Positions 1 through 64,000 of a stretch of DNA of 64,000 bases are shown here, piece after piece. A program made the translations under genes and the position numbers. Position 1 is the first letter of the stretch; the number at the start of each line of letters is the position of its first letter. The notes beneath the pieces were generated by a model. The model saw only the letters and a list, made by a program, of their open reading frames with translations. It was not told the origin of the DNA and made no database searches. Source of the stretch: Paracoccus haematequi (lineage in GTDB: Bacteria > Pseudomonadota > Alphaproteobacteria > Rhodobacterales > Rhodobacteraceae); contig CAMCVS010000001.1 of assembly GCA_945881965.1 (NCBI GenBank), positions 41,402 to 105,401 of the forward strand, in the 5' to 3' direction.

Positions 1-1
1 G

Positions 2-760
2 GGTGCGGGGCATCTGCATCCCCTGCGCTATGCCATCGGATTGGCGCGGGCAGCGGCGGCGGCGGGGGTTCGGATCTGCGAGCGGTCCGAGGTGCATCGC
101 ATCGACCGGGGCAACCGGGCCGGGGCCAAGGTGCGGGTGGCCACCGATGCGGGGCATGTGGACGCCGATCACCTGATCCTTGCCGCCAACGGCTATCTGG
201 GCGGGCTGGACCGCAAGGTGGCCGCCCGCGTGATGCCGATCAACAATTTCATCGTCGCGACAGCGCCTTTGGGCGCGCGCGCGGCCGAGGTGCTGACGCG
301 CGATGTGGCGGTGTGCGACACGCGCTTTGTGATCAACTATTTCCGGCTGTCCGAGGACAAGCGGCTGCTGTTCGGCGGCGGCGAAACCTATGGCTACCGC
401 TTTCCGACTGACATTGCCGCGCTGGTCCGCAAGCCGATGCTGGAGATTTTTCCCGGCCTGCGGGATGTCGCCATCGACTATGCCTGGGGCGGGACATTGG
501 CGATCACCCCGCACCGGGTGCCGTATTTCGCGCGGCTGGCACCCAATGTGCTGACCGCGTCGGGCTATAGCGGGCATGGCATCGGCACGGCGACCCATGC
601 CGGGCTGGTGTTGGCCGAGGCAGTGGCGGGACAGGCGGCGCGGTTCGACGCGCTGGCCGCCCTGCCGGTGCCGCCGTTTCCGGGCGGGGCCGCGTTGCGC
701 GCGCCGGTGCTGGCGCTGGCGATGACGTGGTTTTCGCTGCGCGACCGGTTGGGCATCTGA
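2..760 (+). CDS. FAD-dependent oxidoreductase (DAO/PuuB-like), 5'-truncated by window edge
   Basis: The frame is open from base 2 (GAGHLHPLRYAIGLARAA...). It carries the C-terminal GYSGHGIGTATHAGLVLAEAV motif typical of D-amino-acid-oxidase-family flavoproteins. The track ORF 41..760 is the same frame. Confidence 0.8.
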   Translation, partial: GAGHLHPLRYAIGLARAAAAAGVRICERSEVHRIDRGNRAGAKVRVATDAGHVDADHLILAANGYLGGLDRKVAARVMPINNFIVATAPLGARAAEVLTRDVAVCDTRFVINYFRLSEDKRLLFGGGETYGYRFPTDIAALVRKPMLEIFPGLRDVAIDYAWGGTLAITPHRVPYFARLAPNVLTASGYSGHGIGTATHAGLVLAEAVAGQAARFDALAALPVPPFPGGAALRAPVLALAMTWFSLRDRLGI

Positions 761-835
761 CAAAGACGAATACCGCTTGGTTTTTGGGCAGAGATCGTTT
801 AGATTTTCCGAAACATACCTTCAGGAAGCCCGAAC

Positions 836-2056
836 ATGTCCTTGGATACCGCTGTCACCACGCCCTTTCCCAATGTCTATGACGCCGAATCGATCCCGGC
901 TGGCGCGCGGTCCGAGATTGACCGCCTGCTGCAATCAGGCGACCTGTTCCGCTATACCGCCCCGGCGGATGCGCCGGTTGCCCTGCTGGAACATGAATTT
1001 GCCGCGCTGATGGGGTCGAAATATGCGCTGGCCGTGTCGTCCTGTTCGGCTGCGCTGTTCTTGTCACTGAAGGCGCTGGGGCTGCAACCCGGCGCGCGGG
1101 TGCTGATCCCGGCGTTTACCTTTGCCGCCGTGCCGTCGTCGATCGTGCATGCGGGCTGCACGCCGGTGCTGTGCGAGGTCGGCGAGAATTACCGCATCGA
1201 CGTGGATCATTTCCGCGACCTGATGGGCCAGAACATCGAGGCCGTGATGATCAGCCACATGCGCGGTCACACGTCCGACATGGATGCCATCGTGGCCGAG
1301 GCAAACGCGCGCGGCATCCCGGTGATCGAGGATGCGGCCCATTCGCTGGGCACGACCTGGGACGGGCGCAACATCGGCACCATCGGCAAGATCGGCTGTT
1401 TCAGTTTTCAGTCCTACAAGATGGTGAACGCGGGCGAAGGCGGCATCCTGATTTCCGATGATGCCGATGTCATGGCGCAGGCGATCATCATGTCCGGGGC
1501 CTATGAACACAACTGGCGCAAGCATGGCGTGGATGCGGCGCTGGAAGCAGCCTTTGCGCGGTGGCAGAACCAGTTGCCGCTGTATAACCTGCGGCTCGGC
1601 AACCTGTCGGCGGCGGTGATCCGCCCGCAACTGCCGGAATTGGCGCGCCGGGTGCGCGACGGGCGGCGCAACCATGACCATGTGGCGGATCAGTTGAACC
1701 TGAGCCCGTGGATCGACGTTCCGGCCAAGCTGGAACCCGAGGTGCGCGCCCCCGATTCGATCCAGTTCAATCTGGTGGGGATGAATGACGCGGAAATCGC
1801 CGCCTATGCCGATGCGGCCGCGGCGCGCGGCGTCAAGGTGCAGGTGTTCGGGGCCAGCAAGGACAATGCGCGCGCCTTCTGGAATTGGCAGTTCCTGAAG
1901 GATCTGCCGGAATTGCCGCGCACCCGCGCCATGCTGATGAAGGCCTGCGATGTGCGCCTGCCCGCGCGGCTGAGCCTTGCGGAATGTGACATGATCGCGG
2001 ACGCATTGGTGCGCGCGGCGCAGGACGTGATGGGCAACGTGCGCGCGTTTGCATGA
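836..2056 (+). CDS. DegT/DnrJ/EryC1/StrS-family PLP-dependent aminotransferase
   Basis: 406 aa. FEHEFAALMGSKYALAVSSCSAALFLSLKALGL...IPAFTF and a SFQSYKMVNAGEGG lysine region are typical of the family. AGGAAG sits upstream of the ATG. Confidence 0.8.
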   Translation: MSLDTAVTTPFPNVYDAESIPAGARSEIDRLLQSGDLFRYTAPADAPVALLEHEFAALMGSKYALAVSSCSAALFLSLKALGLQPGARVLIPAFTFAAVPSSIVHAGCTPVLCEVGENYRIDVDHFRDLMGQNIEAVMISHMRGHTSDMDAIVAEANARGIPVIEDAAHSLGTTWDGRNIGTIGKIGCFSFQSYKMVNAGEGGILISDDADVMAQAIIMSGAYEHNWRKHGVDAALEAAFARWQNQLPLYNLRLGNLSAAVIRPQLPELARRVRDGRRNHDHVADQLNLSPWIDVPAKLEPEVRAPDSIQFNLVGMNDAEIAAYADAAAARGVKVQVFGASKDNARAFWNWQFLKDLPELPRTRAMLMKACDVRLPARLSLAECDMIADALVRAAQDVMGNVRAFA

Positions 2057-2087
2057 ACATGGCGGTGGTGGGTGCAAAGCACCCACC

Positions 2088-3071
2088 CTACGATCCCGCG
2101 CGCGCGGGCAGCACCTGCACGACACCGGCCATGAACGGATAGGCGGCGATGACCGGGGCCACGATGGCATCGGCCAGCAAAAGCCGCAGGTCCGCCGCCA
2201 CCCGCGCGGGGAGATCACCCAGCGTCGCGCGGCGCGTTGTCAGCGAGATGGTGCGCGTCAGCGGCGCGACCGGCAGCGGCATCACATCAATCGCATCGGC
2301 AAAGCGGCGCGCGCGGCGCAGCGCCAGCGGCGTCAGGATCGTCCAACCCGCGCCCTGGGCCACCAACGCCAGAATGGCGTGATAGCTGTCCAGTTCGAAC
2401 CGGTTGGCCAGCGTCAGGTTCTGCCGCGCCAGATGCGCGGCCAGCAGCCGCCCCATGTAGTGCCGCGTGGTATACTGCACCAGCGGCAGCCGTTTCAGTT
2501 GCGCCAGCAGATCGCTGCCCGCGTCCAGCCGCCCACGCGGTGCGGCGACCACGAAGCCCTCGGTCAGCAGCGGGTGCACCTCCATCCAGTCGGCTTCGGC
2601 CCCCATGTCGGCCGCAACAATGATATCCAGCGCGCGGGCGTCCAATTGGTCATGCAGGTGATGCGAAGCCCCGGTTTCCAGCAGAAATTGCGCGCCTTTC
2701 AGATCGGCGGCCAGCCCGGTCAACAGGCGCGGCGTCACGTCGGTTTCCAGATCCTCGATCATGCCGAACCGGAACCGGGTCAGCGTCGCCATATCCGCCA
2801 TCGCCAATTCGGCGCGGGCCTGCGTCGCCTCGTTCAGGATCGCGCCCGCGCGGCGGCGAAACAGCTCGCCCGCCGGAGTCAGGCCGACAGGGCGCGCGTT
2901 GCGGTGCATCAGCATGCAACCCAACGCGCCTTCAAGATTGGTCAATTGCTGGCTGACCGCCGACGGGCTGGCCCCCAGACGGCGCGCGGCCGCCGAGATC
3001 GACCCTTCTTCGGCGGTCGCCACGAACACCTCGATGCCCCAGAGCGTGATGCGGCCCGGAGTTTCTACCAT
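2088..3071 (-). CDS. LysR-family transcriptional regulator
   Basis: N-terminal wHTH (FVATAEEGSISAAARRLGASPSAVSQQLTNLEGALG) followed by a LysR substrate-binding domain of the expected length. Confidence 0.9.
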   Translation of the reverse strand: MVETPGRITLWGIEVFVATAEEGSISAAARRLGASPSAVSQQLTNLEGALGCMLMHRNARPVGLTPAGELFRRRAGAILNEATQARAELAMADMATLTRFRFGMIEDLETDVTPRLLTGLAADLKGAQFLLETGASHHLHDQLDARALDIIVAADMGAEADWMEVHPLLTEGFVVAAPRGRLDAGSDLLAQLKRLPLVQYTTRHYMGRLLAAHLARQNLTLANRFELDSYHAILALVAQGAGWTILTPLALRRARRFADAIDVMPLPVAPLTRTISLTTRRATLGDLPARVAADLRLLLADAIVAPVIAAYPFMAGVVQVLPARAGS

Positions 3072-3112
3072 CGCGGTGTCTCTACCATCGCGGCGTTCCG
3101 GGCATCGCGGCG

Positions 3113-3682
3113 TTACTTGCTCATCTGGTCAAGCTTGGCCTGCAAGGCCGCCAGTTGCGCCTTGATCGCGTCCAGACCATCGGCGGCGGGTTCTTCGCGT
3201 GTGGGACCGGCCCAGGGCGTGCTGAGGCCGCCCATGCCCTGCGTCATCGCCTTGAGGAACGCTTCTTGCTGGGCCTGCATCGCCTCGAACCCCGGCACCT
3301 TGGCCATTGGGTTGACCTTGGCGATGCCCTCGATCATGCGGGTCTGGCTGGAGCGCAGCATGTCGAACGAGCTTTGCAGGAATTGCGGCACAAAGGATTG
3401 TGCCTGATTGGTATAGCTGCGCACCAGATCGGTCAGAATGTTGACCGGCAGCATGGTTTCGCCCCGGCTTTCATGTTCGGCGATGATCTGCAGCAGGTAT
3501 TGCCGGGTCAGGTCGTCGCCGGATTTGAGGTCGATGATCTGCACCTCGCGGCCTTCGCGGATGAAACCGGCGATATCCTCCAGCGTGACATAATCGCTGG
3601 TTTCGGTGTTATACAGCCTGCGGCTGGCGTAGCGCTTGATCAGGAGCGGTTTCTTGGCGTCGGCCACGGGCGGTCCTCCCAT
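3113..3682 (-). CDS. phaR: Polyhydroxyalkanoate synthesis repressor PhaR
   Basis: LIKRYASRRLYNTETSDYVTLEDIAGFIREGREVQIIDLKSGDDLTRQYLLQIIAEHE is the PhaR N-terminal signature. It lies next to phaP and phaC. I chose the start at the internal ATG (MGGPPV...); the ORF track extends to 3724 (TTG). Confidence 0.85.
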   Translation of the reverse strand: MGGPPVADAKKPLLIKRYASRRLYNTETSDYVTLEDIAGFIREGREVQIIDLKSGDDLTRQYLLQIIAEHESRGETMLPVNILTDLVRSYTNQAQSFVPQFLQSSFDMLRSSQTRMIEGIAKVNPMAKVPGFEAMQAQQEAFLKAMTQGMGGLSTPWAGPTREEPAADGLDAIKAQLAALQAKLDQMSK

Positions 3683-3793
3683 CGGGCTGCAATGCAGCGA
3701 GACTAAGCCTTCACGGGGGGGCAAGCAAGCGGATTGCCCCGACGGCCCCGTATGGTTTCAATGCCTTTGGCGTGATTGGCACCGGATACGCAG

Positions 3794-3820
3794 AAAGGGC
3801 GGGCACTTGGCCCGCCCTTT
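3794..3820 (-). terminator. Hairpin downstream of phaP (11-bp GC-rich stem, 5-nt loop)
   Basis: aaagggcgggc-acttg-gcccgcccttt lies 23 nt after the phaP stop. On the minus strand it is followed by TTTC. Confidence 0.5.
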
Positions 3821-3842
3821 CGCCAATCCCCAAGGGGACAGA

Positions 3843-4292
3843 TTACTTTGCAGCGGTCTTCTTGACAGCAGCGGTCGCGTCTTTGGTGGCCTTCTGGACA
3901 GCAGCGGTGGCTTCTTCAGCGACGCCCTTGCCAGCAGCCATCAGCAGCTCGACGGTTTCCATCTGCAGCTTCTTGGCGACTTCTGCGAAGGCGGCCATGT
4001 GCTCGGCAGCGGCTTCGGCAGCGGTCGAAGCGAAATCGGTCATCGCCTTGGCGTAGTCTGCGGGCTCTGCCTGGGCTTTGGTCATCGCCTGGATCTTTGC
4101 GATGGTGTCCTTGGTCCACTTGGACGAGATTTCCGACGACTGCTCGGCGGCGGTCAGCGCGACAGTTGCCAGCTTTTCGTTCAGCGAGGCAACCGACTTC
4201 ATCGACTCTTCCATTGCCTTGGTGTCGACGGGGAATGCGCCCATCATGTCTTTCATCATCGTGGTGAAATCAGGGGTATTTGCCATTTTCAT
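3843..4292 (-). CDS. phaP: Phasin (PHA granule-associated protein)
   Basis: Ala/Lys/Glu-rich helical protein (MKMANTPDFTTMMKDMMGAFPVD...). It sits between phaC and phaR as in Paracoccus-type pha loci. AGAGGA lies upstream; the start could be 4292 or 4286. Confidence 0.85.
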   Translation of the reverse strand: MKMANTPDFTTMMKDMMGAFPVDTKAMEESMKSVASLNEKLATVALTAAEQSSEISSKWTKDTIAKIQAMTKAQAEPADYAKAMTDFASTAAEAAAEHMAAFAEVAKKLQMETVELLMAAGKGVAEEATAAVQKATKDATAAVKKTAAK

Positions 4293-4353
4293 AGTCCTCT
4301 GGATGCATACCGGGCCCACCCCGGCTTTTCTGCATGTGCACAGGGATTACGCG

Positions 4354-4394
4354 CTGCGTCGCAGAAATTCAAGCGGAAATGCTGCGATGCAGCA
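4354..4394 (-). promoter_or_regulatory. TGC-rich palindromes in the phaC-phaP intergenic region (candidate PhaR operators / phaP promoter)
   Basis: CTGCG-T-CGCAG (4354-4364) and TGCTGC-GAT-GCAGCA (4380-4394) lie upstream of phaP. PhaR of Paracoccus is reported to bind TGC-rich sites upstream of phaP. Confidence 0.35.
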
Positions 4395-4417
4395 AACCTC
4401 CAGATTGCATCGCGTAA

Positions 4418-6235
4418 TCAGATGCTTGGCGTTGCCCCAACGTAAGTTCCGGGTGCCTCGGCCAGGGCGGGATGGGTCGAATCACCCGGTTGCCGCGCCG
4501 GAACCTGTTCGCCCGACCGGGGCCGCAGCCAAGATTCCCACCGTGGCCACCAGCTTTCGCTATGGCGTTCGGCGGCGGCTTTCCACGCCTCCGCAGGCAG
4601 CGACAGGTCGGGATTGGTGTAGTGGCCGTATTTGTTTTTCGACGGCGGGTTGACGATGCCCGCGATATGGCCCGACTCGGACAGGATAAAGGTCTTGTCC
4701 TGCGATCCCATGGCCTGCGCGCCGCGATAGCTGTCTTTCCACGCCGCGATATGGTCGGTCTCGCAGGCGATCAGGCAAACCGGCACATCCACATCGCCCA
4801 AAGCCAGCGGCGTGTTCAGGAACGTGACGTGATCGGCGGAAAAGCGGTTCTGCTGGCACAAGAGCCGCAGGTAATCCACCGCCATCTTGGCGGGCAGGTT
4901 GGTGCCGTCGCCGTTCCAATACAGCAGATCAAAGGCGGGCGGGGCCTCGCCCAGCATATAGCTGCGGATAGCAGGACCATAGATCAGGTCGTTCGACCGC
5001 AGATAGGAAAACGTCCGCGCCATGATGAAACTGCGCAGCACGCCTGCCTCTTCGACTTCGCGGGTGATGCCGTCGATGAAATCATCCTGCAGGAACGGGG
5101 TAAATTCGCCCTGTTCGGCGAAATCCGTCAGCGTGGTAAAGAACGTCGCGGATTTGACCGATGCGTCGCCCCGCGATTTCAACAGCGCCAGCGTCATCGC
5201 CAACGTGGTGCCGCCGATGCAGTATCCCACCGCGTTGACCTGCGGCTGTCCGGTGATGGATTTCACCGCGTTGATGGTGGCCAGATAGCCGTCCTGAATG
5301 TAATCCTCCATGCCCACATCGCGATAGCTTGCGTCCGGGTTGACCCAGGACACGATATACAGCGTATACCCTTGATCCACGATCCAGCGGATCAGGCTGT
5401 TTTCGGGTTTCAGGTCCAGCACATAGAATTTGTTGATCCACGGCGGAAAGATCACGATGGGCGTGGCGTGAACTGTGTCCGTGGTCGGTGTATACTGGAT
5501 CAACTCCAGCATCCGGTTGCGGAACACCACCTTGCCGGGGGTGGTGGCGATGTTCTCGCCCACCTTGAACGCGCTGTCATCGGCCAGCCGCACCACCATC
5601 TCGCCGCCGTGGGTTTCCAGATCAATCACCAGATTTTCCAGCCCCTTCACCAGGCTTTCGCCGTCGGTTTCGATGGCGCGGGCCAGCGCGTCGGGGTTGG
5701 TGGCCAGAAAATTCGTCGGCGCCATCATGTCGATGATCTGCTGGGTGAAATAGGTCAGCTTGCGCTTTTCGCGCGGGTCCATGGTGTCGATGTCGGCGAC
5801 GGCCTGCCGCAGCGCATCGGCATTCATCAGGTATTGCTGCTTGATGAAGTTGAAATAGGGGTGCGTGCGCCACAGCGGGTTGGCGAAACGGCGGTCCTGC
5901 GGCGTGGGATCGTCCGGTGCGGACAGGTTGTGTTCCAGCAACGCCTTGCGCGCCTCCAGCGCGTGCTTGACGGTGCCTGCCCAATAGCTGGCCTGATGTT
6001 CGAAAATCCGCGCCGGGTTCTTCATCGCCTCGGCCCAGTAATTCGTGGTGGCCTTGACGAACAGATCCTGTCCGGGGCCGCTGAGTTCGGACCGCGCCGG
6101 GTGACGATGGGACAGCGCCGCCATCATCCGCTGCGACAGCGTCTCGATCCGGGCGATGTTCGCGGCCAGCTTTTCGCGATTTTCGCCGCTTGGTGCGCCA
6201 ATGCTTTCGCCTGCGATGCTGTCTTTTGTTGTCAT
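4418..6235 (-). CDS. phaC: Class I poly(R)-hydroxyalkanoate synthase
   Basis: 605 aa with the lipase-box GYCIGGT and conserved PhaC N-terminal and alpha/beta core blocks (FPPWINKFYVLDL, LLYWNGDGTNLP). Confidence 0.95.
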   Translation of the reverse strand: MTTKDSIAGESIGAPSGENREKLAANIARIETLSQRMMAALSHRHPARSELSGPGQDLFVKATTNYWAEAMKNPARIFEHQASYWAGTVKHALEARKALLEHNLSAPDDPTPQDRRFANPLWRTHPYFNFIKQQYLMNADALRQAVADIDTMDPREKRKLTYFTQQIIDMMAPTNFLATNPDALARAIETDGESLVKGLENLVIDLETHGGEMVVRLADDSAFKVGENIATTPGKVVFRNRMLELIQYTPTTDTVHATPIVIFPPWINKFYVLDLKPENSLIRWIVDQGYTLYIVSWVNPDASYRDVGMEDYIQDGYLATINAVKSITGQPQVNAVGYCIGGTTLAMTLALLKSRGDASVKSATFFTTLTDFAEQGEFTPFLQDDFIDGITREVEEAGVLRSFIMARTFSYLRSNDLIYGPAIRSYMLGEAPPAFDLLYWNGDGTNLPAKMAVDYLRLLCQQNRFSADHVTFLNTPLALGDVDVPVCLIACETDHIAAWKDSYRGAQAMGSQDKTFILSESGHIAGIVNPPSKNKYGHYTNPDLSLPAEAWKAAAERHSESWWPRWESWLRPRSGEQVPARQPGDSTHPALAEAPGTYVGATPSI

Positions 6236-6334
6236 GTTAAATCTTCCAGCATACTGTCGCTGCCATGCAGCATGTCAATTCCGTTACACATGACGGAACG
6301 CAGAACGCTGACCGACCAAGAAAAGGAACATACC

Positions 6335-7636
6335 ATGCGGCACATGGCGACCTATGACCTGATGGAAACCGTCCGTACGACCAACCAGTGGCTGGGTGCC
6401 TCCGCCCTTGCCATGGCATCCTATCCGGTTTTCAGCATGGTGCCAAATCCTGCTTTGCAAATGCTGGCCGCCTGGGGCGAGGTGACGGAACGCAGCTTTG
6501 CCCGCATGGTGATGAAACCCGACTGGGGCATCCACACCTTTACCGAGGATGGCCGCGACCATCTGGTCAAGGTGGAAAAGGTGCTGGAACAGCCCTTTGG
6601 CGATCTGCTGCATTTTCGCGTGACAGGCCGCCACGTCCGCCCGCGCAAGGTGCTGTTGGTCGCGCCGATGTCGGGGCATTACGCCACGCTGTTGCGGTCC
6701 ACGGTGATTTCGCTGCTGGCCGATTGCGAGGTGTATATCACCGACTGGCACAATGCGCGCGACATCCCGGTGTCGGCGGGCAAGTTCGACGTCGAGGATT
6801 ACGCGCTGTATCTGGTGGATTTCATGCGCCATCTGGGGCCGGATACCCATGTCATGGCCGTGTGCCAGCCCGCGCCGCTGGCCTTGGCCGCCGCCGCCTA
6901 TCTGGCCGAGATCGACCCCGAGGCGCAGCCGCGCACGCTGACGCTGATCGGCGGGCCGATTGACCCGGACGCGGCTGCGACCGATGTGACCGATTTTGGC
7001 CGCCGCGTGACCATGGGGCAGTTGGAACAGTCGATGATCCAGCGCGTCGGGTTCAAATACAAAGGCGTGGGTCGTCAGGTTTACCCCGGCCTGCTGCAAC
7101 TGGCGTCCTTCATCTCGATGAACGGCGAACGCCACGCGCAGGCGTTTTCGAACCAGATCCAATCGGTCGCCAAGGGCGAGGCGTCGGAACATGACGCGCA
7201 TAACCGGTTCTATGACGAATACCTTGCCGTGATGGACATGACCGCCGAGTTCTATCTGTCCACGGTGCAGCGCATCTTCAAAACCCGTGAAATTGCGCGC
7301 AACTGCTTTACCATAAAGGGCCACAAGGTCGATATCGGCAAGATCACCAATATCGCCGTGATGACGGTCGAAGGCGCGAATGATGACATCTCTGCGCCCG
7401 GTCAATGCGTGGCGGCGCTGCCGCTGTGCACCGGTCTGCCGGATGCGATGAAATCCCAGCATCTGGAACCGGGGGCCGGTCATTACGGCATCTTCGCCGG
7501 TAAATCCTGGCGCAACAATATCCGGCCCTTGGTGCTTGATTTCATCGACGGCCATAGCGGCCCGCGCAAAGCGGTCAAGAAAGCGGCCAACAAACCCGCG
7601 AAGCCCGCGCCGGACAACGTCGCTTCGCTGGGATGA
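6335..7636 (+). CDS. phaZ: Intracellular PHB/PHA depolymerase
   Basis: MRHMATYDLMETVRTTNQWL... and LVAPMSGHYATLLR...ITDWHNARD are typical of intracellular PhaZ. AAGGA lies 7 nt upstream of the ATG at 6335. The track ORF 4472..7636 is an artefactual upstream extension. Confidence 0.9.
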   Translation: MRHMATYDLMETVRTTNQWLGASALAMASYPVFSMVPNPALQMLAAWGEVTERSFARMVMKPDWGIHTFTEDGRDHLVKVEKVLEQPFGDLLHFRVTGRHVRPRKVLLVAPMSGHYATLLRSTVISLLADCEVYITDWHNARDIPVSAGKFDVEDYALYLVDFMRHLGPDTHVMAVCQPAPLALAAAAYLAEIDPEAQPRTLTLIGGPIDPDAAATDVTDFGRRVTMGQLEQSMIQRVGFKYKGVGRQVYPGLLQLASFISMNGERHAQAFSNQIQSVAKGEASEHDAHNRFYDEYLAVMDMTAEFYLSTVQRIFKTREIARNCFTIKGHKVDIGKITNIAVMTVEGANDDISAPGQCVAALPLCTGLPDAMKSQHLEPGAGHYGIFAGKSWRNNIRPLVLDFIDGHSGPRKAVKKAANKPAKPAPDNVASLG

Positions 7637-7651
7637 CCTGACCAGATCGCG

Positions 7652-7676
7652 CAGGCCCCCCATCGCGGGGGGCCTG
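7652..7676. terminator. Bidirectional hairpin between convergent phaZ and a hydrolase gene
   Basis: caggcccccc-atcgc-ggggggcctg (10-bp stem) followed by TTGCGTTT. Confidence 0.55.
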
Positions 7677-7690
7677 TTGCGTTTGGGGCG

Positions 7691-8401
7691 CTATTTCAGC
7701 ACATAGGGCTGCCGCATCCACGCCCGCAGCGCGCGGGTGACGATGTCGGGGCGTTCCAGTGTCGGGATATGTCCGGCCCCGGCGATGATTTCCAGCTTCG
7801 CATAGGGAATCAGATCGGCCATGAAACTGTGGCGGCGCGGCGGGGTCAGGGTGTCATGTTCACCGCACAGGATCAGCGTCGGCACCGTGATCTTGCGCAA
7901 TGTGCTTTGCTGGTCGCGGCGGCGTTGCAGGGCGCGGATTTGCCGCACGAACACCTCTGCGCCCAGATCGCGGCCCATCTCGGCTAGTTGCGACAACACC
8001 GCCAACCGCCCCGGACCGGGGGCCAGATGTTCGGGGCGCAGCACCTGGCGCAGCATCTCGTCCAGCCGCCCGCTGCGCGCACCGACGATCAGCGGCTCAT
8101 AGGCGGCAGAGGTCTGCGGCGTTTCCGCCAGCGGGTTGGTGTCCATCAGCGCGATCCGCGTCACCCGTTCCGGCGCACGGCGCAGGATCTCCATCGCCAC
8201 GATCCCGCCCATCGACAACCCGGCCAGCGCAAAGCGCGCGGGCAACAGCGGCAGGATCGCGCTGGCCAGTTCCTCGATCCGTTCGCCTTGGGTCACGGGC
8301 GCTATGGTGACGGGCATGTCACGCGACAAGGCATTGATCTGGGGCGCGAAAACCCGCGCGTCACACATCATGCCCGGCAGCAGCACCAGCGGCTCGCCCA
8401 T
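7691..8401 (-). CDS. Alpha/beta-fold hydrolase
   Basis: LLPGMMCD...GLSMGG nucleophile elbow and a C-terminal GAGHIP His motif. GGGGGA RBS lies before the ATG at 8401; the track start 8413 is a TTG. Confidence 0.8.
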   Translation of the reverse strand: MGEPLVLLPGMMCDARVFAPQINALSRDMPVTIAPVTQGERIEELASAILPLLPARFALAGLSMGGIVAMEILRRAPERVTRIALMDTNPLAETPQTSAAYEPLIVGARSGRLDEMLRQVLRPEHLAPGPGRLAVLSQLAEMGRDLGAEVFVRQIRALQRRRDQQSTLRKITVPTLILCGEHDTLTPPRRHSFMADLIPYAKLEIIAGAGHIPTLERPDIVTRALRAWMRQPYVLK

Positions 8402-8456
8402 CGTATCCCCCAACAGTCGCGGGTTACCTTGGCAGATGCGGCGCGCGCGTCAACCG

Positions 8457-9413
8457 TCAGAGGCCGCGCGCCCATGCAACCAAGGCGGCTGTGGCCCCGG
8501 CGGTGTTCGCCTGTGACAGGATATCGCCCGCCATCACATGCGCCGACGGATCGGTGCCTGCGCCACCGGGGGCGGGAACCTCGGTCACAGGCCCGCCCCA
8601 ACGCGCGATGGTGGCGCGGGTGGCGTCGGCGCGCACCACCTGATCGGCATCGCTGAAATAGACCAGCAGCGGCAGCGTGACCCGGCCAAGATCGGCGCGG
8701 CCCGCCGCCTGCACTGCGCGCGCCATCGGCAACAGCGCCGTGGTGGGGTAATCCGTGGTCCAATGCGCCGCCTGTTCGGGGCCAAGAGGGTCGAACCCCC
8801 GGCGCGGGCCGACGATCAGCGGCACCCACAGACGCGCCGCCGGAAAGGTCAGCAGCGGTGCGGCGGGGCTGTTGACGGCAAAGTTGGGCGACACCATCGC
8901 CACCCCGGCCACGCCTTGGGCCAGATCAGGCTGCGTCATCGCCAGCGCGGCCAGCGTCGCCCCCGTGGACGTCGCCAAGATAATCACCCGGTCGCCGGTC
9001 TGCCGCGCCACATCCAGCGCCTCGGCGGTGTCGATGATCCAGTCGGTGGCGCTCGCGCCCCCCATCGCATCGGGGTCACTGCGGCCATGCCCAGCATAGC
9101 GGGTGTAGATCAGGTTTGCGCCCAGTTCGCGCGCCAGCAGGTCCGGCACCGGGCGGATTTCCTGCGCCGAGGCCGAGAACCCGTGCAGATAGACCACCGA
9201 AAACGGCGTCTTTGCGCCCTCTACGCCCGCCCAGATCACCTGCTTGGCGGCACCGGGGCGGATATCAGTGAACACCGCCTCACGCGCGACAAAGCTGGCG
9301 GGCGTGGTCGCAGGTGCGCGCGCGGTGAGGTCCAGCGGTTCATAAGGGCCAAATGCCACCAGCGTGCCCCCCATCAGCACCAGCGCCGCCGCGATCCGGA
9401 TCAGCCAGCGCAT
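8457..9413 (-). CDS. Membrane-anchored alpha/beta hydrolase (lysophospholipase-like)
   Basis: N-terminal TM helix (MRWLIRIAAALVLMGGTLVAF), HGF...GHGRS, and ATSTGA (GxSxG-like). It overlaps the upstream gene by 13 nt. Confidence 0.75.
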   Translation of the reverse strand: MRWLIRIAAALVLMGGTLVAFGPYEPLDLTARAPATTPASFVAREAVFTDIRPGAAKQVIWAGVEGAKTPFSVVYLHGFSASAQEIRPVPDLLARELGANLIYTRYAGHGRSDPDAMGGASATDWIIDTAEALDVARQTGDRVIILATSTGATLAALAMTQPDLAQGVAGVAMVSPNFAVNSPAAPLLTFPAARLWVPLIVGPRRGFDPLGPEQAAHWTTDYPTTALLPMARAVQAAGRADLGRVTLPLLVYFSDADQVVRADATRATIARWGGPVTEVPAPGGAGTDPSAHVMAGDILSQANTAGATAALVAWARGL

Positions 9414-10144
9414 GACAGAACATCCTCCACCGCCTGTTCCATCAGGGTCAGGCAAGCGGGCGTCGAAAAGCGGTGATCCGCACCCTTGAACATCGTCAGC
9501 CGGATATCCGCGCCTTCGACATGCCCGAACAGGCGCAAAGCGACCGCCACATCCACCGCCGTATCCGCCGTGCCTTGCAGCATCCGCACCGGCATAGCCA
9601 AAGGCAGCGGGCTGCGCAGGATCAGATGCTCGCGCCCGTCCTCGATCAATTCGCGGGTGATGACATAGGGGCCGTCATCATAGTCGGACGGGATTTCGAC
9701 GCGGCCATGGGTCATCAACCGGTCACGGGTCGCGGCATCAAACCCGGCCCATAGGCTGTCCTCGGTGAAATCCGGCGCGGCGGCGATGGTGACAAGGCCG
9801 GCCACCTTGGCGGGCATCCGTTTTGCCACCAGCAGCGCGATCCAGCCGCCCATGGATGACCCCACCAATACCTGCGGCCCCTCGGTCAGGTCGCGGATCA
9901 CCGCCATCGCGTCATTGGCCCATGCGCCGATATTGCCATCGGTGAATGCGCCGGATGACTGGCCATGCCCGGAATAGTCGAACCGCAGGAACGCGCGGCC
10001 ATGCGCGCGGGCCCAGGCCTCCAGCGCCTGCGCCTTGGTCCCGGTCATGTCGGATCGGAACCCGCCCAGGAAAACGATCCCCGGCCCTGAGCCGGGAGCT
10101 TGCACAAAGGCGATGCGCCGCCCGTTCGCGCTGTGGAATTGCAT
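9401..10144 (-). CDS. Alpha/beta-fold hydrolase
   Basis: FLGGFRSDMTGTKA...DYSGHGQS...GSSMGG...GADHRF catalytic-triad motifs. The ATG shares one base with the stop of the upstream gene (TGATG). Confidence 0.8.
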   Translation of the reverse strand: MQFHSANGRRIAFVQAPGSGPGIVFLGGFRSDMTGTKAQALEAWARAHGRAFLRFDYSGHGQSSGAFTDGNIGAWANDAMAVIRDLTEGPQVLVGSSMGGWIALLVAKRMPAKVAGLVTIAAAPDFTEDSLWAGFDAATRDRLMTHGRVEIPSDYDDGPYVITRELIEDGREHLILRSPLPLAMPVRMLQGTADTAVDVAVALRLFGHVEGADIRLTMFKGADHRFSTPACLTLMEQAVEDVLSCAG

Positions 10145-10959
10145 CAGCCTCTCCGGAACGGCACGCCACCTGCGCCATCGCCGCGCAGGTCATCGGGTGC
10201 GACCCAGGTCGCGGGGTCGGTGATCAGCGCGGCCAGTGCGCGCGCGCCCGCATCCAGCATCGCTTCGCCCTTTTCCGCCGTGGACCGCGCCGGGTTGCCC
10301 GCCAGCCCGTTGCCGGTGATCGCCGCGAAGGGCCGCCAGCGATAAGACGCCTGCCCCGCCGCCAGAAACCGCGCCGCGCCCATGCCTTGGGCGATCTGCG
10401 CCAGATCGGACGTATCCACCAGCCCCGGCTCGCAGACCATCATCATCGAGGTCTCCGCCTCGCAGGCATGCATGACACCCGCCTGATCCTGCAAATGCTG
10501 CGACAGGTCGGTCCCCGCTTCGGACACATAGGTGGTGCCGACCAGCGTCGCGCCACAGGTGGGGGCCAGTTCGTCGCAGATCTGCTGCATGGCGATCATG
10601 TTGCCGCCATGGCTGTTGGAAATCAGGATGTCGCGGAAGCCTTGGCGGACCAGACAGGCCACCAGATCGGCCACCAGGGCGCGGAATGTGGCATGGCTGA
10701 TGGTCAGGGTGCCGCCGAATGGCATGTGATGTTCCGACAGCCCCGACCAGACGACCGGCGTCACCACCGTGGGCCGTTCCGCAAAGGCCAGCCGCGCCGC
10801 GCGCAGCGCGATTTCATGCCCCAGCCGGGTGTCTGTCATCGTGGGCAGATGCGGGCCGTGCTGTTCGATCGACGCAATCGGCAGAATCACCACCGCGCCC
10901 CGATCCGCCAGCGCCCGCAATTCCTGCGCCTTCATCCGTTGCCATTCCACCTCGATCAT
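10144..10959 (-). CDS. Creatininase-family amidohydrolase
   Basis: ILPIASIEQHGPHLP...DTRL...ISNSHGGN...HACEAETS are family metal-binding motifs. AAGGGGGG RBS lies before the ATG at 10959; the track ORF runs on upstream to 11637. Confidence 0.8.
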   Translation of the reverse strand: MIEVEWQRMKAQELRALADRGAVVILPIASIEQHGPHLPTMTDTRLGHEIALRAARLAFAERPTVVTPVVWSGLSEHHMPFGGTLTISHATFRALVADLVACLVRQGFRDILISNSHGGNMIAMQQICDELAPTCGATLVGTTYVSEAGTDLSQHLQDQAGVMHACEAETSMMMVCEPGLVDTSDLAQIAQGMGAARFLAAGQASYRWRPFAAITGNGLAGNPARSTAEKGEAMLDAGARALAALITDPATWVAPDDLRGDGAGGVPFRRG

Positions 10960-11106
10960 CGCGCGCCCCCCTTGTTGCATTGCAGGCATGGTGGCGTGAC
11001 ATGCCAACCGCCGCAAGGTTGACTTTGCCAATGTCGCGCGCCACACCACCCGCATCATCACCCGCAACCGGGCGTGCCGTAGGCGCCAAACCGACGAGGA
11101 GGCCAC

Positions 11107-13053
11107 ATGGCCCAGATTTCCCTGACCTTTCCCGATGGCAATGTGCGCAGCTATCCCGCCGGCGTGACCCCCGCCGAGGTGGCAGCCAGCATCGCGCCAT
11201 CCCTTGCCAAGGCCGCGATTTCCGCGCAGGTTGATGGCGCACATTGGGATCTGGCATGGCCGATCCACGCGGATGCCAAGCTGGCGATCAACACGATGAA
11301 GGATGACGCGGCAGCCCTTGAACTGATCCGGCACGATCTGGCGCATATCATGGCGCGCGCGGTGCAGGACATCTGGCCGGATGTGAAGGTCACCATCGGC
11401 CCGGTGCGCGATTACGGCTGGTTTTACGATTTCGACCGGGCGGACCCCTTCACGCCCGAAGACCTTGGCCAGATCGAGACGCGGATGAAACACATCATTG
11501 CCGCCCGCGACCCGGTGCGCACTGAGGTCTGGGACCGTGCCCGCGCCGTCGAATATTACCGGGGCCGGGGCGAGCCCTATAAGCTGGAACTGATCGACCG
11601 CATCCCCGAAGGCCAGGATTTGCGGATGTATTGGCACGGGCCGTGGCAGGACCTATGCCGTGGCCCGCACCTGCAACATACCGGCCAGGTGCCTGCGGAT
11701 GCGTTCAAGCTGATGAATGTCGCCGGGGCCTATTGGCTGGGCGATTCGACGCGCCCCATGCTGCAACGCATCTACGGCGTCGCCTTCAAGAACCGCGACG
11801 ACCTGAAGGCCCATCTGACCATGCTGGAGGAGGCCGCAAAACGCGACCACCGCAAGCTGGGCCGCGAGATGGACCTGTTCCACATGCAGGAAGAAGCGCC
11901 GGGGCAAGTGTTCTGGCACCCGAACGGCTGGACCATCTACACCACGTTGCAGGATTACATGCGCCGCCAGCAAAAACGCGGCGGCTATGTCGAGGTGAAC
12001 ACGCCGCAGGTGGTCAACCGCGTGCTGTGGGAAAAGTCCGGCCACTGGGCGAATTACCATGACAACATGTTCATCGTCGAAGTCGAGGAAGAACATGCAA
12101 AACAAAAGACGGTCAACGCGCTGAAGCCGATGAACTGCCCCTGCCATGTGCAGATTTTCAACGTCGGCCTGAAATCCTATCGCGACCTGCCGCTGCGGAT
12201 GGCGGAATTTGGCAGTTGCAACCGGTATGAGCCGTCCGGCGCGCTGCATGGCATCATGCGGGTGCGCGGCTTCACGCAGGATGATGCGCATATCTTCTGC
12301 CGCGAGGATCAGATCGAGTCTGAGACGAAGCGGTTCATCGAGTTTCTCAGCCGCGTCTATCGCGATCTGGGGTTCGAGAAATTCCGCGTCAAATTCTCGA
12401 CCCGCCCCGACCAGCGCGCGGGCAGCGACGCAGTATGGGACAAGGCCGAGGCGGCGCTTTCCAATGCCACGACGGCGGCGGGCTATGCCTATGAGCTGAA
12501 CCCCGGCGAGGGCGCGTTCTATGGTCCGAAACTGGAATTCGTGCTGACCGACGCCATCGGCCGCGACTGGCAATGCGGCACGCATCAGGTGGATTTCGTG
12601 CTGCCCGAACGGCTGGACGCGGTCTATATCGCCGAAGACGGCGCGAAACATCGCCCCGTGATGCTGCACCGCGCCTGTCTGGGGTCGTTTGAACGGTTCA
12701 TCGGCATCCTGATCGAGGAACACGCCGGTAAACTGCCGTTCTGGCTGGCGCCGCGTCAGGTGGTGGTCGCGTCCATCGTGTCGGATGCGGATGAGTATTG
12801 CGCCGAGGTGGCGACCCTGCTCACCGAGGCAGCCGTGCGCGCCGAGGTCGATCTGCGCAACGAAAAGATCAACTACAAGGTCCGCGAACATTCGGTGGGC
12901 AAGGTGCCGGTGATCCTCGCCATCGGCGCGCGCGAGGTCGCAGACCGCACCGTCACCCTGCGCCGGTTGGGTGAAACGCAGACACAGACGCTGGCGCTTG
13001 ACGATGTGCTGCGTGATCTGGGGCTCGAGGCGACGCCGCCCGATCTGCGCTAA
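11107..13053 (+). CDS. thrS: Threonine--tRNA ligase
   Basis: 648 aa with a TGS domain at the N-terminus, class II motifs ([21 protein letters not shown]) and an anticodon-binding C-terminus. Confidence 0.97.
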
Positions 13054-13301
13054 GCCGCATCTGTTGACGGGGCGGGCCTGTAACATTTCGTCGCAGCGCC
13101 TCCTGCCCGACCGCGGTCACGGCCTCTGGATCATTGCGGAAATCAACGCTTTCCGCAGTGCGGCAACACGCAGGCGTGACAATGGCTGACGCGGGCGTGA
13201 TCCACGCGGCTGTGACTAGCCAACCCGCCCGGCAGGCAGTTAGGACATGACCACCGGGCGTGATCCTGCCCGCAGTTTTTGTCCATCCAAGGGAGAGCCC
13301 C

Positions 13302-13607
13302 ATGAACACCAAGATCAAGACCGCCGCGCTGATCGGCGCTGTTGCCGCCGCACTGGCCGCGCAGGCCACCACCGCATCCGCACAGGCCAAGGAAAAGTGC
13401 TTTGGCGTGTCGCTGGCCGGCAAGAACGACTGCGCCGCAGGCGCTGGCACCACCTGCGCCGGCACCTCCAAGGTTGACTATCAGGGCGACGCCTGGACAC
13501 TGGTCGAGGCCGGCACCTGCACCAAGATCGAACTGCCCGCGATGGCAGACGGCACCAAGCGCGTGGGTGCACTCGAAGCCCAGACCCGCGACCTGCCGAC
13601 GACCTGA
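13302..13607 (+). CDS. bufA: DUF2282-family bufferin precursor (signal peptide plus 4-Cys core)
   Basis: [29 protein letters not shown] / [56 protein letters not shown]. It is followed by DUF692, DUF2063 and DoxX genes. Confidence 0.85.
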
Positions 13608-13661
13608 TCCCCTTCGTAGGATGGGTGATATCACCCATCCTACCTTGCCGCCGGAAAGCCG

Positions 13662-14513
13662 ATGTTTGACCGCAGCCCCTCTGATCTGCCCTGTTCCCCC
13701 GGCGTGGGGTTCAAGGCCGATCATTTCGCCGCGCTGCTGGCGGATCCCGGTGCGGTGGGCTGGATCGAAATCCATGCCGAGAATTACATGGGCGCGGGCG
13801 GGCGGCCCTTGGCGCAATTGCGCGCGCTGGCCGAACGGTTTGCGGTGTCGGTGCATGGTGTCGGCCTGTCCATCGGCGGCGAAGGCCAACTGGACGCCGA
13901 TCACCTGGCGCGGCTGAAACACCTGACCGGCTGGCTGAACCCTGCGTCATTTTCCGAACATCTGGCCTGGTCCACGCATGACGGGGCCTATCTGAACGAT
14001 CTGTTGCCCCTGCCCTATACCGCCGCCACGCTGACCCGTGTGGCCGATCACATTGATCGGGTGCAGACGGTGCTGGGGCGGCGGATGCTGCTGGAAAACC
14101 CGTCGTCCTATCTGGCCTTTGCCGAAAGCGACTGGTCGGAACCCGATTTTCTGCGCGAACTGGTGCGGCGCACGGGCTGTGGCCTCTTGCTGGACGTGAA
14201 CAACGTGTTCATCTCGGCCACCAATTTGGGCTTTGCGCCGCAGGGTTACATCGACGCCTTCCCGCTGGACGCGGTGGGCGAAGTTCATCTGGGCGGGCAT
14301 GATCCTGACCATGATGACCACGGCGCGCCACTGCTGATCGACAGTCACGGCTGCGCAGTGGCCGATCCGGTCTGGGCGCTGTTGGATCACACGCTGGCGC
14401 GGATGGGACCGCGCCCGGTGCTGATCGAATGGGACAATGATGTGCCCGAATGGCCCGTTCTGGCCTCCGAGGCGGCGCGCGCGGCGGCAGCGCTGGCGCG
14501 CATTGCGGCATGA
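13662..14513 (+). CDS. bufB: DUF692 / MNIO (multinuclear non-heme iron oxidase, MbnB-like)
   Basis: GVGFKADHF...IEIHAENYM...HGVGLSIGG...FSEHLAW...LLENPSSYL...EVHLGGH TIM-barrel motifs of the DUF692 family. Confidence 0.9.
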
Positions 14514-15241
14514 CCGGGCTGGTGGCCGATTTCCTGCCCGCGCTGCGAGACGCGGCGCGCGCTGTGCCTGCCGGACTGACCGACGGGCACGGACAGGCGG
14601 CGGGGCGGCGGTTCGCGGTCTATCGCAACAACGTGGCGGTGTCCCTGACCGAGGCGCTGGAAACCGGATTTCCCTGTCTGTTCCGCCTGTTGGGGGCCGA
14701 GAATTTCCGCCCCCTCGCGCGGATGTTCGTGGACCGTCATTTGCCCGCGTCCCCGCTGATGATGCAGTACGGCGCAGAGATGCCCGTGTTTCTGGCCGGG
14801 TTCCCGGCGCTGGACCGCTATCCCTATCTGCCCGATGTGGCGCGGCTGGAACTGGCCCGGCGCGACAGCTATCACGCCGCCGACGCCACGCCGATGGACG
14901 CGGCACGGCTGGCGGTGGATGATCTGGACGCGCTGCGGCTGATTTTTGCGCCTGCGGTGCGGTTGGTGCAATCCGACTGGCCGCTGCATGCGATCTGGGC
15001 GCATACGATGGCGGATGGTCCCAGCCCTGCCGCCGAAGCACAATCCGTCCTGATCACCCGCGCCGATTTCGACCCCATCCCCCATGCGCTGACCCCTGCC
15101 GAGGGCGGGTTCATTGCGGCCCTGATGGCCGGTGCGACTCTGGGGACGGCTTTTGCGACCGCCGCGCCCGCGTTTGACCCCACCCGCGCGCTGACGCTGT
15201 TGATCAGCCACGCCGCCTTGACCGATACGAGGACACCATGA
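14510..15241 (+). CDS. bufC: DUF2063-family partner protein of MNIO
   Basis: [39 protein letters not shown] is the DUF2063 signature. ATGA start/stop overlap with the upstream gene. Confidence 0.85.
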
Positions 15242-15765
15242 CACCACTTCTGGCCCTGAACGATGCGCTTGGACGCCAATTGGCGCGGCTGGACCCGCTG
15301 TTGCCGCTGCTGGCGCGCGGGGTGTTCGCCGCTGTGCTGGCGCTGTATTTCCTCGCCTCTGGCCTGACCAAGATCGACGGGTTCGGCCTGTCGACCGGGG
15401 CCTATGCACAGATTTTCCCCCGCGCCTTCGAGGCCGTGGGCTATGATGCCAGCCAGCTTGGCACCTATCACTGGCTGGTGGTCGCGGGCGGGACGGTTGC
15501 GGAATTTGTGCTGCCGGTGCTGATCATCCTTGGACTGTTCACGCGGCTGGCGGCGCTTGGCATGATCGGGTTCATCGTGGTGCAATCGCTGACCGACGTG
15601 GTCGGGCATGGCGCGCAGGCCGCCACGCTGGGCCGCTGGTTCGACCGCGTCGCGGATGCGGCGATCCTGGATCAGCGCGCGCTGTGGGTGATGCTGCTGG
15701 TGGTGCTGGTGGCCAAGGGCGGCGGCGCGCTGGCGCTGGACCGCGCCATTACCCCTCGGCGCTAA
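15238..15765 (+). CDS. DoxX-family membrane protein
   Basis: Four predicted TM helices in a DoxX-like pattern. ATGA overlap with bufC, so it is the fourth gene of the operon. Confidence 0.85.
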   Translation: MTPLLALNDALGRQLARLDPLLPLLARGVFAAVLALYFLASGLTKIDGFGLSTGAYAQIFPRAFEAVGYDASQLGTYHWLVVAGGTVAEFVLPVLIILGLFTRLAALGMIGFIVVQSLTDVVGHGAQAATLGRWFDRVADAAILDQRALWVMLLVVLVAKGGGALALDRAITPRR

Positions 15766-16099
15766 GCGCGATCACCATCGCCAGCGCGGCGGCGGTGACG
15801 GCAAAGCCGATGGGCAACAGCGTGAACGGGGTATAGCCCAACCCATTGACCATCGCCAACGCCCCCAAGGCCAGCACGACACCCGACAGGCGCGGCGCGC
15901 GCCAGACCCCCGCCGCCCCTGCCATGCACAACACCCCGCCCGCGATCCCGATCCAGCGCAGGCTGTCATCAGGCGGCGACACGTCCGCGGTCAGTTCCGG
16001 GGTCAGGACGAACCAGTCCACCACGAACAGCGCGGCAAACACGCCGATCATGCCTGCCAGCCCGCCCAGCATCGCCACCAGTTTACGCAGGCTGTTCAT
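15749..16099 (-). CDS. Small integral membrane protein (unknown family)
   Basis: 116 aa with 3-4 hydrophobic helices (MNSLRKLVAMLGGLAGMIGVFAALFVV...). It starts 5 nt after the stop of the upstream arsC-like gene. I recognise no motif. Confidence 0.5.
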   Translation of the reverse strand: MNSLRKLVAMLGGLAGMIGVFAALFVVDWFVLTPELTADVSPPDDSLRWIGIAGGVLCMAGAAGVWRAPRLSGVVLALGALAMVNGLGYTPFTLLPIGFAVTAAALAMVIALSAEG

Positions 16100-16103
16100 C
16101 GGA

Positions 16104-16421
16104 TCAGCCCTGCACCTGTGCGCGGATCGCGTCCGACCAGCCCAGATGCAGCGCGCCGTCATCGGTGACGATCAACGGGCGTTTCATCAGCGTCGGATGG
16201 CGCTGCAACAGATCGCGCGCGGGGGCCTGCCGGTCGGCCTCGGACAGGTCGCGCCACGTCGTGGACCGCCGGTTGACCAGATCATCCGGAAAAGCCGCCA
16301 GCGCGCGGTCCAGCAGATCATCCGGCAGGGGATCGTCGCGCAGATCGACGAACATCGCCCGTGGCAGCGCCGCGCGCGCCTTGCGGCAGGTATCGCAGGT
16401 CTTGATCCCGTACAGTTTCAT
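16104..16421 (-). CDS. ArsC/Spx/YffB-family thioredoxin-fold protein
   Basis: MKLYGIKTCDTCRKA N-terminal CxxC-type motif and a length of about 105 aa. GGGGGAGA RBS. Confidence 0.8.
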   Translation of the reverse strand: MKLYGIKTCDTCRKARAALPRAMFVDLRDDPLPDDLLDRALAAFPDDLVNRRSTTWRDLSEADRQAPARDLLQRHPTLMKRPLIVTDDGALHLGWSDAIRAQVQG

Positions 16422-16627
16422 CGCGTCTCCCCCAGAATTGCCGCAGATTTCAGCACCTGCGCGATAGCTGCAAGAGCCGATGCGCGCAAAAGCCACCCCC
16501 AACGCCCCCTGTCGTTTGATTTTTGCAAATGCGGTGCAAACTGCCGGTCGGGTTGCAGCGGCTGCGCCCCCTGCATGGCACGCCGTGTCGCAGGACTTGA
16601 ATGGCAGACGGAAAGGAAACGCGGATC

Positions 16628-16834
16628 ATGCCCACTGGCACCGTGAAATGGTTCAACACCACCAAAGGCTATGGTTTCATCGCGCCGGACAATGGCGGCA
16701 AGGATATCTTTGTGCATATCTCGGCCGTGGAACGGTCGGGCCTGACCGGGTTGGCCGACAACCAGAAAATCGGTTTTGAAATGCGCGAAGGCCGCGATGG
16801 CCGCGAGATGGCAACCGACCTGCGGATCATCTGA
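16628..16834 (+). CDS. cspA: Cold-shock protein (CspA family)
   Basis: GTVKWFNTTKGYGFI (RNP1) and DIFVHISA (RNP2). GGAAAGGAAA RBS. A non-coding leader longer than 100 nt lies upstream. Confidence 0.95.
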   Translation: MPTGTVKWFNTTKGYGFIAPDNGGKDIFVHISAVERSGLTGLADNQKIGFEMREGRDGREMATDLRII

Positions 16835-16847
16835 CCACGCGACGCAT

Positions 16848-16870
16848 GGGTGGGGGTGTGGCCCCCACCC
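16848..16870. terminator. GC hairpin between convergent cspA and a small secreted-protein gene
   Basis: gggtggggg-tgtgg-cccccaccc, 9-bp stem, no clear U-tract. Confidence 0.4.
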
Positions 16871-16877
16871 CCAAACG

Positions 16878-17180
16878 TCACTGATAGAAACAGCCGCCCT
16901 TTTCGCCGACCGGGCAGACCAGCTTGCGCGCGGGACGGTGATGCACGACCTTGTGGATCTTTTTCTTGGCCACCGGATGCGCCAGCGCCTGATTATAGCT
17001 GATATGCTGGTTCGGTGAGCCGCAGCAGATCACGCCGTCAATCTGGATCGGCTGCAAACCCGCCGGGCAGTAATTGGCGCGCGCGTGATACGAATAGATC
17101 TTTGCGTCCATCGCACTTGCGGGCAGCGCGGCCACCAGAGCCAGACCCAGACCTGCGAAAATTGCTGACTTGATACCCAT
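16878..17180 (-). CDS. Small secreted cysteine-rich protein (unknown family)
   Basis: Signal peptide MGIKSAIFAGLGLALVAALPASA/MD. The mature part of about 77 aa has 6 Cys (YCPAG...VICCGSP...LVCPVGEKGGCFYQ). GGGGGA RBS. Confidence 0.55.
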   Translation of the reverse strand: MGIKSAIFAGLGLALVAALPASAMDAKIYSYHARANYCPAGLQPIQIDGVICCGSPNQHISYNQALAHPVAKKKIHKVVHHRPARKLVCPVGEKGGCFYQ

Positions 17181-17291
17181 GACGTCATCCCCCGGAATTA
17201 TGGCTTTGGCAGAAAGCCTGTCATTGCCGCAGTTTAACCGAAACATGCAGGGGGTCGTCCAGCCATTTCTTGTGCGTGGTGCGCGGAAACC

Positions 17292-17708
17292 TCAGGCCGC
17301 CGCGCCAAATCCCATCGCGCGCAGGGCCACAACGCCCGCCCAGGCCGAAAAACCGGTCAGCACCGCGCCCCAGGTGACATCGGTGACGACCATTTGCCAG
17401 GACCAGTCGCGCAGCGTGGCAAGGTTGGTAAATTCATAGGTGCCATAGGCCATCGCACCCAGCACCGCCCCGCTGACCAGCGCCTGCATCGGCACACCGT
17501 CCCGCAGCGCAGGCTGGCTGACGAACCACAGCACGCCGCCAACATAGGCCAGATAAAACAGCGCCGCCGGTCCCAGACGCGGGCTGTCCAGCAGCAGGGG
17601 GCCGATATGGGTTTCAAACAGCGGGCGCATGACCTTGGTCAGCATCACGGCATCCAGCGCCAGAAATATGACGGCGGTGATGACATAGAGGATTACGATC
17701 TGGGTCAT
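17292..17708 (-). CDS. DUF2177-family membrane protein
   Basis: MTQIVILYVITAVIFLALDAVML...GTYEFTN pattern with 4 TM helices. Start computed from the ORF-track offset. Confidence 0.7.
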   Translation of the reverse strand: MTQIVILYVITAVIFLALDAVMLTKVMRPLFETHIGPLLLDSPRLGPAALFYLAYVGGVLWFVSQPALRDGVPMQALVSGAVLGAMAYGTYEFTNLATLRDWSWQMVVTDVTWGAVLTGFSAWAGVVALRAMGFGAAA

Positions 17709-17792
17709 GTCTGTCTCCCTTTGTCTGTGGATACGGCGGGCGGGCGCGGATGGATCACCCGCGCCCGCGATTGCCGCCCCTCGCAAAGCACA

Positions 17793-20018
17793 TCAGACAA
17801 AGCTGATGGCGCGCGCCAAGGGCAGGCTGCGGATGCGTTGGCCGGTGGCGGCAAAGATCGCATTGGCCAGCGCAGGCGCGGCGGGTGGCACCGGGGGTTC
17901 ACCCGCGCCCCGGATCGGGCCGTCGGATTCCAGCCCCTGCACCAGGATTTCGGGGGCTTGCGGCAGGCGCAGGCTGGGATAGCTGTCGAAATTGGTCTGC
18001 TCGACCCGGCCCCCGGCATAGGTGATCTCGCCATACATGGCGTGACCCAGGCCCCAGATCACGCCGCCCTGCATCTGGTTTTCAAAGGTGACCGGATCGA
18101 CGATGCGCCCGACCTCCAGCGCGATGCAGACGCGGTCGATGCGGACACCTTGGGCCGTGACGGTCACGTCCACCACTTCCGCCACCGGCACGCCAAAGGA
18201 CATCACAAAGGCCAGGCCACGCCCCCGGCCCGCTGGCAGCGCGCTGCCCCAGCCGGACATCTGCCCCACGGCTTCCAGCACCCGGCGCGAGACCGGATCG
18301 CTGACCAGCCGCAACCGTTCCGCCAAGGGGTCAGCGCCTGCGGCGTGGATCGCCTCATCCAGCAGCGATTCGTGAAAGAACCCGTTGCCCGAGGCCCCGA
18401 CCGACCGCCAGGACGACACCGGCACCATGTCAGGCGCGCGATAGGCGGTGACGCGGTAATGCGGGATTGCGAACGGCTGATCGCCTGCGCCTTCGGCCAG
18501 CGTGGCATCCGCCCCGCCCGCAGGCAGGCCCCAGCGCGCGCCTTGCGATGCCACGACCGACGTGCCCGCGATGTCCAGCGCCAAGGCCTGCACCTGACCA
18601 TCAGCCACCACGGCGCGCCCGCGTGCAAGTGCCATCGGGCGGGGATAGCTTTGTGCCATATCCTCTTCGCGCGACCAGGTCATCTTGACCGGACGGTCCT
18701 GCGCGGCGCGCGCAAGCGCTGCGGCCTGTTCGACATAGTCATTTTCCAGCCGCCGTCCGAAACTGCCCCCGGCGGGCAGCGCATGCAGCGTCACCGCATC
18801 TTCGGACAGGCCTGCCGCATTGGCCGCCGCCGTGACCGCAAAACGCGGCACCTGCGTGGCGGTCCAGAGCGTCAGACGCCCATCAACCAGTTGCGCCGTC
18901 GCGGTCATCGGTTCCAACGGCGCATGGGCCAGATAGGGCACACTGTAATCCGCCGTGATCGCGGTGCCTTGGGCTGTGTCGGGGTCGCCCGCATCGCGCG
19001 GGCGGCTGTCCTGCCGGTCGGGGATGAAACTGGCGGCCAGAACCTCGGCCATGGCGGCGGTGGTTTCGGGATAGGGCGCAGGCCCCCAATCGGCCACCAC
19101 CGAATCCGCCGCCTGAAACGCGCGCCAGGTGTTGTCGGCCAGCACACCAAAGCCACCCGGCACCGGCACCACGTCGATCACGCCACGCATGGCGCGCGCC
19201 GCTGTCGCGTCAAAACCCCGGATGCCGCCGCCAAGCGCGGGGTTCGTGCGCACCGTGGCAAAGATCATCTCAGGCAGCGCCATGTCGATGCCATAGGCAA
19301 AGGCCCCGGTGGATTTCGCCACCATGTCGGGGCGCGCCATCGGCTTGCCGATCAGCCGCCATTGGTCAGGGTTACGCAGCACCACGTCCGTCACGGGGTC
19401 CAAAGTCGCCGCGCGCGCCGCCAGCGCGGTATAGGCGATGCGCCGCCCGTCGGGCAGCACAACCGCGCCCTTGTCCGTGGTCAGGTTCGCCACCGCCTCG
19501 CCGGTTTCCTGCGCTGCGGCCAGTTTCAGCGTCTCGCGCGCGACGGCCCCGGCATGGCGCAGCTTTTCCCACGCGTCCTTGACTGTCGATGACCCGCCGG
19601 TGACTTGCAGCCCCATCAGTTTCGCCACCGTCGCCCCGGTGCTGCGCATGGCGTTGACCATCAGGCCGTCGCCTTTGACGGTCGGCCCCAAGGCCTCGGC
19701 CAGCAGCGCGCCGTTGAAATAGGCCGCACTTGGCGGGCCGGGGTTCAGGCGCACGGCGTCCAGATCGACATCCAGCTCTTCCGCGATCAGCAGCGCTTGA
19801 AGATGCACGGCGCCCTGCCCCACCTCGGCGCGCGGCGTGATCAGGGTCACGGCGTCAGACGTGATCAGCACATAGGGGGTCAGGGCCGCAGCCCCCGCAG
19901 GCAATCCGTCCATGAGCGGATTGGCGGGGTCGCGCCGCACCTGCCAGACACCAAACGCCACCCCGCCCGCCAAGGCGGCCGACCCGATCAGAAACGCGCG
20001 TCTTGCAATCCCGGCCAT
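17793..20018 (-). CDS. Molybdopterin-dependent oxidoreductase large subunit (IorB / aldehyde-oxidase family), Tat signal
   Basis: 741 aa with an N-terminal twin-arginine-like ARRAFLIGSAALAGG. Xanthine-dehydrogenase-family blocks. It follows a 2Fe-2S subunit gene after a 3-nt gap. Confidence 0.9.
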   Translation of the reverse strand: MAGIARRAFLIGSAALAGGVAFGVWQVRRDPANPLMDGLPAGAAALTPYVLITSDAVTLITPRAEVGQGAVHLQALLIAEELDVDLDAVRLNPGPPSAAYFNGALLAEALGPTVKGDGLMVNAMRSTGATVAKLMGLQVTGGSSTVKDAWEKLRHAGAVARETLKLAAAQETGEAVANLTTDKGAVVLPDGRRIAYTALAARAATLDPVTDVVLRNPDQWRLIGKPMARPDMVAKSTGAFAYGIDMALPEMIFATVRTNPALGGGIRGFDATAARAMRGVIDVVPVPGGFGVLADNTWRAFQAADSVVADWGPAPYPETTAAMAEVLAASFIPDRQDSRPRDAGDPDTAQGTAITADYSVPYLAHAPLEPMTATAQLVDGRLTLWTATQVPRFAVTAAANAAGLSEDAVTLHALPAGGSFGRRLENDYVEQAAALARAAQDRPVKMTWSREEDMAQSYPRPMALARGRAVVADGQVQALALDIAGTSVVASQGARWGLPAGGADATLAEGAGDQPFAIPHYRVTAYRAPDMVPVSSWRSVGASGNGFFHESLLDEAIHAAGADPLAERLRLVSDPVSRRVLEAVGQMSGWGSALPAGRGRGLAFVMSFGVPVAEVVDVTVTAQGVRIDRVCIALEVGRIVDPVTFENQMQGGVIWGLGHAMYGEITYAGGRVEQTNFDSYPSLRLPQAPEILVQGLESDGPIRGAGEPPVPPAAPALANAIFAATGQRIRSLPLARAISFV

Positions 20019-20021
20019 GGT

Positions 20022-20483
20022 TCAGCCCCCTGTGCGAAGTGTGGCGGCGGCGGTTTTCACCGCCGCACGGATGCGGGGATAGGTGCCGCAACGGCACAGG
20101 TTGCCCTCCATCGCGGCATCAATGTCTGCATCCGTGGGGTCCGGCGTTTCCGCCAACAGCGACGCCGCCTGCATGATCTGCCCGGACTGGCAATAGCCAC
20201 ATTGCGCCACCTGATGCGCAACCCAGGCCGCTTGGACCGCGTGCAGCGCGGCGGGCGTGCCCAGCCCCTCGATCGTGGTCACCGGACCATCCACCGCGCC
20301 CACCGGCAGCGAACAGGACCGCACCGCCACGCCCGCGACATGCACCGTGCAGGCCCCGCATTGCGCGATGCCGCAGCCATATTTCGGCCCGTGGATGCCC
20401 AGCACATCCCGCAAGACCCACAACAGCGGCATGTCGTCTTCGACATCCACCTCATGCGGGGTTCCGTTGACAATCAGTTGCAT
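20022..20483 (-). CDS. (2Fe-2S)-binding small subunit (IorA-like)
   Basis: [12 protein letters not shown] and CGYCQSGQ...CRCGTY cluster motifs. Confidence 0.9.
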
Positions 20484-20549
20484 GGCTCTCTCCTGATGAC
20501 GATACCTTAAGAATGAGCGCGCGCGCCGGAAAAATCCAGACTGATCAGT

Positions 20550-21464
20550 TCACTTTTCGCCATCCAGCAGCGCGCGGAACTCGCGCCATTCGCCCTTGGA
20601 CATGCCCGACGTGTCCTCGGTCACCGCCTCGCCCGCCAACATGCGGCGGATGCAGTCCAACCCGGTGCGTGACAGCGCAGCACCCCCCAGACGGTAATCA
20701 TCGAACGCGGCCCAGGTCAGCGGCACCCAATCGGCGACGATTTTGCAAATCGCCTCGGCATAAACGCGGATTTCGTACTGCGCATGGGTATCCGCCCGCA
20801 GCCGCAGGAAATGCAACAGGTTGTGCAGGTCGGTTTTCCAATACCATTGCGTATAAATGTTCGCGGGCAGGTTCATCCGCGCCAATTCGCGCGCCAGCCC
20901 CTGTTGGCCATCCTGCGAAATCATCGCCTCGTAACTATCATAGGCGCGGTTGGCATCTTCGGTCAGCAGCCGCAGCACGCGCGCGGCCTCGTCACCTTGC
21001 AGCGCAGCCCCCCGGCCTTGGTTGTTGACCACCGATTGCGCGGCCAATGCATCAGGCGCGGGGATGTAAAACTCGCGGTCAAGGATCGAATAGCGCGCGG
21101 AATATTCGTTCACATTGGCGGTGCGGTGCCGGATCCATTGCCGCGCCACGAAGACGGGAAGTTTGACGTGCAGCTTGATCTCGCACATCTCGAAGGGCGT
21201 CGAATGCCAGTGCCGCATCAGATAGCGGATCAACCCCGCGTCGTTCTGCACCGATTTGGTGCCCTTGCCGTAACTGACGCGCGCCGCCTGACAGATCGCG
21301 GCATCGTCGCCCATGTAATCCACCACGCGCACGAAACCGTGATCCAGCACCGGCTGCGCGGTGTACAGATACGCCTCGATGCCATCCGACACCGCGCGGC
21401 GTGTCGGGCGCGACACACTGCGTTCGGCTTCGATTTCGGCAAGCTGTTCGGGCGAAAGCGTCAT
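20550..21464 (-). CDS. thyX: FAD-dependent thymidylate synthase
   Basis: ThyX signature [15 protein letters not shown] (RHRxxxxxxxS) plus HSTPFE. Confidence 0.95.
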
Positions 21465-21670
21465 GGCGGGATTCCCTTGCGGTGCGGCGAGTCGTCTTCC
21501 ACTCTATATTGCGTTTGGCCGGGTGCGACACCGCTTTACGCCACACTGCCGCTGTTGCCCGCCCTGCAACACAACATGAGCTTTCGCCGCCAACCTGCGG
21601 TCTTTCGTTGACAATTCACGCGGGCACAGGGATTTTAAGCGCAAATAAACCACCCGAATGGGGCAGAGCA

Positions 21671-22729
21671 GTGAAAATTCGCATTCCAACCGTGCTGGGC
21701 CTTGCCCTGATCCTGTCTGCATGCGGCGGGACCAACCCGTTTCGGGAAGAACCGGTCGTGACCCCGGTCGTCGAACCCGATCCGGACACCGGAACGCCAA
21801 TCGCGGGCGACCGCACCCTGCCGCCGGGCACGTCCAGCCCGTCGGCGGCCACCGGGTTGTTCCGCCGCGAACCTACCAGCGATGAAGACGCGGGGAACGG
21901 CACGCTTCAGACCATCACCCGCCTGCCCAATGACACGTTTGCCGTGACTGGATTGGCCTTTGATGGCGGCAACACCTATACCCGCACAGGTCCGGTCACC
22001 AGCCTTGGCCCCTATGCGGTCTATGAGGCGGCCAACCTTTACCCCGATCAGGTTACCAACACCGCCATTAACCAATTGACCCATCGCGCGCTGTATGGCG
22101 TGTCCCCCACAGGTGATGTCGGCTTTGCCATTGTGCGGACCGGGGCCTATGTCGGGTATGGCTTTGGCGGTTTCGTCTATCAGCGCAACGGATCGGTGAC
22201 GCTGCCGACCACCGGGCAGGCGACCTATGCCGGGGCTTATGCCGGTCTGCGCGATTTCGACGGTGTGGGGGGCCTTGAGTATTCCACCGGCACGATGCGG
22301 ATCGACATCGACTTTGACGCCTTCACGGGACAGACCGGAGCCGCACAGGCCGCCGTCAAAGGATCGGTCACGAACCGGCAGATTTTTGATATCAACGGCA
22401 ACCCCGTGACCCGCACCATTCTGGATGCGCTGGAAGCTGAACATGGGTTGCAATACGACAGCCTGCCCGCAATCATTTTCGAAATCGGCCCGAATGTCAT
22501 GGATTCGAACGGCGAGATCGTGGGCAACCATGCGAACTCGCTGAACACATCCACCGGGGCCATCGAATTTGAAACCGGGCAGTATTACGCCATTCTGTCT
22601 GGCGACGTGACGCAAGGCACAGCCAGCAATATCGTCGGCATCATCGTGACCACCAGCACGGCGGACGAGCGGTTTACCGGCGATGTGACGGTGCGCGAAA
22701 CCGGCGGTTTCATCCTCGGGCGTCAGTGA
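21671..22729 (+). CDS. Surface lipoprotein with TbpB/fHbp-like C-terminal beta-barrel (candidate Slam substrate)
   Basis: GTG start. Lipobox LILSAC/GG, then a Pro/Thr-rich linker. GQATYAGAYAGL...GTMRIDIDFDAFTG...VKGSV... ending ETGGFILGRQ resembles the transferrin-binding-protein-B-type lipoprotein fold. A DUF560 gene follows 5 nt downstream. Confidence 0.7.
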   Translation: MKIRIPTVLGLALILSACGGTNPFREEPVVTPVVEPDPDTGTPIAGDRTLPPGTSSPSAATGLFRREPTSDEDAGNGTLQTITRLPNDTFAVTGLAFDGGNTYTRTGPVTSLGPYAVYEAANLYPDQVTNTAINQLTHRALYGVSPTGDVGFAIVRTGAYVGYGFGGFVYQRNGSVTLPTTGQATYAGAYAGLRDFDGVGGLEYSTGTMRIDIDFDAFTGQTGAAQAAVKGSVTNRQIFDINGNPVTRTILDALEAEHGLQYDSLPAIIFEIGPNVMDSNGEIVGNHANSLNTSTGAIEFETGQYYAILSGDVTQGTASNIVGIIVTTSTADERFTGDVTVRETGGFILGRQ

Positions 22730-22733
22730 CCCG

Positions 22734-24131
22734 ATGTTCGGGCTGCTGCGGCTGGCCTTTCGCCTGACCCTGTTTCTGGTCATGCGTCCGATGTTGCTGA
22801 CAGTGGCGGCTGTGCTGGCCTGGGTTGCGCAGGCGGGGTTTGCACAGGTGCTGACCGCCGACGAGACGCGCCGCGCCGCGCTGGATGCGCTGCGCGCCCA
22901 GATGCCCGCCGATGCGCTGCTGCTGAGTTCGGCGCTGGTGGACCGCGATCCGCAGGATTTCACCGCGCTGTTGATCAAGGCGCGCGCGGCGCGCGATCTG
23001 GGGCGCTATCACCTTGCCAATGACGCCGCGCAGACCGCCTGGGCCACCGCCGATACCGACGCCGAACGCCATGCCAGCGCGCTGATCCGCGCCCAGGCAC
23101 TGGCCAGCGACGGGCGGCGCACGGCGGCGCAGTTGTGGTTGCGGCGCGCGGTGGAATATGCCCCCGATGATCAGGCGCGCGCGCTGGCCATCCGCGATTT
23201 TCGCTATGTCCGGGCGCGTAACCCGCTGGCGGTGGACCTGCGGTTCGGCATCACGCCCAAATCCAACATCAACAACGGGTCTGCGCGCAGCACGGCGCGG
23301 CTGTTCGGTCTGCCGTTCGACCTGCAATTGCGCGGGGCCGCGCGCGCCTTGTCGGGCATCGAGACTGCGGCCGGGGCCGGACTGCGCTATCGGGTGTCCG
23401 AAAGCCGTCAGCATGCGACCGACCTGCAATTCAACCTCGATAGCCGCCACTATCGTCTGACGGACGACGCGCGCGCGATTGCGCCGACTGCCAAGGGGTC
23501 GGATTTCGCGCAGACCGTGATCGCTACGGGGGTTCTGCACCGCTGGACCCCCGAGGGCGCGCGCGCGGAACGCCAGGTCGGGCTTGAAGCGGGGCGGCTG
23601 TGGTATGGCGGCGATCCCTATGCCGATTTCCTGCGCGGCTCGGTCGGGCTGACGGTGGCGCTGCCCAAGGGCGCGCGGCTGACCCCGGCCATCGGTCTTG
23701 AGATGAACCGTGGCCCCGCCGCACCTTGGTCCGATGTGGCGCGGGTCTCGCTGGGATGGACGGCGGCGGCGACAAAGGCGGGGCAATTGTCGCTGTCGAT
23801 GGCGGTCACCGACAGCCGGTCGGATGTGGCCAGCGCCGAATACGCCGATGTGACGCTGGGGATGGATTACGCGCTGGCGCGGCCCTTGCTGGGGGCGCAG
23901 GCGCTGGTGTCGTTCGACCTGCGCGACCGCGCTTATCCGCGATCCGCCGTCGCCCCCGGCCCGCGCGATGACCGGTCCGCAGCGGCGGCGGTGTCCCTGA
24001 CGTTCGACCGCGCGCAATACATGGGATTTGCACCGGTCGTCACCCTGTCGGCGCGGCAGAATGCGTCGACGGTCGATCTGTATGACACCCGCGATATCGG
24101 AATATCGGTCGGGTTCCGGTCGGCCTTCTGA
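22734..24131 (+). CDS. DUF560 / Slam-type outer-membrane beta-barrel (type XI secretion) with N-terminal TPR-like region
   Basis: 465 aa. Signal peptide, then an Ala-rich helical repeat region (LGRYHLANDAAQTAW...AAQLWLRRAVEYAPDD). The C-terminal half has alternating beta-strands and ends in an aromatic residue (GFRSAF), as OMP barrels do. Confidence 0.7.
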   Translation: MFGLLRLAFRLTLFLVMRPMLLTVAAVLAWVAQAGFAQVLTADETRRAALDALRAQMPADALLLSSALVDRDPQDFTALLIKARAARDLGRYHLANDAAQTAWATADTDAERHASALIRAQALASDGRRTAAQLWLRRAVEYAPDDQARALAIRDFRYVRARNPLAVDLRFGITPKSNINNGSARSTARLFGLPFDLQLRGAARALSGIETAAGAGLRYRVSESRQHATDLQFNLDSRHYRLTDDARAIAPTAKGSDFAQTVIATGVLHRWTPEGARAERQVGLEAGRLWYGGDPYADFLRGSVGLTVALPKGARLTPAIGLEMNRGPAAPWSDVARVSLGWTAAATKAGQLSLSMAVTDSRSDVASAEYADVTLGMDYALARPLLGAQALVSFDLRDRAYPRSAVAPGPRDDRSAAAAVSLTFDRAQYMGFAPVVTLSARQNASTVDLYDTRDIGISVGFRSAF

Positions 24132-24188
24132 CCTCGACATGGCGCGAAATGCGCCTATCGTGCAGGTGACACAACCGCGAGGGCACCG

Positions 24189-24617
24189 ATGAAACTGCGT
24201 TATTTGCACACGATGGTCCGGGTCAAGGATCTGGAAAAATCCATGGCGTTCTATGAACTGCTCGGGCTGAAAAAGACCCGGCATTATGACAGCGCCGAGG
24301 GGCGGTTCACGCTGATTTTCCTCGCGCCCGAGGGCCAGGACGAGTGCCCCATCGAGTTGACCTATAACTGGGATGGCGATGACGGGCTGCCCAGCGACAG
24401 CCGCCATTTCGGCCATCTGGCCTATGGCGTCGAAGATATCTACGCGATGTGCCAGCACCTGATGGACAACGGCGTGACGATCAACCGCCCGCCGCGCGAC
24501 GGGCGGATGGCGTTTGTGCGCTCGCCCGACAATATCTCAATCGAATTGTTGCAGATCGGCGAGGCGCTGCCCAAGGCCGAACCTTGGGCGTCGATGCCCA
24601 GCGTCGGGCATTGGTAA
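24189..24617 (+). CDS. gloA: Lactoylglutathione lyase (glyoxalase I)
   Basis: LHTMVRVKDLEKSMAFYELLGL...IELTYNW...FGHLAYGVEDIY...GRMAFVRSPDNISIELLQ. Confidence 0.9.
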   Translation: MKLRYLHTMVRVKDLEKSMAFYELLGLKKTRHYDSAEGRFTLIFLAPEGQDECPIELTYNWDGDDGLPSDSRHFGHLAYGVEDIYAMCQHLMDNGVTINRPPRDGRMAFVRSPDNISIELLQIGEALPKAEPWASMPSVGHW

Positions 24618-25396
24618 GGGCCATCGCACTGGCCCTGGCGCTGGTGGCGGCGGGGCCCGCGTCGGCCTGCCGGTTGGCGTTGCTGCTGGCGCTGGATATC
24701 TCGGCCTCGGTCGATGCGCGCGAGGACGCGCTGCAACGGCAGGGGTTGGCCCGCGCCTTGGCCGCGCCCGAGGTCGAGGCGGCGCTTCTGTCGGGTGGCG
24801 GACCCGTTGCGCTGTCGGTGTTCGAATGGAGCGGGCGGGTCCAGCAGGACATGATCCTGCCGTGGGTGCTGCTGGACAGCCCCGCCGCGATCCGGGGCGC
24901 CGCGGACCGGATCAGGACCAGCCGCCGCAGCTATGCCGATTTTCCCACCGCTGCGGGACGGATGCTGGAATTTGCCGAGACACGGTTCGCGCTTGCCCCG
25001 GCCTGTGACGCGCAGACGCTGGATGTGTCCGGCGACGGCATCAGCAATGACGGCCCCGACCCACGCGCGGTCTATGCGGTGGGCGGGTTGGCGGGCGTGA
25101 CGGTCAACGGACTTGCCATCGTGGTGCCGCGCGGCATGGGCAGCGATCATGGCGACGAAGGCGCGTCAATCGGGCTGGCCGACTGGTATCAGGCCGAATT
25201 GATCCGTGGCCCCGGCGCGTTTGTCGAGGTGGCCGATGGGTTCGACGGGTTCGAACGTGCGATGCGGCGCAAACTGGTGCGCGAAACGGCAGTTCAGGTG
25301 GGCGCGCTGTCGCCCACGACACTGGGGCCCACAACACAGGCGCAAACGACACTGGCGCCCAAAACACTGGCGCCCAAAACACTGGCGCGCCGTTAA
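24611..25396 (+). CDS. DUF1194 (vWA-like) secreted protein with a C-terminal (TLAPK)n repeat
   Basis: CRLALLLALDISASVD (MIDAS-like DxSxS), VSGDGISNDG, and LADWYQAELIRGPGAFVE. The start is uncertain (TTG at 24611 or 24584) and overlaps the gloA end. Confidence 0.65.
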   Translation: MVRAIALALALVAAGPASACRLALLLALDISASVDAREDALQRQGLARALAAPEVEAALLSGGGPVALSVFEWSGRVQQDMILPWVLLDSPAAIRGAADRIRTSRRSYADFPTAAGRMLEFAETRFALAPACDAQTLDVSGDGISNDGPDPRAVYAVGGLAGVTVNGLAIVVPRGMGSDHGDEGASIGLADWYQAELIRGPGAFVEVADGFDGFERAMRRKLVRETAVQVGALSPTTLGPTTQAQTTLAPKTLAPKTLARR

Positions 25397-25406
25397 GCCG
25401 GGTCGG

Positions 25407-25940
25407 TCAATAGATATAGCGGATCTGGTCGGTCCAGAACCGTTCCAGCCGTTTCAGCGCCGATGTCACGCTGTCCAGCCCATCCGGCCCGAGGATACCG
25501 CGCGTTTCCATGCCATCGGCGTGGCGGCGGAACAGGGTGGCCACCATGTCGCGCACCTGCCGCCCCTTTGCGGTCAGCCGCACCCGTACCGACCGGCGGT
25601 CAATCTCGCAGCGCTGGTGGTGCATATACCCCATATCGACCAGCTTTTTCAGGTTATAGCTGACGTTCGATCCCTGGTAATAGCCGCGCGTTTTCAATTC
25701 GCCCGCTGTCACCTCTTGTTCGCCGATGTTGAACAACAACAACGCCTGCACAGCGTTCACTTCCAACACGCCGACGCGTTCAAACTCATCCTTGATCACA
25801 TCCAAAAGCAGCCGGTGCAGCCGTTCCACAAGGCTGAGCGCCTCAAGGTAACCGGGCAAGGTGGTGGACATCGCAGGTGTCGGTGCGGGGCCGGTGGTGA
25901 CCGGACGCGGAGCCGGTTGAAGGGGGGCATGCAGGCTCAT
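25407..25940 (-). CDS. MarR-family transcriptional regulator (LdtR-like)
   Basis: Winged HTH: VTAGELKTRGYYQGSNVSYNLKKLVDMGYMHHQRCEIDRRSVRVRLTAKG. The start may instead be the internal Met at 25871. Confidence 0.85.
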   Translation of the reverse strand: MSLHAPLQPAPRPVTTGPAPTPAMSTTLPGYLEALSLVERLHRLLLDVIKDEFERVGVLEVNAVQALLLFNIGEQEVTAGELKTRGYYQGSNVSYNLKKLVDMGYMHHQRCEIDRRSVRVRLTAKGRQVRDMVATLFRRHADGMETRGILGPDGLDSVTSALKRLERFWTDQIRYIY

Positions 25941-26023
25941 GGCGGTCTCCGTCGCTGGGCGCTTGGGAATGGACCATGGGGGCTAAAGCCTACGTTTCAG
26001 TTAAACCCGCCGGGAACATCTAA

Positions 26024-27631
<1,608 letters not shown>

Positions 27632-27687
27632 ATACACTATCGGGTAAGGCGGGACCGCACAGCGCGGGAACCGATCAGGGGGGCTGG

Positions 27688-28110
27688 ATGTCAGGGGATC
27701 TGCCGGACTATTATTTCCGGGTGCGTGAAAACGGCGCGCTGGTGTTTCGCGTCGATACCGAAAACCGCCAGCGGCGGATCGAGATGGACCAGATCGCCAT
27801 CATCAACATCCGCAATGGCGAGATCAAACAACACGGCGACCGGCAACTGAACGCCGAAGATATATCGGTCATTCGTGACTGGATGGAAAAGCGGGTCGCG
27901 CAACTGGCGGCGCGCGATATCGACGACATCTTCCGCGCCGTGGATTACATGAACCAGACCACGCAATGGGTGCAGACCAAGGCGACGGATGCGCAGCTTG
28001 ATCTGGTCACCGATGCGCTGCTGCTGGCGATGCATGACCTGCGGTCGGTGCTGGTGCGCAAAAAGGCCGACCGGATGCTGTCCGCGCTGGACACCTCTGC
28101 AGCGGACTAG
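27688..28110 (+). CDS. Hypothetical protein (no family recognised)
   Basis: 140-aa ORF with coding-like composition and no overlap with neighbours. GGGGGG lies upstream of the ATG. Confidence 0.55.
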   Translation: MSGDLPDYYFRVRENGALVFRVDTENRQRRIEMDQIAIINIRNGEIKQHGDRQLNAEDISVIRDWMEKRVAQLAARDIDDIFRAVDYMNQTTQWVQTKATDAQLDLVTDALLLAMHDLRSVLVRKKADRMLSALDTSAAD

Positions 28111-28140
28111 GGGCGCAGGACGAGGGGCGAAGGCCAGGGA

Positions 28141-29541
28141 TCAGGCCCCCAGCGGCTTTCGTGACAGCCGGGGCAGCGCGATGCGCCAGAACCGCAGCAT
28201 CATGAACCCGCCCGCCACGGCCAGACCGGCGGCAAGCCCCAGCCAGACACCGACGCCGCCCAGCCCCAACGGGAACCCCAGCACATAGGCCAGTGGCGCG
28301 CCCACGGCCCAATAGGCCACCGTGGCGATGATCGCGGGCACGCGGGTGTCCTGCACCCCGCGCAACAGGCCCAGCGCCATCACCTGCGCCGCATCGGCCA
28401 TTTGGAACAGCGCTGCCGCCGCCATCAGCACCACGCCAATCACGATCACCGCCGCGCGGTCGGGATCATCCGCCGACAGGAACGCGCCCACCATCGGGCC
28501 GGGCACCACGACAAAGGCGACCATGGTCAGCACCGCGAACACCATCGAAATCGCCACGACCACCTGCGCGCCGCGCTTCAGCCCCGCCAGATCGCCGCTG
28601 CCAAGCGCGCGCCCCGACCGCACGGTTGCCACATTGGCCAGCCCGACATGCAACATGAAGGTCATCGACGACAGTTGCAACGCGATGCCATGCGCCGCCA
28701 GCGGTATCGTCCCGAGCCACCCCATCATCACGGACGCCGCCGAAAACAGCCCCACCTCTGCCACCGAGGTTACGCCGATGGGCCAGCCCAGCCGGAACAC
28801 GCGCGCCAGCGCATCCGGGTCTGGCCGCCAGAAGCGCACAAAAATCTGGTGCTGCGGCGTGACGCGGATCACATAGACGATCACCACCATCGCCGAGACG
28901 ATCTGCGACGCGACCGACGCCCAGGCTGCGCCGACGATCCCCATCTCGGGCGCGCCCCAGTTGCCAAAGATCAACGCCCAGTTTGCCAGAATGTTCATCA
29001 CCACGGCGGCCAGTGTTGCCAGCAGCACGACCTGTGTTCGCTCCAGCGCAGCCAGATAGCTTTTCAACACCATCACCAGAAGCGCCGGAAAGATCGACCA
29101 GCCCGCCACCGCCAGATAGGCCCCGGCACCTGCGGCCAGCGCAGGTTCCTGTCCCAGCCAGCCCAGCACGGTTTCCGCGCCCAGCATCAGGGGAAGCGTG
29201 AGGACGGAATACCCCAGCGTCAGCCAGATCGCCATGCGGGTGACGCGGCGCACCTGTGCCGTCTCGCCTGCCGCTTCGGCTTCGGCCACCATCGGCATCA
29301 CGGCATGGGCAAAGCCCGAGCCGAAGATGAACAGGATAAACCAATACATCGACCCCAGCACCTGCGCCGCCAAGGCTTCGACATCATACCAGCCCAGCAT
29401 CAGCGAATCGGTCAGCCAGATCGAGGTCTGCGCCAGATGGCTGGCAATCAGCGGCAGGCCAAGCGTCAGGATCGCGCGCACATGGTCGCGCGTGGATTCT
29501 GGCTGTGCGGGCACCGCCGCAAGGGTGTCATGGTGGGTCAT
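28141..29541 (-). CDS. MATE-family efflux transporter
   Basis: 466 aa with 12 predicted TM helices and the N-terminal ILTLGLPLIASHLAQTSIWLTDSLMLG pattern of NorM/DinF-type MATE pumps. Confidence 0.9.
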   Translation of the reverse strand: MTHHDTLAAVPAQPESTRDHVRAILTLGLPLIASHLAQTSIWLTDSLMLGWYDVEALAAQVLGSMYWFILFIFGSGFAHAVMPMVAEAEAAGETAQVRRVTRMAIWLTLGYSVLTLPLMLGAETVLGWLGQEPALAAGAGAYLAVAGWSIFPALLVMVLKSYLAALERTQVVLLATLAAVVMNILANWALIFGNWGAPEMGIVGAAWASVASQIVSAMVVIVYVIRVTPQHQIFVRFWRPDPDALARVFRLGWPIGVTSVAEVGLFSAASVMMGWLGTIPLAAHGIALQLSSMTFMLHVGLANVATVRSGRALGSGDLAGLKRGAQVVVAISMVFAVLTMVAFVVVPGPMVGAFLSADDPDRAAVIVIGVVLMAAAALFQMADAAQVMALGLLRGVQDTRVPAIIATVAYWAVGAPLAYVLGFPLGLGGVGVWLGLAAGLAVAGGFMMLRFWRIALPRLSRKPLGA

Positions 29542-29613
29542 TCCCCCCGCTTAGGGCCGTGGCGCGACAGTGACAAGACAAGCGACGGTATCCGGGCGGG
29601 GCTTGGCCGCTGC

Positions 29614-30363
29614 TCAGCGGATCGCGCGGGCCAGACGTTCGGCAATCGCGCGGCTGCCCTTGGGGGACGGATGGATCAGGTCGTCCTGATGAAAGGACCG
29701 GTCGCCATAGGGCACCAGATCGGCCATCGACACAAACGTCACGCCCGGATCCTGCGCCGCCATTTCGGTCAGGCGGCGTTCCAGCACCGCACCCTCGTCG
29801 CGGCAGGCCTCGATGGTGGACCCGACGCCGGGGCTGCGCAGATAGCCGCTATAGACCACCTCTGCCCCGTCATTGCGGATACGCGCCACCAGCGCCGGGA
29901 TCGCGCCGCGCAACCCGTCTTCGGATATCAGCGCGTCCAGAATCGGGCCGCATCTGTTGCAGCCGCAGCCGAACAGCAGGTCATTGCCGCCGCCGTTCAG
30001 CACGACCACATCCCAGTTGCCCGCCTGATACTGGCGCGGGATCGCCCCCGTCGCGCCTTGCGGGCCGGGGGAATAGCGGGTGCCGACAAAGGATTTGTCC
30101 TTGATCCGCAGGCCCAGCACCTGTTCCAACTGCCGCCCCACCGACCGGCCCGAGCCGCGATTGGTGAACAGCATCGAATCGCCCATCATCAGGATGCGCG
30201 GGCGGGTGGGCCCCTCTGCGCCTTGGGTTTTCGAGGAAATCGCGGCGGACACTGGCGCGTCTGTCACGCTGTCCTGTTCAGCAGATGCAGGTGTTGCAAA
30301 CAGCGACAGCCACAGGCAGGCCAACGCACCGCGCAGGGTTTTCGACAGCCGAAATGTGATCAT
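29614..30363 (-). CDS. SGNH/GDSL-family hydrolase, secreted
   Basis: Signal peptide, block I MMGDSM, block III LNGGGNDL, block V DDLIHPS. Confidence 0.75.
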   Translation of the reverse strand: MITFRLSKTLRGALACLWLSLFATPASAEQDSVTDAPVSAAISSKTQGAEGPTRPRILMMGDSMLFTNRGSGRSVGRQLEQVLGLRIKDKSFVGTRYSPGPQGATGAIPRQYQAGNWDVVVLNGGGNDLLFGCGCNRCGPILDALISEDGLRGAIPALVARIRNDGAEVVYSGYLRSPGVGSTIEACRDEGAVLERRLTEMAAQDPGVTFVSMADLVPYGDRSFHQDDLIHPSPKGSRAIAERLARAIR

Positions 30364-30521
30364 TGGTCCAGCACCCGATAAAGGTGCCCCCACCCCTGCC
30401 ATGATGTTGCCGCATTTTCGCCATCGCATCAACCGATCTGCCCGAAACCCGGCGTTTCCATTTGCGCGACAACCCTTGACCCAAGCCGGACAAACCCCGA
30501 CATCTGCTGCACATTCAGGAG

Positions 30522-31103
30522 ATGCCCATGCCCGCCGCCAATCCCGCCGCCCTTGAGTTCCTGCTGACGCGGCGGTCCCGCCCGGCCAAGTCGCTGACCA
30601 CGCCCGCGCCGGATCGCGCCGCGCTCATGCCCATCCTGACCGCCGGATTGCGCGTGCCCGATCATGGCAAGCTGGAACCCTGGCGGCTGATCGTGCTGGA
30701 ACGCGCGGCCCTAGACCGTTTGGCCACCGTGGCGGGTGCGCGCGCACAGGCGTTGGCGCTGGACCCAGACCGCGCTGCCAAAGGCGTCGGCCAATTCGCG
30801 CAAAGCCCGCTGTGCGTCGCGGTGATCGAGGTGGAACGCCCGACCGACAAGGTGCCCGCGCTGGAACAGACCTATTCGGCGGGCGCAGTGTGCCTGAGCC
30901 TCGTGAACGCAGCGCTGGCGGCAGGCTGGGGCGCGTGCTGGCTGTCGGGCTGGGTCGCGCATGATGCGGGCTTTGGCCGCGCCGCACTTGGCCTGACGGA
31001 TGGCGAGCGGGTGGCCGGGTTCATCCACATCGGCACGGAAACCAGCGCACCCCCCGAACGCCCCCGCCCGGATATCGCGGCCAGCGTCACTTGGGCGGAA
31101 TAG
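30522..31103 (+). CDS. Nitroreductase-family protein
   Basis: LLTRRSRPAKSL...APDHGKLEPWR...CWLSGW motifs. Confidence 0.85.
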   Translation: MPMPAANPAALEFLLTRRSRPAKSLTTPAPDRAALMPILTAGLRVPDHGKLEPWRLIVLERAALDRLATVAGARAQALALDPDRAAKGVGQFAQSPLCVAVIEVERPTDKVPALEQTYSAGAVCLSLVNAALAAGWGACWLSGWVAHDAGFGRAALGLTDGERVAGFIHIGTETSAPPERPRPDIAASVTWAE

Positions 31104-31104
31104 C

Positions 31105-31800
31105 ATGGGTCTGCTGACCATCTTTGGCGCGTTCTTTGCAGCACTCGGCCAGATCGGTGATCGTCGGTTCTCGCGCGTGTTCTGGTTGGGCATCGCGCTG
31201 TCGCTGGCATTGTTGCTGGGCGCGTCGGCGGTTTTCGTGACTGTTCTGGAAAACATCACCGGCGAGTCCATCACCCTGCCGCTGATCGGACAAGTCAACT
31301 GGGTCGGCGATTTCATCAGCTGGGCCGGGCTGGGATTGGCCATCGTGTTGTCGGTTTTCCTGATGGTGCCGGTCGCCTCGGCCATCACGTCGATGTTTCT
31401 TGATACCGTGGCGGATGCCGTCGAGGCGCGGCATTACCGGAACCTGCCCGCGGCCACGCCGGTGCCCTTTGCCACGGCGGCAAAGGACACAGTGAATTAT
31501 CTGGGGGTGATGGTCACGGCCAATGTGCTGGCGATTGCGCTTTATGTCATGTTGCCCATCGGCACATTGTTCATCTTCTGGGCGCTGAACGGGTTCCTGC
31601 TGGGCCGGGAATACGCCTATCTGGCAGCTACGCGGCGCGCGGGGCCAGAGGGTGCCCGCGCGTTCTGGCAGCGCCATCGCGGCACGCTATGGCTGGCAGG
31701 GGTGCTGATGGCGGTGCCCCTGACGGTGCCGGTCCTGAACCTTGCCATCCCGATCCTGGGGGCGGCGACGTTCACGCACCTGTATCACCGGCTGCGCTAG
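31105..31800 (+). CDS. EI24/CysZ-like integral membrane protein
   Basis: 231 aa, multi-TM. General resemblance to the EI24/CysZ family (LPLIG...VPVLNLAIPILGAA). It starts 2 nt after the upstream stop. Confidence 0.6.
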   Translation: MGLLTIFGAFFAALGQIGDRRFSRVFWLGIALSLALLLGASAVFVTVLENITGESITLPLIGQVNWVGDFISWAGLGLAIVLSVFLMVPVASAITSMFLDTVADAVEARHYRNLPAATPVPFATAAKDTVNYLGVMVTANVLAIALYVMLPIGTLFIFWALNGFLLGREYAYLAATRRAGPEGARAFWQRHRGTLWLAGVLMAVPLTVPVLNLAIPILGAATFTHLYHRLR

Positions 31801-31802
31801 GA

Positions 31803-32078
31803 TCAGCCCGCAGGCCCCATCCGGCCATAGAAATCCAGATCCCGCACCGTGATCGTGCCCGACACGATGATGCCCGCGATGATGCACCACAGCACAAAGG
31901 CAATCGCCGTTGTAATCAGCGCGCGTTTCTTCAACTGCGGCTCGTGCGGCGCACCGGCATGGGTGCCCGGCACGATCTGACCGACGTCACCTTGCGTTTT
32001 CAGCCGGATCGGCAGCACCACAAGGAACGTCAGGAACCAAAGGACCGCAAACAGCACCAGCGCCGAGGTCGGACCCAT
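31803..32078 (-). CDS. DUF1467-family small membrane protein
   Basis: ALVLFAVLWFLTFLVVLPIRLKTQGD...VPGTHAGAP pattern. It shares one base with the mce stop. Confidence 0.7.
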   Translation of the reverse strand: MGPTSALVLFAVLWFLTFLVVLPIRLKTQGDVGQIVPGTHAGAPHEPQLKKRALITTAIAFVLWCIIAGIIVSGTITVRDLDFYGRMGPAG

Positions 32079-32482
32079 CAGACCTGCTCCAGTTCAACAA
32101 GACAGCCGTTGAAATCCTTGGGATGCAGGAACAGCACGGGTTTGCCATGCGCGCCGATCTTGGGATTGCCGTCGCCCAGCACCCGCGCGCCGGTTGCGGT
32201 CAGATGGTCGCGCGCGGCAAGGATATCTTCCACCTCATAGCAGATATGGTGGATGCCGCCCGCCGGGTTCTTGTCCAGAAACCCCTTAATGGGCGAGGCG
32301 TCGCCCAGCGGATACAGCAATTCGATCTTGGTGTTCGGCAGTTCGATGAACACCACGGTGACGCCATGCGCGGGTTCGTCCTGCGGCGCGCCGACCTTGG
32401 CCCCCAGCGCGTGGCGGTATTGGTCGGCGGTGGCGGTCAGGTCGGGCACGGCAATGGCGACATGGTTCAAACGACCGATCAT
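32078..32482 (-). CDS. mce: Methylmalonyl-CoA epimerase
   Basis: MIGRLNHVAIAVPDL...GGIHHICYEVEDI...VLFLHPKDFNGCLVELEQ, VOC-fold epimerase signature. Confidence 0.9.
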   Translation of the reverse strand: MIGRLNHVAIAVPDLTATADQYRHALGAKVGAPQDEPAHGVTVVFIELPNTKIELLYPLGDASPIKGFLDKNPAGGIHHICYEVEDILAARDHLTATGARVLGDGNPKIGAHGKPVLFLHPKDFNGCLVELEQV

Positions 32483-32633
32483 GGGCTGCATCCTTTCAGC
32501 GATTTGCCCGGTTATGCGCAGCGTTGCGCCTTGTGACAAGAGGAACGCATGATCAGGCCGCGTGCATTAACGGCCTGTTCACCACCGACGAGGCAAAGTC
32601 ATGCGCAGATGTCGCGATCCAAAAGGTGCTGCC

Positions 32634-33347
32634 ATGACCGATTCCGATCCCTTCTTTGCCTTTCGTCAGCCCACGCCGGGGCGTCCCTTGCTGGGGCTGA
32701 CGGTGTTGGTGGTCGAGGACAGCCGCTATGCCTGCGACGCGATGCGGCTGTTGTGCCTGCGGTCAGGTGCGCGGATTCGCCGCGCCGACAGTCTGCGCGC
32801 GGCTGAACGGCATTTGCAGGTCTACCGCCCCTCGGTGATCATCGTCGATATCGGGCTGCCCGACGGGTCCGGCCTGACATTGATCGAGGCGCTGAACCGC
32901 ACCACCCCGCGCATTACGGTGATTCTCGGCACATCGGGCGATGACATGGCCGAAACCGCCTGCCGTGCGGCGGGGGCGGACGGGTTTTTGGTCAAGCCGG
33001 TTGAATCGCTGGCGATCTTTCAACAGATCATCCTCGCGCATCTGCCCGAGGAACGCCGCCCCGCCGGGCCGCGCCCGCTGCCGGATGATATCGTGCGGCC
33101 CGAACATGTGGCCTTTGTCGATGACATGGCGCATGCGGCCGAACTGTTGTCGGAAGAGGGCGGCGATACGCTTGATTACATCGCGCAATTCGTGACTGGC
33201 GTGGCGCGGTCGGCGGGTGATCTGCCGCTGGCCGAGGCAGGCCATGCGCTGGCCGAGGCGCGCGCCGCCCGCGCGCCCTCGCGGGCCGAAGCCGCGCGTC
33301 TGGCAGGCATGTTGCAGGACCGGCTGACGCCGCGCGTCGCGATGTGA
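32634..33347 (+). CDS. Response regulator (receiver domain plus uncharacterised C-terminal region)
   Basis: VLVVEDS...IIVDIGLPDGSG...GADGFLVKP receiver motifs. No recognisable output domain and no adjacent kinase. Confidence 0.8.
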   Translation: MTDSDPFFAFRQPTPGRPLLGLTVLVVEDSRYACDAMRLLCLRSGARIRRADSLRAAERHLQVYRPSVIIVDIGLPDGSGLTLIEALNRTTPRITVILGTSGDDMAETACRAAGADGFLVKPVESLAIFQQIILAHLPEERRPAGPRPLPDDIVRPEHVAFVDDMAHAAELLSEEGGDTLDYIAQFVTGVARSAGDLPLAEAGHALAEARAARAPSRAEAARLAGMLQDRLTPRVAM

Positions 33348-33351
33348 CGGG

Positions 33352-34074
33352 TCAGTCCAGCGCCGGATCGGACGCCACCCGCACCAGCCGGGTCAGATCG
33401 CCCAGCCGTTCGACCTGTGCGCCGCTGGCGTCGAAGTTCGTGGGTGCCGACCACGCCGCATAGGCCTCGCGCAGGGCGGGCCAGTCGTCATCGGTGATGG
33501 CAAACCATGCCGTGTCGCGGTTTTCGCCCTTGACGATCATGTGGTTGCGAAACACGCCTTCGTAACTGAACCCCAGCCGCTGCGCGGCGCGGCGCGACGG
33601 CAGGTTGCGCGCATTGCATTTCCATTCGACGCGGCGATACCCGGCCTCGAACGCGCGCGCGATCATCGTCATCAGCGCCGCACTGCTGGCCCGCGTCCGT
33701 TGCAACAGCGGCGACAACAGGATGCTGCCGATTTCGATCACCCCATGCGGGCGGTCGATCCGCATATAGCTGACCATGCCGGTCACGCGGCCAAGGCTGC
33801 GGTCCTCGATGGCATAGAACATCGGGTCGGGACGGCCCTCGATGTCGCGCAGCCAACGGTGGAACGCAGCCGAGGCATGGAACGGACCAACCGCCATATA
33901 GTCCCATAGCGCGTCATGCCCTTCGACCGCCTGAAACAGTATGGCAGCATGGGCATCCGCCGTCAGCGGCACCAGCCGGACTGCTGCCGTCTCGATCACC
34001 GCCCCGGTCGGAAATTCCGGCGCGCGCCATGCGGCCAACCCCGCTGCTGTCACGGCTCTCTCCTGCTCTTTCAC
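33352..34074 (-). CDS. GNAT-family N-acetyltransferase (RimJ/RimL-like)
   Basis: RVEWKCNARNLPSRRAAQRLGFSYEGVFRNHMIVKGENRDTAWFAI. Confidence 0.85.
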   Translation of the reverse strand: MKEQERAVTAAGLAAWRAPEFPTGAVIETAAVRLVPLTADAHAAILFQAVEGHDALWDYMAVGPFHASAAFHRWLRDIEGRPDPMFYAIEDRSLGRVTGMVSYMRIDRPHGVIEIGSILLSPLLQRTRASSAALMTMIARAFEAGYRRVEWKCNARNLPSRRAAQRLGFSYEGVFRNHMIVKGENRDTAWFAITDDDWPALREAYAAWSAPTNFDASGAQVERLGDLTRLVRVASDPALD

Positions 34075-34257
34075 GCAGACAGGCTAGCCAAACGGCCACA
34101 CCCCGGCAACCCATGCGCAGCGCTGTTTCAGTTTCAGAAATTCTGCGTTTCTTCGCCGCGATCTTGCCACAATCGGCAGGCATTGTTTCCAACAGAGGGC
34201 AAATGCCCCGCCCCGCGCCAGCAGCAGTCGCGGTTCCACAGGATAAAGAGGCAGATC

Positions 34258-34419
34258 ATGCAGGCACAACAGTTTACCCGCCGCGATGGCGTCACGCACC
34301 GGATGGAATGGATGGGTCTGATGATCGCCGTGATGGCGCTTGTCGGGTTAACCGCCGGGGGCATCCATTCCGGCACCCGTCAGGTTGAAAACGTGCAACT
34401 GGTGTCGGCGCAGAAGTAA
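34258..34419 (+). CDS. Possible small membrane protein (53 aa)
   Basis: AAGAGG RBS 7 nt upstream of the ATG and one hydrophobic helix (WMGLMIAVMALVGLTAGGI). No family recognised. Confidence 0.3.
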   Translation: MQAQQFTRRDGVTHRMEWMGLMIAVMALVGLTAGGIHSGTRQVENVQLVSAQK

Positions 34420-34440
34420 TCCCGCGTCGCGCGGCCCGGA

Positions 34441-35664
34441 TCACAGCATCAGCTGCGGATCGGCCCCCATGTCCAGACCGGGGAAAATCGCGCTTTCCAG
34501 CAAAGCGCGGTCCAGCCCGAACAGCCCGCGCATCGCCCAGGCGGCATGCGCGCGCACATCCCGCGTCGGGCGCAGGTCGCGCCCCTCGTACAGATCGCTT
34601 GCGCCCAGACCGGGCCATTCGGCCAGAACCCGGCCCCCGCGCACCGCGCCCCCCGCCATCAACATCGCGCCGCCAGTGCCGTGATCCGTGCCCGCCGTGC
34701 CGTTTTCGCGCGCAGTGCGGCCAAATTCCGTCATCGCCAACACCGCCGTCTGGCCCCAGACCGGCCCAAGCCCGGCCTTCAGCGCCAGGATCGTCTCGGC
34801 CAGCGGCACCAGCGCGCGCGGCAGCGTGGCCTTTTGCGCCGCATGGGTGTCCCAGCCGCTGAGCGAGAACGCCGCAATCCGCGCCTCTCCACGCAACCGT
34901 TCGGCGGCAAAATCTGCCAGCGCGACATGCCCGCCTGCAGGTTTCGGCGTGGGCGGGACCATGCCGCCCATCTCGGCCTGACCTTCGTCGTCATCGGCCA
35001 CGGGCACCTGCAAATCCGACAGTTGCAGCGCCTCGGCCAAGGCCATGCGGAACAGCGGGTCGTCGTGCATCACCGTCTCAGCCAGCCGCCGTGCCTGCGG
35101 GCTGAGTTGCAGACCTGCATCGGGGGCCCAGTTCGCCACCGCCGCAGGCCCCGCCAGCACCGGCAGCGCATCATGCCCGATGGCATAGGCGGTATCCGAC
35201 AACGTTCCCGCCTGGTGTTGCAACAGCCGGTTCAGCCAACCGTCGGTCCGGCTGGCCGGGGTCAGGCCCATCGTGCCCGCCTCCAGCAGATCCTGCCCGT
35301 CGAAATGGCTGCGCGTGTTGCGATAGGGCGTGGACACCGCATGGGCAAAGGCCAACTCGCCCGCCTGCCACAGCGGCAGCAGCGATTTCAGCCCCGGATG
35401 CAGCGCATAGAACCCGTCCAGATCGGCGGCACCGCCCGCCTCGCCCGCCACCAACGTGCGCCGCAACCCCGCCAGCGCCGGATCGCCATAGGGCTGCACC
35501 ACGTCGATGCCGTCCATCGCGCCGCGCAAGATGATCACCACCAGCCGGTTATCCCCCGGTGCGGCAGCGAAGGTGACAGGCGTCAACAGCGGGCTTGCTG
35601 CCAGCGAACAGCCCACCACAGTGGACCGGATCAGAAAGGCGCGGCGGGTCAGCGACGGGGTCAT
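34441..35664 (-). CDS. DUF1501-family protein (Tat signal, sulfatase/phosphatase-like fold)
   Basis: MTPSLTRRAFLIRSTVVG twin-arginine signal, SEFGRT-like MTEFGRTARENG..GTDHG motif. Confidence 0.85.
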   Translation of the reverse strand: MTPSLTRRAFLIRSTVVGCSLAASPLLTPVTFAAAPGDNRLVVIILRGAMDGIDVVQPYGDPALAGLRRTLVAGEAGGAADLDGFYALHPGLKSLLPLWQAGELAFAHAVSTPYRNTRSHFDGQDLLEAGTMGLTPASRTDGWLNRLLQHQAGTLSDTAYAIGHDALPVLAGPAAVANWAPDAGLQLSPQARRLAETVMHDDPLFRMALAEALQLSDLQVPVADDDEGQAEMGGMVPPTPKPAGGHVALADFAAERLRGEARIAAFSLSGWDTHAAQKATLPRALVPLAETILALKAGLGPVWGQTAVLAMTEFGRTARENGTAGTDHGTGGAMLMAGGAVRGGRVLAEWPGLGASDLYEGRDLRPTRDVRAHAAWAMRGLFGLDRALLESAIFPGLDMGADPQLML

Positions 35665-35681
35665 GACAATCTCCTGTGGGA

Positions 35682-37085
35682 TCAGCGGCGCTGGAATGCG
35701 GGAGCGGCGAGGATCAACCCGATGCCCTCGCGGCGGTTTTCGGCGGCTTTGGCGGCAAACAGCACCTCGGGCGGGGCCTTGGACCCAAGGGCATGCTGCA
35801 CGAAATCGCGCGGATCAGGCAGGTCGGCGCGCAGATCGCCGGGCGCGTTCATCGCCCATTCCAGCCGCGCCGCCAACCCCAGCGGCGTGATCCAGGCCGC
35901 ATCCTCTTCGGGCCAGCCATCCGGTCCGGGCTGGCGTTCCCATTGCTGCCCCATGCGGAACAATGGCACGCGCAACTGGCGCTGGATGAACGGCTCTTCC
36001 ATCGGCACGAACAATCCCGGCGCAATCGCCAGCGCGCGGCAGGCCGACGCCATGAAATCGAACGGCGGCTTGACGTTGCGCAAGGCGGGATCCCATGACG
36101 CCGGATGATCCAAGAGCGTGGCATAGACCGCCATCAGATCGCCCTTGGTGGCGGAAAACACCTCGGCCAGCGCACCCGTCAGCGCCGGATCGGGCACATC
36201 CTGCGTGAAATGCACCGCCAGTTTCGTCGCAATATGCCGCGCGGTGGCCGGATGCGTCGCCAGATCGGTCAGCGCGGCGTGGATGTCGGCCAGTTGTGCC
36301 CGTTCATCGCTGCCATAGCGAACCCCCAGCACGGTTTCCGGCCCCGGCTCGGCGGATTTGGGTTGAAACTTGAACCCCACCTCGGCCTGATAGGTCATGC
36401 CGGTGAACAGTTCCGCCAATTCCCGCACGTCGGTCTGGTCATAGCTGTCGCTGAGGCCCAGCGTGTGCAGTTCCAGCACCTCACGCGCGAGGTTTTCGTT
36501 CAGCCCGATCCGCTTCAATTGTCCGCGCGCGGCCATTTCCTGCGCGGTCACAGACCCCGGCCCGATGGACGCCTCCTGATCCAGATAGTGCAGCATCAGG
36601 GGCGCGGTGGTCGCCGCGATCACCAGATCGGCAAAACGCCCGGTGATGAAGGGGCGGATCGATTCCTCGATATAGGGCGAGGGGCCGCGATGCATCAGCC
36701 CCGCCTTGCCCTGCGCGGTGAAATGATCGGCCCAGAACCCGACCAGCCGTTCGCGGAACCCGTCCTGCGTATGGACGCGGCGCTGCACCTGCATGCCCAG
36801 CCATTGCCCCTGCGCCTGCCGCGCCGCCCCTTTCACCCGCCGTTCGGCCTTTTGCGCCGCCTCGGAGGCCACGGCATCGCCTTTGGAAACGTGCCGTGCA
36901 CGCCGCGCCGCCTGATTGTCCAGCATCCGCTGACGAAACGCCGCAAAGGTTTCGATCGGGAATTGCGCGGTGATCGCGTCCGGCCCGCCCAAGCGCGTCA
37001 ACATGGCGCGCGCATCCGCAGGCGGTGCGATCACCGGCGACAGGCCCGCGCCAAATCGCATCTCGGCCAGTTCGGGATCAAACAT
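35682..37085 (-). CDS. DUF1800-family protein
   Basis: 467 aa with FWADHF, NENLAREVLELHTLG and LLDHP blocks characteristic of DUF1800. It lies immediately upstream of the DUF1501 gene. Confidence 0.85.
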   Translation of the reverse strand: MFDPELAEMRFGAGLSPVIAPPADARAMLTRLGGPDAITAQFPIETFAAFRQRMLDNQAARRARHVSKGDAVASEAAQKAERRVKGAARQAQGQWLGMQVQRRVHTQDGFRERLVGFWADHFTAQGKAGLMHRGPSPYIEESIRPFITGRFADLVIAATTAPLMLHYLDQEASIGPGSVTAQEMAARGQLKRIGLNENLAREVLELHTLGLSDSYDQTDVRELAELFTGMTYQAEVGFKFQPKSAEPGPETVLGVRYGSDERAQLADIHAALTDLATHPATARHIATKLAVHFTQDVPDPALTGALAEVFSATKGDLMAVYATLLDHPASWDPALRNVKPPFDFMASACRALAIAPGLFVPMEEPFIQRQLRVPLFRMGQQWERQPGPDGWPEEDAAWITPLGLAARLEWAMNAPGDLRADLPDPRDFVQHALGSKAPPEVLFAAKAAENRREGIGLILAAPAFQRR

Positions 37086-37194
37086 CGCAGGCTCCGTGTT
37101 CAGACAGTGTTAACCTATCTGAACCGGCGCAGGATTTCACGCCCGACCGCGTAACGCCGGGGCGACATGGGCGCGCTCTTGCCGATGGGTCGTC

Positions 37195-38985
37195 CTATTT
37201 CTCGCGCGGGATCACGCGCAGCGACAGGTCCATCAACTGCTCTGCGGTGGGTTCGCTGGGCGCGCCCATCAGCAGGTCTTCGGCGCGCTGGTTCATCGGG
37301 AACATGATGACCTCGCGGATGTTGGCCGTATCGGCCAGCAGCATCACGATCCGGTCGATCCCCGCCGCGCAACCGCCGTGGGGCGGCGCGCCATATTGGA
37401 ACGCATTGACCATGCCGCCAAAGCGCCGCCGCACCTCGTCTTCACCATAGCCCGCGATCTCAAACGCCTTGAACATGATCTCGGGCTTGTGGTTGCGGAT
37501 CGCGCCACTGACCAGCTCATAGCCGTTGCAGGCCAGATCATACTGATAGCCCCGCACGGCCAGCGGATCGCCCGCCAGCGCGTCAAGGCCCCCCTGCGGC
37601 ATGGAAAACGGGTTGTGTTCGAACTCGATCTTTCCGGTCGTCTCATCCCTGGCATAGATCGGGAAATCCACGATCCAGGCAAAGGCAAAGCGGTCCTTGT
37701 CGATCAGGCCCAATTCCTCGCCAATCACAGTCCGCGCGCGCCCGGCGATCTTTTCGAACGCCGCAGGCTTGCCGCCCAGGAAGAATGCCGCATCCCCCAG
37801 GCCGAGGCCCAGTTTCACCCGGATCGCCTCCGACCGCTCGGGGCCGATGTTCTTGGCCAGCGGCCCCGCCGCCTCTATTCCCGATCCATCCTCGGCCTCG
37901 CGCCAGAAGATGTATCCCATCCCCGGCAGACCTTCTTTCTGGGCCCAGGCGTTCATGCGGTCGCAGAACTTGCGCGAGCCACCTTTCGGCGCCGGAATGG
38001 CCCGCACCTCGGTGCCGTCCTGTTCCAACAGACGCGCGAACACTGCAAACCCCGACCCCGCGAAATGCTCGGACACCACCTGCATCCGGATCGGGTTGCG
38101 CAGGTCGGGCTTGTCGGTGCCATACCACAGCGCGGCATCGTTATAGGCGATCTGCGGCCAATCCTCGGCCGCATCCACCCGCCGCCCGCCGCCGAATTCC
38201 TCGAACACCCCCGCGATCACCGGGGCGACCGTGTCGAACACGTCCTGTTGCGTGACGAACGACATCTCCATGTCCAACTGGTAGAAATCGGTGGGCGAGC
38301 GGTCGGCCCGCGGGTCTTCGTCGCGGAAACACGGCGCGATCTGGAAATACTTGTCATAGCCCGACACCATGATCAGCTGCTTGAACTGCTGCGGGGCCTG
38401 CGGCAGGGCATAGAACTTGCCCGGATGCAGCCGCGACGGCACCAGAAAATCCCGCGCGCCTTCGGGGCTGGACGCCGTGATGATCGGCGTCTGAAACTCG
38501 CGGAAATTCTTCGCCCACATGCGCTGGCGGATGGAACGGACCACATCCGTGCGCAGCACCATGTTGTGCTGCATCGCCTCGCGCCGCAGGTCAAGGAAGC
38601 GGAAACGCAGCCGCGTTTCCTCGGGGTATTCCTGATCGCCGAACACCTGCAACGGCAGTTCTTTCGCCGCACCCAGAACCTCGACGCCGGTCGCGAACAC
38701 CTCGATCGCACCGGTGGCGATCTTGGGGTTCACCAGCGCCGCATCGCGCGCCTTCACCCGGCCATCAATCCGCACACACCATTCGGCGCGCAGCTTTTCG
38801 ACATCGGCAAAGGCCGCACTATCCGGATCGCAGATCACCTGCGTCATGCCGTAATGGTCGCGCAGGTCGATGAACAACACGCCGCCGTGGTCGCGCACCC
38901 GGTGCACCCATCCGGCAAGGCGCACGTCATGGCCAACATGACCCTCGCGCAGATCGGCGCAGGTATGGCTGCGATAGGCGTGCAT
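37195..38985 (-). CDS. aspS: Aspartate--tRNA ligase
   Basis: [13 protein letters not shown]...[22 protein letters not shown], class II motifs ([19 protein letters not shown]). GGAGAA RBS before the ATG at 38985. Confidence 0.97.
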
Positions 38986-39110
38986 GGCTGGTTCTCCGGG
39001 GTGTGACAGTGACCGGACGGATACAGCGTGGCAGGCCGGGGAAGTCAAGCAAAAGCCCCGCCTGCGCCCCGTGCAACCTTGTCCTTCTTCGGTTCATAAC
39101 TATCCCGGGG

Positions 39111-39171
39111 GGTCTGGGGGGCTGGCCCCCCAGCTTGCTGTGGTCTGGGGGGCTGGCCCCCTGCCTTTTTT
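39111..39171 (+). repeat. Two perfect 20-bp direct repeats, each a GC hairpin; the second is followed by T6
   Basis: ggtctggggggctggccccc occurs at 39111-39130 and 39142-39161. Each copy holds the GGGGG(G)-ctgg-CCCCC(C) stem-loop, and tttttt lies at 39166-39171. Confidence 0.6.
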
Positions 39172-39190
39172 AGGGTCGGGAGCTGAGCGC

Positions 39191-39276
39191 TGTGGGACAG
39201 TTTGCGGTAGGCGCGAAAAAATAGCAATCTTTTTCAGTGGCTTGCGGATGGGCAATGTCTGACTGTTTGCGGTAGG
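39191..39276 (+). repeat. Candidate Mu-type left-end transposase binding sites
   Basis: TGTGGGACAGTTTGCGGTAGG (39191-39211) and TGTCTGACTGTTTGCGGTAGG (39256-39276) match at 18/21. Related GCGGATGG lies at 39244-39251 and GCGGTAAGG at 39353-39361. Confidence 0.5.
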
Positions 39277-39445
39277 TTTGGCGGTTTCGGGTTGAAAAGC
39301 CCTGTTTTCGCGTGATCCGGCAAAATGCGGCTACGTGATTTCAATGTGTTAGGCGGTAAGGTGTGGCGCAAGTGCGCTACACGCTACACCCAAGCCGAAG
39401 CATCAAACGTGGTCTTGATCGCCATTTTTTGAACGTTGCGAGGGC

Positions 39446-39925
39446 CTATGACGCCACATCCAAGTTTGGCTTTGTCGCCGGTAATGCTGCCAGCGCGGCT
39501 GCACGGTTTGCAGCGTCTTTCGCAATCTCGTCAGCCCATGCGTCAGGGGACAGACCCATAAGCAGACCTTCCTTGAAGATAATGCCATCCTTGTTCGATT
39601 GCATGGCCGCTTCAAAGAGGTTGAACACCGCAGCGAGTTGTAACTTTGCAGCGGCGAGTGAACACAGGCGAACAAGCCGACTTTGGCTTACCGCATGGTG
39701 GGCGTCACCAAAAACCAGCCAGTCCACCGGCACACCGAACCCATCTGCCATCCTGGCCAACACTTCGACACTTGGCACCTGTGGCGAAGATTTGCGCATG
39801 TAGTTTTCCAAAGACCGTTTCGGCAAGTTTGCCAGAGCGGCCATCTCACTGACAGTCCAATCGTTCTGAGCCTGGAGCTTTCGCAACCGGGCCGCGAATT
39901 CTTCGGGTGTGTAGCTGAAGGTCAT
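39446..39925 (-). CDS. XRE/Mu c-type HTH repressor
   Basis: WTVSEMAALANLPKRSLENYMRKSSPQVPSVEVLARMADGFGVPVDWLVFGD is an HTH_XRE domain. It is divergent from the ner-like gene across a 40-bp region. Confidence 0.8.
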   Translation of the reverse strand: MTFSYTPEEFAARLRKLQAQNDWTVSEMAALANLPKRSLENYMRKSSPQVPSVEVLARMADGFGVPVDWLVFGDAHHAVSQSRLVRLCSLAAAKLQLAAVFNLFEAAMQSNKDGIIFKEGLLMGLSPDAWADEIAKDAANRAAALAALPATKPNLDVAS

Positions 39926-39953
39926 TGTCTGCCGCTTTATAGGGTGGTTATAT

Positions 39954-39969
39954 CCACTCAATCGAGTGG
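39954..39969. promoter_or_regulatory. Inverted repeat in the repressor/ner divergent control region
   Basis: CCACTC-AATC-GAGTGG overlaps the GTG start of the ner-like gene. An adjacent GTGG-TTATAT-CCAC holds a -10-like TATAT. Confidence 0.3.
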
Positions 39970-40187
39970 TTTTTGGAGCGCGCATTACTGTATCAGAGGC
40001 TTTTCTTTTCCGCCAGAGACGGGTTCGCGCGGGCTTTGTTGCAAAGGGAACGAGCCTTGCTGAATGGTGTGAGAAGCGCGGCCTAAAGCATCCCAACGTC
40101 CACAAGGCATTGATGGGCCAGTGGCAAGGCCCTAAGGCATCTGCCATCGTGGAAGAAGTTCTTGCCGCCTCTTGGGTGGAAGAATGA
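39966..40187 (+). CDS. Ner/Nlp-like DNA-binding protein
   Basis: 73 aa. VRAGFVAKGTSLAEWCEKRGLKHPNVHKALMGQWQGPKASAIVEEVL parallels the Mu Ner / E. coli Nlp layout. Its position between the repressor and the transposase fits. GTG start. Confidence 0.6.
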   Translation: MVFGARITVSEAFLFRQRRVRAGFVAKGTSLAEWCEKRGLKHPNVHKALMGQWQGPKASAIVEEVLAASWVEE

Positions 40188-42120
40188 CACTTGTTAAGGT
40201 CAAGTCGCTTTCTGGCCTTGCCGGGCTTCCTACACGCTGTCGCAATGTCGGGAATTGGCTAAAGTCGCGGCAAATCAACACCATCGAAGTTGAGAGTGTC
40301 GGCGGTCCCGCCCACGCGGTCCACCTGACAGACCTGCCCGAAGACGTTCAGCGCGCATGGCGGATGCGTGATCTGGCGGCGGCGGGGCTGGATCAGGGGG
40401 CGTTTGATGACGCAGCGTGGCAAGCCTATTATGAAGCCCCGCCGCGCATGCGGGCCAAGGCCGAAGGGCGGGCCAAGCTGGCGCGGTTTCTGGTGACAGA
40501 GGGACGGGCGCTGTCGTGGTCGCAAAAGACCGCCGAGGCGGCGCGACGGTTCGGGCCGGTGGGCACATCGACGGACAGCCTGCAAAGGATTGCCAAGGCG
40601 GTTGAAGGGGTTGCGCCGATCAATTTCGCCCCGGCGCTCTTGTCGGACTATCCCTGCCAAGCCTTTAACAAGGTGGATATTTCGCCTGAAGCATGGGCGT
40701 TCTTCCTGACGACCTTGCGCGATGCAGGGGCGGAATTCCCATCAAATCAGCTTGGCGCGATGTGCGGGACGTGGCGACGGCGCGGGACTGGACTTGGCCC
40801 GCTTATGAGACGGTGTTGGCGCGGTTCAATGCCTTGCCACCTTCGGAACGGCTGTATCTTCGGCACGGGCGCGAAGAAGCAGCGCGCCGCCTGTCGATCC
40901 AGGCCGGGCGTGACAAGACGACGATTGCGCCGCTGGAATGGGTATCGCTTGACGGTCGGAAGCTGGATTTCTGGGTGGACTTCGGCGACGGCAAGGCGGT
41001 GCGCCCGATCATGCTGGCCTTGGTGGACGTGGCATCGAACAAAGTCATTGGCTATGAATTGGCGGCATCCGAAAACGCGGTGGCTACGTCGCGGCTGATC
41101 CGGGCAACTGTCCAGAAATACGGGATTTTCAAACGCATCTACACCGACAACGGGTCGGCCTTTGCCGGTCATCTGATGGCGGGTGGCAATGTCCACAAAT
41201 GGCGGGGCAAGCGTGGCGCAGATCAGGGGGTCAAGCCGCCGGGGGTCTGTTCGCTGCTGGGGATCGCGATGCACTTTGCGCTGCCGCGCAATGGGCAAGC
41301 GAAGATCGCGGAACGGTTCTTTGCAAACGCATCGCGCCAGATAGATGACCGACCCGATTTCAAGGGTGGGCATGTCGGGCACAAACCCGGCGAAGCGCCC
41401 CCCGCCGGGGTTGTGCCTGTGCCGATTGAGGTAGCCAGCCGTGTGATCGAACGGGAGATCGCCCGCCACAATCTCGAGCAAGGGCGGCGCGCGGATGGGG
41501 CCAAGGGCCGCTCCTATGCCGAGGTATTTGAAGACGGGTTGAAGCGCCGGATCAAGAAACCGGCACCAGCTCATCAACTCTATCTCGCCTCGCTGATCTA
41601 CAAGCCGGTTTCTGTGGACCGGAACGGGCAAGTCAAGGTGGATGGGTGGGTCTATGGCGGGCCAAAAACGCAAGACGATCTTTTGCGCTGGCACGGCAAG
41701 GGGCAGATATTGGTGGGGCGCGACCCCGACGATTTCACCGCGCCCGCTATCGCCTATGACGCAGACGGGCACTTGATCTGTGTGGATATCCAGCCGATGC
41801 AGGCCGGGGAATATGGCAGCGTGGACGGGGCGCGGGTCGCTGCGCGCAACCGCAAGGCGGCGCGGGCGGTGGTGGCCAAGTCGGCACAGGCCGACAAGTT
41901 CCTGTCAGATCAGGCCTTTGCCGATGCGCTGGAAGCAATCCCCACGCCGGTTGACGCCATGCCAGGGCCGGAACCCGTTGTGTCGGGCCGGTTCGGATCA
42001 CCCTTGCGCAAGGCCAAGCCAATTCCCGCCGCGTCAACAGAGGCAGTGCCCGAAGAATACCGGAGGAATTTCGATGCTCAAATCGCGGCGCTGAAGGCGC
42101 GGGGCGAGAAGATAGCATGA
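40184..42120 (+). pseudogene. MuA-like DDE transposase, interrupted by a -1 frameshift near 40738
   Basis: The N-terminal part runs in frame 2 (40184 to about 40738, ...DISPEAWAFFLTTLRDAGAEF). It continues in frame 1 (PIKSAWRDVRDVATARDWTWP...) through the rve-type core (DGRKLDFWV...YTDNGSAF) and the Mu-transposase C-terminal region. Confidence 0.8.
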
Positions 42121-42187
42121 GGAATGTTCGCACCATCCCCCATGCCGATTGCGGGGATTGACCCCGCTTCACTCAGAGGAGGCCACC

Positions 42188-42964
42188 ATGGCAGAACTGT
42201 TACAGTTTTCAAGGCCCTTGCCGGCGGATGACACGTTCATCCGGACGGCGGTGGCGGATGATATCCTTCGATCTATTGACCTTGTGCGTCACATCGAAGG
42301 CCCCGCGATGACAATGGTGTCCGGGGCACCGGGTGTCGGCAAAACCGGGACCCTTGATCACTATGCCCGGATCACCGGGGACGCGTCGATTATGATGACG
42401 GTTGCGCAAGGCGAAGGGAACCCTTCGCATCTGGCATCGGCGCTTATGGGCTACACGCCACGCGGTGTGGGCACAGACGAATTGCGACAGCCGGTCATGG
42501 GGTGTATCGGGCGGGGCCGCGTTCTATTGGTTGATGAAGCGCAACATCTTTATCAGCGTCACCGGGGCACCTGCACCAAGGGGGCCGGGTTCGAATGGCT
42601 GCGCGCCGCCAGCGCGGAAGGCGGGTTCGATGTTGCGTTCTGCGGCGACCTGACCTTGCACCGGATCATTGACGGTTTCGGGCAACTATCAAGCCGGATG
42701 CGCCGCCCGGTGATCATTCCGGGTGTTGAACCGGCGGACGTGCTGGCAAAGGAACATGCCGAAGGCATCGCCGGTGCGAACGCCAACAAACTTCTGACTG
42801 CCGCCGCGCGGTTGAAAGGCGGGCTGCGCAATGTCGAGAACGTCGCCCGCATGGCCAAACTTTTCGCAGCTGATGGCACCGTTACCGCCGGTCATATCCG
42901 GGCGGCGCTGATAGATTTGAAACTTGTGCCAAAAGGGGAAACTGACCATGCAAACGGATCATGA
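42188..42964 (+). CDS. MuB-like AAA+ transposition ATPase
   Basis: Walker A GAPGVGKT and Walker B VLLVDEAQHL. It lies immediately downstream of the transposase. AGAGGAGG RBS. Confidence 0.8.
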   Translation: MAELLQFSRPLPADDTFIRTAVADDILRSIDLVRHIEGPAMTMVSGAPGVGKTGTLDHYARITGDASIMMTVAQGEGNPSHLASALMGYTPRGVGTDELRQPVMGCIGRGRVLLVDEAQHLYQRHRGTCTKGAGFEWLRAASAEGGFDVAFCGDLTLHRIIDGFGQLSSRMRRPVIIPGVEPADVLAKEHAEGIAGANANKLLTAAARLKGGLRNVENVARMAKLFAADGTVTAGHIRAALIDLKLVPKGETDHANGS

Positions 42965-43526
42965 ATGGCGGTTGCAGCAAGCCGCTGAAGGCAAGGCGAT
43001 TTATGTGCCGGGCAAGTCGGTTGCAGAAATGCAGGCGGGGCTGAAGGCGGCAGAAAACGCCCGTATTCCTGTGGTGACGATGCTGACGCAGATGGTGGAT
43101 TTCCTTGGCAGTTGCCATGACACCTTGATCAAGGACTTCAACGCATGGCGGGATGAATTCGAAAAGGGTCTGAATAACCCGGAATTCCGCTATGCCTATT
43201 TCACCCGGCTGGAAGAAATGGACACCATGAAGCGGCGCATTGCCGACTGGCGCACCGCGCTGGACGGCGATGACACGATCACGCTGCACCTGAAGCGGGC
43301 CGAGGCGCTGGCGCTGTCTGTGTCGCTGGAAGAAATCCGCGATGCGACGGCGCGGGCCGAAGGGGCGCTGGCACTATTGGCACGGATGCTGGAAGGCGGC
43401 GACTTCGACGGTCATTCGGGTCTGGCGGATATGGCCAGCCTGTCGGCCAAGGGTATCGGCCTGTCGTTGGAACGCGAAGATGATGTGCTGAACCATCTGG
43501 CCCGTCGCCTGAAATTGGGAAGTTGA
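42948..43526 (+). CDS. Hypothetical phage early-region protein
   Basis: 192 aa, helical, overlapping the MuB stop by 17 nt. GGGGAA RBS. No family recognised. Confidence 0.55.
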   Translation: MQTDHEWRLQQAAEGKAIYVPGKSVAEMQAGLKAAENARIPVVTMLTQMVDFLGSCHDTLIKDFNAWRDEFEKGLNNPEFRYAYFTRLEEMDTMKRRIADWRTALDGDDTITLHLKRAEALALSVSLEEIRDATARAEGALALLARMLEGGDFDGHSGLADMASLSAKGIGLSLEREDDVLNHLARRLKLGS

Positions 43527-43532
43527 GGTGCA

Positions 43533-43946
43533 ATGATGATCAGCCAAAACATGATAAAACTCATTCAGACCGCCAAAAACAAGCTGGGTCTTTCGGATGG
43601 TGAATATCGGACTATTCTGGCGCGGGTGGCGAATGTCACCAGTTGCAAAGATCTTGACCGCGACGGGTTTGATGCGGTCATGGGCCTTTTCGAATGGCTG
43701 GGCTTTGAACCGCGCAAGGCGGGCGGGCCGGATTACGGCAATCGACCTGACATGGCCAGTTTCAAGCAACTGGAATTGATCCGTGCACTGTGGTTCGAAT
43801 GGACCCAAGGCGCGGGCACCAATGAAGGGCTGGCAATATGGATTGAACGGACGTTCAAGGTCACGTCACCGCGCTTTCTGACAACAGAGGCCGCGCAAAA
43901 GGCGATTGGTGCGCTGAAGGCGATGAAGGCAAACCGCGCCGCGTGA
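43533..43946 (+). CDS. GemA/gp16-like (DUF1018) Mu regulatory protein
   Basis: IKLIQTAKNKLGLSDGEYRTILARVANVTSCKDL...SFKQLELIRALW... matches the Mu gp16/GemA family pattern. Confidence 0.75.
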   Translation: MMISQNMIKLIQTAKNKLGLSDGEYRTILARVANVTSCKDLDRDGFDAVMGLFEWLGFEPRKAGGPDYGNRPDMASFKQLELIRALWFEWTQGAGTNEGLAIWIERTFKVTSPRFLTTEAAQKAIGALKAMKANRAA

Positions 43947-44416
43947 CATTGGCGGCAACCAACGGGCCACGACATGACAACGGGGAGGCACCGCAAGGAC
44001 CGCCCCGGATGCGTTTTGGCCCACAGATCAACACCCCCGAAATTTGACCGCCAGACGGGCAAGGCGATGACGTCCGCACCCGACCCCCACGAAAGGGCAG
44101 GACCCCGTTCAATTTCGCCGCGTTTCCCGTTCAATGGGCCATCAGCGCGACGGCTTGTCATGGAGCGGTCGGTGGCGTATCCATTCAACGGGGGATGACC
44201 ACGGAAATCCGGGGTCCGTGACGTCACCGAAAGGTGCTTCGAATGAGGGGACCCGACCCTCCATCCCCCGCACTGGCCCTGCACACTTCACCGCGCCCCA
44301 AATCACCCCGCTACGGTTTGCGGATGTTTCGGTTTGTTCCGGGTCCTTACGGTCGATCTCAGTTGGCGCGGATATCCCGCGCGTTCCCTGATACGCCCAG
44401 ATTGAAGGACCGCCCT

Positions 44417-45307
44417 ATGATCGTAAACACCGCAACTCTCGACCTCGTTTACCGTGGCTGGCAAGCCAAATTCAATGACGCCTATATTGCCGCGCCGTCG
44501 CATTTTGCCGATGTTGCGATGGTGGTGAACTCCACCACGACCGAAGAAAATTACGCATGGCTTGGCAGCTTTCCGCAATTGCGCGAATGGATCGGCCCAC
44601 GCCAGATCAAGAACCTGTCCGCGCATGGCTTCAAGATCGTCAATCGCGTGTTCGAAAGCGCGATTTCAATTCCGCGCGTTCGCATTGAAGATGATCAGAT
44701 CGGCATCTTCACCCCCGCCCTGACTGAAATCGGCCGCGTGACCGCGCAACACCCCGATGAATTGATTTTTGGCCTTTTGGCCAATGGTCTCACCAGCACC
44801 TGTTACGATGGCCAATCGTTCTTCGACACGGATCACCCGGTGTTCAATGCGGATGGCACGGTTGGCCTCACATCTAACATGCAGGAAGGTGCCGGTCCGG
44901 CGTGGTTCCTCCTGGACACGTCGCGCGGGGTTCGCCCGATGATCTGGCAACAACGGCTTGCCCCGGAATTTGTCGCGGTCACACGGTCAGAAGATGAAGG
45001 CGTCTTCCTGAATGACGAATATCGCTATGGAGTCCGCGCGCGCGCCAATGCCTTGTTCGGCCTGTGGCAACTGGCCTTCGCCTCGAAGGCGGCCCTCAAT
45101 GCGACCAACTATGCCGCCGCGCGCGCCGCGATGGCCAGCGTGACCGCCGATGGGGGCCGCAAGCTGGGCATCACACCGACGCATCTTGTGGTGCCGCCGG
45201 AACTGGAAAGCGATGCGCTGCATCTGCTGAACACCGAAATCAAGGATGGCGGCGGATCGAACCCTTGGAAGGGCACGGCGAAGCTGATCATCACGCCGTT
45301 CCTGTAA
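44417..45307 (+). CDS. Mu gpT-like major head subunit
   Basis: 296 aa. WLGSFPQLREWIGPRQIKNLSAHGFKIVNRVFES...HPDELIF...CYDGQSFFDTDHPV...EYRYGVRARAN is closely similar to Mu-like gpT as I recall it. GAAGGA RBS. Confidence 0.9.
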   Translation: MIVNTATLDLVYRGWQAKFNDAYIAAPSHFADVAMVVNSTTTEENYAWLGSFPQLREWIGPRQIKNLSAHGFKIVNRVFESAISIPRVRIEDDQIGIFTPALTEIGRVTAQHPDELIFGLLANGLTSTCYDGQSFFDTDHPVFNADGTVGLTSNMQEGAGPAWFLLDTSRGVRPMIWQQRLAPEFVAVTRSEDEGVFLNDEYRYGVRARANALFGLWQLAFASKAALNATNYAAARAAMASVTADGGRKLGITPTHLVVPPELESDALHLLNTEIKDGGGSNPWKGTAKLIITPFL

Positions 45308-45317
45308 GGACCGCGCC

Positions 45318-46311
45318 ATGACTGGCCTGACGCTTGCCACCTGCACCCGCGACCTGATCCCGGCACCAGACGCCCCCGAATGGGTGCATCTGTTTCCGCC
45401 GGGACGGTTTGCCGCCCGCGATGGACGCGCCTTCGAATTGGCGGACCCCGGCGCAGTCATTCTTGCCTTTCAGGGGGCCGGGGTTGATTTGCCGATTGAC
45501 TTCGAACACGCCATTGACCGGCCCGAAGTCAAGGCCGCGGGCGGACCCATCCCGGCGGCAGGCTGGATCAAGGCCATTGCCAATCGTAAGGACGGGTTGT
45601 GGGCGCAGGTCGAATGGACCGCCACCGCCCGCGCCATGATCCGCGCCAAGGAATACCGCTTCATCAGTCCGGCCTTTCTGCATGACCGCGAAGGCCGGAT
45701 TACCCGCCTCAAAGGCGCGGGGCTTGTTCACATTCCCGCGCTGCAACTCACCGCTCTTGCCAGTCAGGACCCCGCCATGACCCCCGACACCCCCGCCCAA
45801 ATGCCTGCCCCGAAATCACCGATGGAACTGCCTTTGACGGCATGGCTGATCAAGGCGCTTGGCCTGCCGGAAGATGCGACTGATGAAGCCATCCTGGACG
45901 CGCTGAAAGAGCGGTTGGGCAACGCAGAAAAACCTGACCCCAAGAAGTATGTCCCGGTCGAAGCCGTCGCGAAAATGCTGCGTGACCGTTCGGGCGAAAA
46001 GCTGGCCTTGGCTGAAACGCAGGCGACAGAAAAGGTGACGCGCGCGATGCGCGAAGGCTTCATCCCGCCCGCGTTGAAGGCCATCCCGGAAAAACTGGGC
46101 CTTTTCGCTCTGCCGGTCGGATGCCGGGTCCTTCGATGTGTTTCTTGCCAAGTCCGGGCCGATCTTCAGCAACCTGTTTCGGCCCGTGATCACCGGGCTA
46201 CCGCCTCATCAGACACCCGCCATCGCCACCAGCGATGAAGAGGCTGCACTGTGCCGGATGCTGGGCCTGCCGCCGGATCGTCTGGCCCCGGATCGTCTGA
46301 CAAAGGACTGA
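45318..46311 (+). pseudogene. Mu gpI-like prohead protease/scaffold, +1 frameshift in an A5 run (46090-46094)
   Basis: The N-terminal part (WVHLFPPGRFAARDGRAFEL...LPIDFEHA...EYRFISPAF) is in frame 0. The family-like C-terminus (NWAFSLCRSDAGSFDVFLAKSGPIFSNLF...EEAALCRMLGLPPDRL) reads only in frame 1 and stops at 46309-46311. Frame 0 turns into Arg/Cys-rich nonsense. Confidence 0.75.
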
Positions 46312-46323
46312 CCGGCCTGAAAC

Positions 46324-46353
46324 ATCCATCCGGGTGCAGGGACCCGGATGGAT
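46324..46353 (+). terminator. Strong hairpin after the protease/scaffold gene
   Basis: atccatccgggt-gcaggg-acccggatggat is a perfect 12-bp stem 13 nt after the frame-1 stop. No long U-tract. Confidence 0.45.
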
Positions 46354-46459
46354 TGGTCGGGCGTCAGCGGTTGCGCCTGATCAGTCTGGACGCCTCGCCG
46401 CAAGCCTCCTCTGGTGGCGGGGCGTTCTGGCTTCTGACCAATATCGACACGGGCATACC

Positions 46460-46834
46460 ATGACCAATGACGCCATCCCTCGGCCCGCCGTAATCCCGCG
46501 CCCGACAGCGCAGGCGGAACCCTATGTTGAGGCCCTTGGCGCAGAAACCGCCATGGCCTTCCTACTGGCGTTCGGCGGCGCGGAACTCTATCTGGGCGCG
46601 TCCCCGCGTGAGAATACCGCCTATGTGCAAGCCATCGGCCCGGATGGGGCGGCTGCGCTCTTTGCCGTCGCGCATCGGCTACAAAAGCGCGTCCCGCTGT
46701 GCGATGATTGGCTTTCCGCCATGCTGCACTGGCAGGGGCAGTCCATCAGCGGCATCGCACGACGCTTTCGGACAACGGATGTGTCCGTGCGAAAGAAACT
46801 GCGGCGCATGGCAGAACGGGACCGGGGAAGATGA
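46460..46834 (+). CDS. Mor-like / HTH transcriptional activator
   Basis: 124 aa. AFGGAELYLG ... HWQGQSISGIARRFRTTDVSVRKKLRRM parallels Mu Mor (HLGGGQVYIP ... C-terminal HTH). Assignment by resemblance only. Confidence 0.55.
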   Translation: MTNDAIPRPAVIPRPTAQAEPYVEALGAETAMAFLLAFGGAELYLGASPRENTAYVQAIGPDGAAALFAVAHRLQKRVPLCDDWLSAMLHWQGQSISGIARRFRTTDVSVRKKLRRMAERDRGR

Positions 46835-46860
46835 TGAAACGCCGCAGGTTTGGAGCGTAT

Positions 46861-46940
46861 TGTGATGTTGGGCGGGGGTCGAACCCGCATAACGTCACTT
46901 TGCAGCGACGCCTCTTACCCATTGAGGTACACCACATCAC
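46861..46940 (-). tRNA. tRNA-like sequence that I cannot fold into a canonical cloverleaf (possible pseudo-tRNA; GCA in the anticodon-like loop)
   Basis: The minus strand has a D-arm CCTC-AATGGGTAA-GAGG, a stem CGTCG/TGACG around an 8-nt loop CTGCAAAG, and a canonical T-arm GCGGG-TTCGACC-CCCGC. The outer stem is GTGATGT/ACATCAC, but extra nucleotides flank it on both sides. Confidence 0.35.
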
Positions 46941-46994
46941 GGAAACTTCGATGCCGCAAAGGCTAGCGACAATCAACTGCCATCCTGCAACTTC

Positions 46995-47378
46995 ATGACC
47001 GAAAACATCCGTGCCGCCCTCGACCGTTTGCTCGCCGCCCTGCAAGCCGGGTCCGACGTTACCGACCGCGCCATCCGCACGGCAGAGGGGCTGGCTACGG
47101 TCTTACAAGTCCCGGTTGACGCTACCATGAACACCGCGTTGAACACCGCTTCAACGCCCCGTAACCGCCACATCCCACGCGGCAAGATCGAAGCCGACGC
47201 GGCCCTTGAAGCCTTCTGCCGCGCCCATGCCCAAACCCTCACGCTGCCCAGCCTCGCCGCCGCAATCGTGAACCACTTCGGACCTGCCCGCCGGGTCAGC
47301 GTGTCCTCCATCCACCGCTGGTGGCACAGCCGGGGCAAGACACTTCCTGACCCGACAGCCGCGAATTATCAGCTATAA
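46995..47378 (+). CDS. Hypothetical protein (possible C-terminal HTH)
   Basis: 127-aa ORF in a non-overlapping position. The C-terminal LPSLAAAIVNHFGPARRVSVSSIHRWW looks HTH-like. No family recognised. Confidence 0.45.
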   Translation: MTENIRAALDRLLAALQAGSDVTDRAIRTAEGLATVLQVPVDATMNTALNTASTPRNRHIPRGKIEADAALEAFCRAHAQTLTLPSLAAAIVNHFGPARRVSVSSIHRWWHSRGKTLPDPTAANYQL

Positions 47379-47586
47379 TCAGCTAATCCCGCATTTGGTG
47401 GGCAATCGCCGCAGATTGTCTGATCTTACCACCGCAGTATGGTTGAAAGCATACAGGAGCAGCCCCCAAGACCGGCCAACCGCCGCCCATATGGGCTTGC
47501 GCGGGGGGCCGCGTTGTCTATAACCCGCAACAATTTGCGCAGCCCCGCGTGGCGCGTCGCGTTGACCGACCCTCAGGAGATGCCCC

Positions 47587-50500
47587 ATGCCGAAACGCAC
47601 CGACATAAAGTCGATCATGATCATTGGCGCCGGGCCCATCGTGATCGGGCAGGCCTGCGAGTTTGACTATTCCGGCGCGCAGGCCTGCAAGGCGCTACGC
47701 GAGGAAGGCTACCGCGTCATCCTTGTGAACTCGAACCCCGCCACCATCATGACCGACCCCGGTCTGGCCGACGCCACCTATATCGAACCCATCACGCCGG
47801 AGGTGGTCGCCAAGATCATCGCGGCCGAACTCCCCGACGCGCTGTTGCCCACGATGGGCGGGCAGACGGCGCTGAACACCGCGCTGGCGCTTGATGACAT
47901 GGGGGTGCTGGCGCAATACGGCGTGCAGATGATCGGCGCCAACCGCCACGCGATTGAGATGGCCGAGGACCGCAAGCTGTTCCGCGAGGCGATGGACCGC
48001 ATCGGCTTGGAAAACCCCAAGGCCACAATCATCGCAGCACCCAAACTGCCCAACGGGAAATATGACATCAAGGCGGGCGTGCAGGCCGCCGTCGAGGCTA
48101 TCGAATATGTCGGCCTGCCCGCGATCATCCGCCCCGCCTTTACCCTTGGCGGCACCGGCGGCGGCGTGGCGTACAATCGCGATGATTACGAGGCCATCGT
48201 GAAATCGGGGCTGGAGGCGTCGCCGGTGGCGCAGGTGCTGGTGGACGAGTCGCTCTTGGGCTGGAAGGAATTCGAGATGGAGGTCGTCCGCGACCGCGCG
48301 GATAACTGCATCATCGTCTGTTCCATCGAAAACGTCGATCCGATGGGCGTGCATACCGGCGACAGCATCACGGTCGCCCCCGCGCTGACGCTGACCGACA
48401 AGGAATATCAGATCATGCGCAATGGCTCCATCGCCGTGCTGCGCGAAATCGGCGTCGAAACCGGCGGGTCCAACGTGCAATGGGCGATCAACCCGGCGGA
48501 TGGCCGCATGGTGGTGATCGAGATGAACCCGCGGGTGTCGCGGTCCTCGGCGCTGGCGTCCAAGGCGACGGGGTTCCCGATTGCCAAGATCGCGGCGAAA
48601 CTGGCGGTGGGTTACACGCTCGACGAATTGGACAATGACATCACCAAGGTCACGCCCGCGTCGTTCGAGCCGACCATCGACTATGTCGTGACGAAAATCC
48701 CGCGCTTTGCGTTTGAGAAATTCCCCGGTGCCGAGCCCCTGCTGACCACGGCAATGAAATCGGTGGGCGAGGCGATGGCGATTGGCCGCACGTTCCACGA
48801 ATCGGTGCAAAAGGCGCTGGCCTCGCTTGAAACCGGCCTGACCGGCTTTGACGAAATCGACATTCCGGGCGTTGGGGGGCCGGGCGCCCCCGACAAATCC
48901 GCCGTCATCGCCGCCCTGTCCCGCGTCACCCCCGATCGGATGCGCGTGATCGCGCAAGCGATGCGGCACGGGCTGTCGGATGACGAGATCCACGCGGTGA
49001 CCCGCTTTGACCCATGGTTCCTGGCCCGTATCCGCGAAATCATCGACGCCGAGGCGGACATTCGCAAATCCGGCCTGCCGGTGACCGAACACGGGTTGCG
49101 CCAGTTGAAAATGCTGGGCTTCACCGATGCCCGGCTGGCGAAACTCACGGGGCGCGACGAAGATCAGGTGCGCCGCGCCCGCCATAACCTTGGCGTTGTG
49201 GCGGTATTCAAACGCATCGACACCTGCGGCGCCGAGTTTGAAGCGCAGACGCCTTACATGTATTCCACCTATGAGGCCCCCGCGATGGGCGACGTGGAAT
49301 GCGAGGCGCGCCCCTCGGACCGCAAAAAGGTCGTGATCCTCGGCGGCGGTCCGAACCGGATCGGACAGGGCATCGAATTTGACTATTGCTGTTGCCATGC
49401 CTGCTATGCGCTGACCGCCGTGGGCTATGAAACCATCATGGTCAATTGCAACCCGGAAACCGTGTCCACCGATTACGACACTTCGGATCGCCTCTATTTC
49501 GAACCGCTGACGTTCGAACATGTGATGGAAATCCTGCGCGTCGAACAGGATAATGGCACATTGCACGGGGTCATCGTGCAATTCGGCGGGCAGACGCCGC
49601 TAAAGCTGGCGAATGCGCTCTATGAGGCGGGTATTCCTATTCTTGGCACCACCCCCGATGCCATCGACCTGGCCGAAGACCGCGAAAGGTTCCAGGGGCT
49701 GGTCACGCAATTGGGTCTGAAGCAGCCAGTGAATGGCATTGCCCGGTCCGGGGCCGAGGCAATTCGTATCGCCGCCGACATCGGCTTTCCCCTCGTGATC
49801 CGCCCGTCTTACGTGCTGGGCGGCCGCGCGATGGAAATCGTCCGCGACTCTGCGCAATTGGAACGCTATATCACGCAGGCCGTCGTGGTGTCGGGCGACA
49901 GCCCGGTATTGCTGGACAGCTATTTGGCCAATGCGGTCGAGGTTGATGTGGATGCGCTGTCCGATGGCACAACCGTGCATGTTGCGGGCATCATGCAGCA
50001 TATCGAAGAGGCGGGCGTCCATTCCGGCGACAGCGCGTGTTCGCTGCCGCCCCATTCCTTGTCCGACGAAATCGTGGCGGAAATCACCCGGCAAACGCAG
50101 GCGCTGGCCTTGGCCTTGGGCGTCGTGGGCCTGATGAACGTGCAATTCGCGGTAAAAGATGGCGTGGTTTACCTGATCGAGGTGAACCCCCGCGCGTCCC
50201 GCACCGTGCCTTTCGTGGCAAAGGCGACCGACAGCGCGATTGCGTCGATCGCCGCGCGGCTGATGGCCGGGGAACCGATGGCGAATTTCCCGCTGCGCGC
50301 CCCCTACCCCGCCGGTGTCGGCCCCGACACGCCCTTGCCGCTGGCCGATGCGATGACGCTGGCCGATCCGAAAACCCCGTGGTTCTCGGTCAAGGAGGCC
50401 GTGCTGCCCTTTGCCCGCTTCCCCGGCGTCGATACGCTGCTGGGTCCCGAAATGCGGTCCACCGGCGAGGTGATGGGCTGGGACCGCACCTTTGCGCTGG

Positions 50501-50931
50501 CGTTTCTCAAGGCGCAGATGGGCGCGGGCACGCATCTGCCGGAAACGGGCCGCGTCTTCGTGTCGATCCGCGACGACGACAAGACGCCGGACATGGCCGC
50601 CGCCCTGCAAGGCCTTGTGGCAATGGGCTTTGACATCATCGCCACCCAAGGCACGCTGGACTGGGCGCGCGCGCATGGCATCGCCACCACCCGCGTCAAC
50701 AAGGTCTATGAGGGCCGCCCGAACATCGTCGACATGCTGAAAGACGACGCCATCGCGCTGGTGTTCAACACCACCGAAGGCGCGCAAGCCATCAACGACA
50801 GCCGCGACATCCGCCGCGTGGCGCTGATGGACAAGATCCCGTATTTCACCACGGCCGCGGCGGCGGTGGCGGCCGTGCAGGCGATGCAGGCGCGCGGCGA
50901 GGGGTATAAGGTGCGGACGTTACAGGGGTGA
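47587..50931 (+). CDS. carB: Carbamoyl-phosphate synthase large subunit
   Basis: 1114 aa with duplicated ATP-grasp halves ([18 protein letters not shown] / [17 protein letters not shown]) and a C-terminal MGS-like domain. Confidence 0.97.
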
Positions 50932-51038
50932 GTCTAAAATGACCACTAATTGAGGCTCAAACAAACCAGTTGTAACGCCCTATGCTCAGTTGTAACTTTA
51001 TAACTAGGAGAAGTCTCGAGCATCAGAGTTACACTATC

Positions 51039-51191
51039 ATGGATTATTTGCTTCTTTTAGGTTTTATCGTGGGTCTAGGCATGTTGTTTCTTGGATTTGT
51101 TATGGTTTTTCAAGGCAATTTTGAGGGAGCGTTATTTGCGATAGTTTTTGGTGGATTGATGACGTCGTGCGTTCATTACGTCACCTCGTGA
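51039..51191 (+). CDS. Possible small membrane protein inside the low-GC islet
   Basis: MDYLLLLGFIVGLGMLFLGFVMVFQGNFEGALFAIVFGGLMTSC has two hydrophobic helices. No convincing RBS. AT-rich foreign-looking DNA. Confidence 0.25.
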   Translation: MDYLLLLGFIVGLGMLFLGFVMVFQGNFEGALFAIVFGGLMTSCVHYVTS

Positions 51192-51330
51192 ATTTGCATC
51201 GCAAGCCTACTTGTGGAATTTCCAGAATAGGACGAGAAACATCTATAGATGGCTTTTAGGCAAATGGTAAAAACTTCAATGCGACCGTAGGGAACGTCAG
51301 AGCCACACCGACCCTTGCCATTGCCAGAGC

Positions 51331-51355
51331 GAAAACAGTCCCCTGAACTGTTTTC
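51331..51355. terminator. A/T-flanked hairpin in the low-GC islet
   Basis: gaaaacagt-cccctga-actgttttc, 9-bp stem with T/A runs on both arms (bidirectional-terminator-like). Confidence 0.35.
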
Positions 51356-51476
51356 AGTGTTTCACAGGCACTCATGCTTTAGTCCGCTGGTTACAAGAGA
51401 CAACTACGGGGAAAAGAGGGGTATCAACGATTTTAGAGAAAAACGTCCAAACCGCCTCAAAAGACTGGCTTCCGCC

Positions 51477-51980
51477 CTACCCCGTCTCCTCCTCCAGATG
51501 CAGCTTCATATCAATCAGCACCTGCTGGATCACCAGCGTCTCGCGCAGCAGTCGCTTGGCCTCGTTGACTGATATTTTGCCGTCCGCGATCGACAGGTTG
51601 TATTCCGCCATCAGCATCGCAAACCGTTGCGCCAGCGTGATGACATCGGTGTTCACCCCGCCACTTTGCGGCGCGTTGTCGCCGCGTTCTTCGAGGCTGA
51701 GCGTGATGCCGCGCAGGTCCGCCAGCGCTGCCGTGACATGCGGGAACGACGCCGCAGCTTCAAGTTGGGCCACCGTGTCGATGGGCATGAACCGGTCGGC
51801 ATGTTCCGCGCTTTCGGAATAATACCGCCCCAGCGTCGCCTTGGATTTGCCGGTCAGGCGACAGGCGGCCTCGATGCCGACGTCCTTGACCAGCGCCTCG
51901 CAATGTTTCTTCAGATAGCCGTCCAGAACCTGCATCAGACCCTCATCACCCGGCGGGGAAAGCGTAAAGTCTTTTCCCAT
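51477..51980 (-). CDS. Putative phage CII/CP76-like regulatory protein
   Basis: 167 aa. N-terminal HTH-like AACRLTGKSKATLGRYYS and a C-terminal helical region (ITLAQRFAMLMAEYNLSIADGKISVNEAKRLLRE) resembling the phage regulatory CII (CP76) family. Resemblance only. Confidence 0.5.
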   Translation of the reverse strand: MGKDFTLSPPGDEGLMQVLDGYLKKHCEALVKDVGIEAACRLTGKSKATLGRYYSESAEHADRFMPIDTVAQLEAAASFPHVTAALADLRGITLSLEERGDNAPQSGGVNTDVITLAQRFAMLMAEYNLSIADGKISVNEAKRLLRETLVIQQVLIDMKLHLEEETG

Positions 51981-52011
51981 TAATCGCTTCGGCCCCGGAT
52001 GTCATGAGGAA

Positions 52012-52035
52012 ACCGACCCGCGGTGCCGGGTCGGT
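52012..52035 (-). terminator. Hairpin between the giant RTX gene stop and the CII-like gene
   Basis: accgacccg-cggtgc-cgggtcggt, followed by TTTCC on the minus strand. Confidence 0.4.
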
Positions 52036-52089
52036 ATGCGTTGCCGGTGATGCCAGACCGGATCGGGCGTAACCCGCCCAAGACCTAGC

Positions 52090-55000
52090 TCAGAACACGA
52101 AGAAATCCGCCTCGCTGAGGATCACGCCAAGGCCCACGGTTGCGAAATGGACGCGCGCGGTGGCGGCAGAGCCGTCCGCGTCGTAAAAGACCGCGCCGGT
52201 GGCCGTGTCATGCATGATGCGGGTGTTAGCCGTCGTGGCAATTCCCCCGACATTCGCCGCGAATTGCAGGGCGGTAATTGCGCCGGGCAAAAGCGCCGTG
52301 AACACCGCGTCATCCAGACCGAAATCATCCACATTCCGGGTGAAATCGGTGATGGTATCGACCCCCGCGCTAGTGAATGCGGTGGCGAAGATGAAATCAT
52401 CCGCCCCGCCGCCGCCCGTCAACGTGTCGTCACCACCCCGGCCCTCCAGCTGGTTGTCGCGCGCATTGCCGGTCAGCATATTGGCCAGCGCATTGCCGGT
52501 GGCATTGATATTGGCCGTGCCGGTCAGGGTCAGGTTCTCGACAAACCGGATGCCAGCTTCGGTATCGAGGCTGTAGGTCACCTTGCTTTGCACCGTGTCA
52601 GTCCCGCCCGCGTCAATGCCGCTGGTGGTGGTGGTGGTCTCGATCACCCGGTCGCCGACACGTTCCACGATATATGTGTCGTTGCCGCCCAACCCGATCA
52701 TGAGGTCATTGCCGCTGCCGCCGTTCAACAGGTTATTGCCGGAATTGCCGGTCAATTGATTGGCCAGCGTATTTCCCGTTCCGTCGATGTTTGCCGTTCC
52801 GGTCAGGATCAGACGTTCGACAAATTGCAGGCCGGGGACCCCGAAAAGCGCGAAGCTGATCGAACTTTGCACCGTATCGGTACCACCTGCGTCGATGCTG
52901 CTGGTGGTTGTCGTGGTCTCGAACACCCTGTCGCCGCTGTTTTCAACGATATAGGTATCGTTGCCTGCGCCACCGATCATGGAGTCTGCGCCGGTGCCGC
53001 CATCCAGGCGGTTGTTCAACGCATTGCCGGTCAGCGTATTGGCCAAGGCGTTGCCGGTGGCATTGATGGTGCGGGTGCCGGTCAGGGTCAGACGTTCGAC
53101 GAATTGCACGCCGACATCAGTTGCCAGGCTGTAGGTGATGCTGCTGAGCACCGTATCCGTGCCGCCTGCGTCGATGCCGCTGGTCGTGGTCGTCGTTTCG
53201 AACACGCGGTCGCCCGCGCTGTCCACGACATAGGTGTCGCTGCTGGACCCGCCCAGCATGGTGTCATTCCCCGCGCCGCCGTCCAGCGTATCGGCGCTGC
53301 TGTCGCCAAACAACTGGTCATCGCCCTCGCCGCCGACCATGGAATCGATGCCCGCACCGCCGATGATTGTGTCATTGCCGCCGAACCCGAACAACGTGTC
53401 GTTGCCGGCACCGCCCAACAGCGTGTTGGCGCTGTCAGTGCCGATCAGGCTGTCGGCGAAACCGCTGCCGGTGACCGCCTCGATGCTGTCATAGATGTCG
53501 CCCGCCGCCTCGCCGGTATTCAGCAGCGCGTTCAGCAGGTTAACCACCACGCCCGCCGCCGCGGTGGAATAATCCGCCGTGTCGATGCCATTGCCGCCTG
53601 TCAGCGCATCGCCACCCGCGCCGCCGATCAGCACGTCATCCCCCTCGCCGCCGTCGAGCGCATCATTGCCCGCACCGCCGTTCAGCGTATCCAGCCCGGC
53701 ATCGCCGTTCAGCGTGTCGTCGCCCGCCTCGCCCAGCAGGGTGTCGTTTTCGGTGCCGCCGTGCATCTCGTCCGCGCCATCGCCCCCCACCAGACTGTCG
53801 GTGCCCGAGTCGCCATGGATCAGATCGTCGCCCGCATGGCCCGTCAGGGTGTCATTGCCGACCTGACCTTTCAACAGATCACGCCCGTCGCCGCCGTTCA
53901 GGCGGTCATTGCCGTCGCCGCCTTCCAGCACGTCATCGCCGTCTTCGCCGTTCAGCGTGTCATTGCCGATGCCGCCGTGCAGGCGGTTGGCCTCGCTGTT
54001 GCCGGTCAGTGCATCGTGGCTGCTGCCGCCGAACACGCCTTCGACATTGCTCACGATGTCGAACTGCGCCGCACCTGCCACCACCGCAGGGCCGCCGGTG
54101 TCGGACAGCGTCACCGTGACCGAAATGGCGCTTGGGGCATAGGACACGATGTCAAACCCGTTCCCGCCGTTGACGTTGTCAAAGCTGCCCGCGACGATCG
54201 TGTCGTTGCCTTCGCCGCCGTTCAGGGTATCTGCGCTGGATGCGCCGACCAGCAGGTCATTGCCGCTGCCACCTTCGAGCAAACTTTGGGTGCCGTTGCC
54301 TGCGGTCAGCGTATCGTCGCCGTCGCCGCCAAAGATCGAATCCAACCCGTCGCCATCGCCGCCGTGGATCGTGTCATTGCCGCGCCCGCCTTCGATCCGG
54401 TCGGTGCCCACGCCGCCGTTGATGCTGTCATCGCCTTCTTCACCGCGCAGGGTGTCGGCACCTTCGCCGCCCAGGATCGTGTCATTTCCTGCGCCACCAA
54501 AGACGGTGTCATTGCCGGTTCCAGCGTCGATGCTGTCGCCCAGATCGGCCGCAGAGATGCCGCCGATGATGCTGTCCGCGCCTTCACCGCCCAGAATGGT
54601 GTCGGACGCATCCGCGCCAAACAGCGAATCGTTGCCGTCCGCCCCGGTCAGCCGGTCGGCACCGCCATTACCCCACAGGATGTTGGCCAGTCCGTCGCCA
54701 ACGATGACATCCGCCTGCGCCGTGCCGATGATATTCTCGATCTCGGTCAGTGCGGCGATATTGACCCGCGTCCCGGTCACCACGGTTGGCCCGCTGCGGT
54801 GGAACACGTTCAACCCGGCGGTCGCCAGGCTGACGTTGATGGCAAAGCCGAACTCGGCAAAATTGCCGGTATCCAGACCGTTGCCGCCCACCCAGGTGTC
54901 GCGGCCCGCCGTATAGGTGAACAGGTCATTGCCGTCCTGGCCGCTGACCGTGTCATTGCCCAGCCCGCCAACCAGAATGTTGTTCAGGCCATTGCCCTGA

Positions 55001-58000
55001 ATGACATCGTTGAACGCGGTGCCGATCACGCCTTCGACATCCAGCTCCGGGGTGGCAATAATCGTATGGAACACCCCGCCGACAGCGGTCGCGGTGTCGT
55101 TGGTCTGAACCGTCTGCGTATCGTTGGCCAGATCAACCGCCACGGCACTGGTCAGGCGCGCCAGGTCCAGCGTATCGGACCCGATCCCGCCAAAGAAGGC
55201 ATCAAAGCCCTCCGAATAGATCAGGGTGTCATTGCCGTCGCCGCCAAGGAACACGTCATTGCCACCTTCACCGGCAAAGCCGTTGTCGCCCGAATCACCG
55301 GTCAGCGTATCGTCACCGGTGCTGCCAACCACGTTCTCGATCCGGGTGAAGAACAAGCTGACGTAAGACGCGGTCAGGTCGATATCCCAACTGGTCCGGC
55401 CGTCGATCTGCAAGCTGTCGTTACCCTCGCCACCGTCAAGCAAGTAGTCGAAGACGGGCGGATCCATCGTCGGATCGACCTGCGGCAGGAAAATGCGCAG
55501 CAGGTCATCGCCGTCGCCCCCAAGCAGTTCGGTGCGCCCGCCAAGCGCCACCAGCGTGTCATTGCCATCGCCCCCCACGAGTTGCGACAGCGTGATTGGC
55601 GTGCCCGGTGGCACCATGACATTGCCTTCAAGGTAATCACCGTGCCGCGACCCGATGACGGCAAAGATGTCGTCCATCACCATCGCGCGCCGGGTGCCCT
55701 GACCCGTGATGGTGTCCAGATCATCGGTCCGCGCGATGCCTGATGCCAACCGGACATGAACGGCCGCGTCGAACATGCTGAAACTGACGGTGTTCTGGCC
55801 GCCGAGGAACACATTCGTGCCGGTCACCTCGTCAAAGCCGCCGGTATAATAATAGGCTTGCAGGAACTCACGATTGGCGGGATCGAGCTGATCTGCTGCC
55901 GACAACTGAATGGTATCGTTCCCGATCCCACCGACGAAACCTTCGATCCCGTCCAACTGGCCGATCTGCACGCCGTCTTTGAAGACTTGCCCGCCGCCGA
56001 CAGACACGCCGGTCTCGAACCCATCGAAATACGCCAGATCGAACCCGGCCCCGCCGATCATGTTGTCAAAAGCGGCCAAGGCATCAGAGATCAGATGGTC
56101 ATTGCCATCCTCGCCGCGCAGGGTGTTGGTGCCATCGCCACCCAACAGCGTGTCATTGCCGAAAAAGCCCAACAGCAGGTCATTGCCGTCACCGCCGAAC
56201 AGAAGGTCATTTCCGTTCAGTCCGTTAAGCACATCCTCGCCGTCGCCGCCCTGCAATTCATTGTCGTCGTCGTTGCCCTGAATGTTGTCGGCAAACCGGG
56301 TGCCCCGGATAAAGGCGATATTGAACAGCCGGTCCGTCGCACCGTGGCTGTCGGTGCCTGCGATATGCGCGCTTAGTCCCGGGGTGAACGCCTGAAATAC
56401 CAGATCAAGCCCCTGCGTGCCGGTCTCTGTGTCGTAATCAACAAAGCCCAGCCGCCCGGTGCTGATGAAGGTGTCCGCCCCGTTATGGCCGGTCATCACG
56501 TTGAAGCCCAACCCGCCGTCGATGATGTTGTCACCGTCGTTGCCAATCAGTTCATCGTCGAAATCCGTACCGCGCAGGTTGTCGATGCCGGTCAGGCTGG
56601 CAATTGTCGTCTCGTTCTCGCCATCATCGGACAGCACCGGTGCGCCCGTGCGCAGGTTGATAACCACACGCGCGGTATGTTGGGCGAAACTGACCCAATC
56701 GCTGCCGATGCCCCCGTCGATGGTGTCATGACCGTTGCCGATATACGAGATGATGTCATCGCCATCGCCGCCCTGCACGCTGTCATTGCCATTGCCGGTC
56801 TCGATCAGGTCATCCTCGGTGCCACCATCAAGGCTGTCATCGCCGTCACCGCCGCGCAGCACATCGTTGCCATGCCCGCCGATGATGGTGTCGTTGCCCT
56901 CGTCGCCCTGCAACACGTCGTCGTTGTTGCCGCCGTCGATGCTGTCATTGCCCAACCCGCCGAACAGCGCGTCATCGCCGTCGATGCCGAAAAGGCTGTC
57001 GTTGCCCGCGTCCGCGACAAAGGTGTTGCCCACGGCCGAGCCGATCATCTGGTCGTCAAACCGCGATCCCGCCGCATGTTCGACGGCACTATAGATGTCG
57101 CCTTGGGCAAAACCGCCGCTGCCGGACTGAAGCCCCAGATCGACGAGCACGCCGCTATCGGCATCGACATAAGACACACCGTCCTGCCCCACACCGCCAA
57201 AGAACAGGTCAGCCCCGGCCCCGGCACGCGCAAAGTCATCGCCGTTACCCATATGAATCTCGCGCCCGACATGGTTGCCCGGACCAAAATCATCATCACC
57301 ATCCGTGCCAATCACCACAGAGGCCGCCGCCTCGACCAACCCGGTAAAGGCGCCGAACCCCGACAGGTCGATGGTAAAGAACGAATCCGTCGTCATTATC
57401 GCGAAATTCGACCCGTTCGGGCCCGCCGCAAAATAATCCACCACCCGTAAGGTGCTGGACACAAAGAACTCCGGCGAGGTTGTGATCAACAGGTCCAGAC
57501 CATCATTCGCAAAGGACAGCTCGGCAAAAGTCGCGCCGGTAAACATCAGGATGGTGTCGGTAAAGCTGTCGGTTTCGTTCAGGATCACCGCCGACCCGAA
57601 CAGGTCATCAAAGACATAGGTGTCCCGACCAGCCCCACCTATCATCACGTTATTACCCTGACGCACAATCAGCACGTCATCGCCATCACCGCCAACCAAT
57701 TGGTTCTGCCCAAACCCGCCCATCAGCACGTCATTGCCGCTGCTGCCGGTGGCAAAAATCTCGCTCACACCCGAGTAATTGATCGAATTGGACCCGTGAT
57801 AAGCATTGGTGAAACTGATTGTGGCATCCAGAATCTGCTGGAACACCGACAAATCCTGCAAACCCGTTACGCGCGACAGGATCGGACCGATCTGTTGAAA
57901 GTTCACATCGAAAAATTGCAGTTCAACGGCACCGCTGGCGACATAGACAATTGTGTCGCCGGCACCAGACCCGAATACAGTATCATTGCCACCAGTATGG

Positions 58001-61000
58001 GTAAACAGACCGCCGCCTGTGCCGACCTGGAACACGTCATTGCCCAGCCCGGACTCGAATGTGACAAACCCGTCGCCGCCAAAGACCGCATCACCCAGAT
58101 CGCCACCGCGCACCAGATGCGTTCCCTCGCCCAGATAGAGGTGGAACCGTTCAAACCCGCCAATATTCAGATCATCAGCGGCCTCGTAGACATCGCTGCG
58201 ACGTGCATCGAAATACATATCACCGAAACTGTTGTTCGGGTTGACCGAAAAGCGGAAATCACCCGCGAACAAATCGGCATCGCCAACTCGCTCACCACCC
58301 CAATAATTCTCGCCATACTGGAACAGTGCAATTTCATCGGTGGAATCAGAACCCGCAAATTCGACCTTGGAGATGTTGCTGTAATCGACCGCGAAATCCC
58401 GCGTGGTGTAAATGAACCGCGACGCAGTCAACGCTTCCGTGACAACCTGCCCGATATCGGTATGGCTGCTGAAAGCGGTCAGCGGGCCGTTCGTGTTGAT
58501 CTCCGACCCACCCGACGTAAAGGCGCGCAGGTTCGATACGCCGTTCGCTGCGCCGCCCAGCAACAGCACATCGCGTCCAGTCAAATCGCGGAAATCACCG
58601 CCGCTGATTGTATCATTTCCGATGGCAAGCCAGGTGAACAAATCATTGCCAGCCCCGCCCAGCAATACGTTATTGCCTTCGCCGCCACCAAGCGTATCAT
58701 TTCCCGCGCCACTGGCAAAGTAATCATCAAGCTCGCCACCGATCAGGCGATCATTGCCATCGCCGGTCAGCAAAACACCGCGATCAATCCCTTCGATATA
58801 GATCGTATTGGCCAGCACATAGCCATCCGATCCATCAAGCGCCTCATCATCCTGAATAACAAAGATTATACCGGCACTGAAACCTCGCAAATCGGCAACA
58901 AACGTATCGTCATCATTCGCGCGTTCGCCGCCGATATAGCTGATCCCGCCCTGATAGATCATCAGGTCGTCTTGCGCGGCGGCCCCGCGAATATTCACCA
59001 CCTCGATGCCAAAGGTCCGCGCGTAACCGCCATTCACGCCATTTCCAAAGCTGAGTTCTTTCGCGAAACTGTCGGTGCTAGCTGTAAGGTCCAAGGCCTC
59101 CAGCAACAATTGGGCCGAGTCATAGGCCCAATAGAATGAGTCGGTCCCAGCCAATGGCACCCCATTTGCCGTATCGGTAAAGCGATAGCGCAATCCATGC
59201 GCTTCGACGCCATTGGCGGAAACCTCCAGCCGGTCAAGGCCCGTGCCGCCATCCAGAATATCCGATCCGCCGTTGCTCCAATAGAACAGGTCATTCCCGG
59301 CACCGCCGATCAGCGTATCACTCTGCGCTTCAAGCAATGTCCGCGCGCTGCCAAGCAGAATGTCATTGCCGTCGCCCCCCGCCAGATAATCGCTCAGGCC
59401 GCCGCCAATAAGAACATCGTTGGCTGTTGTCGCAGTCACGATAAGCCGCTCAAAGCCGTCAATTACGGTCTCGCCGTAATAACCGTCAATCCCGTCACGG
59501 CCCGCCATCAGATTGATGCCGCCACGCGGCCCAAACCCATCAAGGCTGTGATAGCGCGAAAAATCTGCGGCAAAGGTGTCGATGCCCAAACCACCATCAT
59601 ATCGCGTGCCGCCAAGGAAAATCGCCAGATCATCACCGGATCCACCGGCCACGATGCTGATATGTTCGACGTCGTCTCTGAACTCCATGGTATTCGCCAC
59701 GCCGTTACGCAGCGAAATATAGAATTCGGGTCCGACAGAAAAAATGGGTGCGGCTATGTTACCCGGCGAGACGAGTGCCGAAAAGTTGAAAACAGAAAGA
59801 GTGTTATAGAACGCCTGAATACTTGCGAAGTCTGTTGTGGCGCCTATTCCGGATGTTCCACCAAGCAAGCTCGACGCGATGGACCCGGCAGCGGACCCGG
59901 TATTGAAAATGACATCATAACGCAGACCCTGCGAACCCGCGGAAACAAAGGCGTTGTCTATTCCGGTTCCGCCATAGATGATATCATTCGCCGTGACCGC
60001 GAAACTTGAAAACGCACTGATATAGACGTCATCGCCGCCACCCAGAATGGCGATATCTGCATTTGCATCGGCTGGCATGGTCACGATATCATCACCGTTG
60101 CCGGTCACGAAAACGTCGCTGAAAATCCAGCCAACCAGATAATCATCCGCGGCTCCGGTCTCAATGATTGCGCGTTCGATATTGCGGACGGTCAGATCAA
60201 CGATTGCAGGATCATTGGCAAACAACTCGATGCCACCCGCTGTTGCGGGGTTGCCATCCTGTTCGTCAGTCACTGATTTGTTCAGATCCCAACGGATCGC
60301 AACATCGCCATAATGGGCCGCAAAATTGGCGATAAAGGTGTCAAATTGCGTTGTTTGGTTTGAACCACCGTCGATAAAACTTGTATCATTGCCGCTAAGA
60401 ACAATTGCGTCGGCATTGGCTGTTCCCGCGACGTTGACGGAAGTATTGACAGTCAGGACTTTGAGATTTGTCGAATATTGCACGCTTGCATTCGGGCTCG
60501 ATGCCGAAAACTGCAAGAGCTGGTAGCCGGTCAAATTTGACACCGCTGAATTAACCCGACCGAAACCGACAAATCCGGACGTCAGTGGCGTCGACGGTGT
60601 TTCCAGCAAAGTATCCACAGTTGCGACGCTGCCATTCGTCGTGTTCAGCGTCACGCCATTTGTGAAGGCTCCGGTCCACACGAACATGACGGGTCCGGAC
60701 AATGCGGAATAGTTGTAGTTCGGACCCAACCCATCCAAATCATCGGGTCGAACATCGAAACCGCTCATCTCATAATTGGCCTGCGTTGCGACCCGGTTTG
60801 CGTGCGCTGCTGCGAAGAAACCATAAAGCGCCTCTTCGGCGTTGGGCAAATTCGGTTGCCAGCCAGTCGGGGCCAGTGCAGGATCGACGAACAGCACCTT
60901 GTATTTTTCGGTTTCGGTATTGAAGGCGGAACCGGCGACTTCGAATGTGTCTTCGTAGATATTGCCGAGGTTTACTTGAAAACCGCCCTCGGGAATTTGG

Positions 61001-64000: not shown

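Follow-up and report, generated by a model that had tools for sequence, protein, structure and literature searches.

Capsid-encoding miniature Mu-type elements form a conserved family in Rhodobacterales

The window analysed here is a 64,000-nucleotide (64-kb) stretch of a Paracoccus haematequi contig, and positions 39184–47455 within it are one complete, slightly damaged copy of a conserved Rhodobacterales family of Mu-type elements. The 8,272-bp (~8.3-kb) element has TG...CA termini with symmetric TGCGG-type sites and carries, in order, a repressor, a ner-like gene, MuA, MuB, orf200, GemA, a gap, gpT, gpI, a Mor homologue and orf127. The gene order gemA–gpT–(head protein)–gpI–mor–(gpG)–orf127 recurs at about 30 loci, and wherever the source is named it belongs to the Rhodobacterales, including isolates of Rhodobacter capsulatus (GCA_005144475.1) and Tritonibacter mobilis (CP178517.1). 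We consider the element to be, probably, a phage satellite of Mu type, replicating by transposition and forming a small capsid of its own, and judged from sequence the spread of the family most likely reflects parasitism on full-size Mu-like phages. A search of the published literature found no earlier description of such a family, and these miniature Mu-like elements with capsid genes are apparently undescribed.

Ends and early genes of the element

A sequence-only reading of the window had described a TG-initiated left end with repeated transposase-type sites, starting at 39191, and an element that stopped at 47380. The repeated sites are there, and both limits shift outward: the true left terminus is 39184, and the element runs to 47455, taking in orf127 and the right end, before the duplication follows. 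The left, repressor-side end (39184–39290; features lie on the forward strand unless stated) begins TGAGCGC and contains ACWGTTTGCGGTAGG as a repeat at 39197 and 39262, together with three TGCGG-type putative MuA sites at 39203, 39243 and 39268. Its terminal motif, TGA(G/C)(C/G)..., is common to L037, L041, L042, L043, L044, L111 and L113. The right end (47385–47455, reverse strand) begins TGTATGC as its reverse complement, a TGT... terminus common to relatives, and carries three inverted TGCGG sites (CCGCA at 47389, 47409 and 47432), which are more degenerate than those on the left. The distance from terminus to first TGCGG site is 19 nt at both ends. Identical 5-bp copies of GGAGC adjoin the element on each side (39179–39183 and 47456–47460), the left one abutting the family-conserved terminus, so that the right end and target duplication proposed earlier as a check were both found. 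Because both ends and the GGAGC duplication are in place, the 8.27-kb unit was inserted small and was not whittled down where it lies.

Gene assignments were made with Pfam and PHROGs, which recovered every gene previously listed: repressor, Ner, MuA, MuB, an unknown ORF, GemA, gpT, gpI and a Mor-like gene. The CI/Xre-type repressor (39446–40147, reverse strand; HTH_31 and HTH_3 in Pfam, repressor families in PHROGs) keeps its position and orientation in relatives, and its real start is likely an internal Met near 39925. The small HTH protein encoded at 39966–40187 (phrog_15281 and phrog_925, HTH DNA-binding) is called ner-like mainly on its gene position. The MuA-type DDE transposase (40172–42120; DDE_2 and phrog_310 over both halves) is broken into ORFs at 40172–41098 and 40693–42120 by a 1-nt deletion in a CCC run (40738–40740), and adding one C restores a 649-aa protein that aligns over residues 7–649, at 53% identity, with an unbroken R. 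capsulatus MuA. The MuB-type AAA+ transposition protein (42149–42964; AAA_22 and Phage-MuB_C, phrog_296) is followed by orf200 (42924–43526), a variable early gene of no assigned function that has no match in Pfam, PHROGs or PADLOC and whose place is taken in relatives by one to three unrelated small ORFs. GemA (43533–43946; PF06252, E = 3.5e-22 in Pfam) closes the early operon. Homologues of portal, terminase, F, tail and lysis genes were found neither in the element nor elsewhere in the 64-kb window, which upholds the earlier statement that portal, terminase, tail and lysis genes are missing.

A compact family at differing chromosomal sites

Members of the family measure 8.3–9.2 kb and occupy different chromosomal sites. 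Their early module comprises a repressor, a ner-like gene, MuA, MuB, a few variable early genes and GemA; a terminator follows, then a promoter with a cloverleaf RNA, and the late operon holds gpT, sometimes a phrog_1731 head protein, gpI, a Mor-type activator, sometimes gpG, and orf127. At a gpT identity to the window protein of 55% or more, all loci show gemA–gpT–(vsp)–gpI–mor–(G)–orf127, or as much of it as the contig holds, and TerS, TerL, portal and F are absent within 10 kb of every one. The placement of gpT ahead of gpI, with the capsid pair between gemA and mor, had been singled out as unusual in the window and recurs across the family. Gene calls and Pfam agree on this architecture in the complete copies L037, L041, L042, L043, L044, L111 and L113. 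The insertion sites all differ (aspS–carB, acpP–fabF, EF-P–cobB-like, MOFRL–MTTB, MimR–aldehyde dehydrogenase and MFS–YacG), and perfect 5-bp duplications flank five of the seven testable copies, namely the window element (GGAGC), L111 (GCGCA), L113 (GCCGT), L004 (CTGCC) and L044 (TTCAG); L042 and L043 have just a 4-bp GCGC beside each end and no clean 5-bp duplication. Among the best 120 gpT clusters the longest contig is 7.4–9.7 kb in 21, and the L037 contig starts exactly at the terminal TG; both fit assemblies that variable flanks cause to break where the element ends.

A neighbour-joining tree groups the 17 unique compact gpT sequences into an exclusive clade, and the window gpT is its basal member. 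Within the family gpT and gpI are under purifying selection, with dN/dS of 0.11–0.25 and 0.12–0.25, respectively, over dS of about 0.5–1.5. Decay is visible in L011, L031, L112 and the window copy with its two frameshifts; with several members visibly decayed, many copies are therefore dead ends.

The sequence-only reading had taken as simplest a full-length Mu-like prophage, here between aspS and carB, from which portal, terminase, tail and lysis genes were later deleted. Its two frameshifts do show the window copy decaying, and the greater degeneracy of the right-end sites points the same way, but both termini and the 5-bp duplication sit on the 8.27-kb unit, and deletion cannot turn an I–T order into T–I–mor. 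The identical reduced architecture is moreover found at unrelated sites, where the genes are intact and the copies have duplications of their own, and the family gpT is an exclusive clade under purifying selection. Since their flanking genes differ, the relatives are not fragments of one vertically inherited locus, nor are they progressively deleted full-length prophages. A plain remnant formed in place, already contradicted by the two ends, the duplication and the recurrence at differing flanks, is almost certainly wrong. The other half of the earlier interpretation, a satellite-like mini-element, fits much better, and the copies with this gene set that it proposed to look for do exist.

The gemA–gpT gap and the late operon

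The 470-nt gap between gemA and gpT (43947–44416), noted before as non-coding, proved to hold a conserved promoter and a cloverleaf RNA. A G+C-rich hairpin 3' of gemA (43981–44007) occupies a family-conserved terminator position; GGGGCGGnGCC...GGCnCCGCCCC followed by T's is found in eight of eight aligned gaps and is degenerate in the window copy. The promoter module (44103–44183) consists of the direct repeats CCCCGTTCAAT (44103–44113) and CCCGTTCAAT (44126–44135), then TTGTCA (44155–44160), a 17-nt spacer and TATCCA (44178–44183). A strict pattern of the repeat pair plus GCTTGAC occurs in 13 family sources and, among full-length loci, in L075 only; a looser pattern picks up more family sources, the window element included. 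At the predicted +1 of this promoter begins a structured RNA, the type A cloverleaf (44190–44269), which matches L037 and L004 at ~90% of its nucleotides, against an identity of only ~60% for the flanking proteins. Its 9-bp closing stem has five compensatory pairs and its three inner hairpins are invariant. Upstream of gpT, a CCGC-N8-GCGG dyad with a T-rich tract (44308–44340), kept as CCGCAACGGTGTGCGGCTTATTCGG in relatives, may act as an attenuator or bind an activator. The same dyad came out of the repeat search as a third "repeat" copy (D2).

ARAGORN lists a further cloverleaf, type B (46861–46941, reverse strand), as "tRNA-???" with an anticodon of four bases. A homologous cloverleaf lies in the gemA–gpT gap of L041, L043, L046, L047, L050, L051, L112 and L111, compensatory changes affect 8 of 17 pairs, and the window RNA scores 80.5 bits against the covariance model, compared with 17–31 bits for real tRNAs. 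The odd "tRNA" of the window is a second, family-specific cloverleaf. Rfam matches it only to tRNA-Sec, at 26 bits and under the gathering score.

The late operon opens with an intact 296-aa major head protein, gpT (44417–45307; PF10124, Mu-like_gpT, E = 2e-119). The head protease/scaffold gpI (45318–46311; PF10123, Mu-like_Pro, and phrog_328) is broken: its ORF spans 45318–46238 and the C-terminus continues in another frame up to 46311, owing to one extra A in an A5 run (46090–46094). With one A removed it becomes a 330-aa protein whose residues 1–323 align with intact relatives, and its candidate catalytic residues D61, H64 and S117 are invariant in 26 compact and canonical sequences. Both single-base homopolymer frameshifts lie exactly where they had been claimed, the repaired proteins align end to end, and the other genes are free of lesions, as had also been stated; the window copy may be either a very recently inactivated family member or an assembly artefact. 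The Mor/C-type late transcriptional activator (46460–46834; phrog_836, E = 4e-17) shares 46% identity with the late activator annotated in phage RC1.

The gene that is always last, orf127 (46995–47378), encodes a family-specific small helical protein with an HTH-like C-terminal domain, and homologues lie at the equivalent position in nine aligned relatives. About 100 protein clusters match it, all named ones from Rhodobacterales and none with a functional annotation. Pfam gives only a weak HTH_32 match, and its AlphaFold2 model (pLDDT 84) has no match to PDB folds with E < 2. We regard orf127 as the candidate hijacking factor.

The late region also bears on whether the family could be a selfish Mu-type transposon whose head genes are inert baggage from a phage ancestor, on the way to loss. 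Many copies are partly decayed, which speaks for it, yet dN/dS is as low as given above across that range of dS, almost every complete copy has gpT and gpI at full length, and conservation extends to the promoter and cloverleaf ahead of gpT. We consider this reading very unlikely.

Full-size phages, a proposed life cycle and known satellites

Loci with gpT at most 50% identical to the window's have a canonical TerS–TerL–portal–F–G–I–T module in every case where the contig includes the upstream flank, with L008 (gpT then gpI) as the exception, and IMG/VR records with the full module are 24–56 kb long. The closest cultured phages by gpT, at 46–48% identity, are Rhodobacter phage RC1, Rhodovulum phage RS1 and the D3112/DMS3-like phages of Pseudomonas, all Mu-like transposable siphophages of 36–40 kb; no other RC1-like genes were found within the 64-kb window. 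These phages also have a divergent repressor and an early operon with MuA, MuB and GemA, and they share with the element TG...CA ends, multiple internal sites, a 5-bp target duplication, a Mor of 46% identity and a homologous gpI; some element members additionally have gpG and the phrog_1731 head protein, as the phages do. In contrast, the element measures only 8.3–9.2 kb, lacks TerS, TerL, portal, F, tail and lysis genes, places its head genes between gemA and mor as T–(vsp)–I where the phages have I–(vsp)–T, and adds orf127 and the cloverleaf RNA. Its MuA is only 25–29% identical to any cultured phage transposase.

The restriction of named sources to Rhodobacterales, where RcGTA-type gene transfer agents are nearly universal, raises the alternative that such an agent is the helper and that the element supplies a larger shell so that 8–9 kb fits GTA-derived particles. 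However, gpT, gpI, gpG and Mor are Mu-type proteins whose nearest relatives occur in RC1-like phages, the gpG and phrog_1731 head protein of some members belong to a Mu-like head module, and the shell would have to be compatible with an HK97-type GTA portal and terminase. We view this helper as highly improbable.

For a satellite of Mu-like phages, the observed gene content, ends, target duplications and capsid-gene selection, read together with established Mu and satellite biology, suggest the following steps. The repressor would keep the element silent; upon induction, MuA and MuB would amplify it by replicative transposition from its own ends, and a Mor/C-type activator, either its own or that of a helper phage, would turn on the late promoter. 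gpT and gpI would then form a capsid shell for about 10–11 kb of DNA, a size estimated solely from genome length. A full-size Mu-like siphophage of the RC1 type, resident in the same cell, would provide portal, terminase, head completion, tail and lysis functions and so act as the helper on which the element depends, and headful packaging from the repressor-side end would yield satellite-only particles.

The same capsid genes could instead serve a mobile family that is never packaged, with gpT and gpI co-assembling with or titrating the head proteins of invading Mu-like phages as an assembly-poisoning defence. Purifying selection on the capsid genes and the absence of packaging genes agree with this, and the satellites P4, SaPI and PLE are known to interfere with helper assembly. 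Against it, the tight size range and a repressor-controlled, lytic-type programme with Mor look like a packaged life cycle, a PADLOC scan of 10 uncharacterised element ORFs returned no match (0/10), and the wide spread over Rhodobacterales genera at differing sites needs a route of horizontal transfer. We therefore hold pure interference to be unlikely.

As a satellite, the element would resemble P4, which is about one third to one quarter the size of its helper P2, is packaged into a smaller capsid and has its own replication and immunity; small size, replication and immunity are features of both, and packaging of the element is our proposal. P4 delta, a homologue of the P2 late activator Ogr, allows reciprocal transactivation, a role analogous to that proposed for the element's Mor homologue. 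P4 uses the helper's capsid protein, redirecting its size with Sid, integrates site-specifically and replicates as a plasmid, whereas the element has its own capsid protein and scaffold and neither of these modes. Capsid-forming PICIs, or cf-PICIs, integrate by a tyrosine integrase and replicate by a primase-replicase, whereas the element uses MuA/MuB transposition. Like the element they are small and chromosomal and bring capsid proteins of their own instead of remodelling a helper's, and for the other virion parts both would rely on a helper, in the element's case as inferred above. The cf-PICIs are reported to supply every protein for capsid formation and for packaging, and to steal tails alone (Alqurainy et al., bioRxiv 10.1101/2022.09.08.507074), whereas the element has only a shell protein and a protease/scaffold. 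The Streptomyces satellites MulchRoom and MiniFlayer are likewise reported to encode their own encapsidation proteins and to lack key replication genes (PMC10690885); the element has a complete transposition-replication module, and their hosts and gene families are unrelated to its own.

Gene content and ends of the element between aspS and carB

The window lies on a 642-kb metagenome contig (ENA ERZ27280300 k141_990269). Its G+C content is about 0.65 but falls to 0.54-0.62 between the two genes that flank the element, aspS (37195-39048, minus strand) and carB (47587-50931). Pfam and PHROGs bore out the gene list proposed in the sequence-only reading, from the repressor through the Mor-type activator. 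The order is an HTH repressor on the minus strand with a ner-like HTH gene beside it (both matched by Pfam/PHROGs), MuA in two frames (DDE_2, with phrog_310 matching both halves consecutively), its AAA+ partner MuB (AAA_22 and Phage-MuB_C; phrog_296), the variable early ORF orf200, GemA, a 470-nt gap, the major head protein gpT (PF10124, E = 2e-119), the protease/scaffold gpI (PF10123) and the Mor-type activator (phrog_836). The element thus carries the MuA-type DDE transposase and the MuB of Mu-like phages, the former with one frameshift. Portal, terminase, tail and lysis genes had been noted as missing, and the absence held: tblastn of all ORFs of RC1, a full-size Mu-like Rhodobacter phage, against the whole 64 kb matched gpT, gpI and Mor only, so that the lack of portal, terminase, F, tail and lysis genes is real. 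A complete virion module with lysis genes, as in a genome of about 36-40 kb, was found neither in the element nor in the window nor in any family locus.

The two frameshifts noticed earlier are both single-base homopolymer changes, MuA being one C short in CCC at 40738-40740 and gpI having one A too many in A5 at 46090-46094. Intact relatives align with the repaired MuA (649 aa) and gpI (330 aa) from end to end, and no further lesion was found in the window element. Apart from these changes both gene halves are open and of full length, so that the damage either happened very recently or stems from the assembly. Programmed frameshifting was ruled out because relatives have single intact ORFs at these places and there is no slippery heptamer. 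Suppression by the window 'tRNA' (8-nt loop, anticodon gcaa) was ruled out as well: the gpI site has no in-frame TTGC, MuA needs a -1 and not a +1 shift, and the 'tRNA' is itself a family cloverleaf. Beyond carB, a 3,381-aa ORF with HemolysinCabind (RTX-type) repeats (52090-62235, minus strand) is unrelated to the element.

The left terminus reads TGAGCGC... at 39184, and the right terminus, read as the reverse complement, TGTATGC..., ending at 47455. Each end holds three copies of a TGCGG core, in inverted orientation between the ends, with the first copy 19 nt from the terminal TG on both sides, and GGAGC adjoins both termini as a 5-bp target duplication. The window copy therefore has the TG...CA termini, the several transposase sites per end and the 5-bp duplication of Mu-like elements. 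Because both termini are flanked by GGAGC, the element is 8,272 bp long, the smallest of its family, and includes its last gene, orf127. A search of all 64 kb that tolerated up to 3 mismatches found no inverted copy of the left-end 15-mer; only the TGCGG core, taken with its symmetric 19-nt offset and the family-conserved termini, revealed the right end. Relatives share the terminus types, TGA(G/C)(C/G)... at the repressor end and TGT... at the opposite one, which fixes the termini independently of the flanking bases. For the empty aspS-carB site, an exact AspS protein look-up returned the source contig alone, and the exact 26-mer of the predicted empty site was absent from the metagenome contig collection. 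Two copies of a host palindromic repeat, GGTCTGGGGGGCTGGCCCCC, lie just left of the insertion point (39111-39161), and insertions in three relatives (L111, L113 and L010) adjoin comparable G/C-rich palindromic repeats.

The last gene, orf127, falls in no family: it had no match in PHROGs or PADLOC and only a weak HTH_32 match in Pfam; a PDB profile search gave nothing meaningful, and Foldseek with a confident AlphaFold2 model returned no PDB match with E below 2. An isolated remnant lies among host genes of Paracoccus aminovorans KQ955208.1 (locus L118, 9688-10429), consisting of an unannotated 107-aa ORF, putatively mor-like, and an orf127 homologue. Two metagenome contigs, which differ in their left flanks, contain the same fragment.

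A compact Mu-type transposon family in Rhodobacterales

To find relatives we scanned GTDB representative genomes with gpT as the seed and then ran tblastn with the window proteins. The order gemA-gpT-gpI-mor(-orf127) was found in Roseovarius dicentrarchi, Sinirhodobacter populi, Tabrizicola, Roseinatronobacter and several Rhodobacterales MAGs. A search of 5.8 billion proteins yielded more than 100 gpT clusters at 56-68% identity, and in 21 of the best 120 gpT clusters the longest contig measures only 7.4-9.7 kb. The window copy diverges more than any other member: among all these proteins its best gpT match is 68% identical. Some members add a phrog_1731 'virion structural protein' (vsp) between T and I, and some a gpG/Neck1-type protein after mor.

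Conserved termini gave the lengths of complete copies in other genomes. On metagenome contigs they measure 8,953 bp (L037, whose contig begins exactly at the terminal TG), 8,483 bp (L041), 8,646 bp (L043) and 8,838 bp (L044). Further copies lie in Tritonibacter mobilis CP178517.1 (L042; 9,015 bp), in Rhodobacter capsulatus GCA_005144475.1 with every gene intact (L111; 8,551 bp), on a MAG contig from GCA_963853595.1 (L113; 9,059 bp) and between acpP and fabF on a Rhodobacterales MAG contig (L004; 9,188 bp). Perfect 5-bp duplications bound L111 (GCGCA), L113 (GCCGT), L004 (CTGCC) and L044 (TTCAG), so that elements with the same gene set and duplicated targets, proposed earlier as something to look for at other sites, do exist in relatives. 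In L042 (3916/12930) and L043 (4421/13066) we found only a 4-bp GCGC repeat per side; these are independent elements at unrelated loci, yet their flanks are identical, with TGCGC to the left of each element and GCGCC to its right. Either a preferred target or a stagger peculiar to the lineage could explain the 4-bp repeat. The element is a self-contained Mu-type transposon with its own ends and many insertion sites.

A marker panel (RC1 TerS, TerL, portal, F, G, tape measure, endolysin and J, together with the family proteins) applied to about 110 loci separated compact from canonical loci cleanly. Wherever gpT is at least 55% identical to that of the window, the order is compact, or the part of it that the contig holds, and no packaging or tail genes lie within 10 kb. 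At 50% identity or less, gpT follows TerS-TerL-portal-F-G-gpI-(vsp) wherever the contig holds the upstream flank, with the exception of locus L008, and those among these loci that are IMG/VR records with a complete module measure 24-56 kb. Neighbour-joining placed the 17 distinct compact gpT proteins in an exclusive clade, with the window copy at its base. Compact gpI proteins measure 312-340 aa, versus 290-376 aa for canonical ones (345-376 aa in nine of ten), and D61, H64 and S117 are invariant in both. Among family members dN/dS ranges from 0.11 to 0.25 in gpT and from 0.12 to 0.25 in gpI.

These data bear on the simplest account offered by the sequence-only reading, a decayed prophage, which would be marked by gene loss at a single locus with no bounding ends or duplication. 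We found otherwise: the same layout turns up at different loci, delimited by transposon ends and target duplications, and purifying selection acts on the capsid genes, which argues against a remnant. The window element very probably belongs to a real, conserved and mobile family.

The control region between gemA and gpT

On the evidence of an alignment of eight gaps and of pattern scans, the 'non-coding gap' is a conserved control region. A terminator hairpin directly follows gemA, and next come a direct repeat, ACCCCGTTTAAwww...(C/T)GTTTAAwww, with a spacing of roughly 21-23 nt, and a sigma-70-like promoter (TTGTCA, 17 nt, TATCCA; window 44155-44183). A cloverleaf begins at the predicted +1, and a dyad, CCGCA-N6-TGCGG, followed by a T-rich tract lies upstream of gpT. 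With a strict pattern the direct repeat was found in 13 family sources, and with a looser one in more, but in only one full-length locus. That locus, L075, is an RC1-like prophage with a 60-90-nt antisense copy of the promoter repeat (6254-6316, minus strand) inside an intact portal ORF. This copy is 76-89% identical to the promoters of the loci L050, L112 and L010 and could be a trace of recombination or a site of regulatory cross-talk.

The cloverleaf exists in two unrelated versions. Type A is present in the window (44190-44269, plus strand) and in six other loci (L003, L004 and L037-L040), with about 90% nucleotide identity as against about 60% for the neighbouring proteins, and its 9-bp closing stem contains five compensatory pairs. 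An exact-pattern scan of metagenome contigs for further type-A copies came back empty, that collection evidently being without the JGI contigs already known. Type B resembles a tRNA: its D-type and T-type loops are conserved, and its third arm is hypervariable. Other members carry type B in the gemA-gpT gap, and the window 'tRNA-???' at 46861-46941 (minus strand) is its homologue, with compensatory changes in 8 of 17 pairs. A tRNA gene at this position was ruled out, as ARAGORN gives a 4-base anticodon and not the canonical 7-nt anticodon loop. Rfam scored the region at 26 bits for tRNA-Sec, under the gathering score of 47, with no family above threshold, and homologues differ greatly in the 'anticodon arm'. 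With a covariance model, type-B copies of the family score 55-97 bits and genuine tRNAs only 17-31 bits.

Full-length Mu-like prophages have tRNA-like matches about 0.5 kb downstream of gpT. One of these, in L024 (11485-11562), reads as tRNA-Met with a CAT anticodon, and those in L081 (11364-11443) and L078 (11352-11430) are weak, at 22 and 17.5 bits. The type-B cloverleaf may have evolved from such a tRNA.

The gap also holds additional genes in some members. Three loci carry an extra 228-aa ORF inside it (L114 5244-5930, L115 3913-4599 and L116 3928-4614), and the Tritonibacter mobilis copy carries one of 306 aa on the opposite strand (L042 8942-9862, minus strand). These ORFs had no Pfam or PADLOC match, and the PADLOC search for defence cargo found nothing among the variable early ORFs or the gap-located ORFs. 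The gap may be a cargo hotspot.

A candidate satellite of Mu-like phages

Genes for the capsid shell and the protease/scaffold are conserved and under selection, and the late promoter region and the Mor-type activator are conserved with them. The element combines an incomplete virion set with its own regulation and replication (repressor, MuA, MuB, gpT, gpI and sometimes two more head genes), and it is conserved, recurrent and, at 8.3-9.2 kb, far smaller than the nearest cultured Mu-like phages at 36-40 kb. Since a gpT capsid would be unfillable and non-infectious without them, portal, terminase and tail would have to be borrowed. The donors would be RC1-type Mu-like siphophages of the same hosts; the nearest cultured relatives of gpT, gpI, gpG and Mor are found in phages of this type (46-48% identity for gpT). 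The only hints of a helper are canonical Mu-like contigs from numerically close IMG sample IDs and the Phaeobacter arcticus genome described below. In Mu, roughly 39 kb fills a T=7 head; scaled by volume, a T=3 head would take about 11 kb and a T=4 head 13-17 kb, so that a small shell would fit the 8.3-9.2-kb element plus Mu-style host flanks. The Mor homologue would offer a P4-like route to reciprocal activation. On balance we favour a satellite mechanism, with moderate confidence. A fuller proposal has, in our judgement, an even chance of being right: these would be the first satellites to replicate by Mu-type transposition, bringing only shell and protease/scaffold to build a small head of their own, with portal, terminase, connectors, tail and lysis supplied by the helper, and with the late operon governed by a conserved promoter that depends on an activator and by a tRNA-like cloverleaf specific to the family.

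Known satellites differ from the element in several respects. P4, SaPI and PLE remodel helper capsids and are not known to bring a shell protein of their own. Capsid-forming PICIs (cf-PICIs) rely on integrase-mediated site-specific integration and primase-type replication; the element has neither an integrase nor a primase, and MuA/MuB and target duplications stand in their place. A preprint describes cf-PICIs as encoding the entire head and packaging set (bioRxiv 10.1101/2022.09.08.507074). Such a module comprises capsid protein, protease, portal, connectors and small terminase, whereas the element has only capsid protein and protease/scaffold, sometimes with gpG and phrog_1731. With Mu-like phages it shares the machinery of transposition but not the complete virion. 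To judge from its gene content, then, the element behaves like a satellite and fits no defined satellite family. Full-text literature searches yielded no description of Mu-like or transposable capsid-encoding satellites, the nearest mention being, in the Phaeobacter arcticus genome report, an 'incomplete' Mu-like prophage region beside an intact one (PMC3910698).

If the satellite reading is true, the family would form a new branch that replicates by transposition, not by integrase and replicase, with a new division of labour in which the satellite provides shell and scaffold and the helper provides portal and packaging motor. It would stand between the capsid-remodelling satellites (P4, SaPI, PLE) and cf-PICIs, and would offer a natural system for studying how capsid size is determined when an HK97-fold shell protein and its scaffold assemble on a portal that is foreign to them. 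As Mu-type headful packaging takes along adjacent host DNA, these elements could be an unrecognised gene-transfer vehicle in Rhodobacterales, which are prominent in marine and wastewater samples. Such loci are now labelled 'incomplete' or low-quality Mu-like prophages and then discarded. Experiments are feasible now, since the carriers Rhodobacter capsulatus and Tritonibacter mobilis are cultivable and genetically tractable.

Reduced Mu-like elements also occur outside the compact clade. A Methylobacterium locus (L009, 2500-11800) has the order gemA-mor-gpI-gpT-vsp followed by host genes. In L007 (4800-13000) and L008 (6200-14100) gpT, accompanied in L008 by gpI, is followed by a tape-measure-like gene; L008 also carries a ParB_N protein. 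L052 is a further reduced element outside the clade. These lineages suggest that miniaturisation has occurred repeatedly.
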